This document shows, one piece after another, positions 1-64,000 of a stretch of 64,000 bases of DNA; within the stretch, counting starts at the first letter, position 1; each line of letters opens with the position of its first letter. The stretch comes from Rhodothermales bacterium (GTDB lineage: Bacteria > Bacteroidota > Rhodothermia > Rhodothermales > Bin80): contig OZ244148.1 of the NCBI GenBank assembly GCA_965216255.1, forward strand, positions 710,623 to 774,622. The letters are read 5' to 3'. A program made the position numbers and the translations under genes. The notes below the pieces were generated by a model. The model searched no databases. It saw only the letters and a program-made list of their open reading frames with translations, and was not told the DNA's origin.

Positions 1-902
1 TCTCCCACGATGCCATAATCGGCGATCCGGAAGATGGGGGCATCCGCATCCTTGTTTATGGCCACGATGCACCGCGAGCCCGCAATGCCCGCCACATGCT
101 GGATGGCGCCGGAAATGCCGCAGGCGACATAGAGGATGGGCGCGATCGTTCTGCCCGTCTGGCCTACATGCTCGGCGCGTGGTCGCCATCCATCATCGCT
201 TACCGGCCGGGAGCACGCAAGGGTAGCCCGTGCGCCGAGCACATCTACCAGCGCCTCGAGCAGCGGCCAGTGTTCGGGTCCCTGCATCCCCCGGCCACCA
301 CTTACTACAATATCGGCTTCCGCAACATCGAGCCGGGCCGTTTCGCCGGACATGCTCCGCTCTATCGTCAGGCGCCGCTCCGGCAGGTCGACTCCCATCG
401 CTACCAGGGCAGACGCGACGTTCGCCCCGTATGCCGGATATGCTCTGGGACGCATGGTGGCCACTACCGGCTGCGCGGACAGCTTTACGTCCATCAGGAT
501 CTTGCCGCCATACGGAGCACGGGTGAAGACCACGCCTTCTTCGCGCACCGCGCTTTCCACGCAGTCTTGTGCCAGCGAGACGCCTAGCCGGTGCGCCACG
601 CGGGCTCCCAGGTCCTTACCCGTGGCCGTGGCGGCCATCAGCACCATTCCTACATGCAGGGAGCGGGCCGCGGCGGCCGCTGCTTCGGCATACATATCCG
701 GATCGTACGCCGCAAGGCGCGCATCGCCAAGGGTGTAAACCCGGGGCGGTCCCGTGATTTCGCCCACGCCCGGCCCTATCACCAGGGCTGCCCAGTCCGA
801 CCCGGTGGCGTCGGCGATCTGGGCCGCCACCGTAAACACTTCGCGGCTGGCGGCGCGGATGCCACCAGACTCCCGCTCCACTACAACAAGAATCGTGGAC
901 AT
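1..902 (-). CDS. etfA: Electron transfer flavoprotein alpha subunit, 3' end runs off the window
   Basis: Absent from the ORF track because it is open to position 1. My minus-strand translation from ATG at 902 reads [45 protein letters not shown]... Codons over 1-128 read [42 protein letters not shown], the ETF-alpha FAD-binding C-terminal motif. The ATG lies 5 nt after the etfB stop. Confidence 0.85.
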
Positions 903-906
903 GAAC

Positions 907-1656
907 TCAGAGGACCTTGGCCTCGTCACGCAACAAGTGCACAAGCATATCGACGGCGCCCTGCTCGAAGGCGAACACCCTGCCTGTCGCCTTGCTTTCC
1001 GGCAGGCGCACCCGCGCTACGGTGAGTCCGCCCTCTCCCGTTTCCGCGGCCACGGCTTCAATAGGCTTGCGCTTTGCCTGCATGATGCCTCGGAAGGACG
1101 GATAGCGTGGTTCTGCCAGGCGCCGGTTTACGCCGATTACGGCGGGTATCGCGCACTGAACCCGCTCCTCTGCCCCCTCCACCATGCGCCGCGCCGCACA
1201 CGCGTCGCTGCCAACATCTATCGCCTCCACAGCCGTGATACAGGGCAGGCCAAGATGCAGCGCCAAGCGCTGCGGCACCTGGGCACCCTGGCTGTCAATG
1301 GCCTGCTCACCGGTTAGGATGAGGTCATACTGCGCACGCGCCAGCACGAGAGCAAGTGCCTGTGCCACCTGCGCAGGATCCACGGGCATTTCATCGCACG
1401 CGAGATGAACACCCCGGTCCGCCCCCATGGCCAGGGCTTCCCGGATGGCCTTCTCTACTCGCGGAGGCCCCAGGGCGTACACGGTCACGGTGCCGCCTTT
1501 CTCCTCACGCAGCCGCAGTGCCAGCTCGACGGCCGTTTCGTCATGGGGGCTTATAATCCACGTCCCTTCGTGGCTTGCAACAGAGCGCCCCTCCGGCCCG
1601 GGCAGGATACGCGCTTCGGTATCCGGCGTCTGCTTTATGCATACGGCGATGTCCAT
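907..1656 (-). CDS. etfB: Electron transfer flavoprotein beta subunit
   Basis: 249-aa ORF. It has the N-terminus MDIAVCIKQTPDTEA and the motifs ...YDLILTGEQAIDSQGAQVPQRLA...PRYPSFRGIMQAKRKPIE, typical of EtfB. It sits immediately upstream of etfA on the same strand. Confidence 0.9.
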   Translation of the reverse strand: MDIAVCIKQTPDTEARILPGPEGRSVASHEGTWIISPHDETAVELALRLREEKGGTVTVYALGPPRVEKAIREALAMGADRGVHLACDEMPVDPAQVAQALALVLARAQYDLILTGEQAIDSQGAQVPQRLALHLGLPCITAVEAIDVGSDACAARRMVEGAEERVQCAIPAVIGVNRRLAEPRYPSFRGIMQAKRKPIEAVAAETGEGGLTVARVRLPESKATGRVFAFEQGAVDMLVHLLRDEAKVL

Positions 1657-1669
1657 GTGGCGTTGCTCG

Positions 1670-2533
1670 TCAGTTTCCCATGATTAGCGTATCAAACGGC
1701 ACCCATGTGGCACTCAGGCGGTAGCCGGCACCGACGAACCCAAAGCCGTTTTCAACATTGTTGAGCGTTCCCGGCTGTACCAGGATTTCCGGGTCAAAAG
1801 CGCCGCCAGGCGGATCCCATTCAGCGTTGGCCACAATGAGGCGCAGCACAAGTTGCGTAAGCTTCAGACCAATAGATGCATCCACAGGAACATGCTGTTC
1901 GAGTTCACGCTGCAGCCGGCGCAGATCGGCCGCCGGCATAAGATCAATAACCCAGCCCCCGTCAACCCGCCGCTCCTTGCCGTCGTATGCCTGCGTTGAC
2001 GCACCTATTTCAATCCCGGCGGGCGAACGAAATCGGAAGCGGTAAGTTACTTCAATACGAATCAGCCTGGGAACGTTTCCTGCCACGAACGCGCGCAGAA
2101 GCACGGGTGCCAAGTCTGCCCGCGGCGGCATCGCCAGCATAGCCTCCTCTGGGACGCGCACGTCCACGCTGGAAAAGGCTCCATCGCTGCGACGGGCCAT
2201 TAGCCGGTAACTGACACCGTGCTCGGCGGCAAACGGTGCCCAGAAGACATGGGCAAATTGTCCTGCTGGCTCGAGGACCACCGAATCCCGCCATACCTGC
2301 GTCGTGCCCCGTTCCTCTGCCGTCGTCGTGACTACGGCATCCAGCGCCCCCCTACCGGCTGGCTGCAACTGGCCTTCGATGGGATACACCCGCACCCACT
2401 GCGTATCAGCCTGTGGCGTCAACGCACCGTAAATGGAAAACGGGAAGTCTGTCCCCACGATGGCTACCACGTGCTCTTCGCACGAGATTTGCGCGAGAGC
2501 TCCTGCCATAGCGAGAAGATACACGTAGCGCAT
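1670..2533 (-). CDS. Secreted/lipoprotein partner of the TonB receptor (DUF4249-like, assignment from memory)
   Basis: 287-aa ORF. The signal peptide ends ...GALAQISC. The C-terminus reads NVENGFGFVGAGYR. Its start overlaps the receptor stop (TGATG at 2531-2535), implying an operon. Confidence 0.6.
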   Translation of the reverse strand: MRYVYLLAMAGALAQISCEEHVVAIVGTDFPFSIYGALTPQADTQWVRVYPIEGQLQPAGRGALDAVVTTTAEERGTTQVWRDSVVLEPAGQFAHVFWAPFAAEHGVSYRLMARRSDGAFSSVDVRVPEEAMLAMPPRADLAPVLLRAFVAGNVPRLIRIEVTYRFRFRSPAGIEIGASTQAYDGKERRVDGGWVIDLMPAADLRRLQRELEQHVPVDASIGLKLTQLVLRLIVANAEWDPPGGAFDPEILVQPGTLNNVENGFGFVGAGYRLSATWVPFDTLIMGN

Positions 2534-4827
2534 CAGAAGGCAACCTTCAGGCCAAAAGATGGAACAACGGGCAGCTGGTCCACACGACGCAGTGTAAATA
2601 CGTCCAGGTAGAAGAGGTTGCTTCGGTCATACAGGTTGATGACGCTAGCCTGCACCGTGACATCAGCGCCGCCTGCTGCGAAAGTGCGTGCAACCGATGC
2701 ATCCAGTCGGTGATAGGCGGGCAGGCGAGCGGCGTAAGGGCGCTCATAGATCACGCGCCGGGACCCCGGCTGTGAGGCGATGCTGGTGATGTCGTCCACC
2801 GGCACAAATCCATCGAAGGCTACCGGACGGCTGAACGGCAGGCCCGAGCCGAAGGACAGTCTGGCGCTCGCTTCGAAGCCCCGCAGCGTAGCCGAAAGCA
2901 GCACGTTCAACTGGTGGCGCCGGTCGTGCGGAGGGTTGAATGCCAGGGCCTCCTCCCCGTACCACAGTTGCAACGACGCCTGCTGCGCCGCATACCGCGT
3001 GGCCGCATACCCGTAGCTCACCTGGCCATAGAATAGGCGGCGGCGCAGCTCCAGGCGCAGGTCGAAGCCGCGCACACTCCCTGTCGCCGGCTGCAGCCGC
3101 GTGGTGAAGCGCGGATATGCTGTCCATTCCGCAATATATAGATTGTCCAGACGCTTGATGAAGCTCTCCGCACGGAACTGGAGTCCTGAAGGCAACACGA
3201 GTCTGTAGCCAAAAAGAGCGTGCAGGGCCCGCTGCGCCCGTCCAGCACGCACATCGTCGCCGTCGGATTGTGGCCGCGGCGCGCTTGTCCATACAGTAAA
3301 AACGCTGGCGGCGTCGCGCCGGTCGCTAAGGCCCAGCACGGCCTGGTGGTAGAGCCCGCTGGCGGCGCTTAGCTGGTGGCGCCCGCGCTCCCACTCGATG
3401 CGCATTCTCGGCTCCACGAATGGGGCAAAGCGCATGTCGAAGAATTGAATGCGCAGGCCAGGGCGGAGGCGCAGGCCGGCACCGAACCTGAATTCGGGCT
3501 CCACGTACGTAGCCACGTGCTCGGCCTTTTGGGAAGCCACCTCAATATTCTGATACAGGCCGCCGAGCATGCTCCGCGTGGCAATCACGCGGAGTGTCAT
3601 CCCGGCGTCCACATCGGTCCTGTCGCCGTAGAACGTCGCGTCCGCGGAAAAATGCCGGTTCTCAATGCGGCCCTCCCGCGCTGGCGCCCCGGGCTGACCC
3701 AGCTCCGAAGCCAGGTAAGAATACGACGCCCGTATGTCGGCCGAAAGCGGATACTTGCGTGGCAGCACAAGGTAGCGCACGCCAGCGGACCTGTTTTCCC
3801 ACCGGACCTCGTCGGGGCTTGGTCCCTCATGGAGGCTACCCCGGTCATGGGTGCGGAGCACCAGCAGGGAAGCGCGGCTCGACGCTGTGATGCTGGCTGC
3901 CACCTTTAGGAACAGATCCCCGAAATCGAATGGAATATCGCCCCGGATAAGCCGGGAGGCCCCCTCTTTGACCAGTGACCGGCGGAGCGATGCCAACACG
4001 GAGAGCCGGCCCGGGATGAGGGGCCCCTCAAGCTGCGCACTGCTGATAAACGGCGAGAGCGTGGCGGAGCCTGCAAAGTGCTTGGTGCTTCCAGAGCGCG
4101 CCGCCACATCAATAACCGAGGATATCCGCTCTCCGAATCGGGTGCCGAAGCCGCCGGCATAGATATCGCTGCGACTGATGATGCCCGACGGGAAGGCGGA
4201 GTAGAATCCGAGAATGTGCATGGGCTGGTACACCATCACGCCGTCAATCTGGACCAGATTCTGCGCAGGCTCACCGCCACGTATGAAGAATTGTCCGCCG
4301 CGGTCCCCCACGGTCACCACGCCGGGCATGGCCGCCAGGTAGCCAGCGAGGTCACCGGTAAGGTCCGGCATGGGGATCCGGGCTATGTCGCGCGGCCGCG
4401 CGGCCACATACCCTGCCGAGCTGCGCACCCGTTCCGACTCTACGACCAATTCCCGCAGCGCAATGCCCGGCGACAACTCGATGTTCAGTACGCGGCTGTC
4501 CGCAGCCGTAAACTCGAGACTGTCCGTAAACACTTCGTACCCAATGCGGGAGGCGCTGAGCACATATCGACCCGGCTCGATGCTGGGCAGAAGGTACGAC
4601 CCGTCCAGGTCCGTCACGGTACCTTTCATGCCGCCCTGCAGTGAGGAAAGCACCACGTGGACGAGTTCCAGAGAGGTGCCCTCCTCTGCATCCGTGACAA
4701 ATCCGCGCAGCGTCTGCGCCCCCAGGAGACCGGGTGCCAGAGGGCACACCATGAAAAAGAAGACACGTAGAAGCACGCGCCACGAGGCGCCAGTCCGACG
4801 CATTGGCGCCCGTTCAGTGGCAGACAT
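2533..4827 (-). CDS. TonB-dependent outer-membrane receptor with N-terminal CarboxypepD_reg-like domain
   Basis: The track ORF is 2533..5064, but its first 79 codons overlap the divergent gene. The likely start is ATG 4827 (or 4803), giving the signal peptide RRTGASWRVLLRVFFFMVCPLAPGLLGAQ. Motifs seen: LRGFVTDAEEG...DGSYLLPSIEPGRYVLSASRIGYE (CarboxypepD_reg), GDRGGQFFIRGGEPAQNLVQIDGVMVY (plug), and a barrel ending PSFGLKVAF. Confidence 0.9.
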   Translation of the reverse strand: MSATERAPMRRTGASWRVLLRVFFFMVCPLAPGLLGAQTLRGFVTDAEEGTSLELVHVVLSSLQGGMKGTVTDLDGSYLLPSIEPGRYVLSASRIGYEVFTDSLEFTAADSRVLNIELSPGIALRELVVESERVRSSAGYVAARPRDIARIPMPDLTGDLAGYLAAMPGVVTVGDRGGQFFIRGGEPAQNLVQIDGVMVYQPMHILGFYSAFPSGIISRSDIYAGGFGTRFGERISSVIDVAARSGSTKHFAGSATLSPFISSAQLEGPLIPGRLSVLASLRRSLVKEGASRLIRGDIPFDFGDLFLKVAASITASSRASLLVLRTHDRGSLHEGPSPDEVRWENRSAGVRYLVLPRKYPLSADIRASYSYLASELGQPGAPAREGRIENRHFSADATFYGDRTDVDAGMTLRVIATRSMLGGLYQNIEVASQKAEHVATYVEPEFRFGAGLRLRPGLRIQFFDMRFAPFVEPRMRIEWERGRHQLSAASGLYHQAVLGLSDRRDAASVFTVWTSAPRPQSDGDDVRAGRAQRALHALFGYRLVLPSGLQFRAESFIKRLDNLYIAEWTAYPRFTTRLQPATGSVRGFDLRLELRRRLFYGQVSYGYAATRYAAQQASLQLWYGEEALAFNPPHDRRHQLNVLLSATLRGFEASARLSFGSGLPFSRPVAFDGFVPVDDITSIASQPGSRRVIYERPYAARLPAYHRLDASVARTFAAGGADVTVQASVINLYDRSNLFYLDVFTLRRVDQLPVVPSFGLKVAF

Positions 4828-5464
4828 GCCTTCAAGGTAGCTGCGGCATCCGGCCAATAACAAGACAGCGGCTTTTTGTACCTTCCAAGGTTTAATCTTC
4901 GAGGGCACCATGGCGGCAATGAAGGGATGGGGCATCATCGGTGCCAGTACCATTGCCCGGCAGTATATGATTGGCGCCATAAACAGGCAGCCCGACAGCC
5001 GCGCCGTGGCCGTAATGAGCCGCTCCGCAGAACGCGGTAAGCTGTTCGCGCAGGCGTGCGGCATTCCGCGATCCTATGCCACCGTAGACGGGCTGCTGGC
5101 GGACCCTGATGTTGACATCGTATATATCTGTACGACGAACGAACGGCACAAGGCCGAAACGATCGCTGCCGCGCGCAGCGGCAAGCACGTACTCTGCGAG
5201 AAGCCGCTGGCGCTGAATGTGGGTGACGCCCGGGAAATGGTGGAGACCTGCGCGCACGCAGGCCTCGTTCTGGGCACAAATCATCACCTGCGCAACGCGA
5301 TAACGCACCGTACACTGCGGCGGCTCGTTGGCGAAGGCGCCATTGGAGAGCCCCTCGCCTCGCGCGTATTCCACGCTGTATTGCTGCCGGAAAATCTCCG
5401 CACATGGCGCATCCATGACCCCGGAACCGGCGGTGGAGTAATACTTGACATTACGCTCCACGAC
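3947..5464. repeat. Direct repeat copy A (1518 bp) of the TonB-receptor 5' part + intergenic + oxidoreductase 5' part
   Basis: Aligns base-for-base with 9227-10744 at offset 5280. I counted about 14 mismatches, roughly 99% identity. Homology begins at ATAAGCCGGGAGG and ends at ...CTCCACGAC / ...GTCCACGAC. Confidence 0.95.
4910..5464 (+). pseudogene. 3'-truncated duplicate of the Gfo/Idh/MocA oxidoreductase
   Basis: The first ~185 codons are nearly identical to the intact copy at 10190. Homology stops at 5464 and the ORF then runs into unrelated sequence (stop at 5524). Confidence 0.9.
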
Positions 5465-5638
5465 CGCGATAACTTGACCTGCAAGCGCGCCGAACGTACG
5501 CAGGGATTTCTATTGTCGCGATAGGCTACAGAGACACCGCTGACGAGCAGGCCGCACACGAAAAGGCACGCTCGCCCAAGGCCATATTGTCTCCTCTTTC
5601 TTGGCACATGCCGCAACACATCGCATACACTCTGAACC

Positions 5639-6430
5639 TTAGTTGAGTAGACTTGCAACGACATCCCCAAGACACTCCTCCCAACGCGGCGTCGGCCACA
5701 TGGCCCCCTGCACTTCGAGCCTTCGATCGATGTAGTAGACAAACACTGCCTTCAATCCTTCCGACTGCCTAATCTTCGTACACTCCCGCCTGACATCTTC
5801 CGACGTCGGTTCCACGTCTCCGTAGTCACTCCAAATCGATGAGTGTTGGAGCATATCCGACACGATGATAAACGAATCAAGATCTTCGTGATGTTGAACA
5901 AGATAGGTCAACGTTTCGACGATGGGAGAACTATCGGCTTCCTTACGATCAACAAGCTTATGGAACTCCGCTCCTATATTTTGCAAAAATCGTCGGAATT
6001 CAATTTCTACTACCCGCGGGTTCTCGTACAGCACATTTGCCATGGCGCCCTGTTTTGGAATACACCATGAGCGACCCGTTTGCCTCGGGATCTCATCCTC
6101 CGATTCCGGTAGCCCGTAGATTGACAGCTTCTGAAGGAAGGGCACCTGGAGCGTATCTCGCACCAACGCACCGATCCTCTCAAACGCTGCTTCCCCGTCT
6201 TCTTCCAAGATCTCGTTGGATGTATCGATCAAGATTACCGTATGCCCGGGAACTTCAATTTGTTCCTGAAGCTGTGGCCAAGTCCCCATCGGGCAATACC
6301 CATCCGCAAACCGAACACGGAGTTGGTCGGCATACCACAACCTATAGCCGAAGAATACTACTATGACTGCCAATATTACCAAGACCGGTATCGGCCAGCG
6401 ATCATTGATCCAGTCGAGGCGACCAGTCAT
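5639..6430 (-). CDS. Membrane-anchored protein of unknown function, possibly a divergent vWA-like fold
   Basis: 263-aa ORF with one N-terminal TM helix (WPIPVLVILAVIVVFFGYRLW). It then reads HTVILIDTSNE (DxSxS-like), ...ADSSPIVETL..., ...FIIVSDML..., in the order of vWA MIDAS elements. GC is clearly lower than the flanks. The fold call is weak and motif-based. Confidence 0.55.
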   Translation of the reverse strand: MTGRLDWINDRWPIPVLVILAVIVVFFGYRLWYADQLRVRFADGYCPMGTWPQLQEQIEVPGHTVILIDTSNEILEEDGEAAFERIGALVRDTLQVPFLQKLSIYGLPESEDEIPRQTGRSWCIPKQGAMANVLYENPRVVEIEFRRFLQNIGAEFHKLVDRKEADSSPIVETLTYLVQHHEDLDSFIIVSDMLQHSSIWSDYGDVEPTSEDVRRECTKIRQSEGLKAVFVYYIDRRLEVQGAMWPTPRWEECLGDVVASLLN

Positions 6431-6648
6431 CTTTCACCCGTGCCGTTAAAAACTAACGGCCATTGTATACTATAGTTGAAGTCGGCGGCGGTGATTTCGC
6501 ACCCGCCGTCTTTTTCTTGGGCCTCAGTAGCGCCCATGCTTTTACCAAGGACAACAAGCCCTGGTCACGCCAGTTCAAGCTTGGCACGCGGCTTATGCGC
6601 TCAAATCTCATGCGTGCTTCTTCTTTCCTGCTCATGGTGTACGCACCA

Positions 6649-7462
6649 CTAATTCTTTGTAGAGCACGCGATGTCCAACCAGCTTGCCTTTACGTGCAGC
6701 ATTTGAGCCACCGTTTCTAGCGGGCGCATGTTGTGCTTGCCCGCAAACTGCGCCACGTACCTGTGCAGGTGCTGCTTGTCGAATTGGTGATACGTGCCAT
6801 GATAAACCCGCTTCAACATAACCCTAGCGGATTCCGCTCTTTCGTTGTGCGCCACGCCGGTGACGTATTCGCTGCCGCTGTGTCTAACAGTTCCAGACTT
6901 CATTCCGTTCATATCCCCGTAGGCTACCGCTTCGTCCGCGTCCACGATCCACCCGCATCCAGCTGTGCATGTTCCTCTCCAAGCCACCCACGTAGGTCTC
7001 CTCAACCGCGGTTGGGCCTGCACACAGCGGGGGCAACCTGCATTCAGTTCCTCGCGAATAAACTGTAACATGAACCAAGCTGTCACTCAAGGCACACCAA
7101 GTTCGCAGTGCAGTTTCATGCTGGACACGCTTTTGGAATGGTGGATTCGAAATAAATGGCCCAACCCCAAATTCGTCAAGGCAAATTAATAGATTCGATT
7201 GCCGTGCCGGTCTTGGCGCTGCAGTACTTCTTGCATGCATGGCATCGGTACTGCATTGTTTCCCGGTTGACCTCATAACACGTCCAAATTGCCGCAACGC
7301 ACGCAGGTGCACCCACTCGCGGAACATTACGACAACATCAATCCACTTGCGGGTCGCCGCCTCGTCTGGCATCATGTCTACCAACTCCATAATTGTGATA
7401 CCCTTGTAGAGTGATCGTCGTACTCTAGTCATTTTATTCCCCGATCTCGGATGGTTACGCAA
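6649..7462 (-). mobile_element. Degenerate IS1595/ISXO2-like transposase pseudogene
   Basis: Two overlapping frames (6884..7462 and 6649..7086). The C-terminal piece GVAHNERAESARVMLKRVYHGTYHQFDKQHLHRYVAQFAGKHNMRP matches the ISXO2-like transposase tail (HTN.IE.FW..LKR...G.YH....KHL..Y..EF..R.N.R). It is frameshifted and much too short. Confidence 0.6.
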
Positions 7463-7491
7463 ATCATGCGAATCATTAGCCTAAATGCCAA

Positions 7492-8862
7492 CTAGTTGGA
7501 TGACAACTTAAGTGGTCCACATATGACCTTTTCGTATTTCTTCCATAAGTCATCGACATGTTTCGCTTCGTCGGCAATCTTGGAAAAGAACTCCTCTTGT
7601 CCAGAATTAGTCCAATCAGCAATCTGCTCGTCGGCTAATTTCAAGACCGTCCTATCCGCTGGAGTTGCCGGAAAAGACAAACCGACCCGTAGACTTTCGC
7701 GATGCTTCTGCAACATCTTTAGATCAATCTCATCAACGTGATTGATATTGTAGGCAATTACGAAATGAGATAGAATGGAGTGCAAAGATATTTCTTCGGT
7801 CCAATCCTGCTCCAGATCCTCGAATCGATTCTTCGCCTCAAGGTTGTCTAAGGCCAGCTCCTCAACCCATCCCGCGACCTCAGGACGAATCTTGTCGGTT
7901 AGTATTTTTCGGAATTCTTGGGAGAGCGCATTAAATTCCTCAAGGACCTGAGTTCGTTCGTCCGCAAGATGTTTCCGCTCCTGTGATCGGCGCACACCGG
8001 GCTTCATGAAGGTATATCCCTTGTAGAAACCGGCCGCGCACAAGGCTATTCCCAATAAAAAGAATAGCAACGACTCTAGATTCCACGCCACAGGATTAAA
8101 GGAGATATCTCTTGCAATTTCCTGCAGTACCATAGCCATGTCGGTTTCCACCGCTTGGGGACCTTGCCGTGCGCTTTCGTCAATGATTCGCGCAAACGCT
8201 TCGCGATGCCGACCGACGAGCAAGTTGAGTCCGAGAACCAAAAGACCCCATAAGGCGCACGCCGGGCCAAGCCAACGGCGGTAGGCGGAGTTCCTGTGTA
8301 TACTGGACATGAGCAGGCCGCTGCCCGCGCCTAGAGCTGCAACATTAATGGTTGAGACAAGAACGGCGGTTATAAAGGCTCCCAGCATGCCCGTTGGCAG
8401 CACTGATGCCAAAAGGGAGACATTTGCCGCGGCTTCGATCACGATGAAAACAGCCAAGACCGCTGTAAATTTTAGCCAGTCGTTTGTTGTCTTGGGGTCA
8501 GATAGATCCGGCGGTGCATCCCTCGATTCAACGTTCTTCCAGTTTTCTTGGAAGTCTAAACTGCGTTGACGCAGAGCCAAGAGCGCGTTCTCTGCATCGA
8601 TCCTCACTTGGCTAGGGCGCTTTGAACATTCGAACTTCCAGCCGTTGAGAGGTTTGCCGAGCATCGAGCGAAGCTTTCCTAGGACAATATTGATGGCTTG
8701 CTGGAAAGTGGTCTGGATCTCGGCGAGTAATCTGAGATGCGCTGACCTCCACTCACTGCTGGTGTTTTCAGCTATGCTCGTTGCCCTTTTGCATAGCGCT
8801 TCGAGATCAATGCCGAAGCCTGTGAAATTCGGGTCGAATGTACTATAGCGGGTAGAATTCAT
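7492..8862 (-). CDS. Four-TM membrane protein with long helical N- and C-terminal soluble domains, unknown function
   Basis: The track ORF is 7492..8913; the likely ATG is at 8862 (MNSTRYSTFDPNF). Hydrophobic helices: WLKFTAVLAVFIVIEAAANVSLLASVL, GAFITAVLVSTINVAALGAGSGLLM, WLGPACALWGLLVLGLNLLVG, LESLLFFLLGIALCAAGFY. The tails are charged and coiled-coil-like. GC was about 45% in the line I counted. Confidence 0.7.
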   Translation of the reverse strand: MNSTRYSTFDPNFTGFGIDLEALCKRATSIAENTSSEWRSAHLRLLAEIQTTFQQAINIVLGKLRSMLGKPLNGWKFECSKRPSQVRIDAENALLALRQRSLDFQENWKNVESRDAPPDLSDPKTTNDWLKFTAVLAVFIVIEAAANVSLLASVLPTGMLGAFITAVLVSTINVAALGAGSGLLMSSIHRNSAYRRWLGPACALWGLLVLGLNLLVGRHREAFARIIDESARQGPQAVETDMAMVLQEIARDISFNPVAWNLESLLFFLLGIALCAAGFYKGYTFMKPGVRRSQERKHLADERTQVLEEFNALSQEFRKILTDKIRPEVAGWVEELALDNLEAKNRFEDLEQDWTEEISLHSILSHFVIAYNINHVDEIDLKMLQKHRESLRVGLSFPATPADRTVLKLADEQIADWTNSGQEEFFSKIADEAKHVDDLWKKYEKVICGPLKLSSN

Positions 8863-8922
8863 AATGCCTAGTACTTGTACTGTACCCCTAACGTTGCACA
8901 GAATTGCGATCAACTCAAGAAA

Positions 8923-9226
8923 TTAAGGCCGCCTGGTCATGGGTAATAGCGGGACAAGACTGTCCCAATGGGCATGGGTTGGCATTGTGGTTGAAGTCAT
9001 TGTCTTGTTGGTCTCCGGCAGACCTGCATAGACGGCATATGGTATGCGGTACTGCAGTCCCTGGTGGGGATGCTGGTGGATGTAGAATGCAAAGTACGCC
9101 TCCAAACGCTGCCGTGCCTTTGGCAGGGTCGTGTATTCGTAGAGATAGACCTCCTCATACCCCGCGCTGCGCCAGAGACGCTCGATCATGATGTTGTCGT
9201 AGCACCGGCCGCGGCCGCCAATCGAT
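8923..9226 (-). mobile_element. IS3-family transposase 3' remnant (rve C-terminal part), fused in frame to the truncated TonB receptor copy
   Basis: The chimeric ORF 8923..10344 switches at nt 9226/9227 from receptor sequence (...SLVKGGASRLI) to GGRGRCYDNIMIERLWRSAGYEEVYLYEYTTLPKARQRLEAYFAFYIHQHPHQGLQYRIPYAVY. That is the conserved IS3/IS150-type integrase-core tail. Confidence 0.8.
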
Positions 9227-10107
9227 ATAAGCCGGGAGGCCCCCCCTTTGACCAGTGACCGGCGGAGCGATGCCAACACGGAGAGCCGGCCCGGGATGAG
9301 GGGCCCCTCAAGCTGCGCACTGCTGATAAACGGCGAGAGCGTGGCGGAGCCTGCAAAGTGCTTGGTGCTTCCAGAGCGCGCCGCCACATCAATAACCGAG
9401 GATATCCGCTCTCCGAATCGGGTGCCGAAGCCGCCGGCATAGATATCGCTGCGACTGATGATGCCCGACGGGAAGGCGGAGTAGAATCCGAGAATGTGCA
9501 TGGGCTGGTACACCATCACGCCGTCAATCTGGACCAGATTCTGTGCAGGCTCACCGCCACGTATGAAGAATTGTCCGCCGCGGTCCCCCACGGTCACCAC
9601 GCCGGGCATGGCCGCCAGGTAGCCAGCGAGGTCACCGGTAAGGTCCGGCATGGGGATCCGGGCTATGTCGCGCGGCCGCGCGGCCACATACCCTGCCGAG
9701 CTGCGCACCCGTTCCAACTCTACGACCAATTCCCGCAGCGCAATGCCCGGCGACAATTCGATGTTCAGGACGCGGCTGTCCGCAGCCGTAAACTCGAGAC
9801 TGTCCGTAAACACTTCGTACCCAATGCGGGAGGCGCTGAGCACATATCGACCCGGCTCGATGCTGGGCAGAAGGTACGATCCGTCCAGGTCCGTCACGGT
9901 ACCTTTCAGGCCGCCCTGCAGTGAGGAGAGCACCACGTGGACGAGTTCCAGAGAGGTGCCCTCCTCTGCATCCGTGACAAATCCGCGCAGCGTCTGCGCC
10001 CCCAGGAGACCGGGTGCCAGAGGGCACACCATGAAAAAGAAGACACGTAGAAGCACGCGCCACGAGGCGCCAGTCCGACGCATTGGCGCCCGTTCAGTGG
10101 CAGACAT
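9227..10107 (-). pseudogene. 3'-truncated duplicate of the TonB-dependent receptor (signal peptide, CarboxypepD_reg and plug only)
   Basis: Nearly identical to the first ~295 codons of the 2533..4827 gene. It ends at the IS3 junction. Confidence 0.9.
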
Positions 10108-10744
10108 ACCTTCAAGGTAGCTGCGGCATCCGGCCAATAACAAGACAGCGGCTTTTTGTACCTTCCAAGGTTTAATCTTCGAGGGCATCATGGCGGCAAT
10201 GAAGGGATGGGGCATCATCGGTGCCAGTACCATTGCCCGGCAGTATATGATTGGCGCCATAAACAGGCAGCCCGACAGCCGCGCCGTGGCCGTAATGAGC
10301 CGCTCCGCAGAACGCGGTAAGCTGTTCGCGCAGGCGTGCGGCATTCCGCGATCCTATGCCACCGTAGACGGGCTGCTGGCGGACCCTGATGTTGACATCG
10401 TATATATCTGTACGACGAACGAACGGCACAAGGCCGAAACGATCGCTGCCGCGCGCAGCGGCAAGCACGTACTCTGCGAGAAGCCGCTGGCGCTGAATGT
10501 GGGTGACGCCCGGGAAATGGTGGAGACCTGCGCGCACGCAGGCCTCGTTCTGGGCACAAATCATCACCTGCGCAACGCGATAACGCACCGTACACTGCGG
10601 CGGCTCATTGGCGAAGGCGCCATTGGAGAGCCCCTCGCCGCGCGCGTATTCCACGCTGTATTGCTGCCGGAAAATCTCCGCACATGGCGCATCCATGACC
10701 CCGGAACCGGCGGCGGAGTAATACTTGACATTACGGTCCACGAC
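9227..10744. repeat. Direct repeat copy B (partner of 3947-5464)
   Basis: See copy A. Beyond 10744 the oxidoreductase continues intact. Confidence 0.95.
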
Positions 10745-11203
10745 ACGGATACGCTTCGCTTCGTGCTGGACGACGAAGTGGAGGAAGTCACCGCGCTGTC
10801 TGCGCAGCAGGGTCTGGCCTCTGCAGGCCTCGAAGATACCGTTATGGGCGTCATGCGCTTCAAGGGCGGCCTCCTCGCCCAGTTCCACGATGCGTTCACG
10901 GTTGCGCATGCGGGCACAGGCATGGAAATCCACTGCACGGAAGGCTCGCTTATCGCAGAGGATGTAATGACGCAGAAGCCCATCGGCCAAGTCTTTCTCC
11001 GGCGGGCAGAGGGCCGCACGGCCGTCGCCCTGGGCACGCACGAAGACCTCTACACGCGGGCCGTTCGGCGCTTCAATCGTGCGGTCGACGGAGGCTGCGA
11101 GCCTGCCGCCACGGCAGAGAACGGCGTGCGTTCACTGGCCGTCGCCCTAGCCGTACTCGAGTCCGCGCGCACCGGCCGGCGCGTCAGGGTGCGCTACTCC
11201 TAG
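10190..11203 (+). CDS. Gfo/Idh/MocA-family NAD(P)-dependent oxidoreductase
   Basis: 337-aa ORF. It has the N-terminal Rossmann motif WGIIGASTIARQYMIGAI and ...VYICTTNERHKAETIAAARSGKHVLCEKPLAL (the EKP motif). Confidence 0.85.
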   Translation: MAAMKGWGIIGASTIARQYMIGAINRQPDSRAVAVMSRSAERGKLFAQACGIPRSYATVDGLLADPDVDIVYICTTNERHKAETIAAARSGKHVLCEKPLALNVGDAREMVETCAHAGLVLGTNHHLRNAITHRTLRRLIGEGAIGEPLAARVFHAVLLPENLRTWRIHDPGTGGGVILDITVHDTDTLRFVLDDEVEEVTALSAQQGLASAGLEDTVMGVMRFKGGLLAQFHDAFTVAHAGTGMEIHCTEGSLIAEDVMTQKPIGQVFLRRAEGRTAVALGTHEDLYTRAVRRFNRAVDGGCEPAATAENGVRSLAVALAVLESARTGRRVRVRYS

Positions 11204-11242
11204 TACCCCCATGCGCCTTCCCTCCAGGAGCCCTAAATCGGC

Positions 11243-12817
11243 GTGCATAGAACTGCCGAAGTCATCAGTCTTGAGGCGGCAGCCGCGCTCATTGCTGACG
11301 GGGCCGTAGTCACTGTCAGCGCCTCCAGTGGGCTCGAATGTCCGGATGCGCTGCTTGGGGCTATTGGCTCCCTGTTCCGGTCTTCGGGCCGGCCGCGGGG
11401 TCTTACGGCACTGCATCCCATCGCCGCTGGCGACATGTACGGCATGGACGGGGGCGATCACCTGGCCGAGGATGGCCAGCTGAAACGGGTGGTGGCGGGC
11501 TCGCTGCCTAGTGGCCCCTCCCGGATGCCGTCTCCCCGTATCTGGCGCATGATACGTGAGGACCGGATCGAGGCCTACAATCTGGCGAGCGGAATTCTGT
11601 ACCACATGCACCGCGAGGCGGCTGCCGGACGACCGGGCATACTCAGCAAGGTCGGCATGGACACGTTTGTCGATCCGAATCTACTGGGCGGCCGCATGAA
11701 CGCCAGATCTACGGAGGCCCTCGTCGAGCGCGTCACGTTTGATAACGACGAGTGGCTATACTACCGCGCAATACCCGTAGACGCCGCCATCATACGCGGC
11801 ACGACCGCAGACGAGCACGGAAATATTTTGACAGGACACGAAGGAGCGTTTCTGGGCATTTACGACCAGGCTCTCGCCGCCCATAACAACGGAGGTCTGG
11901 TCCTTGCGCAGGTAAAGCGCATCGTGAGAAGCGGCAGCATCGCGCCACAAGCCGTGCGTGTGCCCGGCGTGGACCATGTGGTGCTTGATCCAGCACAGAT
12001 ACAGATGACTGGAACGCCCTTTGAGCCGGCCATAAGCGGGGCGATCCAGCCACCGGACAGCTCTTTCGAATTCGCCCCCTGGACTCCGGCGAAGCCCATG
12101 GCCAGACGGGCTACCATGGAGCTGCGACGCGGCGAAGCGGTAAACCCTGGATTCGGCATTTCTGCCCTCGTGCCGCGCATCCTTCTGGAAGAAGGACTTA
12201 CGGACGCCGTAACTTGGGTCATTGAGCAGGGCGCCGTGGGCGGGGCTCCGCTCATGGATTTTCAGTGCGGCTGCGCCGCCGGAGCCGACGCCATCTTGGC
12301 CTCACCGGATCAATTCACCTACTTTCAGGGAGGAGGTTTTGACCGTGGCCTGCTATCGTTTCTCGAAAGAGACGGCGAAGGCAACGTAAACGTGTCCAGG
12401 CTCGAGGCCCGCCCGCACATCACAGCAGGTGTGGGCGACTTCATCGACATCACAGCTGCTGCCCTCCCTATCGTTTTCATCGGCTATTTTACGGCGGGCA
12501 GCCTGCACCTTCGCGTAGAGGACAAGCGCCTGCACATTGACTGCGAAGGGGTTGTGCAGAAGCTGGTTCCGCATGTCGAGCACGTAACCTTCAGTAGATA
12601 GCGCGCCCGAAAGATGCAGCAGGAATTTACCTACATCACCGAGCGCTGCGTCCTTCGCCTGGAAGACAGTGGCCTGGTAGCGACCGAGAGTGCGCCCGGC
12701 ACTGACCTTGAGCGCGACGTACTCGGACAGACGCGGCTTGCGCTTGGCGTAAGCCCGGCCGTTCGCACCATGGACGCACGCTTCTTCCATCCGGACCCCA
12801 TTGGCCTGACGTTCTGA
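11243..12817 (+). pseudogene. Acyl-CoA:acetate/3-ketoacid CoA-transferase (YdiF-like) interrupted by one in-frame TAG
   Basis: ORFs 11243..12601 and 12614..12817 are in the same frame. The only interruption is TAG at 12599-12601 (..VTFSR*RARKMQQEFTYITERCVLRL..SAPGTDLERDVL..MDARFF). The C-terminal piece is the conserved family tail. Confidence 0.75.
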
Positions 12818-12823
12818 AGCACC

Positions 12824-13576
12824 ATGGCTACTGTAGACCTCCGTGAGCTAGGGCCTGTTGCCGTGGTCACGCTGGCACGCCCCGAGAAACTCAACGCGCT
12901 GGACCCGGCGATGCTGCGCGCACTCGACGAGGCGGTGGCCTCGCTGGAGCAAAGCGCGCACGTGCGCGCCGTCGTCTTGGCCGCAGCCGGCGAGCGGGCC
13001 TTCTGTGTAGGGGCCGATATTCATGCCTGGGCCTCGCTGAGCCCCCTGGACGTGTGGCGCACGTGGATCCGGGAAGGGCACCGCGTAGTGGAGCGCCTGG
13101 CGCAGCTGCGCATGCCCGTTCTTGCCGCCATCCAAGACTATGCGCTGGGGGGCGGCCTGAAGATATCCCTGGCAGCAGACCTGCGCATAGCCGCAGATAC
13201 GGCATCTTTCGGCATGCCTGATGTCTCCATCGCCACCGTTCCGGGCTGGGGCGGCACATCCAGGCTTCCGGCCCTGATAGGGTCGGCCCGCGCCAAGGAG
13301 ATGATATTTCTGGGCCGCCGCATCAGTGCACCCGTGGCCATGGATTGCGGACTGGTTAACGCGGTCATGCCACGGGCCGAGGTGTTGGCGCACGCCCTGG
13401 AACTGGCCCAGCACATTGCGGCACAGGCTCCGGTGCAAATGGCTAAGGAAATCATCAACGGCGATGCACCCACGCTGGAGGCCCCGGCGGGTGCGCTGTC
13501 CGCCTTCACGAAGGATGCCGGGGAAGGCTTGGCCAGCTTCACTGAGCGGCGCCCCAACAGCTACCAGGGGCAGTGA
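12824..13576 (+). CDS. Enoyl-CoA hydratase/isomerase (crotonase) family protein
   Basis: 250 aa with the motifs VAVVTLARPEKLNAL, RAVVLAAAGERAFCVGADI, PVLAAIQDYALGGGLKISLAADLRIA. Confidence 0.85.
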   Translation: MATVDLRELGPVAVVTLARPEKLNALDPAMLRALDEAVASLEQSAHVRAVVLAAAGERAFCVGADIHAWASLSPLDVWRTWIREGHRVVERLAQLRMPVLAAIQDYALGGGLKISLAADLRIAADTASFGMPDVSIATVPGWGGTSRLPALIGSARAKEMIFLGRRISAPVAMDCGLVNAVMPRAEVLAHALELAQHIAAQAPVQMAKEIINGDAPTLEAPAGALSAFTKDAGEGLASFTERRPNSYQGQ

Positions 13577-13577
13577 A

Positions 13578-15161
13578 ATGGATACGTACGACTACATCGT
13601 TGTCGGAGCCGGCGCCAGCGGCTGTGTAGTGGCAAGCAGGCTCAGCGAAGATGCTCGCACGCGCGTTCTTCTCTTGGAGGCCGGGGGGGCGGACGCATCG
13701 CCGCTCATCCACATGCCCGCAGGGTTCACCAAGCTCACAGGGCCGAAGGTGAACTGGGGATTCCGGACCGTGCCGCAGAAGCATGTGGATAGCCGCGAGA
13801 TGCATTACCCGCAGGAACGTACCCTCGGGGGCAGCACCTCCATCAACGCCATGATCTATATCCGGGGCCACCGACTGGATTTCGACGAGTGGAAGGCACT
13901 GGGGTGCGACGGCTGGGGCTACGATGACGTGCTGCCATTTTTCCGGAAGTCGGAACACAATGAGCGGTTCGTCAATCGGTATCACGCCCAGGGCGGAGAG
14001 CTCAGCGTGGCAGACCAGACCCAGCACAACGTCCTAACCAGAGCCTTCGTGCGGGCGGCACAGCAGATAGGCATCAGGTACAACCCGGACCTGAACGGTA
14101 GCGAGCAGGACGGCGTAAGCTATTACCAGGTCACGCAGCGAAACGTGCGCCGCGAGAGCGCGGCCACCGCCTTCATCCGGGCCCAGGAGCAGCGGCCGAA
14201 TTTGGAGGTGCGCACACATGCCCAGGCATCGCGGGTTATTCTGGAAAAGGGCCGGGCCCGCGGCGTGGCGTACATACGTGGCCGCCGCCGCATGGAAAGG
14301 GTGTATGCCGAGCGCGAGGTGATCCTCAGCGGCGGCGCTGTCAATTCGCCCAAGCTTCTCCTGCTCTCCGGCATTGGTCCTGCGGACGAGTTGCTACGGC
14401 ACGGCATCATCGTCGAGCATGACCTACCCGGCGTGGGCAGAAATTTTCAGGACCACATGGACGTGTACATAGCAGCCGCGTGCAGCCAGCCCGTCAGCTA
14501 CAATGGACACGGCAGGTGGAACCGGGCGCTGCGGCACGGCCTGCAGTACATGCTCTACAAAACGGGCCCGGTAACGGCATGTGTGGCGGAAGCCGGCTGC
14601 TTCGTGCGCAGCTCCAGCGATGTACGCTCGCCGGATATCCAGATCCACTGCCTGCCCGCGTATGTGGTGGACCATGGCCGCATCCGCGGGCACGGCATCA
14701 CCATCAGCACGTGCAACCTGCGCCCCAATAGCATCGGTTCCGTGACGCTGCGCAGCGCTGATCCACTAGATATGCCGGCCATCGATCCGAATTTCCTGGA
14801 CGACCCATACGATTTACGCATCTCGACTGAGGGCTTTCGGTGGGGTCGGCGAATTCTTGCCGCCCCTTCGCTGCGGCCCTTCATCGATAAAGAACTGCTT
14901 CCCGGCGCCGGGACCCGGACAGATGAAGACATTGCCACCTACATTCGCAAGTGGTCCAAGAATGACTACCACCCAGCGGGCTCCTGCAAGATGGGATGCG
15001 ACGAGGCTGCCGTGGTGGATCCCCGACTGCACGTGCACGGCATCGAAGGACTCCGCGTCATAGACGCCTCCATCATGCCGCGCCTCGTTAGCGGCAACAC
15101 GCAGGCCACCTCCATCATGATCGGCGAAAAAGGGGCAGCCATGATCCAGGAAACCGCCTGA
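13578..15161 (+). CDS. GMC-family FAD oxidoreductase (choline/alcohol dehydrogenase-like)
   Basis: The real start is probably ATG 13578 (MDTYDYIVVGAGASGCVVASRLSED, the FAD GxGxxG motif). GMC signatures are present: GGSTSINAMIYIRG and ...HPAGSCKMG...VHGIEGLRVIDASIMP. Confidence 0.9.
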   Translation: MDTYDYIVVGAGASGCVVASRLSEDARTRVLLLEAGGADASPLIHMPAGFTKLTGPKVNWGFRTVPQKHVDSREMHYPQERTLGGSTSINAMIYIRGHRLDFDEWKALGCDGWGYDDVLPFFRKSEHNERFVNRYHAQGGELSVADQTQHNVLTRAFVRAAQQIGIRYNPDLNGSEQDGVSYYQVTQRNVRRESAATAFIRAQEQRPNLEVRTHAQASRVILEKGRARGVAYIRGRRRMERVYAEREVILSGGAVNSPKLLLLSGIGPADELLRHGIIVEHDLPGVGRNFQDHMDVYIAAACSQPVSYNGHGRWNRALRHGLQYMLYKTGPVTACVAEAGCFVRSSSDVRSPDIQIHCLPAYVVDHGRIRGHGITISTCNLRPNSIGSVTLRSADPLDMPAIDPNFLDDPYDLRISTEGFRWGRRILAAPSLRPFIDKELLPGAGTRTDEDIATYIRKWSKNDYHPAGSCKMGCDEAAVVDPRLHVHGIEGLRVIDASIMPRLVSGNTQATSIMIGEKGAAMIQETA

Positions 15162-15177
15162 GAAGACTCCGGAAGCC

Positions 15178-16644
15178 ATGACCCTACCGGCCGAACGCCT
15201 CCAGGCACTCATGTGGATTGGTGGCAAGGAAGCCGAAGCTGAGACCGCCAAGCGGTTCGACACCACGAATCCGGCACACGACACGGGCATCGCCTCCTAT
15301 CCCCTGGCGGGACCGCGTGATGTCGATGCGGCGGTCGCCGCAGCCAGAGCCGCGTTCGATAGCGGCCCGTGGCCGCGCATGCCCGGGCGCCATCGCGCCC
15401 GCATGCTGCACGGCGTAGCAGGCCTCATCCGCTCGGGAATCAAGGAACTGGCCTGCTTCGAGACGCTGGAGAGCGACAAGCCCATTGCGCAGGCCCGCGG
15501 AGAAGTGAAGGCCGCGGTAGATTTATGGGACTACGCTGCGGCGCTTGCCAGGCACAGTTATGGCGACACCTGCAATACGCTGGGGCCGGACAAGCTGGGC
15601 TTTGTACTGCGGGAGCCAGCCGGGGTGGTGGGCATGATCACACCGTGGAACTTTCCCCTGCTCATCATCAGCCAGTAGCTTCCCGTTGCGCTTGCGACGG
15701 GCTGCACGGCCGTCGTCAAGCCCAGCGAGCTGACGCCCGGCACCACGCTGCGGCTCAGCTGTCTGTGCCATGAACCCGGCCTGCCCGAAGGCGTAGTGAA
15801 TGTGGTCACCGGCTACGGAGTGCCAGCCGGAAGCCGCCTCGCAGAGCACCCGGACGTGGACGCGCTTTCCTTTACCGGCTCCGCGCGCGTGGGCCGGCGC
15901 ATCGCCTCGGTCGCCGGCACAGGACTCAAAAAAGTGTCGCTCGAGCTGGGCGGCAAGAACCCCCACATCGTCTTTAGCGACAGCAACCTGGAAGCGGCGC
16001 TTGACGCCGTCGTCTTTGGCGTCTACTTCAACATGAGCGAATGCTGCAACTGCGGTAGCCGGCTGCTCTTGGAGCGCCCCATCGCCGAACAGTTCATCGA
16101 GCGCGCCCAGGCCGTGCCCGTCGGGGATCCCCTCCTGGAGGAGACCAAGGTAGGGGCCATCATCAATCAAGACCAGCTGGACAAGATCCTTTCCTACGTC
16201 CAGACAGGCAAGGAGGACGGCGCAGCGCTTCGGCTCGATGGCCACAGGCTCTCCACGCCGTGCGGACGCTTCGTAGCACCGACCGTATTCAACCAGGTAA
16301 GCCCATCCATGTCCATAGCACGGGATGAAATCTTCGGTCCGGTACTCTCGGTGCTGACGTTCGACACCGTTGACGAGGCCATCTCCATGGCCAACGACAC
16401 GCTGTACGGGCTTAGCGCCGGGGTATGGACGCAGAATGTAGATACCGCCTTTCAGGTGAGCCGCAGCGTGCGGGCTGGCACGATCTGGATCAACTTCTTT
16501 ATGGACGGCTATGCCGAGCTGCCGTTTGGCGGGTACCGTGAAAGCGGCCTGGGCCGTGAATTGGGCCGCTTCTCGGCGGACGAGTTCACGGAAATCAAGA
16601 CGGTGCAGCTGCACCTGGGCTCCAGCAGATCTCCCAGGCTGTAG
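15178..16644 (+). pseudogene. NAD-dependent aldehyde dehydrogenase interrupted by one in-frame TAG
   Basis: ORFs 15178..15678 and 15796..16644 share a frame. My translation across the gap (LPVALATGCTAVVKPSELTPGTT...) has no further stop. TAG at 15676-15678 sits in the motif PWNFPLLIISQ*LPVALA, where a Lys is usual. Downstream motifs ELGGKNP and ...EEIFGPV-like DEIFGPVLSV are intact. Confidence 0.8.
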
Positions 16645-16658
16645 ACCACTGCCAAATC

Positions 16659-17051
16659 ATGAAGCGAATTATTGCCGCCCCCCTCCTTGATCTTGGCTGT
16701 GCCACAGAAAAGACCCCTTCCGTGGAAGTGTTCTCCTGGTGGACTTCCGGCGGGGAGGCCGCCGCCCTTCAATCCGTTTTTGATGCCTACCGGGAGGCGT
16801 ATCCGGCCGGTCCGATTGTGGACGCTTCCATCGCTGGTGGCGGCGGCTCGGCTGCCAGGCCCGTGCTGCAGACAAGGCTCGTAGGCGGCAACCCGCCGGA
16901 TTTGTGGCAAACCCACCATGGGGCGGAGGTCATGGGCCAGTACGTGGCGCCGGGCTTTGCGGCCCCGCTGCATGACCTGTATTCGGTGCTCCCTGAGCTG
17001 AGTAGCAAAATAGATGATCATATCGCATCTTTATTCTTGATTTTCCAGTAG
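16659..17051 (+). pseudogene. ABC-transporter sugar-type solute-binding lipoprotein, only the first ~115 codons
   Basis: MKRIIAAPLLDLGCA (lipobox), then VEVFSWWTSGGEAAALQSVFDAYREAYP...GGNPPDLWQTHHGAEV, typical of family-1 SBPs. Homology stops near 17005-17010, where mobile-element debris begins. Confidence 0.7.
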
Positions 17052-17303
17052 CACATCAACCAGGACGCGCAGCTCCGCAAGATCGTCCGGCCGCAACCAT
17101 GCGCGACCCGCTGAAGCCCGCTCGAAGTCGTCCACATGGCGCAGATTGGTCCACGCCACCGGAATGCCGCGCAGCCTGTGGGCATCTACTACACAGCGCA
17201 CGCTCGGCTCTCGCCCTCCAGTCTGGCAATAGTGGACGCTAGGCCGTCCGGCCACGCCACGGATGGAACGGATGTGTAATCGTTACTACGTCGGAAGAAG
17301 CAG

Positions 17304-17675
17304 GTGTCTGCTCTGTCGGGGCATGTCGGAGCCGCCACAGATCCACCTCCGTCGCAGTTCGCAACCCGCAATAATAATGGCGTGGGAAATGTGATACGCC
17401 CCATTGCTTTGGGACGGAAGAACTACTTGTTTGCGGGATCGCATGCAGCGGCCCAGCGGGCAGCGGTGATCCATTCGCTATTGGGTACGTGCAAGCAGCA
17501 TGGGGTCAATCCCCAGGAGTGGCTCGGCGACGTGCTGCGTCGCATACCGACGCATCCCATGAAGCGGGTCCAGGAACTGTCGCCCCACCGCTGGCAGGCA
17601 CACGGGTAAGCCGTTTTTTCTCCGGCAGAAGGCCGACCAAGAATTTGCCATTCTGCGGGGCACCGGACGCTTGTC
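17304..17675 (+). mobile_element. IS66-family transposase C-terminal fragment plus degenerate right end
   Basis: RKNYLFAGSHAAAQRAAVIHSLLGTCKQHGVNPQEWLGDVLRRIPTHPMKRVQELSPHRW is the conserved IS66 tail. The IR-like sequence CACCGGACGCTTGTC lies at 17661-17675. Confidence 0.8.
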
Positions 17676-17739
17676 TGCGAAGCGTTAGTGAGCGATGCAC
17701 TACGCCTACGATACACCAGAGGCGTCCGCTTTATCCTAT

Positions 17740-18065
17740 TACTTGGCTCAAGGACGTGCTCTTCCGAATCCCGACACATCCGAACAAGCACGTCCGCGAA
17801 CTGCTGCCGCATGACTGGAAGACGCTGCGCGAATCCGCGCCTGCATTGGCGGCATAGCCGTCGCCACAGCGCCGTGCTACGCAACAGGCCCTCGCGTGAC
17901 CGCGATCGTAGTATGAAGCCCGCTCATGATGGCCCGCCAGCGAGCCCAGCAGGGTAGCGGCCGCTACGCTTCAAAAAAATCCTGGAGTCTTACGCATCCA
18001 CGACTGAGCCATTCGCCTGCGAATACCCATCCATACAAATCAGATGTACTTCACCGGACGGATAC
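17740..18065 (+). mobile_element. Second IS66-family 3' fragment with right terminal repeat
   Basis: ...ITWLKDVLFRIPTHPNKHVRELLPHDWK. It ends with TGTACTTCACCGGACGGATAC (18045-18065). That parallels the IS66 end CTGTAGTTGGCCGGACGCTTAC at 63785-63806. Confidence 0.7.
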
Positions 18066-19159
18066 GTATCCACGGCCATCATCCTGCTGCACGTCCCGCT
18101 CAAGATCTTTGACCTGGTCTTTTCCATGTCGGGTGTCGGTCCCCGGGCTTTGCCGCCGATGTACCGTAAGCGGCTGGGAAGGCGCGCTTTCGCTCAATGC
18201 GGATGTCACGACGGCGACGCTCGGTGCGGATTGCGGCTGGGCGAGCGGCATCCAGGCGGGCTCCTGATGGCGCACAGCCAGTCGGCGGGTGATTTTGACG
18301 CGTACGCAGCAAGTGGAGAGGCCAGATCCAGGCTTACAGCGTTGTATCCCTACGTGAGCTACCGCCTGGCCTCCAGCCACCTCTGGGCGCTGGGGGGGAG
18401 TGCGGGACGTGGGTTGGTGGAGGTGGAAGGAGAGCAGGTGTTGGAGACGGAACTGGGTTCAGCCCTTCTGGCAGCGGGGACTGTCGGAAAGGTGGCTACC
18501 GGTCAGAGGGTGCAGCTTGCCTACGAGGGGAACGTTTTTCTTGTGCGCGCGGAGGCAGAGGAGACGGTCCAGGTCAGTCGTGTCCGGACGGGGTTGGAAG
18601 GCAGCGTGGCACTCGGCCGGTCTTTGCGCCCGTACCTGGAGGCGGCGCTATGGCACGACGGCGGGGATGCGGAGACGGGGCTGGAAGTGGGTGGAGGTTT
18701 GCGAATGCAGCATTCGGCAGGCAAGCTGCGGGCAGAGCTCAGCAGTCGCGGCTTGCTGGCACATGCAAGTAGCGAGCTGGCGGAATGGGCAGTAGCGGCG
18801 GCGCTGCACTACGGTGCGCCGCAGGGTCTCGGCCCCATGGCCGAGATCCGTCCGATGTGGGGGGGGGCACAGTCGGGTGGGCTGCAGGCGCTCTGGCGCC
18901 ATTGCCGATGCGGCGATCAGCATGCCAGGTCAAAGGCGCATCGAAGTGCGTCTGGCATACGGCACGCGCCTGGCTAAGGACATCGGCGTGGCCAAACCCG
19001 TGCTCGGAGTAACCCTGCGAGGCAGCGGCCGGCACTACCGCCTGGGCTACGAAGTGGCCACACAGTCTGGATTCACGGTGTCCGCTGCCGGCACAGCCTG
19101 GGAGAGCTCGCCCTGGCGGCCCTTACGGACTCACGGCGCGCGCGGCGCTGAAGTGGTGA
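18066..19159 (+). pseudogene. Autotransporter-type beta-barrel domain remnant (passenger missing, frameshifted)
   Basis: ...ALWHDGGDAETGLEVGGGLRMQHSAGKLRAELSSRGLLAHASSELAEWAVAAALHYGAPQGLGPMAEIRPMWGG.. in frame 0. It continues in two other frames and ends YGLTARAALKW* (stop at 19157-19159). It begins right after the IS66 end. Confidence 0.55.
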
Positions 19160-19272
19160 GATCAAGGCACGTGCCTGGTGGAGTGGGGACCTCGGGTGGC
19201 GGAGACGGCCACAGATTCATTAGCGCAGCCGGCTACCCAAGTATAGCCGCGCGGCGCGGCAGGAAGATTCCC

Positions 19273-20510
19273 TTAGCGGAAAAGCGTCATCTTGCCCGAG
19301 GCAATAAGTGTCTCCGCCTCCGCCCGGATCCGGTACAGGTATGTTCCAGACGGGGCACCTCCAAGGTCAAGGTCCAACCTGCGATTGTAGCCCGCTTCCA
19401 CCGGACGTGCATGGGTCGTTGTGCGCAGCCGGCCCACCAAGTCTATAACCTCAATGGACACCAGAGCGGGCGCCGGAAGATCGAATATTACCGTGGTGGA
19501 CGAATTAAACGGATTGGGATAGTTGCCCCGTAGAGCAAAGGTAGCGGGCAATTCCGGACCTGCGTCCACTGTTGATGTAGGCCCTGTGACCTCGACCGAA
19601 AAGGTGAGCGCGCCGGCTAGGCCATGCGGATCACGGGCCTCGTACATGAAATCCGTTCTCTGAAAGATGTCCGAGGGCGTGCCGCTCAGCACGCGCGCGT
19701 CAGGATCAAAAGCAAGGCCGGCAGGAAGCTCAGGGCTCAGGGCATAGACCAGCGGAGGCGCGCCCCCCGCGGCCAGCGGCAGCGTCGTGCTCGCTATCTC
19801 GACACCCTTCGTGTATGCCTTGTCGTCTATGGTCCGCGCAAAGGAGATGCAATTGGGCCCCGCTGCATCGTCTATCGCCCCCAGCCAATCCTGGAAGTCC
19901 GCGTCCACGGGCGCACACAGTGCCTGCCCCTGAAAATGCAGCCGCTCGACGATGTCCAGACGCATGAGGCTCTCCGGCAGCTCTCCGCCAAGACGGTTGT
20001 GATCCACATCCAGACTGCGTATGGCGGCCAAGCTACCAAATTCGTCCGGCACGCTTCCCGTGAGATCGTTGCCCGAGAGATCAAGCCGCACCAGCTCCGA
20101 AAGATTGCCGAGCTCGCGCGGAATCTCTCCCGTCAGATGGTTGCCATCCAACCCCAGACCGGTCAGCCGGTGGAGCCTGCCTAGCTCCCGAGGTATGGCT
20201 CCCTCAAGATCATTGTCCTGCATCCACAGAGACTCCAGCCGCTTAAGCGATCCAAGTTCGCGCAGAATCTCTCCCGTGAGTGCGTTATCGGACAGAATCA
20301 GGTTCTCCAGACTTGCCACGCTGCCCAACGCAGGCGGAATCTCTCCGCTCAGCTCGTTGTAGCCCAAATCCAGGGACGCGAGACTGACGAGACTGGCGAA
20401 CGAGGCTGGTATCCTTCCCGTCAAGCGATTGAAACCCACACTGAGCCGGGAAAGCGCCGCAAGATCGCCCAGCGCACTCGGCAAGGAGTCCGTGAGTGCG
20501 TTGTCAGCAT
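19273..20510 (-). pseudogene. 5'-truncated paralog of the LRR surface protein (plant-type LRRs, He_PIG-like Ig domain, T9SS C-terminal sorting domain)
   Basis: 24-residue repeats LxxLxxLxLxxNxLxGxIPxxLG. Then YALSPELPAGLAFDPDARVLSGTP. Then the CTD FALRGNYPNPFNSSTTVIFDLP...GTYLYRIRAE. The reading frame opens just after a stop near 20513 in mid-repeat (..NADNALTDSLPSALGDL), with no signal peptide. Confidence 0.8.
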
Positions 20511-20901
20511 TTCATCCACGCAAACGGTTCGCGAAACTCATGGCCATGATAATGTCTGTACTTTGATTTCGCAAACGGGTTTTTCGGCCCGTATAACCGG
20601 CGGATTCATACCGGATTGGTTCCGTGCCGGGCGGTTCGAAAAAACGACCGTTTTTGTGAACCGCTGTCCGTGACTGGCAGCACTAACGGCGTCACTGGCC
20701 TGTGCCCCGTACATCAGGGACATCGGGGATGCCGTAGGGAAGTGCATGTTTACGCTTGACACCCCAAGCGGCACAGGGCGGTCTGGAGACGGGGTAGAAT
20801 TTTTTACCCTTTCTTGACACAAGGCGGCCACAAAAGCGTCCCGGGCTCCTTATTCTGCAGGCGTTTCGGCCACAATCAATTCATACAGCCCCCGAGGAGT
20901 T

Positions 20902-23247
20902 ATGACAAGCCTGGACTTTTCGTCACAGGAGATCAAGGTGCTGAAGGAATGCCTCTTGCGGCTGAAGTCGGTCGTATTGCGGGTAAACGGCAGTCTTGAT
21001 CTTGACACGGTGCTGCGCGAGATCATCGAGATCACCCGGGAACTGACGGGCGCTGCATGCGGCGTGATCACGGCGCTGGGCGAGACGGGGCTCGTTGAGG
21101 ACGTGGTGTTGTCCGGCTTCACGCCCGAGCAGGAGGAAAGTCTGTTCAGCCTGGCTGACGGGCAGGAGATTTACGAATGCTTTCGTCACGTCCGCGGGGT
21201 AGAGACCTTCAAGGCGATGCCCGTTTACCGGCAGTTGGAATCGGCGGATCTGGTTTCCTCGGAAACCTTTTTTAGCATGCCGCTGCATGTACGGGACCGG
21301 CATGTGGGCAACTTCTTCCTCATGAGCCTCGCGGCCGGGGGAGCGCATTCCGGCAAGGATCGGGAGGTGCTGGAGCTGCTTACCACGCTGGCGGCTACTG
21401 CCATAGCCAATGCGCGTGCGTACCGGCACGAGCAGCGAGCCAGATCGGATCTTGAGGCCATGGTAAGGACCTCGCCGGTCGGCGTGGTGGTGTTCGATGC
21501 CAGGATTGGCGATGTGGCACTGTTGAATCAGGAGGCCATGCGGCTGACCCGGGGGCTGCAGATGCCGCAGCATTCGCCCGAGCAGTTATGGAAGGAGCTG
21601 TTATGCCGGCGAGCGGACGGGCGGGAGATTCCGCTCCGCGAGTTTCTTATGGGAGAGGAGCTTCGTGCTGCCGAGATGGTGCGCAGCGAAAAAATAGAGC
21701 TTGCGAATGCTGAAGGGCGCAGCGTGTCCGTACTGCTGAACGCCACGCCGATTCGTTCCGGGGACGGCGCGGTGGTCTCCATTGTCGCAACGCTGCAGGA
21801 TCTGGCGCCGCTCAGGGAGCTGGAGCGGCTTCGGGCCGAGTTCACCGGCATGGTCAGTCACGAGCTCCGTACTCCGCTGACATCGATAAAGGGCGCTACG
21901 GCCACGGTACTCGGTGCGGCAGCACCGATGGACCGCGCCGAGCTGCTTGGATTCTTCCGCATCATTGATTCGCAGGCGGACCGGATGCACGGCATGATCG
22001 GTGACCTTCTGGATGCCGGCCGCATTGATACGGGCACGCTGTCGGTAGATGCGCGGCCCTCCGACGTGGTGGATCTGGTCGAGCAGGCGAGAAGCTCCTT
22101 TCTGGCGGGCGGAGGCAGCCATCCCGTGCTCGTTGACATAGCTCCAGATGTGCCCTGGATCATGGCCGACCGGCAGCGCATCGTTCAGGTGTTGCTCAAT
22201 CTGTTTACCAACGCGGCCCGTCACTCTCCGGACGGCGTTCCGATGCAGGTGTTGGCCAGCCATGACGGCATCCATATGGCGGTATCGGTGTCGGATGAGG
22301 GTATGGGCATAGCCCCGGAACTGATGCCCCGCCTGTTTCAGAAGCACGTCGACTTCGGCGGCGGAGAGAAGCGCGAGAGGCTCGGTCTGGGGCTTGCGAT
22401 ATGCCGGGGACTGGTCGAGACCCACGGCGGCCGCATCCGGGCGGAAAGCCAGGGGGTGGGCCAGGGTGCGGTGTTCACGTTTACGATTCCTTTGGCTGCA
22501 AAAGCGCACACGACCGCTGAAGGCAGGCTGGGTGGAACGCGTGTTGCACCATCGAAAAACGGCAGCGACTCCGCGCGCATCCTGGTAGTGGACGACGATC
22601 CGCATATGCTCCGCTACGTTCGGGACACGCTTACGGTGGCGGGCTACCGGCCGACAGTGACCGGCGATCCGAACGAGGTGGCTCGCATCATAAGCGCAGA
22701 GAAGCCGGATCTCATCCTGCTCGATTTGATGCTGCCCGGCACCACGGGGCTGTCGCTGATGGAGGACCTGCACGAATTGACCGATCAGCCGGTGGTATTC
22801 ATTTCGGCCTACAGGCAGGAGGAGACCATAGTGCAGGCGCTCGATGCCGGCGCCGTTGACTATATCGTCAAGCCGTTTTCGCAGGCCGAGCTTACGGCAA
22901 GGGTCCGGGTGGCCTTGCGAAGGAAGCCCAGGCCTGACCCGTATGTTTTCGGCGATTTCGCAATTGACTACGATGAGCGGCGGGTAACCGTGGCGGCCCG
23001 GCCCGTGGAGCTGACCGTCACGGAGTACAGGTTGTTGCGGGAGCTGTCCCGCAGGTCTGGATCCACAGTGACCTATGAGACGCTGGTCCGCAGGGTGTGG
23101 GGGAGCGAAGGCGACGCTCACGCAGGCCTGGTGCGCGCTGCCATCATGCGGCTGCGCCGCAAGCTGGGCGACGACCCCGACCATCCGACGTATATCCACA
23201 ACGTCCACGCCGTCGGTTACAGGATGCCGGAGCCGTCCGGCGGCTGA
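20902..23247 (+). CDS. Cytoplasmic GAF-PAS sensor histidine kinase fused to a complete OmpR/PhoB-type response regulator (REC + winged-helix)
   Basis: 781 aa with no TM segment. H-box FTGMVSHELRTPLTSIKG. N-box LLNLFTNAARHSP. G-boxes VSDEGMGIAPE and GLGLAICRGLVETHGG. REC domain: ILVVDDDPHML, DLILLDLMLPG, DYIVKPF. C-terminal wHTH: LTVTEYRLLRELSRRSGSTVTYETLVRRVWG...LRRKLGDDPDHPTYIHNVHAVGYRM. Confidence 0.9.
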   Translation: MTSLDFSSQEIKVLKECLLRLKSVVLRVNGSLDLDTVLREIIEITRELTGAACGVITALGETGLVEDVVLSGFTPEQEESLFSLADGQEIYECFRHVRGVETFKAMPVYRQLESADLVSSETFFSMPLHVRDRHVGNFFLMSLAAGGAHSGKDREVLELLTTLAATAIANARAYRHEQRARSDLEAMVRTSPVGVVVFDARIGDVALLNQEAMRLTRGLQMPQHSPEQLWKELLCRRADGREIPLREFLMGEELRAAEMVRSEKIELANAEGRSVSVLLNATPIRSGDGAVVSIVATLQDLAPLRELERLRAEFTGMVSHELRTPLTSIKGATATVLGAAAPMDRAELLGFFRIIDSQADRMHGMIGDLLDAGRIDTGTLSVDARPSDVVDLVEQARSSFLAGGGSHPVLVDIAPDVPWIMADRQRIVQVLLNLFTNAARHSPDGVPMQVLASHDGIHMAVSVSDEGMGIAPELMPRLFQKHVDFGGGEKRERLGLGLAICRGLVETHGGRIRAESQGVGQGAVFTFTIPLAAKAHTTAEGRLGGTRVAPSKNGSDSARILVVDDDPHMLRYVRDTLTVAGYRPTVTGDPNEVARIISAEKPDLILLDLMLPGTTGLSLMEDLHELTDQPVVFISAYRQEETIVQALDAGAVDYIVKPFSQAELTARVRVALRRKPRPDPYVFGDFAIDYDERRVTVAARPVELTVTEYRLLRELSRRSGSTVTYETLVRRVWGSEGDAHAGLVRAAIMRLRRKLGDDPDHPTYIHNVHAVGYRMPEPSGG

Positions 23248-23387
23248 AAGACGGCGTCGGTGAGCCGCCTGCAAGCCCTCGCTTCGGTCGCCCCGCAAAA
23301 GAGGCGGCTGTCTGCCTGGCTGGTACGCGTCTGCCGAAGCGAAGCCCGCTCCTTGCCACAATCGCGGCCGGGCAAGGCGCGCAGTAG

Positions 23388-25553
23388 CCCATCTTTACCT
23401 TTTCACTCAAGAAAGCCCGGCAGAATAGGCAAATATGAATCCTTCGGTCACTACAATGGGCTGCAAGGTGAGTTTCGCAGTTGCTCAGAAGGTCGTCTTG
23501 TGCATGGGAAGAGGCACCGGATTGATGCCAAGTGCTTCGTAGATTTCCCGTTGGTCAGCATCTGGATAGGAGGTCGTGCGGACATGGAGCGTGTAGCCGC
23601 TCCGGGCTTCGAAGACGCTGGTCGTGCGCACCTGGCTCCGAAGGATCCTCCGGAGCGTTGTCCAGCTTGAGCGCAGCCCGACCGCGCGCAAACGCTTCCG
23701 GATCACCTGCACCAGTTGGTAGGCCAGCACCGTGATAAACAGATGGCCTTCTGCGCGCCGGCCCGTGGAGTGATAGATCGGCCTGAGGCCCAGCTCCGAC
23801 TTCAGGGACCGGAACACCGCCTCCAGGTCGGTCAGCATCACGTACGTGCGCCAGAGCTCTTCCGCGGAGAGGTCCATCTCGTTGCTGCGTAGGCAATAGA
23901 CGCCCGGATCGCTCAGCATGGTGCCCGCCTTCGGCGTCTGTTTCCATGTGATTGACTTTGCCCGCTTGCCCTTTTTATCCGGCTCCACTTTGATCTCGTA
24001 ATGCTGCCCGATGCCGCCGAAGCATTGCTTCATACGAGCGATGCGCTCCCTTATGAGGTCCAGGCGCTTGTGCGTCTTCGGCCGGGAAAGCCCCTCGGAA
24101 AGCTTGCCGAGGGCCTCCTCGAATCGTTCCGCTTTCTGCTTCATCATGGCCTCTTCCTTCGCTATGCGGGCCCCGCTGCGACAGTAGAGCCGCACCTCGT
24201 CGTCTGCCTCCTCCCGGTATATCTCTACGTCGCTGCCCGAGGACGTCTGAAGGGACTCTGCCTTCTGCTCGTCAAAAGGCTTCCTGCGCTCTCTTGACAC
24301 GACGATGTAGCCATAGCCCTCCTTGCGCAGCCAGTCTATGCGGTCCTTCGTGGCTACGCCCCGGTCCATCACCACGCGTGCGCCCTTGGGCGCCCCCAGC
24401 GACTCAAGCATCTTCTTGAGCGTGGACGCTTCGTTTACATTGCCCTTGAAGACCCGACTGCGACGCACGAACCCGCTGCCGTCTACTACCAGAGCCAGCG
24501 TAAGCAGCACGCAGCCATGACGCCGCTGCTTCGAGTGTCCGCGCTTCGCCTTGTCGATCCCCTTGCCACTGCCTTCCAGGAAACTGCCCTTCAGGTCATA
24601 AAGCGCGATCGTAGGCTCCAGATCAAACAGATCCATGGCTCGTGCAAAGAGGTGGTCCTCTATGACCTTGCGGTGCTTCTGCAGCATGTCGCTGGCCCGG
24701 TAGAGCTGCATGTCGGCCATCTTCTCGAAGTTGCAGCCCAGAAACTCGTCCAGTCCGCTGGCAGAGGCCAGCCACTGCTTCGTGGCATGTTCGCTGGCCG
24801 GATCGGCCAGGCGTCCTATGATGGAACCCGTGGCAGCATGCTGGAGACCTCGTGCCATCTCAAGCTTCTCGAAGAGCTCAGGCAGGCCCAACTGTTCCAT
24901 GGCCCAGAGCCCTACATGCTCCACGCCCACCGTGCGGGGCCGGAGCGTCTTGAGCGAATGGATGTCCACATGGTGCCACTCGCGCGGCGGCCTGCCGCTG
25001 GCGTCTCGTTCCACGGTCTGCGCGCGGCGTGCGCTTACGAGTAAGGCAATGCGCTGAGCCTCCTCTTCTACGGAGGCGGGCAGCTCTTCGGGAACCAGTT
25101 CCAGCTGCCCGTTCAGCAGGGCCTCGATGCGCCGGCACAAGGGGCGCCAGTAGCGTTCTTCGACGCTGAAGTGGGCGCCGAGATTGAGGAGGGTCTGGCG
25201 CTGCACCTTTTTGCCCCGGCGCTTGGACTGGCAGAGGCTGAAGGTATAGTAGCGCGTGCTGTCGGAGGACTTACGGGTGAGGGAGCGGCAGATGAACATG
25301 CAGACAAGATAGGGGGAATGGGATCCGGCCGCAAGCCCTTCCAACATAATATGTCACTACATTCATGAACAACCAACATATAAATCCTGAAATGGGGAAG
25401 CGGGGTGCGATGGACGATCAAACCAAGCCAGAAAAGCACCACGGGTGGGGGCTCATCCCTAAAAAATGTCTAGAATTCCTAAAAACACTTCGGATTCCTA
25501 AAGGCGGCTATCGCCTATCTTCCATATTTTACGCCTCAAAAGGTAAAGATGGG
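23388..25553 (-). mobile_element. IS1634-like (IS4 superfamily) insertion sequence, copy 1, 2166 bp
   Basis: Perfect 16-bp terminal inverted repeats: CCCATCTTTACCTTTT at 23388-23403 and its complement at 25538-25553. A 4-bp direct repeat GTAG flanks it (23384-23387 and 25554-25557). Confidence 0.85.
23485..25299 (-). CDS. IS1634-family DDE transposase
   Basis: Track ORF 23485..25347; the probable start is MFICRSLTRK.. at 25299, by comparison with copy 2. Motifs: YYTFSLCQSKRRGKKVQRQTLLNLGAHF, VVMDRGVATKDRIDWLRKEGYGYIVVSR, YHSTGRRAEGHLFITVLAYQLVQVIR. Confidence 0.85.
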   Translation of the reverse strand: MFICRSLTRKSSDSTRYYTFSLCQSKRRGKKVQRQTLLNLGAHFSVEERYWRPLCRRIEALLNGQLELVPEELPASVEEEAQRIALLVSARRAQTVERDASGRPPREWHHVDIHSLKTLRPRTVGVEHVGLWAMEQLGLPELFEKLEMARGLQHAATGSIIGRLADPASEHATKQWLASASGLDEFLGCNFEKMADMQLYRASDMLQKHRKVIEDHLFARAMDLFDLEPTIALYDLKGSFLEGSGKGIDKAKRGHSKQRRHGCVLLTLALVVDGSGFVRRSRVFKGNVNEASTLKKMLESLGAPKGARVVMDRGVATKDRIDWLRKEGYGYIVVSRERRKPFDEQKAESLQTSSGSDVEIYREEADDEVRLYCRSGARIAKEEAMMKQKAERFEEALGKLSEGLSRPKTHKRLDLIRERIARMKQCFGGIGQHYEIKVEPDKKGKRAKSITWKQTPKAGTMLSDPGVYCLRSNEMDLSAEELWRTYVMLTDLEAVFRSLKSELGLRPIYHSTGRRAEGHLFITVLAYQLVQVIRKRLRAVGLRSSWTTLRRILRSQVRTTSVFEARSGYTLHVRTTSYPDADQREIYEALGINPVPLPMHKTTF

Positions 25554-25560
25554 GTAGGTA

Positions 25561-27346
25561 GTGCTTGTACGAAAATACTTTAAATCTTCAATAAACAATC
25601 GGTTATATCTTGCAATTGGCGCTGAATCTGAGGGACGTATAGCCGATTCGGGCGTTTAAGAGCGCAAAACAGCTCACATTCGCCAGGGAAACCATGCGCA
25701 AGATTGTCCCAGAGTGCCGTGCACTCGACAGTACGCCGATTGAGGAGATTGCCATAGACCCGAGAATGCGCGACGACATGAGTGCGGTGCTCAAGGGTCT
25801 GCAGTGCGTCTACTGCACGGCGGAATCCCGTGCGGCCTTGTTCGCGATTCTGGAGGCGCACTTTCAGCCGGGTAAACGTAAAGATGTCGGACGACCGGGC
25901 ATGGATCTATGGCGCGTCATCGTGTTTGCGATAGTCAAGCAGTGCCTGGATCTGGACTACGATGCTTTGTTGTACCGGGCCAACAACGATCTCTTGCTGC
26001 GGGAGCTCTTGGGGCACGGAGATGCCGGGTTTGACGAGGTGAAGTACAGCAGACAGCGGCTGGTGGACAACGTGCAGCTTTTGACGCCGAAGCTGGTCCG
26101 GAAGGTGGCCCAATTGATAGTGCGGACGGGGCACAAGGTGGCTGGAAAAGAGTCTGGGACCGCGCTAGCCGGTCGCTGCGATTCCAGGGTGGTTAAGACG
26201 CATGTGCACTATCCCACCGATGTGGGTCTGTGCTGGGATGCGGTTCGTGGTCTAATACGTGTGAGTGCACGCTCGGCTGCGGCATTCGCTCTTCCGGGCT
26301 GGCGCAAGCATGCGGATCGCACGCGGAAGATATACCAGGCCTTCATCCGGGTGCGGACGGCCCCGCGCTACCGGCAGAATCCGAAAGGAGTGAAGGCGTA
26401 CTTGCGCCAGTGCACACAGACTGCAGCACGTGCCCGTACGCTGTTAAATGCCTTGGCCACAGTGGAGAAATCGGAGGCGGCGCGAGCGGATATCGCGTAT
26501 TACTTGCGCTATGTGGACTTGTTGGTGGATCAAGTAAGGCGTCGCATCCTCTTGGGCGAGATGATTCCACATGCGCAGAAAGTGTTTTCCATCCACAAGC
26601 CACATACGCGTTGGATCAGCAAAGGCAAGGCGGGCGTGCTGGCGGAGCTGGGCCTTCCGGTCGCACTGGTAGAAGATGAGCACCGGTTCATTTTGGCTTA
26701 TCACATCCTGTGGGACACATCAGATGTTGAGGTGGCGGTACCGATCATTGATGCGGTGCAGGCGGCTTTTCCAGAGTTCAATGCGTGCAGTTTTGACCGG
26801 GGCTTTCACAGCTTGAAGAATCGAAAAGCATTGGATGCTCGGCTGGCGCTCAATGCGCTTCCGAAGAAGGGCAAGCTTTCTCTGGCGGAGCGTGCGCGGG
26901 AGCGCGCGCCTGCGTTCAAGGCAGCGCGGCGGCAGCACCCGGCCGTCGAGTCGTGTCTGGCCAATTTCGGACTTCGGGGCGGTGCGCTGGTGCGGGAGAA
27001 GAGTCCGGAGAACTTCGCGCTGATGGTGAGCCTGTCCGTGCTGGCAGTCAACATGCACCGGCTGGGTTGCCTGGTGCGCGCCCAGGAACGGGCACGAATA
27101 AAGCGTCGGCGAAAACGCGCGGCGTAGGCCCGCTACCACCTCGCAGAAAGGTCCCAATCGCAGGCTCCAAGGGACACGTATGCCCTTCCGATAGGAACAC
27201 AACGCCCTTCGAGCCGCAAACTGCCCGTGCGCGCACGCAAGAGACGCCAGCATGGCCGAAACACTCGAAGCGGACCGTCAACGAACTCAAAAAACGACCG
27301 TGCCGGTGCATTCGAGGCCGAAAAAAGAGAGTATTCGGTCAATCAC
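25561..27346 (+). mobile_element. ISNCY/IS5-like insertion sequence (DUF772 + DDE_Tnp_1 type transposase), copy 1, 1786 bp
   Basis: Imperfect terminal inverted repeats: GTGCTTGTACGAAAATAC versus the complement of GAGTATTCGGTCAATCAC. A 6-bp target duplication TAGGTA lies at 25555-25560 and 27347-27352. It inserted 7 bp from the IS1634 end. Confidence 0.85.
25694..27127 (+). CDS. DDE transposase (DUF772 N-domain, IS4/IS5-type catalytic domain)
   Basis: 477 aa with GRPGMDLWRVIVFAIVKQCLDLDYDALLYRANNDLLLRELLGH (DUF772-like), CDSRVVKTHVHYPTD and CSFDRGFHS. Two further copies are in the window. Confidence 0.85.
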   Translation: MRKIVPECRALDSTPIEEIAIDPRMRDDMSAVLKGLQCVYCTAESRAALFAILEAHFQPGKRKDVGRPGMDLWRVIVFAIVKQCLDLDYDALLYRANNDLLLRELLGHGDAGFDEVKYSRQRLVDNVQLLTPKLVRKVAQLIVRTGHKVAGKESGTALAGRCDSRVVKTHVHYPTDVGLCWDAVRGLIRVSARSAAAFALPGWRKHADRTRKIYQAFIRVRTAPRYRQNPKGVKAYLRQCTQTAARARTLLNALATVEKSEAARADIAYYLRYVDLLVDQVRRRILLGEMIPHAQKVFSIHKPHTRWISKGKAGVLAELGLPVALVEDEHRFILAYHILWDTSDVEVAVPIIDAVQAAFPEFNACSFDRGFHSLKNRKALDARLALNALPKKGKLSLAERARERAPAFKAARRQHPAVESCLANFGLRGGALVREKSPENFALMVSLSVLAVNMHRLGCLVRAQERARIKRRRKRAA

Positions 27347-27535
27347 TAGGTAGGCGCAAGGCGCAACTAGCGGCCCGCTGCGACCCTGAATCCCGCGCGG
27401 ACGCGGATCCCACCTGTTTCAGCCTTGGGATACCTGCTTTCGCTTGCGGGAAGTCGACCGCCGCGTGCCGGACAATCCGGAATGTTTTCGCCCTTTCTGA
27501 CGCCCAAATCCGTCGTTTCCGGCCTTCGGCGCGCT

Positions 27536-27555
27536 TTGTAACAGATCTGTTACAA
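27536..27555. promoter_or_regulatory. Perfect 20-bp palindrome TTGTAACAGATCTGTTACAA, candidate operator about 100 bp upstream of the adhesin operon
   Basis: Read directly; the two half-sites are exact reverse complements. It lies between the IS right end and the ATG at 27653. Confidence 0.35.
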
Positions 27556-27652
27556 AATTGTGACTCCTTAATCTCCGTGCCTTCGCACGGGTGTGTGATG
27601 TTCGGTCGTAATGTTGTGCCCGGGAGTTTTTGCACAACAACAGCCGAACATC

Positions 27653-28540
27653 ATGAAGAGTCTTCGACGGATTGTTTTGTTCATGGCGTGCCTCGTGCCC
27701 GTGGGCGCGAGCGTGGCGACCGGCTTCGGGGAGGGGCCGCTCCCGGTGTCGGGAGCAAGGCCCGTGATCGGACTCGCGGCGGTCGGGCCGTCGGTGACAA
27801 CCAGCGTCGCGTGCTGCTTTCAGGCACAGACTCGCAGCGGTACGTACACGATCAGCACCACGGCCGGGGGCCTTGCAGCGGCAGGCAAATCCGTGGGCTA
27901 TCTCGCCATTGCCTCTCCCGGGTACGTAAGCAGCGCGCCTCCCGTCACGGAAATGGTGGCGGTCACCCGGGGAAGAGAAATCGTGATCGTAACGGCGGTG
28001 GCAAGCAGCTGTCCCACAACGGTCAGCGAGGGATCTCGTCCGCTGGTCATTGACCTCAACGGGACGCCGGAGCGCGCGATAGCGATCCATTGCGGAAGCA
28101 GCGGCCGCGCCGTACCGGCGGCGTACGAGGTCGGCTCCTCGCGCCCGGATACCTTTACCGCATCACCGTCCAGCGGGAAGCTGACGGCGGTGGATGCAGG
28201 CACGGCCCGCCCGATCAAGACCGCGATCCGCGACTGCGGGGCAGCGATTGACGTGGCTGTAAAGGAGAAGGGGCGGCCCATATCACACGATCCGGCTGCC
28301 GGACTTGATGCCGGCGGCGGAGGATACGGTGTACATCCATCTGCCAGCCCATTGCAGCGAGCCGGACGAGGAGGACATGTTTTCCTGCGCAGTCCGCTGA
28401 GCGGTCTGCAGCGTGGACTCTCACGGGATTTTTGTTGCGCCGGTCCCGCGCGGGACCCGTGCCGTGGATGCGTACGCGCGATAGCTTTTTACAGGTCTGT
28501 TTTGTCGAGTCAGTTCAATCCAACCATTCGTGTGTCATGA
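27653..28540 (+). CDS. Secreted protein of unknown function, first gene of the adhesin locus
   Basis: Likely start MKSLRRIVLFMACLVPVGASVATG (signal peptide). The body is Ser/Thr/Ala/Gly-rich. The last ~90 codons look like non-coding translation (R/G-rich), so the true 3' end is uncertain. As drawn, the stop overlaps the next ATG (ATGA at 28537-28540). Confidence 0.4.
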   Translation: MKSLRRIVLFMACLVPVGASVATGFGEGPLPVSGARPVIGLAAVGPSVTTSVACCFQAQTRSGTYTISTTAGGLAAAGKSVGYLAIASPGYVSSAPPVTEMVAVTRGREIVIVTAVASSCPTTVSEGSRPLVIDLNGTPERAIAIHCGSSGRAVPAAYEVGSSRPDTFTASPSSGKLTAVDAGTARPIKTAIRDCGAAIDVAVKEKGRPISHDPAAGLDAGGGGYGVHPSASPLQRAGRGGHVFLRSPLSGLQRGLSRDFCCAGPARDPCRGCVRAIAFYRSVLSSQFNPTIRVS

Positions 28541-31500
28541 TTCTTCCAGAGAGCAAGTCATCCGTGCAGCGGCATGCTGCGCAGTTTTCATTCGGCAGCC
28601 GGATTCTGGCCGTCCTTTTCAGTGCGGCGGCCTTGTTGTGTGGGTCGGCGCTGGGGCAGGTGCCCGAGGCGCTTGAGTGCGCCGAGGTGCATATCGAGGC
28701 GGGCCAGGAGCAGCGCCTGTTCTGCGTTCCGGAGGAGGCGGACGCGTCCTGGACGTACCAGTGGCAGAGCGAGTGGCCGGTAGCGCTGGGCTACCTGAGC
28801 AGCGCTGCCGAGAGCCGGCCCGTGCTGCGCATCCCGCAGGATGCGGCGGCGGGGCTGCATGTGTACACGCTGACCGTGGAGGACGCCCTGGGCCGGGTGA
28901 TACATACCGGCCGGCAGGAGGTGGTGGTACATGCCGCTGGCTTCTGCGACGCCGACGGCCCCGTAAAGGGCCTCGGCCAGGCGGCGTTTTTGTGCGACGA
29001 GCCGGACGAAGCGGACGTGTTTGTGGCCGAGCGGATCCTGGAGGTGCAGCTGACTGATGATGTCGTCGGGGACGCGGGCCCGCCTCTGGAGCTGGACTGC
29101 GAGCCGCACCTGACGGCGGAGACGGGATCGGAAGCATCCATTGCGTGTCACGGCCACGGGGTCGGCATGCTCGAGTACACTGCGGAGTTCGACTGGCCGC
29201 CGTATGTGCAGACGCAGGTGCTGGGCGAAGGGACGTTCACGTTCACCATCCTGCCGCCGCAGATTGACGCCGAGCTGGAAGCGCGGCCCGTCAGGCTTAC
29301 GGCGCGCGATCTGTCCACGGGGCGGTCAGTGACGAGGGAGGTCACGCTGACGGTGGTCAACGTGGAGCCGGTCCTGCAGTGCGAGGACCTGGCAGCGACA
29401 TCGGGCGAGCGGGTCACCGTTCGGTGCAGTGCCGCGAGTGCGGAGGGGCTGCCGGTGCAGCTGCAGTTTTTGCCGCGGCAAGAGCTGGACGGCGTTCCGG
29501 AGGGGGTATTCGAAGAGGCGCCCTGGTTTGTGGCGCCGGAGGTCACTTCGGACACGGCCGTCGAGATGGTGGTCCGGGCCATTGAAGCGGAGACGAACCG
29601 AGTGGCAGAGACATCCTTTGTGCTGCGGATAGCGCCGCATGCGCCGGAGGCTGCAAGCGAGTTGGACAGTCCCGACGACGGCGCCGGCTTCGGCACGACA
29701 GGCAAGATCGATCCCTTGTCGGTGTCGTGCACTGCCGTGTCTGTGACGGAAGGAACGCAGCAGATCCTCAGGAACTGTCTCATCACCGGCGGCACCGAAG
29801 CCCGGCGGCCCTATACGTACTCGTGGACGGGCTCGACGCATCTGTTGAACAGCAACAGGCTGCTTGCCACCTTCGATGCCACCGACATCAGCCTGGCAGA
29901 GCGTGCGAGCGAAACACACACCATCACGCTTAGGGTGACCGATCCTACCGCCGGCCCCGACAATTACGTCTCGGACAGCTTCACGCTGACCGTGGTGGAC
30001 GCGCCGAATATCAGTGCCAATTGTAAAGAATATAGATACTCGCCGAATGAGGGGCAAGATGGGGGAATCTCCTTCGACTGCAGTGCAAACGCAACAGGCA
30101 ACCCGGACATTACGTGGAGTTGGACGGGCGATCTCGAGCTGACCGGCGCGGATACGGCCACGCCCACGGTGGTCAGTATTCCCGATGTGGACGAAGACAC
30201 GGACTATTTTTTCGAGGGAACTGCCTCGGCCATCGGCTACGATCCGGGCACGGTCAACGTTACGGTGGCGGTCAAGAACAGGGTGCTGGACTTTGCTTGC
30301 AGTGACGCGACGATCACGAAGAACGAGGGTGATGCGAATTTCACGGTGGGTTGCAGCGCGTCGGCGAATGACGACGGCTCGCCTACCATAACCTACGCGT
30401 GGTCAGGCGACACGGGGCCCTTGCAAGACGATATAGCTGTGGCCAGCCCCACGTTCTTCGTACCGAAGACAGTCACCATAGACGAGACATACCTCATGAC
30501 GCTGACGGCCAGTGACGGAGATGCGGTTTACGATTCGGACGAGATCGAGGTGACGGTGGTGGTGCGGAACCTGGTAAGCATCTCGGTAAACTGCAACCCG
30601 AAAACATACAACAATGTATTCGAGGGGGGAGTCGACGTCGAGATCCGCGGCTGCAGCGTAAGGGTGGCGGATAACAGCACTCCGACCTACACGTGGAGCT
30701 GGGAAAGCGATCTCCAGCTCAGAGACGACGATACGGCCACGCCCATCGTCGTCATGCCGACCGATATAGCCGCGGATATTGGCTACACGGTTACGGCAAC
30801 GGTAAGTGCTGAAGAAGACGGGTATATCGCCGGGACGGCCACGGTAAATGTGAATGTCAAGAACAGGGTGCTGGACTTTGCCTGCAGTGACGCGACGATC
30901 ACGAAGAACGAGGGTGATGCGAATTTCACGGTGGGTTGCAGCGCGTCGGCGAATGACGACGGCTCGCCTACCATAACCTACGCGTGGTCAGGCGACACGG
31001 GGCCCTTGCAAGGCAAAACTGACGCGGCCATCCGCACGTTCAATGTGCCGAATACAGTCACCATAGACGAGACATACCGCATGACGCTGACGGCCAGTGA
31101 CGGAGATGCGAATCCGGTTTACGATTCGGACGAGATCAAGGTGACGGTGGTGGTGCAGAACGTGGACCAGCAGATCTCGGTTACCTGCGCCCCGGCCACC
31201 GAAATGGGATTCGAGGCGGGAGACGACGTCGAGATCCGCGGCTGCAGCGTAAGCGTGGCGGATGACAGCACTCCGACCTACATGTGGAGCTGGGAAAGCG
31301 ATCTCCAGCTCAGAGACGACGATACGGTCACGCCCATCGTTGTCATGCCGACCGATATGGCCGCGGATATTGGCTACGCGGTTACGGCAACGGTAAGTGC
31401 TGAAGAAAACGGGTATATCGCCGGGACGGCCACGGTAAATGTGAATGTCAAGAACAGGGTGCTGGACTTTGCCTGCAGTGACGCGACGATCACGAAGAAC

Positions 31501-34500
31501 GAGGGTGATGCGAATTTCACGGTGGGTTGCAGCGCGTCGGCAAATGACGACGGATCGCCTACCATAACCTACGCGTGGTCAGGCGACACGGGGCCCTTGC
31601 AAGGCAATACTGGCGCGGCCATCCGCACGTTCAATGTTCCGGATGACGTGCTGCAAACCACCACGTACGACCTGACGCTGACGGCCAGTGACGGAGATGC
31701 GGTTTACGATTCGGACGAGATCGAGGTGACGGTGGTGGTGCTGAACCTGGTAAGCATCTCGATAAACTGCAACCCGAATACATACAACAATGTATTCGAG
31801 GGGGACGATGACATAGAATTCCGCTGCACTGCCGAGGCAGGTGACAACAGCACTCCGACGTTCATGTGGAGCTGGAGTGGTGATCTGACAGACGATAAAA
31901 CGGCCACGCCCGTCTTCGATGTGCCCGATGACGTAGACTTTGACACGAAGTACCGTTTTACGGTCTGGGTGAAAGGGGGCGACGGTTACCGTTCGGGAGA
32001 GACCACGGTAAATGTGAAGGTCAAGAACAGGGTGCTGGACTTTGCCTGCAGTGACGCGACGATCACGAAGAAGGAGGGTGATGAGAATTTCACGGTGGGT
32101 TGCAGCGCGTCGGCAAATACCGGCTCGCCTACCATAACCTACGCGTGGTCAGGCGACACGGGGCCCTTGCAAGGCAATACTGGCGCGGCCATCCGCATGT
32201 TCAATGTTCCGAATAACGTGCTGCAAACCACCACGTACGACCTGACGCTGACGGCCAGTGACGGAGATGCGAATCCGGTTTACGATTCGGACGAGATCGA
32301 GGTGACGGTGGTGGTGCAGAACGTGGACCAGCAGATCTCGGTTACCTGCGCCCCGGCCACCGACATGGGATTCGAGGCGGGAGACGACGTCGAGATCAGC
32401 GGCTGCAGCGTAAGCGTGGCGGATAACAGCACTCCGACCTACACGTGGAGTTGGGAAAGCGATCTCCAGCTCGAAGACGACGATACGGCCACGCCCAGCG
32501 TCGTCATGCCGACCGAAATGGCCGCGGATATTGGCTACACGGTTACGGCAACGGTAAGTGCAGAAGAAGACGGGTATATCGCCGGGACGGCCACGGTAGA
32601 TGTTACGGTCAAGAACAGGGCACTGGACTTTGCCTGCAGTGACTCGGAAGTCACCGTGGACGAGGGTGATGAGAATTTCACGGTGGGTTGCAGCGCGTCG
32701 GCGAATGACGACGGATCGCCTACCATAACCTACGCGTGGTCAGGCGACACGGGGCCTTTGCAAAGCGATATAGCTGTGGCCATCCGCATGTTCAATGTTC
32801 CGAATAACGTGCTGCAAACCACCACGTACGACCTGACGCTGACGGCCAGTGACGGAGATGCGAATCCGGTTTACGATTCGGACGAGATCGAGGTGACGGT
32901 GGTGGTGCAGAACCTGGTAGACATCTCGGTAAACTGTGACCCGAATACATACAACAATGTATTCGAGGGGGGAGTCGACGTCAAGATCAGCGGCTGCAGC
33001 GTAAGCGTGGCGGATAACAGCACTCCGACCTACATGTGGAGCTGGGAAAGCGATCTCCAGCTCAAAGACGACGATACGGCCACGCCCATCGTCGTCATGC
33101 CGACCGAAATGGCCGCGGATATTGGCTACACGGTTACGGCAACGGTAAGTGCAGAAGAAGACGGGTATATCGCCGGGACGGCCACGGTAAATGTTACGGT
33201 CAAGAACAGGGTGCTGGACTTTGCCTGCAGTGACTCGGAAATCACCGTGGACGAGGGTGATGCGAATTTCACGGTGGGTTGCAGCGCGTCGGCAAATACC
33301 GGCTCGCCTACCATAACCTACGCGTGGTCAGGCGACACGGGGCCCTTGCAAAGCGATATAGCTGTGGCCAGCCCCACGTTCAATGTACCGGATGACGTGC
33401 TGCAAACCACCACGTACGACCTGACGCTGACGGCCAGTGACGGAGATGCGAATCCGGTTTACGATTCGGGCACGGTGGACGTAAGCGTGACCGTGGAAAA
33501 CGTAGGCCGCCAGATCAGCGTCAACTGCACGGGAGATGCGAACAGGACGGTGGACGAGGGCGCAGATGACCTGGCTCTCAGCTGCTGGGGCGAGTATCCG
33601 TCGACGGGGTCGGAGCCTCCGAACACGACGTATGCATGGACCAGCGACGATGCCGGTGCCTTTGAGCTGCTGACAAGTACTACAAGCAAGAGTACCACCT
33701 TCGAGGTGCCGGACGAGGTGGTGGGAGACAAGAAGTATACCTACACGATCACAGCCACGTCTGAGGGGTATGTGAACGGCAGCACGAACATCGTGATTAC
33801 GGTGCGGGATGCCGTTCCGCTGGCCGTGTCATGCTCGGATGTGTCTGTCTACGAAGGAACGGGGGAGCATGCGCTGGCCTGCACGGCTCAGGGCACGCCT
33901 GAGGGCACAACCTACGCATGGGAGGCACCTGGGAGTTCGACGGATATGGACTTGTTGACAGTTTCGGAGCCGTTGGCACCCGTGTTTGCGGTGCCGACGT
34001 CGGTGGAAGACAACGAGGAGCACGGGTACAGGATCACGGTGACCGCCGAAGACGTGAGCGTGACCGGGGATGTGACGGTCACGGTGCTGGAGAAGCCCGA
34101 CATCACGGTGAGCTGCACCGCGGCGACGGACGTATTGGAGGGGACGGGTACAACCTTAAGATGCAGTGCTGACGACGCGCCTGGCTCGCCGACCTACACC
34201 TGGAGCTGGACGGCGACGAAGGTGCCTGCGGGCAGCAGTTACCTCGAGCATCTGAGTCCGACCAATTCGGCCACACCGACCTTTACGGCGCCTTCCCTCA
34301 ACCAGGATATGGATGTGGACGTGATGTTTACGGCGATGGCGACGGCGGAGAATGCGGATGCGGGCACGAGGGCTTTCACGGTGACGGTGCGTTACCTGCG
34401 CGTGATCAATTTGTCGTGCGATCCGGACATGTACACGTCGGTGGAGGATTCGGAAGCTGTGCAGTTGGTCTGCGGCGTCACCAATCCGCCTGCGAACACG

Positions 34501-37500
34501 ACCTACAGCTGGGAGGCGGTGGAGCCGACGGCCGACACGGAGGATCTCGAGCCCACAGGCGTGGTGAATCCGAAGTTTGTGGTCCCGGCCAATCTGGACG
34601 CGACGAAGACGTACACGTACACGTTGACGGCGAGCGGGCCGTTTGCGGAAGACGTGGAGGAAGAAGTCAGGGTAACGGTCACGGACCGCCCCGACATTGA
34701 GGCGTCGTGTGCGGACGTGGACGTGCAGGAGGGCGCTGCGACGACCGTCACCTTTGACTGCTCCGCATCGGGACTGGCAGCAGGTACGGCGTACGGCTGG
34801 AGCTGGAATCCGGTCGAGAGCCTCGAGCAGGCGGACATCGAGGATCTCGTCTTCAGGGTGCCGGCGTCGGTGACGAAGGACTCGGTCATCACGTACACGG
34901 CCGAGGTGACGGCCCCGGGAGGAGATCCGGCGACGGCGACCGTCACGGTGACGGTGCGCAACATATTCGAGCTGTCGCTGTCGTGCGATCCGGACACTTA
35001 CAGCGTGCAGGAAGGATCGCAGAACATCACGCTTGCCTGCGAGGCCTCGGGCGGGCCGGCGGACGCGGCGTACAGTTACGCCTGGGTGGTGCCGACGGAC
35101 ACGGACCTGCTGATGCCAACGGACATGCCGAATCCGACTTTCCGGGCGCCTGACAACCTGGACGCGGACGAGACATACACGTACCGGCTGACGGCGAGCT
35201 CGCCCCATGCCGTAAGCGATGCCATACAGGATGTCACGGTCACGGTTACGGATCGGCCGAACGTGAACATGGCGTGCGATTTCAAGGTGGGCGATTTTGT
35301 GGGGAATGAGCTGCCGGGGCCGGTGTACGAGGGGGGAGACGATTTTAATATCCGCTGCACGGACAAGTCTGGCGGCAACTCGGATCTGCGTGTAACCGGC
35401 TGGACCTGGGCCGCGGTGGATCAGTCGCATCTCTTGCTGTTGGCAGAAATTGGCAATTATGCCCACCGCACGTTCCAGGTGCCGGAGGCGCTCCAGGAGA
35501 CGCAGACCTATGAGTACCAGATAACGGGGACGGCCCCGAACGCCGACCCGACGACATTCGATATTTCGTTCATGATTCACGACCGGCCGGACCTCGCGCT
35601 GGACTGCGACCGGGAATCGGTGGTCTATGTCGGCGATGCCGATATCAGCGTGGGCTGCCCGGCAACGAGTGCGTCTTCCGACGCGCTTTCCGAAGTGCCG
35701 GACTACCTCTGGGAGGCGGTGACGCCGACGATGAACACGAACCTGCTCAGCGCGACGAACGTGGCCGCGCCCACGTTCTCCGTGCCCGAAGCGGCGGCCG
35801 ACGCGCGGACCTATCACTATCGCCTAACGGCCGCGGCCGACGGCTGGGATCCGGTCCATGCGGACTTCACGGTGACGGTGCATGAAAACCGGGAGGTCGT
35901 CATAACGTGTCCACCCGTGGCCGATGTCTATGAAGAGACGGCGGCCTTCAACCTGGGATGCACGGCCAGCGGGGCCGCGGACGGGGTAGCCTACCAGTGG
36001 AGCTGGGACGAGTCGAATGCGCCGCACGATCAGCTGACGCTGACGGCGACGGCGAGTCCACTCTTTACGGTGCCGGCCGTGACCGCGGACGAGACCTACA
36101 GCTACGTGGCGACCGTGACGGCAGGCGGCGTGGATGCGGGCACGGAAACGGTGTCGTTCAGGGTACTGGAGCGGCCGGATATCGCGGTGACGTGCACGGA
36201 GCCGCAGGAGCCGCTGAAGGAGGGCCGCAAGGATCTGGAGCTGCCTTGCAAAGCTATGAATGCGCCGGGCGCGGGCACCTACTCGTGGAACTGGGAGCGC
36301 ACGGAAGGCACGAACGATCTCACGGCGACCATAATCGCGAAACCGTCCTTTATCGTGCCGGACGTGGACGCGGCCACTGCCTTCACGTATACGGTGACGG
36401 CCACCGCCGACAATGCAGACGCGGGAACCGAGACGGTGACCGTGACCGTGCTCGACGAGCCCATGATACCGCTGGAATGTCCGACTACCGAGTACGAGGC
36501 CTACAAGGGTGGCACGCCCGTCCAGGTGGATTGCCTGATGGCAAGTGACCCGGAGGAAGTGTCGTATACCTGGCAGGCGCTTGGCACCAGCGAACTGAAC
36601 TGGCTGTTGATTACGACGAAGATCTTCGCTCCGACGCTAACGATGCCGGCGGATGCGGTAACGGATCGGCGGTACAGCTTTAGCCTGGTGATGGAAGCAA
36701 CGGATGCCAAGCAATTACTGCAGTACGTGCATTTCACGGCGCTGGAGAAGCCGGACATCATGGTCACGTGCGAAGACGTGGAGGACGTGGAGGAAGGCTC
36801 GGGGGCGTTCGATTTCGCGTGCACGGCTTCGGGCGCGCCCGGAGACGCGTCGGTCTACACCTGGGACTGGGATCCCACGGACCTTCTGACGAATCACGAC
36901 AGTGCGACGCCCGAGTTTGACGTGCCGGATAACGTGGATGCGGACACGGAGTACAGCTTCACGGTCACCGTCACGGCCGACAACGCCAACAGCGGCACCG
37001 CGACGGTCAGTTTCTCGGTGCTGGATGCGTCATCCGTCACGGTTTCGTGCACGGAGCCGTTGGAGCCTTTGCGCGAAGGCCGCATGCCCCTGGAGCTGCC
37101 CTGCTCTGCGGACGGCTCGCCCGGCGCAGGCCCCTACACGTGGCTCTGGGAGCGCTCAGATGGCACGGGCGATCTCACGGCGACCAACATGGCGAATCCG
37201 TCCTTTACCGCGCCGGACGTGGACGAGACCACCGCCTTCACGTATACCGTGACGGCTTCGGCCACCGATGCGGACGCGGGCGAGACCACCGTGACCGTCA
37301 CCGTGCTTGACGAGCCCATGATACCGCTGGTGTGTGCGAGTGAGGCTTACGAGGCCTACGAGGGCGGCGAGGACGTCCAGGTGCAATGCTCGCTGTCGAG
37401 AGAGGTGCCGGGCCTGGTAGTCCAGTGGCTGTCGATAGGAACGAATGCGAACATGAGCTTGGTGTTGAATAGGAGCGCGCTGAACCCCTACCTGAGGCCG

Positions 37501-38748
37501 CCGCCGTCGGTAACGGCCGACCAGGTTCACACGTATACGATGATCGTGTCCGCGACGGATGCTTACTCACTGATCCTCACTATTAAGTTCACGGTACTGG
37601 AGAAGCCGGACATCATGGTCAGGTGCGAAGACGTGGAGGACGTGGAGGAAGGCTCGGAGGCGTTCGATCTCGCGTGCACGGCTTCGGGCGCGCCCGGAGA
37701 CGCGCCGGTCTACACCTGGGACTGGGGCGAGAGCCCGGACGGGCTAAGCGGCACCGATGATGGGAGTCCGACCTTCGATGCGCCGGATAACGTGGATGCG
37801 GACACGGAGTACAGTTTCACGGTCACCGTCACGGCCGACAATGCCGATGCCGGCACGGCAACGGTCAGCTTCGACGTACTGGACCGGCCGAACGTCACGG
37901 TTTCGTGCACGGAGCCGTTGGAGCCTTTGCGCGAAGGCCGCATGCCCCTGGAGCTGCCCTGCTCTGCGGACGGCTCGCCCGGCGCAGGCCCCTACACGTG
38001 GCTCTGGGAGCGCTCAGATGGCACGGGCGATCTCACGGCGACCAACATGGCGAATCCGTCCTTTACCGCGCCGGACGTGGACGAGACCACCGCCTTCACG
38101 TATACCGTGACGGCTTCGGCCACCGATGCGGACGCGGGCGAGACCACCGTGACCGTCACCGTGCTTGACGAGCCCATGATACCGCTGGTGTGTGCGAGTG
38201 AGGCTTACGAGGCCTACGAGGGCGGCGAGGACGTCCAGGTGCAATGCTCGCTGTCGAGAGAGGTGCCGGGCCTGGTAGTCCAGTGGCTGTCGATAGGAAC
38301 GAATGCGAACATGAGCTTGGTGTTGAATAGGAGCGCGCTGAACCCCTACCTGAGGCCGCCGCCGTCGGTAACGGCCGACCAGGTTCACACGTATACGATG
38401 ATCGTGTCCGCGACGGATGCTTACTCACTGATCCTCACTATTAAGTTCACGGTACTGGAGAAGCCGGACATCATGGTCAGGTGCGAAGACGTGGAGGACG
38501 TGGAGGAAGGCTCGGAGGCGTTCGATCTCGCGTGCACGGCTTCGGGCGCGCCCGGAGACGCGCCGGTCTACACCTGGGACTGGGGCGAGAGCCCGGACGG
38601 GCTAAGCGGCACCGATGATGGGAGTCCGACCTTCGATGCGCCGGATAACGTGGATGCGGACACGGAGTACAGTTTCACGGTCACCGTCACGGCCGACAAT
38701 GCCGATGCCGGCACGGCAACGGTCAGCTTCAACGTCCTGGACAGCTAG
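28537..38748 (+). CDS. Giant (~3,403 aa) acidic cell-surface protein built from ~35 tandem ~95-aa Ig/PKD-like repeats, each with a conserved Cys pair
   Basis: The track ORF starts at 28432. ATG 28537 gives MILPESKSS...ILAVLFSAAALLCGSALGQ (signal peptide). Repeat pattern: x-C-x(4-8)-V-x-EG-x(4-8)-C-x-A-x(5-10)-Y-x-W-x-W...P-x-F-x-V-P...Y-x-Y-x-V-T-A...V-x-V-T-V. The protein ends ...TATVSFNVLDS* with no T9SS CTD. Confidence 0.9.
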   Translation: MILPESKSSVQRHAAQFSFGSRILAVLFSAAALLCGSALGQVPEALECAEVHIEAGQEQRLFCVPEEADASWTYQWQSEWPVALGYLSSAAESRPVLRIPQDAAAGLHVYTLTVEDALGRVIHTGRQEVVVHAAGFCDADGPVKGLGQAAFLCDEPDEADVFVAERILEVQLTDDVVGDAGPPLELDCEPHLTAETGSEASIACHGHGVGMLEYTAEFDWPPYVQTQVLGEGTFTFTILPPQIDAELEARPVRLTARDLSTGRSVTREVTLTVVNVEPVLQCEDLAATSGERVTVRCSAASAEGLPVQLQFLPRQELDGVPEGVFEEAPWFVAPEVTSDTAVEMVVRAIEAETNRVAETSFVLRIAPHAPEAASELDSPDDGAGFGTTGKIDPLSVSCTAVSVTEGTQQILRNCLITGGTEARRPYTYSWTGSTHLLNSNRLLATFDATDISLAERASETHTITLRVTDPTAGPDNYVSDSFTLTVVDAPNISANCKEYRYSPNEGQDGGISFDCSANATGNPDITWSWTGDLELTGADTATPTVVSIPDVDEDTDYFFEGTASAIGYDPGTVNVTVAVKNRVLDFACSDATITKNEGDANFTVGCSASANDDGSPTITYAWSGDTGPLQDDIAVASPTFFVPKTVTIDETYLMTLTASDGDAVYDSDEIEVTVVVRNLVSISVNCNPKTYNNVFEGGVDVEIRGCSVRVADNSTPTYTWSWESDLQLRDDDTATPIVVMPTDIAADIGYTVTATVSAEEDGYIAGTATVNVNVKNRVLDFACSDATITKNEGDANFTVGCSASANDDGSPTITYAWSGDTGPLQGKTDAAIRTFNVPNTVTIDETYRMTLTASDGDANPVYDSDEIKVTVVVQNVDQQISVTCAPATEMGFEAGDDVEIRGCSVSVADDSTPTYMWSWESDLQLRDDDTVTPIVVMPTDMAADIGYAVTATVSAEENGYIAGTATVNVNVKNRVLDFACSDATITKNEGDANFTVGCSASANDDGSPTITYAWSGDTGPLQGNTGAAIRTFNVPDDVLQTTTYDLTLTASDGDAVYDSDEIEVTVVVLNLVSISINCNPNTYNNVFEGDDDIEFRCTAEAGDNSTPTFMWSWSGDLTDDKTATPVFDVPDDVDFDTKYRFTVWVKGGDGYRSGETTVNVKVKNRVLDFACSDATITKKEGDENFTVGCSASANTGSPTITYAWSGDTGPLQGNTGAAIRMFNVPNNVLQTTTYDLTLTASDGDANPVYDSDEIEVTVVVQNVDQQISVTCAPATDMGFEAGDDVEISGCSVSVADNSTPTYTWSWESDLQLEDDDTATPSVVMPTEMAADIGYTVTATVSAEEDGYIAGTATVDVTVKNRALDFACSDSEVTVDEGDENFTVGCSASANDDGSPTITYAWSGDTGPLQSDIAVAIRMFNVPNNVLQTTTYDLTLTASDGDANPVYDSDEIEVTVVVQNLVDISVNCDPNTYNNVFEGGVDVKISGCSVSVADNSTPTYMWSWESDLQLKDDDTATPIVVMPTEMAADIGYTVTATVSAEEDGYIAGTATVNVTVKNRVLDFACSDSEITVDEGDANFTVGCSASANTGSPTITYAWSGDTGPLQSDIAVASPTFNVPDDVLQTTTYDLTLTASDGDANPVYDSGTVDVSVTVENVGRQISVNCTGDANRTVDEGADDLALSCWGEYPSTGSEPPNTTYAWTSDDAGAFELLTSTTSKSTTFEVPDEVVGDKKYTYTITATSEGYVNGSTNIVITVRDAVPLAVSCSDVSVYEGTGEHALACTAQGTPEGTTYAWEAPGSSTDMDLLTVSEPLAPVFAVPTSVEDNEEHGYRITVTAEDVSVTGDVTVTVLEKPDITVSCTAATDVLEGTGTTLRCSADDAPGSPTYTWSWTATKVPAGSSYLEHLSPTNSATPTFTAPSLNQDMDVDVMFTAMATAENADAGTRAFTVTVRYLRVINLSCDPDMYTSVEDSEAVQLVCGVTNPPANTTYSWEAVEPTADTEDLEPTGVVNPKFVVPANLDATKTYTYTLTASGPFAEDVEEEVRVTVTDRPDIEASCADVDVQEGAATTVTFDCSASGLAAGTAYGWSWNPVESLEQADIEDLVFRVPASVTKDSVITYTAEVTAPGGDPATATVTVTVRNIFELSLSCDPDTYSVQEGSQNITLACEASGGPADAAYSYAWVVPTDTDLLMPTDMPNPTFRAPDNLDADETYTYRLTASSPHAVSDAIQDVTVTVTDRPNVNMACDFKVGDFVGNELPGPVYEGGDDFNIRCTDKSGGNSDLRVTGWTWAAVDQSHLLLLAEIGNYAHRTFQVPEALQETQTYEYQITGTAPNADPTTFDISFMIHDRPDLALDCDRESVVYVGDADISVGCPATSASSDALSEVPDYLWEAVTPTMNTNLLSATNVAAPTFSVPEAAADARTYHYRLTAAADGWDPVHADFTVTVHENREVVITCPPVADVYEETAAFNLGCTASGAADGVAYQWSWDESNAPHDQLTLTATASPLFTVPAVTADETYSYVATVTAGGVDAGTETVSFRVLERPDIAVTCTEPQEPLKEGRKDLELPCKAMNAPGAGTYSWNWERTEGTNDLTATIIAKPSFIVPDVDAATAFTYTVTATADNADAGTETVTVTVLDEPMIPLECPTTEYEAYKGGTPVQVDCLMASDPEEVSYTWQALGTSELNWLLITTKIFAPTLTMPADAVTDRRYSFSLVMEATDAKQLLQYVHFTALEKPDIMVTCEDVEDVEEGSGAFDFACTASGAPGDASVYTWDWDPTDLLTNHDSATPEFDVPDNVDADTEYSFTVTVTADNANSGTATVSFSVLDASSVTVSCTEPLEPLREGRMPLELPCSADGSPGAGPYTWLWERSDGTGDLTATNMANPSFTAPDVDETTAFTYTVTASATDADAGETTVTVTVLDEPMIPLVCASEAYEAYEGGEDVQVQCSLSREVPGLVVQWLSIGTNANMSLVLNRSALNPYLRPPPSVTADQVHTYTMIVSATDAYSLILTIKFTVLEKPDIMVRCEDVEDVEEGSEAFDLACTASGAPGDAPVYTWDWGESPDGLSGTDDGSPTFDAPDNVDADTEYSFTVTVTADNADAGTATVSFDVLDRPNVTVSCTEPLEPLREGRMPLELPCSADGSPGAGPYTWLWERSDGTGDLTATNMANPSFTAPDVDETTAFTYTVTASATDADAGETTVTVTVLDEPMIPLVCASEAYEAYEGGEDVQVQCSLSREVPGLVVQWLSIGTNANMSLVLNRSALNPYLRPPPSVTADQVHTYTMIVSATDAYSLILTIKFTVLEKPDIMVRCEDVEDVEEGSEAFDLACTASGAPGDAPVYTWDWGESPDGLSGTDDGSPTFDAPDNVDADTEYSFTVTVTADNADAGTATVSFNVLDS
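30274..33790 (+). repeat. Six tandem higher-order units (573-591 bp, two Ig-like modules each) inside the giant gene
   Basis: The marker AAGAACAGGG(T/C)(G/A)CTGGACTTTGC recurs at 30274, 30859, 31450, 32023, 32611 and 33202. The units are mosaics of shared and variant blocks. Confidence 0.9.
36186..38745 (+). repeat. Three tandem 855-858-bp units (three Ig-like modules each); the last two are apparently identical
   Basis: 37036-37872 and 37894-38730 match at offset 858. All track ORFs in the two copies have identical translations. The first unit (from ~36186) is diverged. Confidence 0.9.
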
Positions 38749-38763
38749 CGGCGCGGCCGCGAA

Positions 38764-38802
38764 GCGCAGCCGGCGGGGGCATTCCGCCTCTGCCGGCTGC
38801 GC
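38764..38802 (+). terminator. Hairpin 16 nt after the giant gene stop (11-bp stem GCGCAGCCGGC / GCCGGCTGCGC, 17-nt loop), no U-tract
   Basis: Arms read directly at 38764-38774 and 38792-38802. Confidence 0.35.
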
Positions 38803-38857
38803 CAATCTGGCCTGGAAGGATACACCGTGACAGCCTGCAAATGGAGCCTGGCAGCAA

Positions 38858-41467
38858 ATGCGCCGTCCTGACGCGAGATGGGCGCCGTTAGCATTTGGGC
38901 GCGGCGCGCGCTGCCGGCCGAAAAAGCGGCTTGTGAGGGCGCCCTGCGCCCTGTCCACCGCCGCTCGCACGTGCGTCGCCGTCCTGGCTGCGCTTTCCTG
39001 TGCCTCTGCCTCGGAAACCGAGGCGCAGACCCTCGCAGCCACGGGCCTGCGGAATGCGCCCTGGACGGTGCGTGCGGCCTCCGGCGCGGCGCTTTCCATG
39101 CGGGCCGTGCGGGCCTACCGGCAGGAGAACGACCACTTCCTGGATCCGGTGTCGCTTTTCGAGGCGTTGGGCCTGCCGGCAACAGTCGACGGACACACCG
39201 TCCGGGCGGCCGGCGGCCGGGCCTCCCTGGCCATTGACTTCGAAAAGGGAACCGCGACCTATTCGGCTGCCGGCGTGGAAGAGCGCACGGAAGCACTTTC
39301 CGAAGGCGGCGTCCTGCGCGACGGCGCACGGTATCTGCTCAGCCTCCCGAACCTCCGGAAGGTGCTGCCCCCGGGCGCTCTGGCATTCGACGAGGCCATG
39401 CTGACGGTAATGCCGTCAGCCGCAGCGTTCGGCCGGCAGCGCGCGCCGTTCCGGCTCGAGCGGCCCGCCGCAGTGCAGCATGCGCACGGTCCGCTCCTGT
39501 ATGGCCGCACGCGCAAGTTCATCGGCGGCACGCAGCTGAGCTACCGGATGACGCGCTCGCAGCGACCGGCAGGCGAAGCCAACTACAACGGCTTCCTGCA
39601 GCTTGGCGCCAGCGCGCTCGGGGGCCACGTGAGCGTCGCCGGCACGCTGTCGCGGACAGGCGACCGCCCCGTCACCGCCGCCGTGCGCTCGCTCGGATAC
39701 GTGCTCGACTTTCCCGGCAGGCCGGCCCTGACAAGAGCCGAGATCGGGCGCAGCAGCATCTACCAGTGGCCCGTACGGCAGTCCTACGACGGCATCAGGC
39801 TGGGCAACCTGCCGCTGTCCACACGCCACCTGCAGCACCCGGCAGAGATCAAGGGCGTAACCGAACCCCACGCCCTGGTTGCCGCCTCCGTGGACGGCGT
39901 CGTGGTCGACCAGGCGCAGGCCGACAACCAGGGGCGCTACGCGCTGCAGGTGCCCGCCCGCTACGGAACAAGCCAGGCGGAAGTGGAAATATCTCCTGCG
40001 GGCGGCGGCCTGCCGACCGTGGAAACCCGCCGCCTGTTCATAGCGGAGGACCTGGCGCCGCCCGGCAAGCTCTACTGGGACCTTAACGGCGGCAGGAGCC
40101 GGTTCGGCAGGGCGCCGTTCGGACTTCTCCAGGCCCGCCTCGGGCTGTCGAGGAGCCTTACCGCACGGGGCGGCCTCGCGTATGCGGATTCCCTCTACAC
40201 CGCCACGCTTGGCGCCACCCGGAGCCTGTGGGGCTTCATGAGCGCCGGCGCGGAAGTGTCGTACCCCGAAGCGGCGGGGCGCGCCACGCTGGGCCTGTTC
40301 CGTGGCCACTGGCGCATAAACGCCGAAATGGAGCTTGCCGAAAAGCCCGGACTAACGCACTACCGGCGCCGCCTGCAGGGACAGATCGGCGCCAGCCTCT
40401 CCCGCATCAGCCTGCACGTCAATGCCGGCCAATACGCTTCGTTTGCCGGTGGCAGTACGCTGAACGCGAACGCGTCGGGCACCCTCAGACTGAACCGGGG
40501 AACCACCCTGCTGTTGTCTGCAGGCCGGACCGCCGCACGATCCGCGCCGGGCTCACAGTCCGCGCCCAGGCTACAGTGGAAGAGCGTACTGACGCGGTAC
40601 CTGTCACTCGGACGGCTGCGAACGCGAACGGGCCTGCAGGGCGAAGGAGGACGCTACGGCAACGTCGACTTTGCGGGACTGACCGCTAACGCCAATCTCC
40701 GAAACGTCAGCTTCGGCACGCGGATCGGCTACGACTTTGCGGCCGGAAGACTGAGCGCCTCCCTTACGCTGCGCATGGATGCCCCTTGGATGAGCTTCAA
40801 CAGCCACTCCGAGCTCGATCCCCATAACCCGCACCACCGGCAAAGCGTGTACGGAGCCATGGAGCTGGGTCACGGCATCCGGTTTACCCGGCAGCCAAGA
40901 ACCTACAGCAGCGCCGTGCTCCGGGCCTTCATCGACCTGAACCGTAACAGCCGGATGGAGCCGAACGAGCCGCTCCTTCCGGAACTGGAACTGGAGGTGC
41001 TCCGGGCCCGCGTATCGCGACAGGAAGACGGCAGCGCGAATGCGGGCTACCTGCTGCCCAGCACGCGCTATGAGGTCGTCATCGACCCCGGCTCCATCAA
41101 AGCGCCCAATCTGGTTCTGGCAACCGGAACGATCTTCAGCTTCGTGTCCGATCCCGGAGAGACCAAGCGGATCGACATTCCCGTGTACAGGAACACTGCC
41201 GTCGAAGGAGCAATCGAGGACCTGCCGCTCGATCCGCCCACACGGGCGGTCGTGGTGTTCTTCCAGGAAGCGGACGAAGTGGCCCAGGCCGCCGTCTCCC
41301 CTCAGCGCACGTTCACCGCCGTGCTTGCTCCGGGCACGTACCGGATGGAAGTCCACGATGTGCTCACCCGGAAGGAACTGCCTGCATTTACCCGAACTGT
41401 GGAAGTGCTGCAGGCTGAGAGGCAGACTCTCACGGTTCAGCCCAACCGGGAGCGTTCCGCCTCTTGA
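38858..41467 (+). CDS. 869-aa predicted outer-membrane protein with usher-like domain order (N-domain, large beta-barrel region, C-terminal beta-sandwich/CarboxypepD_reg-like domains)
   Basis: Signal-like VAVLAALSCASASETEAQ. The middle ~450 aa has alternating beta-strand patterns (GLAYADSLYTATLGATRSLWGFMSAGAEVSY..., VSFGTRIGYDFAAGRLSASLTLRMD). The tail reads TFTAVLAPGTYRMEVHDVL...TLTVQP. The family is not recognised; the usher analogy rests on size and domain order only. Confidence 0.6.
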   Translation: MRRPDARWAPLAFGRGARCRPKKRLVRAPCALSTAARTCVAVLAALSCASASETEAQTLAATGLRNAPWTVRAASGAALSMRAVRAYRQENDHFLDPVSLFEALGLPATVDGHTVRAAGGRASLAIDFEKGTATYSAAGVEERTEALSEGGVLRDGARYLLSLPNLRKVLPPGALAFDEAMLTVMPSAAAFGRQRAPFRLERPAAVQHAHGPLLYGRTRKFIGGTQLSYRMTRSQRPAGEANYNGFLQLGASALGGHVSVAGTLSRTGDRPVTAAVRSLGYVLDFPGRPALTRAEIGRSSIYQWPVRQSYDGIRLGNLPLSTRHLQHPAEIKGVTEPHALVAASVDGVVVDQAQADNQGRYALQVPARYGTSQAEVEISPAGGGLPTVETRRLFIAEDLAPPGKLYWDLNGGRSRFGRAPFGLLQARLGLSRSLTARGGLAYADSLYTATLGATRSLWGFMSAGAEVSYPEAAGRATLGLFRGHWRINAEMELAEKPGLTHYRRRLQGQIGASLSRISLHVNAGQYASFAGGSTLNANASGTLRLNRGTTLLLSAGRTAARSAPGSQSAPRLQWKSVLTRYLSLGRLRTRTGLQGEGGRYGNVDFAGLTANANLRNVSFGTRIGYDFAAGRLSASLTLRMDAPWMSFNSHSELDPHNPHHRQSVYGAMELGHGIRFTRQPRTYSSAVLRAFIDLNRNSRMEPNEPLLPELELEVLRARVSRQEDGSANAGYLLPSTRYEVVIDPGSIKAPNLVLATGTIFSFVSDPGETKRIDIPVYRNTAVEGAIEDLPLDPPTRAVVVFFQEADEVAQAAVSPQRTFTAVLAPGTYRMEVHDVLTRKELPAFTRTVEVLQAERQTLTVQPNRERSAS

Positions 41468-41781
41468 GGGCGCAGGACGTGCTTGCGACATCCTTGCCAG
41501 CGCCACAGTGTCGCCGTCGCGCGGGATTGTCGGATCCGGGTGGCAAGTGATTTACGGGTGCAGCCGGTCATGGCAGCGGTTCGGAAAAACGATCACCAAC
41601 CCTTTTTGAAGATGCCTTGCGAAGCGTACGGGGTGCTCCGGCCGATTCCGGCCCTGCGTTCCGCGGTGCGTGCATGCCGTCCGGCGGTCCGAAGCCGGGA
41701 ACAATTCGTGCCGCTGCCTGATTGCGCCGGGCACATGCGAAAAGGCAGAGAATCCGTCCCGGCAGCGTGTGCGATCCCAAA

Positions 41782-43949
41782 CCCAAGTTTACCATTGTGC
41801 TTCATAACAGGTTGTAAAGTAGAGACTTGAAAATTGTTCTGGCACAACAAATGGCCACCAAGTGAGGTTTTATGCCTTAGGTCATATGATCGTCTTGTGC
41901 ATGGCCAAGGGCAGTGGATCGATGCACAAGGCATCGTAAATGGCCCTTAGTTCCATATCCGGCTGCGAGCTGGTGCGGACATGGAGTGTGCGTGCGTCCT
42001 TGCGCTCGAAGATGCTGGTCGTGCGAACCTGACGCCGAAGGATCCTCCTGAGTGTCGTCCAGCTGAAGCGTAGTCCTTTCTGGCGCAGACGCGTACGAAT
42101 CACCTGCACCAACTGGTAAGCCAGGACCGTGATGAATAGATGGCCCTCCGCGCGCCGGCCTGTGGAATGGTAGATCGGTCGCAGTCCGAGTTCCGACTTC
42201 AGGGACCGGAACACCGCTTCCAGATCGGTCAGCATCACATACGTGCGCCAGAGCTCTTCCGCGGTGAACTCCATCTCGTTGCTGCGCAGGCAATAGACGC
42301 CCGGATCGGTCATTATCGTGCCCGCTTTCGGCGTCTTTGTCCACGTGATAGACTGGGCCCGCTTGCCGTCCTCATCCGTCTCCACTTCTATCTCGTAATG
42401 CTGTCCGATGCCGCTGAAGCTCTGCTTCAATCGGCCGATACGTTCCCTTATGAGGTCGATGCGCTTTTGCGTCTTCGGCAGGGCAAGCCCCTCGGAAAGC
42501 TTGCCGAGGGCCTCCTCGAATCTTTCCGCTTTCTGCTTCACCTTGGCCTCTTCCATCGCCATGCGGGACCGGGATCGGCAACAGAGCCGTACCTCGTCGT
42601 CTGCCTCCTCCCGGTACACCTCGACGTCACTGCCCGAGGCCGTCTGAAGAGCCTCGGCCTGCTGCTCATCAAAATGCTTCCTGCGCTCTCTTGATACCAC
42701 GATGTAGCGGTAGCCCTCCTCTCGCAGCCAGTCTATGCGGTCCTGTGTGGCAATGCCCCGATCCATCACCACACGTGCGTTCTTGGGCGTCTCCAGGGAC
42801 TCCAGCATCTCCTTGAGCGTGGACGCTTCGTTTACGTTGCCCTTGAAGACTTGGCTACGACGCACGAACCCGCTGCCGTCCACTACAAGAGCCAGCGTGA
42901 GCAGCACGCAGTCACTGCGACGCTCCTTCGAGCGTCCGTACTTGGCCTTGTCGATGCTCTTGCCACTGCCTTCCAGGAAGCTGTTGGTCAGATCATAGAG
43001 CGCGATCGTGGGCTCCAGATCAAACAGGTCCAGCGCCCGTGCAAAGAGGTGGTCCTCTATGGCCTTGCGGTGTTTGTGCAGCATGTCGCTGGCCCGGTAC
43101 AGCTGCATGTCGGCCATCTTCTGGAAGTTGCAGCCCAGAAACTCGTCCAGGCCACTGGCAGAGGCCAGCCAACGCTTCGTGGCATGTTCGCTGGCCGGCT
43201 CGGCCAGACGGCCTATGATGGAGCCCGTGGCTGCATGCCGGAGGCCTCGTGTGATGCCAAGCTTCTCGAAGAGCTCATCCATGCCCAACTGCTCCATGGC
43301 CCAGAGCCCCACATGTTCTACACCCACCGTGCGGGGCCGGACCGTTTTGAGCGAGTGGACATCCACATGGTGCCATTCGCGCGGCGGCGTCTCGCCCTTG
43401 CCCTCGGTCACGGCTACCGCCTTGCGCGCACTCAAAAGTTCTGCAATGCGGTGGGCCTCCTCTTCCACAACGGCAGGAACGCCCATGGGTACGAGTTCGA
43501 GCTGGCCCTTGAGCAGTGCCTCAATCCGGTTGCAGAGCGCACGCCAGTAGCGTTTGTCGATGCGGAAGTGGGCACCGAGATTGAGCAGGGTCTTCTGCCG
43601 GACCTTGCCCTCTATGCGTTCGCCGTGGCAGAGCCGAAAGGAATAGTAGCGTGTAGCGTTGTCGGTGGTATGGGTAAGCGATCGTCGGATATACATAGGG
43701 GGAAGATAGGGCTGGAAACCGTTGCCCGCAATAGGTATCAATATTTTATGGCACAACATTCGTATTTCAGTTTCTGTGAATTTCAAAAATGGTGCGTTGG
43801 TGGGATCTTGTGGGGCTCTGGTGGGGCCAAGCACCATAAATTCCGGTAAAACAGGCCTAAAGTGGGGGCTCATCCCTAAAAATCTCTCGAAATAAATAAC
43901 TGCGATTATTGCCGACCTTCAAATTCAGCCGCCAAATGGTAAAGATGGG
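41782..43949 (-). mobile_element. IS1634-like insertion sequence, copy 2, 2168 bp (diverged from copy 1)
   Basis: Ends are CCCAAGTTTACCATT (41782-) and AATGGTAAAGATGGG (-43949). A 4-bp direct repeat CAAA lies at 41778-41781 and 43950-43953. Confidence 0.8.
41882..43696 (-). CDS. IS1634-family DDE transposase
   Basis: Track ORF 41882..43873; the probable start is MYIRRSLTHTT.. at 43696. By eye roughly 80-85% identical in protein to the copy at 23485. Confidence 0.85.
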   Translation of the reverse strand: MYIRRSLTHTTDNATRYYSFRLCHGERIEGKVRQKTLLNLGAHFRIDKRYWRALCNRIEALLKGQLELVPMGVPAVVEEEAHRIAELLSARKAVAVTEGKGETPPREWHHVDVHSLKTVRPRTVGVEHVGLWAMEQLGMDELFEKLGITRGLRHAATGSIIGRLAEPASEHATKRWLASASGLDEFLGCNFQKMADMQLYRASDMLHKHRKAIEDHLFARALDLFDLEPTIALYDLTNSFLEGSGKSIDKAKYGRSKERRSDCVLLTLALVVDGSGFVRRSQVFKGNVNEASTLKEMLESLETPKNARVVMDRGIATQDRIDWLREEGYRYIVVSRERRKHFDEQQAEALQTASGSDVEVYREEADDEVRLCCRSRSRMAMEEAKVKQKAERFEEALGKLSEGLALPKTQKRIDLIRERIGRLKQSFSGIGQHYEIEVETDEDGKRAQSITWTKTPKAGTIMTDPGVYCLRSNEMEFTAEELWRTYVMLTDLEAVFRSLKSELGLRPIYHSTGRRAEGHLFITVLAYQLVQVIRTRLRQKGLRFSWTTLRRILRRQVRTTSIFERKDARTLHVRTSSQPDMELRAIYDALCIDPLPLAMHKTII

Positions 43950-44031
43950 CAAAGGGCAAACAGGCACCCTCCGCGCGTGCGCGGCGTATATTCCATGCTG
44001 TCCTCCAGAGCCGCTGCCCCCCTTGCACCGA

Positions 44032-47000
44032 ATGCGCCTGCAGCATGCATCCTTCTGCCATCTCCGAATGAGAGACCCTCCATCGGCATACGGACCCGGG
44101 GGCATCCTGTCCTTCACCAGGACGGCCCTTCTTTTGGTTGTAGCCATCATGGCGCCGGCGGCCCTGGCGCAGCAGGAGCCGGCGTTCGAGCCCGGCGTGG
44201 TCGTGGTCCAGTTCGATCCCGGCACCGCCACCCTGGAAGGGGCCGCCAAGACGGGACTGGCCGCCTTTGACCGCGCGGCGTCCCCGTTCGGGGTCACCTC
44301 CATCGAGCGTCCCTTTGCGTTCCTGGACCATGTGGAGCCCAAGCCGGAGACCGAGCGCAACCTGATGGCGTTGCGCCGCACCTACTACGTGCGCTACAGC
44401 GCGGACGAGGAGCCGCTGACTGTCGCGCGGACGCTCGCCCGCGCCGAGGGCGTCACCTATGCCGAACCGCTGCTGGTCAATCGCTTCCTAGGGCCCATGG
44501 CCCTGCCCGATGATTCGCTCTTCGGCGAACAGACGTATCTCGGGCACCTGCGCCTGCCCGAGGCCTGGGACGTCGTCCGGGCGGGCAGCACCCGCGGGGA
44601 AGAGGGCATGAGCGCCCCGCCCGTGGTGATCGCTATCGTGGACGGTGGCGGCGACTGGCGCCACGAGGACCTTGTCTCCAACGTGTGGACCAATCCCGGC
44701 GAGATACCCGGCAATGGCAGGGATGACGACGTGAACGGCTTCCGGGACGACGTGCATGGCGTCAACCTGGCCAACGAGGACGACAGCGACAACGACCCGA
44801 CGGGGCTGCCCCAGACGCCCATCAGCGCGTGGCACGGCACGGCCGTGGCGGGCGCCGCAAGCGCGGCCACCGACAACGGCATCGGCATTGCCGGCGCGGC
44901 ATGGAATGCCAAGGTGATGCACGTCAACGTGGGCTGCCCCGACCGGGAAACCGTCTGCCACGGCTACAGGGGCATCCTGTACGCCGCTTCCAACGGCGCC
45001 GATGTCATCAACGTCAGCTGGTCCGGGTCGCCGAGCCGCGAGCAGGAACTGAAGATGGTCACGGAAGCGCTGGACTTCGCCACCGCCCACGGCGCCCTGG
45101 TCGTGGCCGCGGCCGGCAACGGGGCAGAGGACATGGGCACGCGGTTCTTTCCCTCGTATCCGGCGGCCCATCCGCGCGTGTTGTCCGTGGGGGCGACGGA
45201 GCGCGATACGCGCCTGCTGGCGGCCTTCTCCAACTACGGCAAAGAGGTAAACGTCTATGCGCCCGGCGAAGGCATCGTCACGACGGCGCCGGATGACGGC
45301 TACAGCCGGTCGTTGGAGGGCACCTCCTTTGCGGCGCCCCTGGTAAGCGGCGTGGCCGCCCTCGTGAAGACCCGCTTTCCCCACCTGTCGGTGGACGCGC
45401 TGCGAGAGAAGGTGCGGCTGGCAAGCGACAACATGGATGCGGACAACCCGGGCCATGCCGGACGCCTCGGAATCGGCTTCGTCAATGCCGAAACAGCCGT
45501 GCAGCGGCACGCGCGTCCCGGCGTGCGCGTAACGGACTGGTCGTGGCAGGAGGCAAACGGCGACAGCGTGATCGCCCCCGGCGAAGAGGTCACCATCACG
45601 GCCACCGTCACCAATCACCTGGCGGATGCGGAGCAGCTCAGCATAGGGCTCTCGGCGTCCCGGCCGTACCCGTACTTGGACCTGTCACGGTCCGAACACG
45701 CCGTCGGTTACCTGGCAAGCGGCGCCTCCCGGACCGTCCGCCTGCGGTTTTCCGTCGGCGCGGACCCGCCCGCCAACGAGCGCATACGGCTCTTTGCGCA
45801 CGTCACGCACGGTGCGTTCACCGATGAAGTCGACTACTTCACGCTGGCCATAAACCGGCGGCTCGACATCGTGCACGAGGCGCTGAGCGCACTGTATTTG
45901 GCTACCGACGGTGATACCTGGAAGTACAATTACGACTGGGACATCACCAGAGTGCCTACGCTGAGCGAACTGGGCAGATGGAGAGGAGTCACGGTAAGGG
46001 ATGGATGGCTGATTACGCTCAATTTGGAAAACAATAACCTGGCGGGGACGCTGCCGCTCGAACTGGGACACCTCACAGAAATCCAACAGCTGCGGCTTGG
46101 TTTCAATTTCAATGCACTAACAGGGCCCATACCCGCTGAGCTCGGTCAGCTCACCCAGTTACGGATGCTGTTGCTGGAAAGCAATGCCCTGACAGGAAAG
46201 ATCCCGAAGGAACTGGGCAACCTCTCGCAGTTGCGATGGCTGTTTCTGTCCCATAATAATCTTTCCGGGGAGATTCCCGCCGAACTGGGAAACCTCTCGC
46301 GGCTGAGGTGGCTGCACCTCCACGGGAACAACCTTTCCGGAGAGATTCCCACCGAATTCGGAAACCTCTTACGGCTGGAAGTGCTGGCGCTGGGACAGAA
46401 CAATCTGTCCGGACCCATACCGCCCGAACTCGGAAACCTCTCGCGACTGAGATCACTGGGACTCTTCTCCTTGACCAATCTGTCCGGACCCATACCGCCC
46501 GAACTGGGAAACCTCGCACAGCTGAAACGGCTGTATCTGCACGAGAATGAGCTTTCGGGGCCCATTCCCGCCGAACTGGGAAACCTCTCGCGACTGGAAC
46601 TGCTGAGCCTGTATGAGACCAATCTGTCCGGACCCATACCGCCCGAACTGGGGCAACTCGCACAGCTGCGAGAGCTGCTGCTGTCAAAGAACAACATCTC
46701 GGGGTCTATACCAAAGGAACTCGGCCGCCTGGCAAAGCTGCGCATCTTGTGGCTGTGGGATAATGCCCTGTCGGGGCCCATACCGCCCGAACTGGGAAAC
46801 CTCTCTGAGCTGGGGTGGCTGAGGCTACAGTACAACGAGCTGTCCGGGCCCATTCCTCCCGAACTGGGACGGCTCGCGCGGCTGCGGGCGTTGACTGCGT
46901 TTGACAACGAGCTGTCCGGGCCCATTCCTCCCGAACTCGGAAACTTGCCTGAACTGCAGGAGCTGGCTCTGCAAAGCAACAATCTGTCCGGGCCCATTCC

Positions 47001-48288
47001 TCCCGAACTCGGAAAACTCGCTCAACTGGAACGCCTGAGACTGGAAAGCAACAATCTGTCGGGGCCCATACCTCCCGAACTCGGAAAACTCGCTCAGCTG
47101 AAAAGCCTGACGCTGCAAAGCAACAATCTGTCCGGGCCTATTCCCGCCGAACTCGGAAACCTCGCTCATCTGAGCTGGGTGGAGATGTACGAGAACGGCC
47201 TGTCGGGGCCCATTCCGCCCGAACTCGGAAAACTCTCCGAACTGCGACGGCTGAAACTGGGACACAACGAGCTGTCGGGGGCCATACCCGCCGAACTGGG
47301 ACAGCTCGTAAATCTGCAGAATCTGTCCCTGGCGGACAATGCGCTGTCGGGGGCCATACCTCCTGAACTGGGAAACCTCGCAAAGCTGGAACACCTGAGA
47401 CTGGAAAGCAACAATCTGTCGGGGGCCATACCTCCTGAACTGGGAAACCTCGCAAAGCTGCAAGTGCTGAGCCTGAAAAACAATGCGCTGTCCGGACCCG
47501 TACCGCCTGAACTGGGGAACCTCTCCGAGCTGGTATGGCTGGCTCTGAACGGCAATGAGCTTACCGGCAAGCTGCCCAGAAGCCTCATGCAGCTGACAAA
47601 CCTGAACGGATTACACTTTCACGGCCAAGCCCTTTGCGCCCCGCAGGACGAGGCGTTCCAGGCGTGGCTTCGCGGCAAGACGGACGTGGACAGCCCCACC
47701 TGCACGGGCGTGTACTTCGCAGAGGACATCCCGGACCAGAGTTTCACCCGCGACGAGGCCGTCGCGCCGCTGGTTTTTCCCGAGGCAGCCGGTGGCAGCG
47801 AACCCTATGCCTACAGCCTGAGGCCCACGCTGCCGGCGGGACTTATCTTCGACGACTCAACCCGCACCATCAGTGGCACGCCCACCGAACTGCTGGCCAG
47901 GACCGCGTACACCTACGCCGCCACCGATGCCGACGGCCTCGCGGACAGCCTCACCTTTGCCATCGAAGTCCTCTCGCCCTTGCACATCCTCGGCGCAGGG
48001 GACATCCCCTCCGAATTCGCCGTGCACGGCAACCATCCCAATCCCTTCCGCCATGTCACCCGCCTGGCATTCGACCTGCCCTGGCCTGCCCGGGTAACGG
48101 TGGAAGTGCTGGACCTGACGGGCAGGCGCGTGCTCATGCTGCCGGAAGAAGCCCTTGCCGCGGGGCGGAGCAGGACGATCGAGGTGACCGGATCCGCCCT
48201 CTCCTCGGGGCTGTATTTCTACCGCCTCGTCGCAGCATCGCCCAAAGGCACGTCGGTGCACGCAGGGCGCTTCGTACGCGTCCGGTAA
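44032..48288 (+). CDS. Secreted subtilisin-like (S8) serine protease fused to ~20 plant-type LRRs, a He_PIG-like Ig domain and a T9SS C-terminal sorting domain
   Basis: The track start 43909 lies inside the IS. ATG 44032 or 44068 precedes the signal peptide ALLLVVAIMAPAALAQQ. Catalytic motifs: VIAIVDGGGDW (Asp), WHGTAVAGAASA (His), EGTSFAAPLVSGVAAL (Ser). LRRs of type LxxLxxLxLxxNxLSGPIPPELGNL span about 45990-47620. Then YAYSLRPTLPAGLIFDDSTRTISGTP. CTD: FAVHGNHPNPFRHVTRLAFDLP...GLYFYRLVA. Confidence 0.9.
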   Translation: MRLQHASFCHLRMRDPPSAYGPGGILSFTRTALLLVVAIMAPAALAQQEPAFEPGVVVVQFDPGTATLEGAAKTGLAAFDRAASPFGVTSIERPFAFLDHVEPKPETERNLMALRRTYYVRYSADEEPLTVARTLARAEGVTYAEPLLVNRFLGPMALPDDSLFGEQTYLGHLRLPEAWDVVRAGSTRGEEGMSAPPVVIAIVDGGGDWRHEDLVSNVWTNPGEIPGNGRDDDVNGFRDDVHGVNLANEDDSDNDPTGLPQTPISAWHGTAVAGAASAATDNGIGIAGAAWNAKVMHVNVGCPDRETVCHGYRGILYAASNGADVINVSWSGSPSREQELKMVTEALDFATAHGALVVAAAGNGAEDMGTRFFPSYPAAHPRVLSVGATERDTRLLAAFSNYGKEVNVYAPGEGIVTTAPDDGYSRSLEGTSFAAPLVSGVAALVKTRFPHLSVDALREKVRLASDNMDADNPGHAGRLGIGFVNAETAVQRHARPGVRVTDWSWQEANGDSVIAPGEEVTITATVTNHLADAEQLSIGLSASRPYPYLDLSRSEHAVGYLASGASRTVRLRFSVGADPPANERIRLFAHVTHGAFTDEVDYFTLAINRRLDIVHEALSALYLATDGDTWKYNYDWDITRVPTLSELGRWRGVTVRDGWLITLNLENNNLAGTLPLELGHLTEIQQLRLGFNFNALTGPIPAELGQLTQLRMLLLESNALTGKIPKELGNLSQLRWLFLSHNNLSGEIPAELGNLSRLRWLHLHGNNLSGEIPTEFGNLLRLEVLALGQNNLSGPIPPELGNLSRLRSLGLFSLTNLSGPIPPELGNLAQLKRLYLHENELSGPIPAELGNLSRLELLSLYETNLSGPIPPELGQLAQLRELLLSKNNISGSIPKELGRLAKLRILWLWDNALSGPIPPELGNLSELGWLRLQYNELSGPIPPELGRLARLRALTAFDNELSGPIPPELGNLPELQELALQSNNLSGPIPPELGKLAQLERLRLESNNLSGPIPPELGKLAQLKSLTLQSNNLSGPIPAELGNLAHLSWVEMYENGLSGPIPPELGKLSELRRLKLGHNELSGAIPAELGQLVNLQNLSLADNALSGAIPPELGNLAKLEHLRLESNNLSGAIPPELGNLAKLQVLSLKNNALSGPVPPELGNLSELVWLALNGNELTGKLPRSLMQLTNLNGLHFHGQALCAPQDEAFQAWLRGKTDVDSPTCTGVYFAEDIPDQSFTRDEAVAPLVFPEAAGGSEPYAYSLRPTLPAGLIFDDSTRTISGTPTELLARTAYTYAATDADGLADSLTFAIEVLSPLHILGAGDIPSEFAVHGNHPNPFRHVTRLAFDLPWPARVTVEVLDLTGRRVLMLPEEALAAGRSRTIEVTGSALSSGLYFYRLVAASPKGTSVHAGRFVRVR

Positions 48289-48301
48289 GGCGATCGGGAT
48301 A

Positions 48302-48325
48302 GGTGGGGGCCTCACGGCCCCCACC
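48302..48325 (+). terminator. 10-bp GC hairpin GGTGGGGGCC-TCAC-GGCCCCCACC 14 nt after the protease-LRR stop (no U-tract)
   Basis: Read directly. Confidence 0.4.
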
Positions 48326-48399
48326 CCCCCACACCACCGTGCGTACGGGTCCGTACACGGCGGTTCAATGGACTTGAGCAAACCGACTTGGGTGCCAGG

Positions 48400-48893
48400 G
48401 CCACCAGGCCGCTACGTGCCGGGAGTTCGGATTCGGGTTGCGCCGTGCAAACTTCGGTCCCTTCCCCACGGGCACCGCCGGATTCACCGGGGCTGTCCCA
48501 CGCAAAAGGCAGCGTTAGCTGGATTTTCTGCCGCATTGCTCGCATGAGCTTGCCGTCCTACTACCCCTGTCCATTGTTCGGGCCTTCGTCGGCTAAGCCG
48601 ACTACTATGCCCTGGTATAGTAGGATACTATTTCAAGTGAAGATTACATGAAGAGTTTTGGCTTGACCTCTGGAGAAGCGACCGGGCGGCTTCGACGGCT
48701 AATCAATCTGGTATTCGCGTGCTAAGCCCCGAAGGACCATAACGCATGATTTCGGTTTCGACGGGAGCTGCCACTATCTCTGAACGCGCGCTCACCAGCA
48801 AGAGAGCTGGCTATCGCAAGGGCATATCGTGGGTTCTCCTTACCGTGCCCGATCGCTTCTCCATAGGCCATTTCTTTGGTTACAAGATACGAG
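48400..48893 (-). mobile_element. Group II intron 5' fragment (ribozyme domains upstream of, and the first ~40 codons of, the intron-encoded protein)
   Basis: Minus ORF 48312..48545 begins MRAMRQKIQLTLPFAWDSPGESGGARGEGTEVCTAQPESE. The pattern QL.L.F....GE....GEGTE....ES is the N-terminus I associate with bacterial group II intron RT/maturases. The RT domain itself is absent. The extent is approximate. Confidence 0.4.
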
Positions 48894-50033
48894 TCAGGCG
48901 GCCTTCGGCAACGGCGAGCCCGTGTGCATACGCAACGCCTCCCAGAGAAAGCCCACCAGTTCACGCGCCACCGCCGTGTTGGCCACGCATCGCGACTTCG
49001 TCTGACTCAGTTTGCGGAATCTCTTGTACAGCCGGCACTGGGCCTTCCATGCCAGTAGAACGACCGCGGCCGAGACGCCCTGCTGCCGTTCGCGTAGCAC
49101 TTTACTGCACCGCGGCGGGACTGCATACTTCCATGCTGTAGATACCAGTGCCTTCCGCACGTGCGTATTACCCGTCTTCGTGATGGAACCGCGTTGCGTG
49201 TGATCTGCCGAGCTGTACTCGCTCGGCACCAGACCCAGAAATGCCATCAACTGGCGCGGATGCGCGAAGCGACGGATATCTCCCAACTCGCACACCAGCG
49301 TCATGGCCGTCACAAAGCCTATGCCCCGGAAGGCCATCAGCACCCCCACGGGCTCTCTGTAGCGGTCCTTTTCGGCCTCCTCTGCCAGTTGCTGTTCCAG
49401 TCTGTGCACTTCCTGCTCCACATACGTCAGATTGTGCAGATACGTCTGCAGCGTGACCTGGTCCACCGCCCTTGCCGGCAAGGCACGAATCCACTTCCAA
49501 TGGGCCTTCGTCCAGTTTGTGGCACCGGTGTACTGAAAGCCCCTGGTCTGAATGAAAGACAGGATCCGCTGCTTGGTGCGCGTGATAGACTCCACCAGGT
49601 CAGCGCGGCAGCGCAAAAGGGACCGGGCTGCTTCCTGCTCCTCTTCCGGTACGCACACCGGCGTCAGTAGCCCTTTGGCATACAACGTGGCCAGCTTCAT
49701 CGCATCCCGTCGATCAGTCTTGATACGCTCGCCCGGTCGACGCGGAATGGATGAGGGGGCGATCACGTCGCAGTGCACGCCCTGCACCTGCAGCGCACGC
49801 TGCAGGCCGAATCCGCAGGACGACGCTTCGTAGCAGCAACGAACCTCGCCGTAGCGCCTCTGTAACTTCTGCACATACGTGCGGATTCTCGGCATGTCGT
49901 GCGGCAACTGCCGCTCGTCAATTACCTCGCCCGTGCTGTCGTCGTACACGCAAAGCGCAATGGTCTTCTTGTGCACGTCCATGCCGACAACCAGCGAGGA
50001 GGCCGAAGTGAATGTTGGGGTGTATCTTTGCAT
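48894..50033 (-). CDS. IS110-family (DEDD) transposase
   Basis: 379 aa with VVGMDVHKKTIALCV, IKTDRRDAMKLA and LVPSEYSSADHTQRGSITKTGNTHVRKAL. The element ends are not determined. Confidence 0.9.
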   Translation of the reverse strand: MQRYTPTFTSASSLVVGMDVHKKTIALCVYDDSTGEVIDERQLPHDMPRIRTYVQKLQRRYGEVRCCYEASSCGFGLQRALQVQGVHCDVIAPSSIPRRPGERIKTDRRDAMKLATLYAKGLLTPVCVPEEEQEAARSLLRCRADLVESITRTKQRILSFIQTRGFQYTGATNWTKAHWKWIRALPARAVDQVTLQTYLHNLTYVEQEVHRLEQQLAEEAEKDRYREPVGVLMAFRGIGFVTAMTLVCELGDIRRFAHPRQLMAFLGLVPSEYSSADHTQRGSITKTGNTHVRKALVSTAWKYAVPPRCSKVLRERQQGVSAAVVLLAWKAQCRLYKRFRKLSQTKSRCVANTAVARELVGFLWEALRMHTGSPLPKAA

Positions 50034-50221
50034 GAGGCTGTTCCGGTTTGGGTGAATGTGGTGAACGAGCTAATGTAGCTCGCCCAGCCGGAGCAGTCCT
50101 ACTATAAGATCTCTGCTGACTTCTGCGTTGCGGTCACGTGCCTTACGACACGTTCAGTCCGGCTTGGCCGGACACAACGCAGATCTCCCAGGGTAAGACC
50201 AACCGCCTTCCCCGCACACCT
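50034..50221 (-). ncRNA. Structured 5' leader of the IS110 transposase, candidate bridge/guide RNA region (speculative)
   Basis: The minus strand reads ...GAGATCTGCGTTG[TGTCCGGCCAAGCCGGACT...]CAACGCAGAAGTCAGCAGAGATCT... It has nested complementary arms (CTGCGTTG/CAACGCAG, TCCGGC/GCCGGA, AGATCT twice). No covariance model was run. Confidence 0.2.
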
Positions 50222-50683
50222 GCCGAATCTACCACCCCGACGCATAGATGACGCGGACTTTGCGATAACCGGCTCGCTCGTCCGATCGGGTAGGCCTCGT
50301 ATTCGGTTCTTGTTCATCAGGTCGCGGGTTTGCTACACGCTTCCTTCAGACCCCGCCTCACGACGACGCCCTTGCGCTTCGCTAATCCTTCGCCGCCATC
50401 TGGCTGGATAGAGGACTTGCACCTCCAAGCTGTTGATCATGCCTGGCACACCGGCAGGTCCGCTTCTCGCGGCCTTCGTCGCACTGGGATGCGTCCGGAC
50501 GTGATTTACCCCGCCAGGTGGGCATTTCAGGGGCGTTGTTTTGGCCGCTTGCGCTGCATTCCGGTCCGATTTTGTCACTTATGGGCGGTTTCAGGCGCAT
50601 GTGTGCGGCCGCCCGCACACATAGGCGCCCCTGCCGGACCCGGCCCTCTCCGGCCCTCTGCACATACGCAGCAGCCGCGTGAA

Positions 50684-50709
50684 TGCAACATAAAGATCAG
50701 TATGTTGCA
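50684..50709. repeat. Hairpin TGCAACATA-N8-TATGTTGCA, copy 1 of a repeated motif
   Basis: The same stem recurs at 58933-58958. Loosely similar GC-rich sequence (CCCCTGCC..CCGG..CCGGCC) precedes both copies. Confidence 0.6.
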
Positions 50710-51041
50710 TTGGCCCAAAGGCGCTGATTACAGGTGAAGCGAATTGGGCTCAGTGCGGCGCCTTTCTATCCCGATCAACAGCCCGGTGGTAAGCTGCTCC
50801 GCCGTACCACTGCCTAGGCCACTCCCCGGCCAGCAGTCACGTCTCATTCGACACAGCCAAGGTAGCCAGCACCCTGTACTTCACCGGACGGATACCTTCT
50901 ACTTGGTACTCTAGATGAAGGTGGCTTGGCAGGATAGAGGCGGATTGATACCTTACGGGCTTGATTCGCTCACTTACGGGTCACTGGAGGCTTATCGTCC
51001 CGAGTATCCAGAACCGTCATTGCCCAGTTGTAGATGTTGGT

Positions 51042-53639
51042 ATGGCAGCGATTAATGTCCTTGATGAAATCCTGATGTGGTCATCAGACCGCCCAATTTG
51101 GCAAAGAGATGCCTTGCGGCGATTGGTCGAGAAAGGCGAATTAGACGAAACAGACATCAATGAACTAACGAACCTCTGCAAATCCCACCACGGCCTACGT
51201 AGCAGAATACCGGCTGCCCCACTTAGTAGCCACCACCTTCCCCAGCCTGGCACTGAGGCAAAACCCGTATCTCTTGTGTCGCTCACACACCATACTGGCG
51301 TCAACGCGCTAGCACAGCATCAGAAGGTTGAATTTGGACCCCAGTTGACGATCGTATATGGCGGTAACGCTGCAGGTAAATCCGGTTACACCCGCATATT
51401 AAAGCGCGTGTGCCGGGCACGCGGCGCCGAAGAGATCCTTGGGAACGTCATGGCTGGATCTGCACCGGGACGACCCTCTGCGACCATCGAGTTTAAAGTG
51501 GATGGCAAGGTAAAGCCATATCAGTGGGATGACCGTCAGCGCCCTGATGCATTCCTTTCAAAAATAAGTGTCTTTGATCGCCATTGTGCGAGCGTGTATC
51601 TAGCAGAGCCGACGGATGTCGCGTTTCGTCCCTTGGGTCTCGACCTGTTTGACAAGCTGGCCGATGCCTGCGGAGAGGTCAGGAGATCCCTGGAGGAAGA
51701 GCGGAGCGCGCTTGAGGCACAGAAACTGCAGTTCCCTAGTGCTACTGCAGGGACGGCCGTCCACGAGTTGGTCACAAGCCTAACTTCACTGACCAAACCG
51801 GCATTAGTCACATCTCTAGCTTCCTTAACCGACGCTGACAAGGCACGCGCGGTGGAGTTGCTGAGAAGGATTCGCGATTTGCAATCGGATAATCCTGAAA
51901 AGACTGCGCGGACACTTGAGCTCCGTGCTGATCGCGTGAATGTATTGATAAACCACTTCAATGCTGCTGACGAGGTGTTGTCTGATGCGGCGATTCAGGG
52001 TCTGTTCAACGCACACGAACTAATGCATGAAGCTATGCGTGCAGCAGAGAATCTGCATCGGACCACTTTCCACAAGCAACCTCTGAAGCTTACCGGGTCC
52101 AACGTGTGGCGCACACTGTGGAATGCCGCGGCACGATTCTCGACAGAAGCCGCGTATCCGGAGCATCCTTTTCCGTTCACCGGAGACAAATCACGCTGCG
52201 TTCTGTGTCAGCAGATACTCGACACAGAAGGCGCAGAGCGATTGCAGCAGTTCCAAGAGTTCTTCCAAACCGACGTTCAGGCTGATTACGACAGGAAGAC
52301 GAAGGACTACGACACGAAGTTTGTACGGGTCGGTACCCTGGCGGATTTGGGAAGGTCAGGAGAGAAAGTGTTCGAGGAGATCCGGCTTGACGACCCAGAT
52401 CTTGCCAAAGCAGTCAGAACTTGTTTGGACGCAGCGAAGGCACGTAAAGAGAGCGTAACGGGGGCGCTGACCAACGGCCTATCATGTCCCGAGGAGCTAC
52501 CCGAATGGGTGCCCAACATAGAAGGCCTGACGCGTCACATTGAGGCACTGAAGGCTCGGGCTAATGAGCTTCGCGGATCGAATCGACCAGAGGTCGTAAG
52601 CACACTGAAACGCGAGTTAAACGAACTGGAGGCGCGACAACTGCTTGCAGATCATCTGAGCGATGTTCTTGGAGAAATTGAGCGAAAGAAAAGAATCGCT
52701 GCCTACCAGTTATGCATCGCCGACACACGGACGAATGCCATTACGATCAAGAGCAGCGATGTCACAACACGTGCAGTCACACAGCAACTCACCTCAAGCT
52801 TTGAGGAGGAGCTAACCAGAGTAGAGTTCCATCATGTTGAGGTCCAAATGGTGGCCGCTGGTGGAGCTCGTGGCGTGCTTCGTCACAAATTGCAGTTCCG
52901 GCGGGCACCAGGGACAGATGTTGTCAAGGTCGTAAGCGATGGCGAAGCCCGATGCCTTTCAATTGCATCGTTCTTCGCAGAACTCAGCACTGCCGCAGAG
53001 CAGTCAGCCATTCTCTTTGATGACCCGGTCTCGTCTCTTGATCATATGTGGCGCAGAAAAATAGCGGAGCGGTTAGCGGACGAAGCAAAGAATCGGCAAG
53101 TCATTGTCTTCACACACGACATTTATTTCCTTCATACCCTCACAAAGAAGGGGAAAGTAAGTGGTATCGAAGTTAAGCATCAGTATTTGCGCAGAGACGG
53201 TGTCAGCTCGGGGTTATGCTCTGAGAAACTGCCTTGGGTTGCATCAAAGGTCAGAACACGAATTGGTTACCTGAAAGACCAATGGCAGGCTGCGGATGCA
53301 GCGTTTCGAAATGAGGGAAGAGAGCACTATGAAATGCGTGCCTCATACATATACGGGCTCCTTCGCGAAGCTTGGGAACGGGGCGTTGAAGAGGTGCTCC
53401 TAGGAGGGCTGATTGAGCGCTACGATCCTTCTGTTCAGACAAAGCGCGCAAGATATCTTACAGACATCTGTGATGATGACATTACTGCACTCGAGGCAGG
53501 TATGAACAAGTGCTCGCAGTGGTTACCGGGCCATGACAGCCCCCGCGCTGATAGCGGTCCACTTCCGAATCCGGAAGAACTACTACGAGATATTGAGGGG
53601 CTCGAAAAATGGGTCGCCGAGCTTCGACCGCGTCGTTAG
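51042..53639 (+). CDS. Stand-alone AAA_13-type ABC/Rad50-like ATPase with coiled-coil CxxC zinc hook and unassigned N- and C-terminal domains (RloC/PrrC-like)
   Basis: The track start is TTG 50961; ATG 51042 (MAAINVLDEIL..) is more plausible. Walker A YGGNAAGKSG. A long helical insert contains CVLC at 52196-52207. Signature-like VSDGEARCLSIASFFAEL. Walker B AILFDDPVSSLD. H-loop VIVFTHD. A ~180-aa tail includes LLREAWER and WLPGHDS. Confidence 0.8.
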   Translation: MAAINVLDEILMWSSDRPIWQRDALRRLVEKGELDETDINELTNLCKSHHGLRSRIPAAPLSSHHLPQPGTEAKPVSLVSLTHHTGVNALAQHQKVEFGPQLTIVYGGNAAGKSGYTRILKRVCRARGAEEILGNVMAGSAPGRPSATIEFKVDGKVKPYQWDDRQRPDAFLSKISVFDRHCASVYLAEPTDVAFRPLGLDLFDKLADACGEVRRSLEEERSALEAQKLQFPSATAGTAVHELVTSLTSLTKPALVTSLASLTDADKARAVELLRRIRDLQSDNPEKTARTLELRADRVNVLINHFNAADEVLSDAAIQGLFNAHELMHEAMRAAENLHRTTFHKQPLKLTGSNVWRTLWNAAARFSTEAAYPEHPFPFTGDKSRCVLCQQILDTEGAERLQQFQEFFQTDVQADYDRKTKDYDTKFVRVGTLADLGRSGEKVFEEIRLDDPDLAKAVRTCLDAAKARKESVTGALTNGLSCPEELPEWVPNIEGLTRHIEALKARANELRGSNRPEVVSTLKRELNELEARQLLADHLSDVLGEIERKKRIAAYQLCIADTRTNAITIKSSDVTTRAVTQQLTSSFEEELTRVEFHHVEVQMVAAGGARGVLRHKLQFRRAPGTDVVKVVSDGEARCLSIASFFAELSTAAEQSAILFDDPVSSLDHMWRRKIAERLADEAKNRQVIVFTHDIYFLHTLTKKGKVSGIEVKHQYLRRDGVSSGLCSEKLPWVASKVRTRIGYLKDQWQAADAAFRNEGREHYEMRASYIYGLLREAWERGVEEVLLGGLIERYDPSVQTKRARYLTDICDDDITALEAGMNKCSQWLPGHDSPRADSGPLPNPEELLRDIEGLEKWVAELRPRR

Positions 53640-53820
53640 CGTGCGAGTTGGGAGATATCCGTCGCGTTGCGCATCCGCCGCACGCTCCATGGCCGCTACG
53701 ACCGTCGACCAGGTGCAACAGGTGCTCCAGGAATCCCCCGGGTGGCCTCCTCAAATGCATCTTCCTAAAGATTCGTTAATTAAATGTAACGAATTCTTGA
53801 AGTGCCCCGCCCCTACCCGA

Positions 53821-53848
53821 AAAACCCGCCCCCCCCCAGACGGGTTTT
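53821..53848. terminator. Bidirectional-looking terminator AAAACCCG-(C9AGA)-CGGGTTTT between the ATPase gene and the recombinase
   Basis: Arms at 53821-53828 and 53841-53848, with A-tract and T-tract flanks. It ends 3 nt before the recombinase ATG. Confidence 0.45.
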
Positions 53849-53851
53849 GCC

Positions 53852-54769
53852 ATGAATCCAGACCCTGAAACGACCCTCACCCCGCCTTCCTCGCCGGAAG
53901 TGGCGCAATCCCCCGTACAACGCGACGTCTCCGACGCCACGCGCGAGGCTTTGCTTTCCGCCCGCGCCGCGGAAACGCGCAGGATCTACGCCATGCACGT
54001 CCGCGCCTTCGGCGCGTGGCTCGAAGACGATGCGCTCCTTGCCACGCCCATCGATGTGGCCAACTACCTGGCCGGCCCGGGCGCCGAAAGAAGCCACAGC
54101 TGGCGCCTGCAGGCATCGGCCGCCACAACGGGCGCCTTCGAGGAGGCAGGCTTTGCCTCGCCCGCTGCGCATGCTGGCGTGCGCCGCACCCTGAAAGGCC
54201 TCCTGAGGCAGAAGCCGCGCGCTCCGCACCGGGCCGCGCCGCTGACGGAAGCCGTCATTGCCGCCATAGAGGCCACGGCCAAAAGCCGCGGGCAACTGGA
54301 CATCGCCCTCATCCGCGTCATGCGCGATGCGCTTCTTCGCCGCAGCGAGGCGGCAGCGCTTGCGGGGCAAGACGTCAGCGTGGAGCCGGACGGCAGCGGA
54401 AGGCTGAGGCTCACCATGCCGACCAAGACGGACTAGGAGGCCGCCGAGCCGCACACGGCCTATCTTACGCGCGCCACGGTGGCCGCGCTTACGCGCCTGT
54501 GGACGCCGTATCACACTCCCGACATGCCGCTCTTCGGGCTCTGCGCACGCCAGATAGCGTATACGGGCTGCTGCTCGTGCGGCCGGCCTCATCGACAAGT
54601 ATTCCGGGCACAGCGGCCGCACGGGAGCGGCCCACAGCCTGGCAGAGCGCGGAGCAAGTCTTGTGGAATTGCAGCAGGCCGGGCGCTGGAAGTCCCATCC
54701 ATGCCGGCTACCTACGCTCGCAGCGCAAGGGCCGGACAAAATGCCGCGGCCAGGCTGCTGGAGACGTAG
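53852..54769 (+). pseudogene. Tyrosine recombinase/integrase, inactivated by one in-frame TAG and two compensating frameshifts
   Basis: N-terminal SAM-like domain (TRRIYAMHVRAFGAWLED...). ...TMPTKTD*EAAEP has TAG at 54434-54436, where SKTDQEG is usual. The catalytic block AAARAAGLIDKYSGHSGRTGAAHSLAERGASLVELQQAGRWKS is readable only in another frame. The original frame then resumes with PSMPATYARSARAGQNAAARLLE. Confidence 0.8.
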
Positions 54770-55072
54770 CAAGGGCCTGGCTTGTGTCTGAACCGGCTGT
54801 CTGGCGCTCGATTGCGTGCAAATGTTCGTGATGCCCTGAAGTGCGTCCAGGTCGAGTTCGGCTACAAGCCCTGGCAGGTGGCCGTTCTGATTTCCTGCCT
54901 TCCCCACTCCCTTGACCGCAAGCACCTTGAAGGGCCCGAAAGGGGGTTGCTCTCCGGCCAGGGTGCGCGCCATGTCAGTGTCAGTGCGGCACACAGGTAA
55001 TCAGAGAGGATGTTGCCACTGCACTTCGCGCTGTAACGGATTCGGAGAACCTTCCTGCTAATCGTAGCAGCG

Positions 55073-55630
55073 TCAAGGCTGCCGGAAATCCACCAGACAC
55101 GGTTGTCGTTTAACGTACCGCAACTGGCCGGTCAACGCTTCGATCGGCAAAATCGCCAACGGAATCAGCACCGGAGCCAAGACGTGGAATCCGCTTGGAT
55201 CTTCTCCTTCGCCCGGAAATGCACTGCCGACGATGATTGCATACGAGTACAAAGCCCCGATGGGTATCAGCAAGATATCTCCGATCAAGGGCAGCCAATT
55301 TGTCCGTGACTTCAGAAAACAAGATTCCAGCTGGTCGCCGTACCGAACGGTTATCGTGTGCGACTGGCGATGGCTGACCCGAACGGTGACGGGCGTCTTG
55401 CCAACCGGTTCACCGTTCAGGAATACGTCCGCGCTGTATACGTTGGACGCGACGCGGATGGATTGCTTTACGGGTGGTGTGAGCAAGGTGCCACAACCCG
55501 CTTCAACGACCAGGATGATCACCACGATAAAGCACCGTGTAGTCGTTGCATACAATCTGTTCCTGGCACGTACCGGTCGCGTGCATCTTTCCATGGGACG
55601 GTTTGGGATACGCTTCAACTCGCTTTCCAA
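55073..55630 (-). CDS. PEGA-domain membrane/lipoprotein
   Basis: 185 aa. CFIVVIILVVEAGCG, then VASNVYSADVFLNGEPVGKTPVTVRVSHRQSHTITV (PEGA motif), then two C-terminal hydrophobic helices. Confidence 0.7.
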   Translation of the reverse strand: MESELKRIPNRPMERCTRPVRARNRLYATTTRCFIVVIILVVEAGCGTLLTPPVKQSIRVASNVYSADVFLNGEPVGKTPVTVRVSHRQSHTITVRYGDQLESCFLKSRTNWLPLIGDILLIPIGALYSYAIIVGSAFPGEGEDPSGFHVLAPVLIPLAILPIEALTGQLRYVKRQPCLVDFRQP

Positions 55631-56073
55631 TCATGATAAGCTCACGAGACCGCAAAGGCAATCCGGAGTACTAGCGGAGGCATTAGGGCTTCGCGCACGG
55701 CTACCTAGTCAATAGCCTGATGGAGACACCGGACTAATGGAGTGCGCCAGCAACCTCGATATCAGCAAGTCACCGATGTATAAGTACCTGCGGTATCAGG
55801 ATGTTGGAATCGGTGCAAACGGAAAGCAGAAGTAAATCAACGAATGCCGGATGTCACCACGGAGCCCTGACAGGAAGTCATCAGCGAGAAACCAGACGCA
55901 GGACGGAATAGCGGAACCATCCTGGTTCAACTCTGAATCGGAACAGCTATCGTTGGTAGAGAGCCCGGTCTGCCGACCCCACCCGAGGGCCTTTCTCTTC
56001 GACCAGTGCATTTATGACCGTATCCAATACTACTTTTCGGTTTCGAGCCTCCTCCTGTAAATCGCTGTCGCTC

Positions 56074-56781
56074 ATGACACCTGTCCAAGGGGTTGCCCTC
56101 AACAAGCTGTCTCTGTTCGTTTCTCTCGCATTCCTGCTCGGTCTCCATGCGCCGCCAATCGTATCCGGACAAGGGACCCGGATGCATCTGTCCGTACAGG
56201 CTGGCACGTCCCTTTCAACCGCCACAGGGAATGTAACCTTGTATTAAGGACGCCATGACGACTTCAAATACGACGACTTTGGTTATCGGTCCAGCCCGGC
56301 TGCCAGATTAACGTTGATTGTAATGCCTATGCCGTCCAATGGTCTGCAACTCGGCATCGGTTATGGCGAAAAAGGCATGATCCTGTCACCTGATGATGCC
56401 TCGGAAGAGGATGACCGCAGGATAGGTTTTGGCTTTACATACCTGGAGTTCCCCATGCTGGTCCGGCTTGGCCCCCCAAGAGCGCGTACCGTGCGGCCAT
56501 ATTTCGGTGTTAGCGGGGTTATGTCTCTGTTGAGCAACTGCAACTACTTTAGCGGACGCGGTAGGGCCAGGATTTCTTCCGTCTGTTCTACATACGACAT
56601 CAAGAACGAGAGGATAGAATTTGGGGTGACAGCCAGTGCGAGTGTAGTTATCGCAATGCCCCGCGCGTGGTCCATTGTGGTAGACGCATCCTACGTCCAC
56701 GGCATTACGTCCATGCTCGACGGACAGGAATTGAAAAGTCGAGCGTTATTGATAATGACGGGCATCACATATTCCTTTTGA
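56074..56781 (+). pseudogene. Outer-membrane beta-barrel protein (OMP_b-brl_2/PorT-like), paralog 1, single in-frame TAA
   Basis: ORFs 56014..56247 and 56314..56781 share a frame. The first piece has the signal peptide and HLSVQAGTSLSTATG, matching paralog openings. TAA at 56245-56247 is the only break. Confidence 0.7.
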
Positions 56782-57101
56782 TGTTGATACACTCGGCTCG
56801 CGAGGAAGCGATTGCGTTTCTTCGCATAGGCTCTGCGAGCATTCGTGTTTGCACTCCGGACAGGATTTGAGCAGGGCAGTCTCGCGCCTGATTGGCCATC
56901 GGCGATAACCAGGTCGCGGCTTCAGAGCCATCCTCAAGGCAGAAAGGAAGCTGCCTGCCACACAAGATGGCCCAATGTGCCGGGAATGGAAGATTCAAGC
57001 GCTCCTTGCCTTACGATTCCGCGGGGCGTACTTTCCGTTCCGCCTGTTTTCCACGGCTCATGGTGGCCGTAAGCCCGGGCACAATGGTTACGGCATTCGC
57101 C

Positions 57102-57806
57102 ATGCATACTTCACGACCATTGGCCCTTACACATCAGTTTCTTCCGGTAATTGCTCTGTGTTGCGCCTGGATGGTTCCGCACCAGACGCTAGGGCAGGCA
57201 AGAGTCTCCTTGGAGACCGGCGCTGCCCTGTCGTCCGGCTCAGGCAAGTTTCTATCGCTTCTGGAGGCGAGAACAAGCCTTGACGACAACGTCGAGCTTG
57301 GCTTTGTGAGCGGATTTGCTGCGAGAGCATCGGCCATCTTCCCACTGTTTCAAGACGCCGCCTTGCAGTTCGGCATTGCCTACACAAGAAAAGGCATGAG
57401 CCTAGAGTCGCCAGAATACCCCTGGGATGACATTCGCATGCGCCTGGATTACCTGGAACTCTCGGTGCTTTTCAGGTACAGTCCCGCTTCCTGGCCTGCT
57501 GTTGTGCCCTACATCGCAATCGGACCTGCCATTTCGGTCTTGCTTGACTGTGTCGAGACACTCGAGGAGGATGGATTAGGTCTTACGCTGGATTGCCCAG
57601 GCAATGAGATTCTTAATGTGCCACGGGACTTTGGGGCGATGGCCAGCACCGGCGTCAGCGTAGCAGTGTCAGAGTTCTGGTCCGTAACCGTGAGTGGCTA
57701 CTATAACCATGGCCTCTCGTCCCTGTTCACAACGGGTGATGTCAAGAGCCGCGCTTTCTCGGTTGTAGCCGGTATCTCCATTCCAATAGGATGCAGATGC
57801 GAATAA
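57102..57806 (+). CDS. Outer-membrane beta-barrel protein, paralog 2
   Basis: Likely start MHTSRPLALTHQFLPVIALCCAWMV. It shares blocks with the other paralogs: LQFGIAYTRKGM, LDYLELSVLFRYS, DVKSRAFSVVAGISIPIGCRCE. Confidence 0.75.
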   Translation: MHTSRPLALTHQFLPVIALCCAWMVPHQTLGQARVSLETGAALSSGSGKFLSLLEARTSLDDNVELGFVSGFAARASAIFPLFQDAALQFGIAYTRKGMSLESPEYPWDDIRMRLDYLELSVLFRYSPASWPAVVPYIAIGPAISVLLDCVETLEEDGLGLTLDCPGNEILNVPRDFGAMASTGVSVAVSEFWSVTVSGYYNHGLSSLFTTGDVKSRAFSVVAGISIPIGCRCE

Positions 57807-58039
57807 TTCTCCCTGGAGCGCCTCAACTGCAGTGGCAGTACCGAGGTGCTAAGCGATATTGCGCGCGCAGACTCCGGCAGCGTATCAGCAGACTTCTGTC
57901 TGAATCGACGGTCATGCGCAGTGTGTTATGCGTAGTTGATGGCCAACCCGGTTTGAAATGACACACTCAACAGCGTCCAAGCCGCAGGCGAGCCCGGTTC
58001 GGACCGGGTGTTTCCCGTTGGCGCAGCTTACCCTCCACT

Positions 58040-58804
58040 ATGGCGGAATGCAGCCGCCTCCAGACTGCCATTAGCATGTTGCAGCGCTTCTTTGAAAGGG
58101 TTGTCCCAACCGCACTCCTAGTCCTTGCGTTTGCCGGGGGGCAATTCGGACCGGAAAGTGCGCGTGCGCAGGTAAAGGTCTCGCTTCAGGCCGGAACCAC
58201 TCTATCGACCGTTGCAGGATCTTTGAGATTCCGTCCACGCGAAGCCGTACTCTGGGAGGAAAGCGAGGAGGAGGATGAAGACGTGGATTTCAGCTATCTG
58301 GCCGGCCTTGCGGTCAGAGCCACGGCTGCCATTCCGATCAGGCCGGGGACCGTCTTTCAGCTCGGTGTTGCCTACACGGGGAAGGGTATGGTCTACCGAT
58401 ACCGAACGGAAGGGGCACTCGCTGATTATCATCACGTCAGAACCGGCTACCTGGAATTCCCGATAATACTCAGGTATTCCTGGTCGGCCAAACGCAGGTT
58501 TTCGCCGCACGCGGGTGTCGGCCCTGTGTTTTCGTTCTTGGCAACATGCACCGCTGTGGGTAAAGGAGACGACTTCAAGATTGCCATAGGCTGCCCCACC
58601 GTAACGATATTGAACAAGTCTGTCGACATAGGGATGACAGGCAATTTCGGCGTCACCATGGCGACTTCACGCTTCTGGTCTGCTTCGCTGGATGTCCTGT
58701 ACCAGTACGGGCTGCGCTCAACTCTGAAAACAAGCGATTTGGAAAATCGGGCGTTCTCGATTGTAGCCGGCATCACATTCCCTTTGCGGTGCAACTGCGA
58801 CTAG
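58040..58804 (+). CDS. Outer-membrane beta-barrel protein, paralog 3
   Basis: Signal TALLVLAFAGG. Then QVKVSLQAGTTLSTVAGS, FQLGVAYTGKGM, TGYLEFPIILRYS, LENRAFSIVAGITFPLRCNCD. The start may be the internal ATG at 58076. Confidence 0.75.
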   Translation: MAECSRLQTAISMLQRFFERVVPTALLVLAFAGGQFGPESARAQVKVSLQAGTTLSTVAGSLRFRPREAVLWEESEEEDEDVDFSYLAGLAVRATAAIPIRPGTVFQLGVAYTGKGMVYRYRTEGALADYHHVRTGYLEFPIILRYSWSAKRRFSPHAGVGPVFSFLATCTAVGKGDDFKIAIGCPTVTILNKSVDIGMTGNFGVTMATSRFWSASLDVLYQYGLRSTLKTSDLENRAFSIVAGITFPLRCNCD

Positions 58805-58932
58805 GGCATCGGACTGCGATCGCCACTCCCCAAGCCTGATCGCCCGTACCGACCCAGCCACGTGCTGCTTGCTCTCCCTGTAGCGTGCCCCCCCTGCCTG
58901 CGGGATCCGGAGTCCGGCCAGACGGATCCGGA

Positions 58933-58958
58933 TGCAACATAAGAGGCCGTATGTTGCA
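58933..58958. repeat. Hairpin TGCAACATA-N8-TATGTTGCA, copy 2
   Basis: See 50684-50709. Confidence 0.6.
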
Positions 58959-59310
58959 CTCGGCACTAACCGTCAGACGAGGTCCTCAATTCAACTCCGG
59001 AACACGGCCAACTGCCGACGTTCACAGCGCCATGGATGGGCGGGGGGCCGTGGTGCTACGTGACAACTGGAGAAGCAGAAAACGACGTAACCGCTCATGT
59101 TGTCCTGACTCCAATTGAGGTGTACCCAATTCTTTGAACAGTTTTTCGGCTGATTTAAGATAGAGCGCTGCCACGGTTATGGCGGGGCATGTCGGCCCCA
59201 GTGGACAATGGGTTGTGGTGTCGACTGCGGGTTTGGTTGAAAGGTCCCCATCCAGCTCATAATAGACCGCGGCCGGACTGCGGTAATGGAGCTTCTGGTC
59301 TTCACACAAT

Positions 59311-61073
59311 TGAAATCTTAAAGAAACAATCGGTTATATCTTGCCATTTGCGGTGAATCTGAGGGACGTATAGCCAATTTGGGCCTTTAAGAGCGCAAAA
59401 CAGCTCGCATTCGCCAGGGAAACCATGCGCAAGATTGTCCCAGAGTACCGTGCACTCGACAGTACGCCGATCAAAGAGATTGCCATAAACCCGAGAATGC
59501 GCGGCGACATGGGAGCGGTGCTCAAGGGTCTGCGGTGCGTCTACTGCACGGCGGAATCCCGTGCGGCCTTGTTCACGATTCTGGAGGCGCACTTTCAGCC
59601 GGGTACACGCAAAGATGTCGGACGACCGGGCATGGATCTATGGCGCGTCATCGTGTTTGCGATAGTCAAGCAGTGCCTGGATCTGGACTACGATGCTTTG
59701 TTGTACCGGGCCAACAACGATCTCTTGCTGCGGGAGCTCTTGGGGCACGGAGATGCCGCCTTTGACGCGGTGAAGTACAGCAGACAGCACCTGGTGGACA
59801 ACGTGCAGCTTTTGACGCCGAAGCTGGTCCGGAAGGCGATCCAATTGATAGTGCAGACAGGGCACAAGGTGGCTGGAAAAAAGTCTGGGGCCGCGCTAGC
59901 CGGTCGCTGCGATTCCAGGGTGGTTAAGACGCATGTGCACTATCCCACCGATGTGGGTCTGTACTGGGATGCGGTTCGTGGTCTAATACGTGTGAGTGCA
60001 CGCTCGGCTGCGGCATTCGCTCTTCCGGGCTGGCGCAAGCATGCGTATCGCACGCGGAAGGTATACCAGGCCTTCATCCGGGTGCGGACGGCTCCGCGCT
60101 ACCGGCAGAATCCGAAAGGAGTGCAGGCGTACTTGCGCCAGTGCACACAGACTGCAGCACGTGCCCGTACGCTGTTAAATGCCTTGGCCACGGCGCAGAA
60201 ATCGGCGGCGGCGCGAGCGGATATCGCGTATTACTTGCACTATGTGGACTTGTAGGTGGATCAGGCGTCGCATCCTCTTGGGCGAGAAGATTCCACATGC
60301 GCAGAAAGTGTTTCCCATCCACAAGCCACATACGCGTTGGATCAGCAAAGGCAAGGCGGGCGTGCTGGCCGAGCTGGGCCTTCCGGTCGCACTGGTAGAA
60401 GATGAGCACCGGTTCATTTTGGCTTATCACATCCTGTGGGACACATCAGATGTAGAGGTGGCGGTACCGATCATTGACGTGGTGCAGGCGGCTTTTCCAG
60501 AGTACAATGTGTGCAGTTTTGACCGGGGCTTTCATAGTTTGAAGAATCGAGAAGCATTGGATGCTCGGCTGGCGCTCAATGCGCTTCCGAAGAAGGGCAA
60601 GCTTTACTCTGGCGGAGCGTGCGCGGGAGCGCGCGCCTGCGTTCAAGGCAGCGCGGCAGCAGCACCCGGCCGTCGAGTCGTGTCTGGCCAATTTCGGACT
60701 TCGGGGCGGTGCGCTGGTGCGGCAGAAGAGTCCGGAGAACTTCGCGCTGATGGTGAGCCTGTCCGTGCTGGCGGTCAACGTGCACCGGCTGGGTTGCCTA
60801 GTGCGCGCCCAGGACCGGGCACGAATAAGGCGTCGGCGAAAGCGCGCGGCGTAGGCCCGCTACCACCTCGCAGAAAGGTCCCAATCGCAGGCCCCAAGGG
60901 ACACGTATGCCCTCCCGATAGGAACACAACGCCCTTCGAGCCGCAAACTGTCCGTGCGCGCACGCAAGAGACGCCAGCATGGCCGAAACACTCGAAGCGG
61001 ACCGTCAACGAACTCAAAAAACGACCGTGCCTGTGCATTCGAGGCCGAAAAAAGAGAGTATTCGGTCAATCAC
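59311..61073 (+). mobile_element. ISNCY/IS5-like element copy 2, defective
   Basis: The left ~20 bp (inverted repeat) is not conserved. The transposase has TTG->TAG at 60253-60255, a 5-bp deletion just after it and a 1-bp insertion near 60606, relative to copy 3. The right end is intact at 61073. Confidence 0.85.
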
Positions 61074-61751
61074 TACTTGGCACGTGCAAGCTGATCGCGG
61101 TAGGCCCCGGGTTTCCCCGGGACCCCCGCACAGATCCGGACGTGCCCGTTAAGGCATCCGGCTCCTCCCTCAGGTCGCGCCGCCGCGCATGACGTTAATG
61201 GGTCGGCTAACCAACCCATAGCCGTAACCGGTCCATCCGTGTGACACACGAAGTCCGGCTCTGCGTCCGGTGTGTGTTGGATTTTCCGATTTCCCCTCGG
61301 GTGCGACGCTTCGCTCCACCAACTCCGCCACACGGTCCCCCGCGCTTTGTTCGCCGGCTTCATCGCTACTATCATCGCATCTGACTCCTCCTCGCCGTTC
61401 ATCCTCCGCTCGGCAACTGCCTTGGCTTTGGCGGCCCCGCCCTAAGCGCTGGGCAGCGAGGAGGCCTCCCAGATCCCGACCTTGTACGTACATGCGTGCG
61501 TGGGTTCTTCGACGCCGCAGAGCCCTCCCGCACCTCACCAAAGCGGTGCGAGCAGTCTTGCCTTCGACCAACGTGAGAGTCTCGGCATTCTGAATGACAA
61601 TGTTTTCGGCGCTCAATAGCCCTGCCCACATGCGCCCCTGCCGACGCTTCGCCCATCCCCTCACGAGGATGACCGCACGGCTCGGGGAATGATATGGATC
61701 GGTTACTTCCTTCATCATAGAGGACTTCCACCCCCTGTACTTGGCCAGTTA

Positions 61752-63536
61752 GTGCTTGTACGAAAATACTTTAAATCTTCAATAAACAATCGGTTATATC
61801 TTGCAATTGGCGGTGAATCTGAGGGACGTATAGCCGATTTGGGCGTTTAAGAGCGCAAAACAGCTCACATTCGCCAGGGAAACCATGCGCAAGATTGTCC
61901 CAGAGTGCCGTGCACTCGATAGTACGCCGATGGAGGAGATTGCCATAGACCCGAGAATGCGCGACGACATGAGTGCGGTGCTCAAGGGTCTGCAGTGCGT
62001 CTACTGCACGGCGGAATCCCGTGCGGCCTTGTTCACGATTCTGGAGGCGCACTTTCAGCCGGGTAAACGTAAAGATGTCGGACGACCGGGCATGGATCTA
62101 TGGCGTGTCATCGTGTTTGCGATAGTCAAGCAGTGCCTGGATCTGGACTACGATGCTTTGTTGTACCGGGCCAACAACGATCTCTTGCTGCGGGAGCTCT
62201 TGGGGCACGGAGACGCCGGGTTTGACGCGGTGAAGTACAGCAGACAGCGGCTGGTGGACAACGTGCAGCTTTTGACGCCGAAGCTGGTCCAGAAGGTGAC
62301 CCAATTGATAGTGCAGACGGGGCACAAGGTGGCTGGAAAAAAGTCTGGGGCCGCGCTAGCCGGTCGCTGCGATTCCAGGGTGGTTAAGACGCATGTGCAC
62401 TATCCCACCGATGTGGGTCTGTGCTGGGATGCGGTTCGTGGTTTAATACGTGTGAGTGCACGCTCGGCTGCGGCATTCGCTCTTCCGGGCTGGCGCAAGC
62501 ATGCGTATCGCACGCGGAAGGTATACCAGGCCTTCAGCCGGGTGCGGACGGCCCCGCGCTACCGGCAGAATCCGAAAGGAGTGCAGGCGTACTTGCGCCA
62601 GTGCACACAGACTGCAGCACGTGCCCGTACGCTGTTAAATGCCTTGGCCACAGTGGAGAAATCGGAGGCGGCGCGAACGGATATCGCGTATTACTTGCAC
62701 TATGTGGACTTGTTGGTGGATCAAATCCGGCGTCGCATCCTCTTGGGCAAGCAGATTCCACATGCGCAGAAAGTGTTTTCCATCCACAAGCCACATACGC
62801 GTTGGATCAGCAAAGGCAAGGCGGGCGTGCTGGCGGAGCTGGGCCTTCCGGTCGCACTGGTAGAAGATGAGCACCGGTTCATTTTGGCTTATCACATCCT
62901 GTGGGACACATCAGATGTAGAGGTGGCGGTACCGATCATTGACGCGGTGCAGGCGGCTTTTCCAGAGTTCAATGCGTGCAGTTTTGACCGGGGCTTTCAC
63001 AGCTTGAAGAATCGAGAAGCATTGGATGCTCGGCTGGCGCTCAATGCGCTTCCGAAGAAGGGCAAGCTTTCTCTGGCGGAGCGTGCGCGGGAGCGCGCGC
63101 CTGCGTTCAAGGCAGCGCGGCGGCAGCACCCGGCCGTCGAGTCGTGTCTGGCCAATTTCGGACTTCGGGGCGGTGCGCTGGTGCGGGAGAAGAGTCCGGA
63201 GAACTTCGCGCTGATGGTGAGCCTGTCGGTGTTGGCGATCGACGTGCACCGGCTGGGTTGCCTGGTGCGCGCCCAGGAACGGGCACGAATGAGGCGTCGG
63301 CGAAAGCGCGCGGCGTAGGCCCGCTACCACCTCGCAGAAAGGTCCCAATCGCAGGCCCCAAGGGACACGTATGCCCTCCCGATAGGAACACAACGCCCTT
63401 CGAGCCGCAAACTGTCCGTGCGCGCACGCAAGAGACGCCAGCATGGCCGAAACACTCGAAGCGGACCGTCAACGAACTCAAAAACGACCGCGCCTGTGCA
63501 TTCGAGGCCGAAAAAAGAGAGTATTCGGTCAATCAC
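61752..63536 (+). mobile_element. ISNCY/IS5-like element copy 3, intact, 1785 bp
   Basis: Same ends as copy 1. A 6-bp target duplication CAGTTA lies at 61746-61751 and 63537-63542. Confidence 0.9.
61885..63318 (+). CDS. DDE transposase of copy 3
   Basis: 477 aa, about 95% identical by eye to the copy at 25694. Confidence 0.85.
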   Translation: MRKIVPECRALDSTPMEEIAIDPRMRDDMSAVLKGLQCVYCTAESRAALFTILEAHFQPGKRKDVGRPGMDLWRVIVFAIVKQCLDLDYDALLYRANNDLLLRELLGHGDAGFDAVKYSRQRLVDNVQLLTPKLVQKVTQLIVQTGHKVAGKKSGAALAGRCDSRVVKTHVHYPTDVGLCWDAVRGLIRVSARSAAAFALPGWRKHAYRTRKVYQAFSRVRTAPRYRQNPKGVQAYLRQCTQTAARARTLLNALATVEKSEAARTDIAYYLHYVDLLVDQIRRRILLGKQIPHAQKVFSIHKPHTRWISKGKAGVLAELGLPVALVEDEHRFILAYHILWDTSDVEVAVPIIDAVQAAFPEFNACSFDRGFHSLKNREALDARLALNALPKKGKLSLAERARERAPAFKAARRQHPAVESCLANFGLRGGALVREKSPENFALMVSLSVLAIDVHRLGCLVRAQERARMRRRRKRAA

Positions 63537-63553
63537 CAGTTAGCCTGGCGCAC

Positions 63554-63806
63554 CACGGTGTCAATCCCCAGGAGTGGCTCACGGACGTGTTCGAGCGCAT
63601 CCCGACGCATCCGGCCAGGCGCGTAGCTGACCTATTGCCTCATCATTGGAAGAAGGCACGGCAAGCTGACAAAGACAAGGCGGCATAGCTGCCAAGCGCC
63701 GGGTGCCCCGGATCCGGCAAGCCCACCTGATCTCCACCTTCCAGCCGGCCTGCACCCTTCGGCTATGCCGCGACAGCCGCTACCCTGTAGTTGGCCGGAC
63801 GCTTAC
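63554..63806 (+). mobile_element. IS66-family 3' fragment (continues from the 20-bp piece at 61074-61093) with right terminal repeat
   Basis: HGVNPQEWLTDVFERIPTHPARRVADLLPHHWK, stop at 63688. The terminal sequence GGCCGGACGCTTAC ends at 63806; its complement GTAAGCGTCCGGCC is the IS66-type IR. Confidence 0.8.
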
Positions 63807-64000
63807 GCTGCCGCGCAGATTGGGCCCTGTCAGCCCCAGCTGCAAAGCCTCTTCGGCCGAAGCCACGCCCACGGGTTGACGCCGTGATTCATTCTCTGCT
63901 CGGCACGTGTGGGACTATCGCTTCGTACCAGTGCCTTACGGGCACTTGGTAGAGTCGACGGGCGGCGCGTTACTCCCATTAGGAGCACGTTTCCGCCCGC

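Follow-up and report, generated by a model that had tools for sequence, protein, structure and literature searches.

According to our in silico analysis of the window (the whole 64,000-nucleotide stretch), a 1518-bp segment occurs twice in direct orientation at an offset of 5280 bp (Table 1). The two copies, A and B, differ by 14 mismatches and 0 gaps (99.08% identity), in agreement with a first-pass annotation of this DNA, which had described direct repeats of about 99% identity. The repeat edges are sharp: positions 3944–3946 and 5465–5467 are all mismatched and identity beyond them is at chance level. Within the 64-kb window, neither the repeat nor the insert recurs elsewhere. Between the repeats lies an insert of 3762 bp (5465–9226), with a GC content of 0.517 compared to 0.62 in the repeats and 0.64 in the flanks. 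Because of this composition we consider the insert foreign, as had been proposed earlier.

Table 1. Features of the duplicated locus (positions in the window)
Feature	Position (strand)	Description
Repeat copy A	3947..5464	1518 bp; left side runs on into the rest of the receptor gene
Repeat copy B	9227..10744	1518 bp; right side runs on into the rest of the oxidoreductase gene
Mismatches, copy A positions	3965, 4264, 4436, 4477, 4489, 4600, 4629, 4648, 4828, 4908, 5327, 5360, 5434, 5456	
Intact TonB-dependent receptor	ORF 2533..5064 (-)	Pfam CarboxypepD_reg and Plug
Divergent intergenic (putative promoter) region, copy A	4804..4909	between receptor start 4803 and oxidoreductase start 4910
Truncated oxidoreductase fusion	4910..5524 (+)	204 aa; Pfam GFO_IDH_MocA and partial C-terminal domain
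Cargo left end	5465..5638 (+)	gene T 3' end (5465–5524) and spacer to c263
c263	5639..6430 (-)	second cassette gene; N-terminal membrane helix and vWA-like alpha/beta domain (predicted)
Dead IS1595-family element	6674..7500 (-)	between c456 and c263; boundaries approximate
c456	7492..8862 (-)	first cassette gene; all-helical membrane and coiled-coil protein (predicted)
IS3-family 3' remnant	8863..9226 (-)	transposase C-terminal codons 9225 to ~9030; rve_3, NF033516 303–367 of 369
Chimeric receptor-IS3 ORF	8923..10344 (-) long form; 8923..10083 (-) from receptor start	386 aa
Divergent intergenic (putative promoter) region, copy B	10084..10189	minus strand faces chimeric ORF, then c456 (position only)
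Intact Gfo/Idh/MocA oxidoreductase	10190..11203 (+)	opens conserved operon

The repeated segment is native and holds the putative divergent promoter region with the 5' parts of the TonB-receptor and oxidoreductase genes. Both intact genes were located and their partner copies are truncated, so that each gene retains one intact copy, in line with the first-pass annotation. ORFs and Pfam domains also agree with its description of the two sides: the left copy carries the intact receptor and an oxidoreductase cut at 5464, the right copy the intact oxidoreductase and a receptor cut at 9227 with an in-frame IS3 tail. The receptor probably starts at 4803, as in the database gene call, rather than at the ORF start, since a database protein of 756 aa (P0001), 100% identical to the receptor, begins at ORF residue 88; its first 857 coding bases lie inside copy A. 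The duplicated intergenic region, previously placed at 10108–10189, was corrected to the limits given in Table 1. Orthologues of the receptor show 57–68% amino acid identity in L001–L004 and 48% in L005. The later genes of the oxidoreductase operon encode a CoA-transferase, an enoyl-CoA hydratase and a GMC oxidoreductase, in synteny with L001–L003.

Both joints between native and foreign DNA produce in-frame fusions. At the left joint, J1 (5464/5465), oxidoreductase residues 1–185 run on into the final 19 codons of gene T, which is foreign. At the right joint, J2 (9226/9227), the N-terminal 286 aa of the receptor (373 aa in the long ORF) are fused to an IS3 transposase tail, chimera residues 373–437 matching IS3 model positions 303–367 of 369, and the exact 386-aa product that begins at the receptor start is a called gene in the source genome annotation. 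Promoter and terminator scans gave chance-level results; such a scan listed no terminator-like site between 8923 and 8862. Judging by gene arrangement, transcription from the duplicated putative receptor promoter in copy B probably passes through the chimeric ORF into c456.

The first-pass annotation had listed two orphan genes in the insert. We found instead 37 homologue clusters for c456 and 83 for c263, both proteins being without a Pfam domain. The start M1 of c456 is conserved in the alignment, and its predicted model (pLDDT 84.9) has no fold match in the PDB. The AlphaFold model of c263 (pLDDT 86.4) matched vWF A domains and the Sec24 trunk in a Foldseek search of the PDB (E about 3e-5), and c263 is thus predicted to be a membrane-anchored vWA-like protein. 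Homologues of c263 lie directly downstream of c456 homologues in 8 contigs (L006–L012 and L037) with differing neighbours. By this conserved adjacency, the two genes are a conserved two-gene cassette, split here by a dead IS1595, and the differing neighbours indicate that the cargo is ordinary foreign DNA and not a mobile element. The cargo aligns at the DNA level to contig L036 across 6683–5450 with 75% identity. In that contig, the homologue of gene T natively follows c263 on its downstream side: the fusion tail, RDNLTCKRAERTQGFLLSR followed by the stop, is homologous to the C-terminus, ending in RDNVTGKRTENTQDLLLER and the stop, of the L036 gene convergent to the c263 homologue.

Remnants of IS1595 and IS3 had already been noticed in the insert, and both were found here with Pfam and NCBIfam profiles. 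The IS1595 fragment (Pfam DDE_Tnp_IS1595 and NCBIfam IS1595) carries many frameshifts and stops, with zinc-ribbon and DDE pieces spread across three frames, and imperfect 19-bp inverted repeats (6674–6692 and 7482–7500, 15/19 positions equal). The IS3 remnant shows 40–56% amino acid identity to ISAba14- and ISPpy1-type transposases; about the last 100 transposase codons (~300 bp) are retained at J2, so that of the transposase model only positions 303–369 are left, and the IS3 terminus was not located.

Neither joint coincides with an IS terminus, as J2 falls within the IS3 transposase gene and the IS1595 copy sits inside the insert. J1 and J2 are both illegitimate joints, placed within unrelated genes and away from IS termini or att sites. 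The ends of the insert lack inverted repeats, the insert encodes no replication, mobilisation or integrase function, and no plasmid or phage matched it. Microhomology was judged indirectly and for J1 only, where 11 of the 15 bases at 5450–5464 equal the L036 homologue across the joint, a homologue that is itself only 75% identical. IS26/IS6-type translocatable units are small non-replicating cargo circles that can enter the chromosome by homologous recombination. They need an intact boundary IS, whereas here the IS3 is truncated internally, the only other IS is a dead IS1595 in the interior, and IS6-family elements are absent. The IS-generated translocatable unit suggested by the first-pass annotation is not supported.

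The single-copy arrangement, which the same annotation had proposed looking for in related genomes, is present in two distant relatives within the Rhodothermales (L001 and L002), which are syntenic and lack the cargo. In L003 the gene order is retained, but a LacI regulator gene separates oxidoreductase and receptor. An empty site was not found in any close strain. An independent metagenome contig from another sample (L013, strain S2) has the same J1 and aligns to the window from 4818 to 6726 in one gap-poor alignment at 97.96% identity. Because S2 carries the same left joint, the insertion looks older than the split of the window strain (S1) and S2, which are about 2% diverged, and a recent integration is not borne out. 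This approaches the ancient structure that the first-pass annotation had set against its own reading: the left joint is old, but J2 was found in no other strain, and the window genome is the sole known carrier of J2 and copy B. The L013 contig also shows a microhomology deletion, J3. The sample of S2 additionally contains a contig with 28.3–41.5 kb of the window, which clouds the history of S2. The surrounding 64 kb is IS-rich and rearranged between strains.

We then compared the alleles of copy A, copy B and S2 over 647 bp. Unique changes number 4 in copy A (3 nonsynonymous), 7 in S2 and 2 in copy B, both intergenic. Thus, 4 of the 6 differences between A and B are unique to the truncated copy A, while the intact B has no unique coding change; according to these counts the A–B divergence at the time of the split was at most about 0.3%. 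Outgroups polarise S210L as derived in the truncated copy B, and A151S and V183L as derived in the truncated copy A, so that all 3 clearly polarisable amino acid differences are derived in truncated halves. The A–B divergence is 0.93% in each half, and about 1–1.3% is expected under neutral decay of one half given an S1–S2 distance of about 2%. These patterns show that most testable mismatches are later, largely neutral decay of truncated gene halves. The first-pass annotation had named a related strain as an example source of the circle; the mismatches need no imported allele. The 12 coding differences are equally divided between synonymous and nonsynonymous (6 each; P = 0.076 for at least 6/12 synonymous, if 27% of random changes are synonymous), and such a small number makes selection tests weak. 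Older A–B divergence could have been erased by gene conversion between the copies.

We conclude that the structure is a real, old insertion-duplication and that the insert is an arbitrary fragment of foreign, chromosomal-type DNA. Its left end is joined to 5464 and its right end to 3947, and it is this crossed order that doubles 1.5 kb and leaves each gene with one intact copy. The path that we rank first, with a probability of roughly 0.4, is a one-step integration; a Campbell circle or a trimmed element comes second, ahead of the remaining explanations. A linear foreign fragment would have joined the chromosome illegitimately at both ends in crossed order, either across sister chromatids or via template switching at a fork. 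Insertion and 1.5-kb duplication would then arise together in a single event, and the truncated gene halves would accumulate changes afterwards. However, few bacterial cases of a one-step crossed illegitimate integration that duplicates kilobases are documented, and such events are rare; a Campbell crossover yields the identical topology through a well-known reaction, and neither a close empty-site strain nor another J2 strain was found, so the ages of J2 and of the second copy lack direct support.

Several known systems resemble parts of this path. Microhomology-mediated template switching (FoSTeS/MMBIR) was reportedly proposed by Hastings et al. in 2009; most descriptions concern eukaryotes and amplification in E. 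coli, and its template normally lies in the same genome. It likewise gives an ectopic insert and a flanking duplication in one event, with microhomology at the joints, but the present cargo appears to be foreign, and the 64-kb window contains it only once. Homology-facilitated illegitimate recombination in foreign DNA uptake is said to have been described by de Vries and Wackernagel in 2002. As at this locus, homology-facilitated or double illegitimate recombination captures non-mobile DNA via short or imperfect homologies inside unrelated genes. However, it usually replaces or deletes recipient DNA, whereas here 1.5 kb is duplicated and the microhomology is indirect and at a single joint. Further work on illegitimate recombination in foreign DNA uptake is that of Hulter and Wackernagel, 2008 (pmid 18194157, cited in PMC12359135), and an E. 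coli conjugation case is given in PMC3240628. In transformation, interchromatid integration produces a tandem duplication with donor sequence at the join (Johnston et al., 2013; PMC3784515). A donor fragment bridging two sister chromatids is also one of the routes that we propose, but that system relies on homologous pairing (IS861 repeats) and its duplications span 100–900 kb, in contrast to the illegitimate pairing proposed here and the duplication of 1.5 kb.

Somewhat less probable, though still a possible origin, is the Campbell-type integration favoured by the first-pass annotation. A 5.28-kb circle, made of the 1.5-kb segment and the cargo, would have crossed once into the chromosome within that segment; in a variant sharing this likelihood, a larger plasmid-like element with a chromosomal fragment was afterwards trimmed by two deletions. 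The topology is exact, each gene has one intact copy, the relatives are single-copy, and homologous recombination over 1.5 kb is efficient. Campbell single-crossover products, known from insertion-duplication mutagenesis with non-replicating circular DNA and from merodiploids, similarly have homologous direct repeats flanking the insert, each continuous with one native flank, and are reversible by inter-repeat recombination. Microhomology deletions do occur in the lineage, J3 in L013 making later trimming plausible. However, a replicon, a mobilisation gene and an integrase are all missing from the cargo, neither joint is an IS end, no plasmid or phage match exists, and the circle needs prior illegitimate events for J1 and J2, followed by transfer to a cell with an uninterrupted locus. 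The locus also differs from typical Campbell products in having no identifiable circular vehicle, in the arbitrary in-gene breakpoints at both insert ends and in its age, since it is no recent import. The mismatches are explained without an imported allele, and a translocatable unit made by an IS is contradicted by the state of the two elements, the IS3 being truncated and the IS1595 dead. Of the original claim, the topology, the single-copy relatives and the foreign cargo stand, while the IS-unit vehicle, the imported alleles and the recency do not.

Insertion followed by restoration through homology-facilitated illegitimate recombination is unlikely. A foreign segment with a complete IS3 would first have inserted in the oxidoreductase gene or replaced part of it. 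An uninterrupted strain would then have supplied DNA that was joined by homologous recombination on its right side and by an illegitimate event on its left, at 9226 in IS3, so that copy B was gained and the oxidoreductase restored. This would fit a J1 common to S2 with J2 and copy B known solely in the window genome, and copy B differs from the ancestor of A and the S2 copy at only 2/647 sites, which fits a donor of the same population. Recombination with homology on one side and an illegitimate joint on the other is an established mechanism (PMC3240628; Hulter and Wackernagel, 2008, as cited in PMC12359135). However, with the whole 1.5 kb on the donor, homologous exchange on both sides, which simply removes the insert, would be far more frequent; a complete IS3 at this site is not known from any strain, and more events are needed than in the other models.

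We give still less credit to a large tandem duplication followed by deletion, with the cargo once some kb away on the same chromosome, an unequal exchange making one joint and a later deletion the other; the neighbouring 64 kb is IS-rich and rearranged, but two independent illegitimate events and loss of a second cargo copy are needed, and that predicted copy is absent from the window, where only 3.9 kb can be inspected on the left side. Least probable of all is an assembly artefact, a mis-join of two strain variants or a chimeric read: the repeats share 99% identity and some related strains are arranged differently, but a separate assembly of another sample confirms J1, the source genome forms one contig of 5.41 Mb, the 14 differences have a biologically sensible pattern, and the J2 partners share no homology, which makes a graph mis-join unlikely.

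The case is one of ordinary genome plasticity. Recombination between the repeats would remove the insert precisely; that it persists although precisely deletable suggests selection for the cassette.

The segment 3947-5464 (copy A) recurs in direct orientation at 9227-10744 (copy B), 1518 bp in each case, at an offset of 5280, with 14 mismatches, 0 indels and 99.08% identity. The edges are abrupt, identity being lost immediately beyond both ends, and the duplication described in the first-pass annotation is confirmed in length, offset and sharpness. No further match to the repeat or to the DNA between the copies was found in the 64-kb window. Each repeat comprises the intergenic region (106 bp) between the divergent receptor and oxidoreductase genes, together with the 5' part of either gene. 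As had been claimed, one intact copy of each gene is preserved; in the database annotation of the source genome, a single 5.41-Mb contig, the receptor starts at 4803. The 3762-bp insert (5465-9226, hereafter the cargo) has a GC content of 51.7%, compared to 62% in the repeats and 64% in the flanks. This low GC bears out its reading as foreign DNA.

Features of the duplicated locus, its cargo and the 1.8-kb elements (window coordinates)
Feature	Position	Strand	Content
Intact TonB-dependent receptor	ORF 2533-5064	-	CarboxypepD_reg and Plug domains; continuous with copy A
Truncated oxidoreductase	4910-5524		partner of the intact copy-B gene
c263 (cargo)	5639-6430	-	N-terminal membrane helix and vWA-like domain
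Dead IS1595-family element (cargo)	~6674-7500	-	transposase scattered over three frames
c456 (cargo)	7492-8862	-	all-helical membrane and coiled-coil protein
Truncated receptor (chimeric ORF)	8923-10083		partner of the intact copy-A gene
IS3-family 3' end	~300 bp, right end of cargo	-	chimeric ORF matches transposase model 303-367 of 369
Intact Gfo/Idh/MocA oxidoreductase	10190-11203		continuous with copy B
Unclassified 1.8-kb element	25556-27353, 59310-61081, 61747-63544		three copies, 96-97% identical

The intact oxidoreductase is the first gene of a CoA-transferase/enoyl-CoA hydratase/GMC-oxidoreductase operon. The hydratase (12824-13576) and GMC-oxidoreductase (13326-15161) ORFs, which are read in different frames, have about 250 bp in common, and a Rhodothermales relative (L001) keeps this overlap (6761-7516 and 5173-7002). 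The nearest available genomes are Rhodothermales metagenome-assembled genomes with only 64-78% amino-acid identity. In L001 and L002 the order is single-copy and free of cargo; receptor and oxidoreductase diverge from each other, and the neighbours on either side are those of the window. A third relative, L003, has this order too, but with a LacI-family regulator gene (8388-9533) between oxidoreductase and receptor, which suggests a sugar or inositol utilisation cluster. The single-copy arrangement anticipated for related genomes is seen only in these three distant relatives (64-78%); the search for an empty site in a close strain found none. When close relatives were sought for empty-site and allele-polarity comparison, the best amino-acid identity was 68% in a scan of GTDB species and 66% in a scan of JGI metagenomes; in a 5.8-billion-protein search, the best receptor match besides the source genome reached 72%.

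Neither end of the cargo is an IS terminus. At the left joint (J1, 5464|5465), residue 185 of the oxidoreductase is fused in frame to 19 codons, RDNLTCKRAERTQGFLLSR. This tail is homologous to the C-terminus …RDNVTGKRTENTQDLLLER of a gene that, in contig L036, converges on the c263 homologue. The L036 DNA aligns with window 6683 to 5450, that is 15 bp past J1, and 11 of these 15 bases match, a count for which the L036 homologue, only 75% identical, serves as a proxy. This homology and alignment identify the left end of the cargo as the truncated 3' end of the native neighbour of the c456-c263 gene pair, broken 19 codons before its stop, and J1 was apparently joined at a short patch of imperfect homology. 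At the right joint (J2, 9226|9227), receptor codon 373 is fused in frame to an IS3 transposase tail at about model position 303. J2 therefore lies inside the transposase gene, of which model positions 303-369 are left, and J1 in the 3' end of a non-IS gene. Neither the window nor any of the loci compared contains a close IS3 copy for a microhomology comparison at J2, and plasmid IS3 transposases reach only 40-56% amino-acid identity to the tail. The probability that both joints would by chance keep the native frames of both partners is about 1 in 9; we treat this as a coincidence.

A search for inverted repeats pairing 5465 with 9226, or for a target duplication at the insert ends, gave chance-level matches only. 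The cargo contains no replication, mobilisation or integrase/integration genes, and plasmid and phage collections returned no match for its DNA or for c263. It also lacks a functional transposase, the IS1595 gene being broken over three frames and IS3 reduced to ~100 codons. Since IS termini, paired inverted repeats, mobility genes and plasmid or phage relatives are all absent, we consider the cargo an arbitrary foreign fragment of chromosomal type. Both joints are illegitimate, at arbitrary positions inside unrelated donor and recipient genes. Transposition with target-site duplication was rejected, as the duplication measures 1518 bp, compared to 2-14 bp for transposition target duplications, and the insert ends carry no terminal inverted repeats. 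The anatomy of the joints likewise contradicts the IS-generated translocatable unit suggested at first: no intact IS stands at either joint, J2 cuts the IS3 transposase gene, J1 lies in a non-IS gene and neither transposase is functional.

An exact-sequence cluster look-up revealed a second strain, S2, in a 15,959-bp contig (L013) of an unrelated ENA metagenome assembly. This contig encodes a 204-aa truncated oxidoreductase and c263 (96% identical), and its DNA forms a single alignment with window 6726-4818 (97.96% identity) that passes through J1. J1 is thus shared with a strain about 2% diverged, which argues against misassembly at this joint. The contig carries the J1 side only; J2 and copy B fall outside its retained sequence. 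Past 6726, S2 resumes at window 48293 (J3; L013 9704-9707), with a 4-bp microhomology, GGCG, and four extra bases, dropping about 41.5 kb relative to the window order. We rejected S2 as the ancestral state, because IS1595 runs uninterrupted across 6726/6727 in the window and J3 is therefore derived. J3 has the appearance of a microhomology deletion or rearrangement that would have taken everything there from the remaining cargo through J2 and copy B up to 48.29 kb. A 31.7-kb low-coverage contig from the same sample (L038; ENA ERZ25067264 ctg797290_2x_l) is collinear with window 28277-41467 at 97.5%, so that the apparent 41.5-kb loss may reflect within-sample polymorphism or relocation. The DNA of 28.3-41.5 kb may be truly lost from S2, or may belong to a co-occurring strain.

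We then considered the 14 mismatches between the copies. Eight fall in the receptor part (5 synonymous, 3 nonsynonymous), 2 in the intergenic region and 4 in the oxidoreductase part (1 synonymous, 3 nonsynonymous). Outgroup proteins clearly polarise three sites, with derived alleles on the left in copy B (S210L) and on the right in copy A (A151S, V183L). At all three, the intact gene has the conserved residue and the truncated copy the novel one. A crossover close to the intergenic region would fit this layout, and so would plain decay of the truncated halves. Over the 647 bp common to S2, 4 alleles are unique to copy A, 7 to S2 and 2 to copy B, both of the latter intergenic. Copy B differs by at most 0.3% from the ancestor that copy A and the S2 copy have in common; the truncated copies have accumulated about 0.6-1.1% each, mostly nonsynonymous. 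The A-B divergence is 0.93% in both halves, about what would be expected if one half decayed neutrally and the other was constrained over the distance between the window strain (S1) and S2. The allele pattern does not require any allele imported from a diverged strain. Judged from these substitutions, the event would be roughly as old as the strain split and followed by pseudogene decay, a fit that is weak, with only 12 coding differences, and that gene conversion could blur. A recent integration of an IS-made circle from a related strain is not supported, J1 being shared at about 2% divergence and the mismatches fitting in-place decay.

The two ends of the cargo meet the chromosome in crossed order, and this explains why 1.5 kb is duplicated and both genes survive. 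Our leading explanation, to which we give a probability of roughly 0.4, is that a linear foreign fragment integrated in one step via two illegitimate joints. The crossed joints would have been made across sister chromatids or by template switching, so that insertion and duplication would be simultaneous. This route needs the fewest events. Interchromatid integration has been shown for pneumococcal transformation (PMC3784515), of which the one-step route would be the illegitimate counterpart; it can also be likened to double illegitimate recombination (Hulter and Wackernagel, 2008), as far as this is presented in PMC12359135.

The Campbell crossover of a circular molecule with the chromosome, the reading first proposed, is possible but doubtful. 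As a last step it is fully adequate, the repeats flanking the insert and each being continuous with one native flank, and in shape and topology the match stands. However, the required circle must already hold both illegitimate joints. Such a circle presupposes an earlier strain with the cargo beside the segment and a second illegitimate event by which it was closed; it must then reach a cell whose locus is uninterrupted. Moreover, the insert plus one repeat makes up no recognisable replicon, IS-bounded unit or att-bearing element, and the mismatches need no imported allele. An alternative version has a larger element carrying the chromosomal fragment and trimmed later by two deletions. Insertion first, with later restoration by DNA of an uninterrupted strain through homology on the right side and an illegitimate join on the left (compare PMC3240628), is distinctly unlikely. 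A tandem duplication combined with a deletion is less likely again. A different route, a simple tandem duplication and then a separate insertion, was rejected, because the insert sits exactly at the join point and no base of either copy is lost. An assembly artefact is scarcely credible given that J1 is present in the independent S2 contig.

The cargo reads on the minus strand, in the direction of the receptor gene, in the order IS3 3' end, c456, IS1595, c263. The first-pass annotation had called c456 and c263 orphans. They are not, since a c263 homologue directly follows a c456 homologue in all eight contigs inspected, while the surrounding genes vary by contig. The two form a conserved cassette, functionally unassigned and split here by IS1595. 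Elsewhere its neighbours include dnaE, ilvC, PorV and radical-SAM genes (loci L006-L012, L036 and L037), and the named relatives of these contigs are Gemmatimonadota, Acidobacteriota and Bacteroidota. Pfam has no family for either protein; among the PADLOC defence models, c456 had no match and c263 only a chance-level one to SspG (E 0.012). In a Foldseek search against the PDB, c263 matched vWF A domains (E about 3e-5, target-normalised TM up to 0.54). Its invariant D69 and S71 stand within D-T-S-N-E, so the third serine of the vWA MIDAS motif, DxSxS, is absent. For c456, coiled-coil matches of no significance were all that the PDB fold search returned. The c263 gene differs between the window and S2 by 15 substitutions, of which 10 are nonsynonymous and 7 crowd into 32 bp (5944-5975), a pattern suggestive of a patch of local recombination or of selection that is relaxed or positive.

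The window as a whole is prone to rearrangement, with three 1.8-kb unclassified elements, an IS110, two DDE_Tnp_1 IS elements, large surface-protein genes and a variable island that differs between S1 and S2. The 1.8-kb element encodes a 477-aa protein without a Pfam match, in a cluster of 123 members spread over many ENA contigs. S2 lacks the third copy, and the flanks there overlap by 8 bp, as would fit a target duplication; from these features it looks like an active, unclassified insertion sequence. The IS110-family element (48614-50098; DEDD transposase, 379 aa) is also absent from S2. The DDE_Tnp_1 transposase genes (23485-25347 and 41882-43873; same orientation, 82% identical DNA) bracket an 18-kb block with a 3438-aa Ig/PKD-repeat protein that has long internal repeats. 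By the shared joint, the S2 contig has an island (1468-4897) with a TIR_2-domain protein and an AAA_15/ABC ATPase with a small partner gene, a content typical of defence islands. Its window counterpart (50961-53639) encodes an AAA_13/AAA_21 protein instead.

The copy B intergenic region faces the 386-aa chimeric ORF, which ends 60 bp before c456. No terminator-like site was found in this gap, so read-through from the duplicated intergenic region into the cassette appears plausible. When 5300-10400 was scanned for sigma-70 promoters and terminators, the counts matched those of shuffled controls and so speak neither for nor against such read-through. If the 99%-identical repeats recombined, the insert and one of the repeats would be removed precisely. 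The repeats have persisted over ~1% neutral divergence, a hint that selection favours the cassette or that the recombination rate is low. The fuller scenario, in which a one-step capture with a kilobase-scale, gene-sparing duplication placed the cassette behind a duplicated promoter and selection has kept the unstable repeats since before the strain split, is tentative and on balance unlikely.

Altogether, the feature is an insertion-duplication that is old, spares the genes and has illegitimate joints. It adds one more case to the known kinds of bacterial genome plasticity, and none of these findings overturns current understanding. Here, the anatomy of the joints and one extra strain altered the reading of a Campbell-like structure; such a picture alone does not establish that a circle was involved or that the event was recent. 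Our analysis also flags an uncharacterised conserved cassette that moves between genomic contexts in Gemmatimonadota, Acidobacteriota and Bacteroidota-type metagenome contigs. The locus is a clear natural case showing how a chromosome can take up non-mobile foreign DNA and keep the interrupted genes: the target segment is doubled, neither gene is lost and a spare promoter is available to the newcomer DNA.

Follow-up and report, generated by a model that had tools for sequence, protein, structure and literature searches.

An intact RloC-like zinc-hook ATPase gene amid mobile-element debris: a candidate single-gene defence system

The locus and its surroundings

The window considered here, a 64-kb stretch of DNA, carries an intact gene for an RloC-like ABC ATPase with a zinc hook, and this gene is flanked by mobile-element debris. 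The features are as follows:

48293..48365, - strand: group II intron domain V/VI piece, partner of the D1-D4 fragment
48894..50033, - strand: IS110-family transposase ORF, 379 aa (Pfam DEDD_Tnp_IS110 and Transposase_20)
50198..50367, - strand: group II intron D1-D4 fragment (Rfam RF02001, E 2e-29; RF00029, E 2.5e-7)
50961, + strand: alternative in-frame TTG start of the ATPase gene
51042..53639, + strand: RloC-like ABC/zinc-hook ATPase gene, intact, 865 aa from ATG (ORF list; PADLOC PDC-S06 sub-model PDLC04891)
51057..51188, + strand: N-terminal three-helix domain, aa 6-49, then a linker to about aa 75 (AF2 pLDDT ~96)
51357..51386, + strand: Walker A (P-loop) YGGNAAGKSG, aa 106-115, with N109, G112 and K113 invariant
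51639..52820, + strand: long, mostly helical insert splitting the ABC head, aa ~200-593 (DSSP on the AF2 model, Foldseek)
52197..52208, + strand: CxxC zinc-hook motif CVLC, aa 386-389, at a non-helical apex, with C386 and C389 invariant
52932..53120, + strand: C-terminal half of the ABC head with signature, Walker B/D-loop and H-loop (motifs, hhalign)
aa 631-648, + strand: ABC signature (SDGE) VSDGEARCLSIASFFAEL
aa 656-667, + strand: Walker B/D-loop (FDDPVSSLD) AILFDDPVSSLD
aa 687-693, + strand: H-loop VIVFTHD (FTHD)
53250..53633, + strand: C-terminal all-alpha domain, aa 737-864 (AF2 model, conservation)
aa 773-780, + strand: LLREAWER motif of the C-terminal domain
aa 827-833, + strand: WLPGHDS motif of the C-terminal domain
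53624..53677, + strand: remnant (18 aa) of a second IS110-type transposase gene; it overlaps the final codons and the stop of the ATPase gene
~53820-53848: weak hairpin AAAACCCG...CGGGTTTT, 3' of the ATPase stop
53852..54800, + strand: decayed tyrosine recombinase with an in-frame TAG and at least one frameshift (three-frame translation)

The open reading frame starting at 51042 and all the motifs listed in the preliminary description, from the Walker A to WLPGHDS, are real, although CVLC had been put one nucleotide off (52196-52207). The low GC content of the gene was also correctly noticed (53.3%, within the lowest 3.6% of the 2.6-kb segments of the window), but the median of the window is 61.1% and not 65-70%.

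The mobile and decayed context described earlier is borne out by the IS110, intron and recombinase sequences around the gene. The upstream IS110 transposase, confirmed by Pfam, shares 44% identity with annotated IS110 transposases of plasmids, and the stretch that had been read as a solo IS66 end holds instead the group II intron D1-D4 match. The short IS110 remnant corresponds to transposase residues 242-259 (67% identity by tblastn) and forms an inverted repeat, I1, with positions 49256-49309. The recombinase is indeed a pseudogene, whose stitched product matches Pfam Phage_integrase (E 2e-7), although two frameshifts had been claimed where at least one is seen. The terminator proposed after the gene was not recovered, since the scan called none on the + strand after the ATPase stop, where only the weak hairpin lies. 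Expression of the gene is uncertain because intron and IS debris replaces its upstream region and no sigma-70-like promoter was found between 50000 and 55200, the sigma-70 consensus being possibly not that of the host. In line with the preliminary description, which saw no R-M partner, the 64-kb window contains no type I restriction-modification (R-M) gene, with no homolog of HsdR, HsdM or HsdS. A neighbouring protein displays a weak T9SS-tail match, below the Pfam cut-off.

Architecture, family and distribution

The full-length AF2 model of the protein (pLDDT 90) matches, in Foldseek searches, the heads and coiled coils of Rad50, SMC and JetC, Rad50 being the best. The helical insert (~390 aa) that splits the ABC head presumably forms antiparallel coiled-coil arms, and the CVLC motif at its apex lies inside a conserved block that also includes W356, W360 and Q391. 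The N-terminal domain, previously given as ~95 aa, actually consists of three helices and a linker; its conserved residues in the family alignment are W13, P18, W20, A24, R26, R27 and D38, and it has no sequence match in Pfam or the PDB. A C-terminal domain does exist, but it spans about aa 737-864 and not the ~180 aa claimed; AF2 predicts it confidently as a helical bundle, with a putative four-helix fold, and it is the presumed effector. In an alignment of 82 diverse homologs, none departs from K113, C386, C389, D660, D661, H692, R775, R793 or H831, which argues against the ATPase, hook and C-domain motifs being chance occurrences. E779 is kept in 81 of these 82 proteins, and E783, E784, T800, D813, S825 and D832 are, like it, near-invariant in the C-domain.

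The protein is assigned end to end to a catalogued candidate defence family. Indeed, the PADLOC check suggested earlier returns PDLC04891, a PDC-S06 model, with E 1e-225 over positions 3-856 of 858, with nothing that differs, and a second PDC-S06 model, PDLC04893, with E 8e-175. By these profile matches, the window gene is an ordinary, intact member of PDC-S06 and a single-gene defence candidate from a large family; no experimental paper on PDC-S06 as a candidate family was found in the literature. The ~866-aa homologs align at 100% coverage, the sub-clade exceeds 2,400 clusters at 50% identity, and the succession of N-domain, ABC/zinc-hook core and C-domain is conserved from end to end across thousands of proteins, the N- and C-domains being found together in essentially all full-length members. 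The idea of a possibly new effector or sensor combination therefore has to be abandoned, because more than 150 clusters (50% identity) keep this three-domain layout at a length of ~866 aa, and the family is present on 289 sequenced plasmids. Conjugative plasmids often carry the family, and the 289 include plasmids of Klebsiella and Pseudomonas, where the ATPase gene adjoins tmexCD1-toprJ1 (tigecycline resistance). None of 50,697 phage genomes carries a member.

The neighbourhoods of the homologs are mobile or defence-rich, with neither a conserved partner gene nor housekeeping synteny. No neighbour is conserved among nine annotated loci, in agreement with the single-gene unit proposed at the outset, and the other genes found around the homologs are integrases, transposases, toxin-antitoxin (TA) modules and further defence genes. 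Type I R-M genes adjoin the family gene in two of 14 loci; in one locus, that of a homolog 67% identical to the window protein (L019), hsdR-hsdM-hsdS begin 98 bp downstream. Neither an Mre11/SbcD partner, in these variable neighbourhoods, nor a gene for the HNH nuclease PtuB, in the window or the homolog loci, was detected.

Relationships with RloC and other ABC ATPases

RloC is an anticodon nuclease known from proteins of Geobacillus kaustophilus and Acinetobacter baylyi (Kaufmann laboratory) and appears in COG as 'wobble nucleotide-excising tRNase'. Its DNA- and ATP-dependent switch and its control by the zinc hook have been established by experiment. The JGI name 'wobble nucleotide-excising tRNase' is given to canonical relatives and never to members of the window protein's family.

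The identification of the protein as an AAA_13, Rad50-like zinc-hook ATPase related to RloC passes the Pfam check (49.3 bits for a cut-off of 36), and hhalign and Foldseek agree. However, AAA_13 is matched over the core only (model positions 254-584 of 713, and up to 644 in one family member), whereas the RloC ortholog of Shewanella ANA-3 covers positions 1-713 (E 4e-178). In hhalign, this family and canonical RloC align collinearly along the ABC head, with significance reached over aa 581-698 (probability 96.7%, E 4e-10). The landmarks of the window protein are spaced like those of the Geobacillus kaustophilus RloC, with an offset of ~85-95 residues, and BLASTP pairs the hook SRCVLCQQ with the SRCPFCQQ of a bona fide RloC.

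The working definition of RloC combines ABC motifs, a CxxC and a C-proximal R-X3-E-X36-52-H (Davidov and Kaufmann 2008). By motif, the window protein fits this original definition: all the ABC ATPase motifs, including the DDPxSSLD Walker B/D-loop, are present in a single polypeptide and invariant in 82 homologs, a CxxC-bearing insert (a predicted zinc hook) splits the head, and the C-proximal residues read R775-X3-E779-X51-H831, which is a match of pattern only. The R-x3-E and His picked out in the preliminary description are those of a conserved set: 81 of 82 members retain the Arg, Glu and His, with the spacing R-X3-E-X48-53-H; the Glu-to-His spacing differs from the 38-40 residues of RloC. 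R-x3-E is also a common spacing of helix salt bridges. The proposed alignment of the C-domain with the RloC/PrrC anticodon-nuclease domain gave a triad that fits as a pattern but no demonstrable homology: hhalign returns a probability of 0.1% and E 0.51 against the RloC nuclease domain (0.68 for the reversed control), and 113 of 150 shuffles of the columns do just as well. Among the PADLOC models, PrrC and the canonical PDC-S06 ones end at about aa 700-720 of the window protein.

Unexpectedly, the small N-terminal domain (~75 aa with its linker), which RloC lacks at this position, shows profile similarity to the RloC nuclease domain, in the first half of the latter. Its residues 6-58 pair with RloC residues 631-694 (hhalign score 27.5, P 1e-4), R26 and R27 facing R651 and R652. 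This match is specific, as above-background scores are confined to the sliding windows that hold RloC 631-694 and reversed profiles score 11-13. The N-domain also matches PtuA models weakly, at consistent positions within their C-terminal helical part.

Lateral transfer, mobile contexts and the usual absence of an R-M partner are further traits shared with RloC. The earlier statement that type I R-M genes are the normal neighbours of both is right for PrrC and wrong for RloC. PrrC, which is embedded in type I R-M loci, likewise joins an ABC ATPase to an effector at the C-terminus that bears an Arg-X3-Glu...His triad, but has no coiled-coil or zinc-hook insert, unlike the window protein, on which the match to the PADLOC PrrC model is confined to aa 616-703. 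Rad50, SbcC and SMC proteins share the head fold, the long helical insert and the CxxC hook, whereas the window family lacks the Mre11/SbcD partner, has additional N- and C-terminal domains and is distributed patchily in mobile contexts. PtuA (Septu, retron Eco7) is also a defence ABC ATPase, but it pairs with PtuB, a separate nuclease, and its models match the window protein only weakly.

PDC-S06 is an umbrella of 13 PADLOC models that includes bona fide RloC. Its label spans the RloC clade, since a bona fide RloC ortholog (Table S1 of the 2008 RloC paper) itself scores best as PDC-S06, while also matching the PrrC model. For specialists, PDC-S06 is thus effectively the RloC clade, within which the long form retains the ATPase, the hook and the Arg/Glu/His set, displays a divergent C-domain and bears an extra N-domain apparently related to the RloC nuclease core.

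Candidate function and competing readings

It is somewhat probable, from the comparisons above, that the gene is an RloC-type candidate for defence or abortive infection that works on its own, in which a DNA-sensing ATPase switch would control a C-terminal RNase. In this proposal, the two Rad50-like half-heads are joined by the long helical arm with the CxxC hook at its tip, and this hook probably pairs two molecules. By analogy with RloC, head and hook may sense abnormal DNA (breaks, foreign or replicating DNA), and ATP hydrolysis would then activate the helical domain at the C-terminus. This domain is most likely an RNase that needs no metal and is built on the conserved Arg775, Glu779 and His831, together with Arg793 and Asp832. 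We infer that this putative RNase would cut tRNA or another RNA and thereby halt translation and the spread of phages or plasmids. The three-helix N-domain, packed at the head, probably serves regulation or docking. Taken together, the findings on this sub-clade name specific residues for mutagenesis and connect a so far anonymous candidate with a mechanism that is known.

The C-domain may alternatively not be a nuclease at all, the protein being an SMC/Rad50-like DNA-sensing ATPase that binds or bridges DNA and serves plasmid exclusion or stability, or recruits an effector encoded elsewhere. Such a role appears unlikely, although profile and Foldseek searches found no significant nuclease fold or family for the C-domain, the family is common on conjugative plasmids, and the related ABC ATPases PtuA, AriA, LmuB and JetC rely on separate effector proteins. 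Indeed, no neighbour is conserved in the annotated loci, and a small helical domain with such an invariant polar set (R775, E779, R793, H831 and D832) is typical of an active site. In favour of the RNase reading, the best structural neighbours of the C-domain in Foldseek are HEPN domains; these are over-represented among its top matches, where generic four-helix bundles also occur, but none is significant (best E 0.07). The HEPN motif Rx4-6H is absent, the residues preceding H831 being GMNKCSQWLPGH, with no Arg 4-6 positions upstream; canonical RloC also lacks it.

The resemblance of the N-domain to RloC raises a different option, that of a composite or permuted nuclease in which the first half of an RloC-type nuclease domain would have been transplanted to become this domain and would meet the C-domain at the ABC head, both together making one RloC-like catalytic or regulatory module. 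In the evolutionary version, the family would be a rearranged RloC: the half of the nuclease domain with the catalytic-Arg helix would have been shifted to the N-terminus, without keeping its Glu and His, and a different C-terminal four-helix domain would bear a new invariant Arg/Glu/His set. The two modules could form a single switch or nuclease, as both ends of the chain are close to each other in a Rad50-type head. Both the composite nuclease and the rearrangement are rather improbable: the specific alignment, the paired arginines, the weak PtuA matches and the co-occurrence of the two domains speak for them, but the N-domain reaches an hhalign probability of just ~57% (P 0.036 in the unbiased full-length comparison), the canonical-RloC HMM finds no domain past its position 620 in family sequences, and the N-domain does not conserve the positions equivalent to RloC Glu655 and His694. 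A rearranged RloC would have a split or permuted anticodon-nuclease architecture, of which we know no described case.

The RloC-kind candidate could also have been silenced at this particular locus, its intact coding sequence being stranded with neither a promoter of its own nor a partner that it once had. The intron and IS110 sequence up to ~50.8 kb, the absence of promoter-like sites between 50000 and 55200, the IS110 remnant abutting the stop codon, the dead recombinase next to it and the hsd genes downstream of the L019 homolog all suit such a relic. It is nevertheless improbable, and clearly so, as the ORF is full length and keeps all the invariant family residues, and as the host looks Bacteroidota-like from the weak T9SS-tail match. 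Bacteroidota-like organisms do not use sigma-70 consensus promoters and the promoter scan therefore says little.

A housekeeping DNA-repair ATPase of the RecN/SbcC/RecF kind is hardly credible: Rad50 is the best structural match, SMC_N lies at threshold and NCBIfam RecF gives a weak, sub-threshold match (34 bits for a cut-off of 172), but the protein falls far under every NCBIfam cut-off, and the family shows patchy distribution, variable neighbourhoods without SbcD/Mre11, plasmid carriage and, in the window, low GC.

Family membership and architecture

The window protein almost certainly belongs to the PDC-S06/RloC clade, and its gene is a typical representative of a catalogued, candidate-only family, a long-form variant of RloC. 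The plus-strand ORF reported in the preliminary description is genuine; it starts at 50961 (TTG) or 51042 (ATG), ends at 53639 and encodes 865 aa counted from the ATG. The motifs quoted for it are all where they had been placed, save that CVLC is displaced by 1 nt (true site 52197-52208). Whole-protein scans against Pfam, NCBIfam and PHROGs gave generic ABC/SMC matches only: AAA_13, as anticipated (49.3 bits for a cut-off of 36, though over model positions 254-584 of 713 only), as well as SMC_N and AAA_21 for Pfam, and nothing beyond generic sub-threshold ABC matches for the two other databases. PADLOC identifies the protein as PDC-S06, whose model PDLC04891 is matched end to end (positions 3-856 of 858, E 1e-225). 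PDC-S06 is one of 145 untested candidates published alongside the 'embedded defences' study, and the papers that cite it either survey genomes or report a prediction study.

When 1.84 billion cluster representatives were searched exhaustively, 2,447 clusters were retrieved at E<1e-30; among the top 150, most span residues ~5 to 865 with a length of 850-900 aa, and the shorter members of these 150 look truncated. A word-indexed search gave 2,238 matches, with lengths grouping at about 866 aa. The association of N-domain, ABC/hook core and C-domain is therefore a widespread and conserved architecture. Two plasmid homologs (H59 and H61), whose matches end at aa ~650-700 and which seemed to have alternative C-termini, are copies interrupted by IS21 or Tn3. 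The preliminary description was right about the kind of element (RloC-like, stand-alone, in a mobile context), but the 'possibly new effector or sensor combination' that it envisaged is no new fusion, as the same three-part architecture is kept across a large family.

The full-length AF2 model, a confident one (pLDDT 90.2, pTM 0.68), includes the following parts:

aa 6-14, 19-31 and 36-49: N-terminal helices
either side of the insert: ABC head, first half then second half
~390 aa: helical insert, with the CxxC in its non-helical apex
aa 737-757, 760-786, 800-806, 811-826 and 844-864: helices of the all-alpha C-domain

Foldseek searches of the PDB with this model retrieved Rad50, SMC, cohesin, condensin, JetC and AriA. 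Taken alone, the N- and C-domains had no Pfam match at E up to 10. In the PDB, sequence or profile searches found nothing significant, whether the query was the whole protein, the N-domain or a profile of either terminal domain, and Foldseek found no match to the C-domain in BFVD. Against a large protein database, the C-domain profile recovered short fragments of the same family only and no different architecture. In an alignment of 82 sequences (31-69% identity to the window protein), W20, N109, G112, K113, D179, C386, C389, D660, D661, H692, R775, R793 and H831 are invariant, and E779, E783, E784, T800, D813, S825 and D832 are conserved in at least 90%.

Mobile-element debris around the gene

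The ATPase gene (GC 53.3%, GC3 53.7%) is among the lowest 3.6% of 2.6-kb windows for GC. The median for the window is 61.1%, and the 65-70% previously attributed to core genes was an overestimate. At 6001-9000 lies another low-GC stretch, whose 48.5-54% is below both the ATPase gene and the ~61% of the window; it may be a further acquired segment. The gene is surrounded by the following features:

50033->48894, minus strand: IS110-family transposase ORF, upstream of the ATPase gene
50367->50198, minus strand: group II intron D1-D4 (Rfam, E 2e-29)
48365->48293, minus strand: group II intron domain V/VI (Rfam, E 2.5e-7)
48292-48302 and 50766-50776: perfect 11-bp inverted termini GATCGGGATAG/CTATCCCGATC
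53624-53677: 18-aa remnant STASLACELGDIRRVAHP of a second IS110-type transposase, overlapping the ATPase stop codon
59425-60255 and 60179-61192: transposase-like ORF, second copy, split by a frameshift
61503-61728: group II intron D1-D4 fragment (RF02005, E 4e-46) between the two transposase-like copies, without reverse transcriptase (RT) ORF
61885-63318: transposase-like ORF, intact copy, 477 aa

The transposase ORF confirms the IS110 element already noticed upstream, and the stretch formerly read as a solo IS66 end is the intron fragment at 50198-50367. Intron pieces flank the IS110 ORF on both sides (48292-50776, minus strand), and the slot that this ORF occupies is the normal place of an intron's RT. 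This region is likely to be an IS110 copy nested within an RT-less intron; no link between IS110 and group II introns was found in the papers searched. The 3' end of the intron lies 5 bp past the stop codon of a gene (43909-48288, plus strand) encoding a 1,459-aa protein with an S8 subtilase domain, a long leucine-rich repeat array, a He_PIG Ig domain and, below the Pfam cut-off, a weak match to a Por/T9SS secretion tail; this protein hints at a Bacteroidota-like host.

On the other side, the 18-aa remnant places an IS-related breakpoint precisely at the 3' end of the ATPase gene. The dead tyrosine recombinase described earlier is indeed present after this remnant, and the supposed terminator amounts to a weak hairpin, the scan having found no plus-strand site. 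Given the IS110 copy, the intron pieces, the remnant and the dead recombinase, the gene lies in a mobile-element graveyard, and its original downstream content could have been lost.

Relation to RloC and putative function

RloC orthologs were recognized by their ABC motifs, a CXXC and an Arg-X3-Glu-X36-52-His pattern (Davidov and Kaufmann 2008). The window protein carries R775-X3-E779-X51-H831, inside this spacing range. The triad occurs in 81 of the 82 family members, with a Glu-His spacing of X48-53; the spacing is fixed at X38 in the canonical RloC clade as sampled. Many of the 'orthologs' in the 2008 Table S1 have 844-897 aa and adjoin integrases, transposases or R-M genes, which is the length class and context of the window family. 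From length, context and the X36-52 range, we infer that the RloC set of 2008 probably included long forms like the window protein.

The RloC reference used for the homology test, #60 of Table S1 (WP_011711575.1, 746 aa, from plasmid 1 of Shewanella sp. ANA-3), lies next to an IS200/IS605 and a type I R-M system. It matches AAA_13 over model positions 1-713 of 713 (E 4e-178), its match to the PrrC model of PADLOC extends into the nuclease domain, and the PADLOC family that it fits best is PDC-S06 (PDLC04890, E 3e-266). As a bona fide ortholog is captured in this way, PDC-S06 is an umbrella label for the RloC/AAA_13 clade, and this 'candidate' overlaps a characterised system. Within it, the window protein falls into a distinct sub-clade; the JGI name 'wobble nucleotide-excising tRNase' is found on relatives of WP_011711575.1 and never on members of the window family. 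The WP_011711575.1 locus (NC_008573.1, 84001-134000) also carries Qat and Abi genes.

Profile-profile comparison pairs the second half of the ABC head of the two sub-clades (aa 581-698 vs 460-586; probability 96.7%, E 4e-10), a greedier setting makes them collinear from Walker A onwards, and BLASTP pairs the hook blocks (SRCVLCQQ vs SRCPFCQQ). The C-domain gave no such match with the C-terminal domain of RloC (probability 0.1%, E 0.51; reversed control 0.68; 113 of 150 column shuffles score equally well). The expected triad is therefore present as a pattern match, but the C-domain is not alignable to the RloC nuclease, and homology to the anticodon-nuclease domain is not demonstrated.

Unexpectedly, it is the N-domain (aa 6-58) that matches the RloC nuclease domain, over its first half (631-694; score 27.5, probability 57%, P 1e-4): 'WQRDALRRLV' lies opposite 'IQNTMRRIIE', and G..D..I and a Cys come after. 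None of 150 column shuffles gets this high (mean 10.7, maximum 18.1); scores are 11.5-13.4 for reversed profiles, 8-17 for all other 132-residue RloC windows and 9-15 for windows from the family itself. The match has P 0.036 in an unbiased full-length comparison and is not detected by an HMM from canonical RloC. In a separate comparison, 5 of 10 N-domain sequences gave weak matches to PADLOC PtuA models (E 0.002-0.03), located at consistent positions in the C-terminal part of these models. R26 and R27 lie opposite RloC R651 and R652, and the positions opposite the catalytic Glu and His are variable. The similarity appears to be a real but modest signal, and the N-domain probably represents a small helical module common to the post-ATPase regions of RloC and PtuA, devoid of the catalytic Glu/His. 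These domain-level results, an unalignable C-domain and the kinship of the N-domain with the nuclease's first half, are modestly interesting for the family.

Experiments on RloC have shown that its nuclease is switched on by the ATPase in a DNA-dependent manner, that zinc-hook mutations short-circuit this switch, that DNA-break inducers activate it in vivo and that the Arg/Glu/His triad is essential. Owing to the shared head and hook and to the invariant polar set of the C-domain, the same logic is the most likely function overall, and one that we favour with slightly better than even confidence: a DNA-sensing ATPase switch, linked through the hook, would set free a C-terminal RNase, probably metal-independent. 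Beside the null C-domain comparison, one may consider a non-nuclease DNA-acting ATPase with effectors in trans; this is unlikely, and the triad pattern is nearly constant in the family. The N-domain match would suit a composite module formed by the N- and C-domains, which we find rather doubtful; the catalytic Glu/His counterparts vary in the former. The debris around the gene raises the prospect of a silent relic at this locus. The window copy is full length and retains all invariant and highly conserved residues, so that it looks functional as a coding sequence, and such a relic is quite improbable. A housekeeping role in DNA repair was dismissed on context and scores, which both stand against it, and is very improbable.

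Homolog neighbourhoods and distribution

The flanks of nine homolog loci with precomputed annotation are of mobile or defence type and share no conserved neighbour. They include PIN/Phd and FitA TA pairs, SLFN_AlbA_2, integrases, DDE and rve transposases, AAA_15/OLD-like genes, DUF1156/DUF499/HEPN_Swt1 and helicases. One homolog (L016; 16.6-kb contig, ena:ERZ21830300) lies inside a dense defence island with DUF1156, an AAA_15/DUF2813 OLD-like gene with DUF3226, SLFN_AlbA_2, and HEPN_Swt1 with DUF499. Type I R-M systems adjoin the homolog at 2 of 14 loci (L009 and L019), hsdR beginning 98 bp downstream in L019; linkage to type I/III R-M was reported for 8 of 72 RloC orthologs. The 64-kb window contains no HsdR, HsdM or HsdS homolog, in agreement with the preliminary description, and no tRNA gene.

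The family was found at five loci in a scan of species-representative genomes, in none of 50,697 phage genomes and on 289 plasmids (182 full length) from Proteobacteria, Firmicutes and Actinobacteria, 111 of the 289 being from Klebsiella. On one Klebsiella pneumoniae plasmid (NZ_CP138774.1, 104469-123096), the homolog WP_058131653.1 adjoins the tmexCD1-toprJ1 tigecycline-resistance cluster; two hypothetical genes and two integrases come next. This side-by-side arrangement is seen on many Klebsiella and Pseudomonas plasmids, and WP_058131653.1 travels with the tmexCD1-toprJ1 resistance element.
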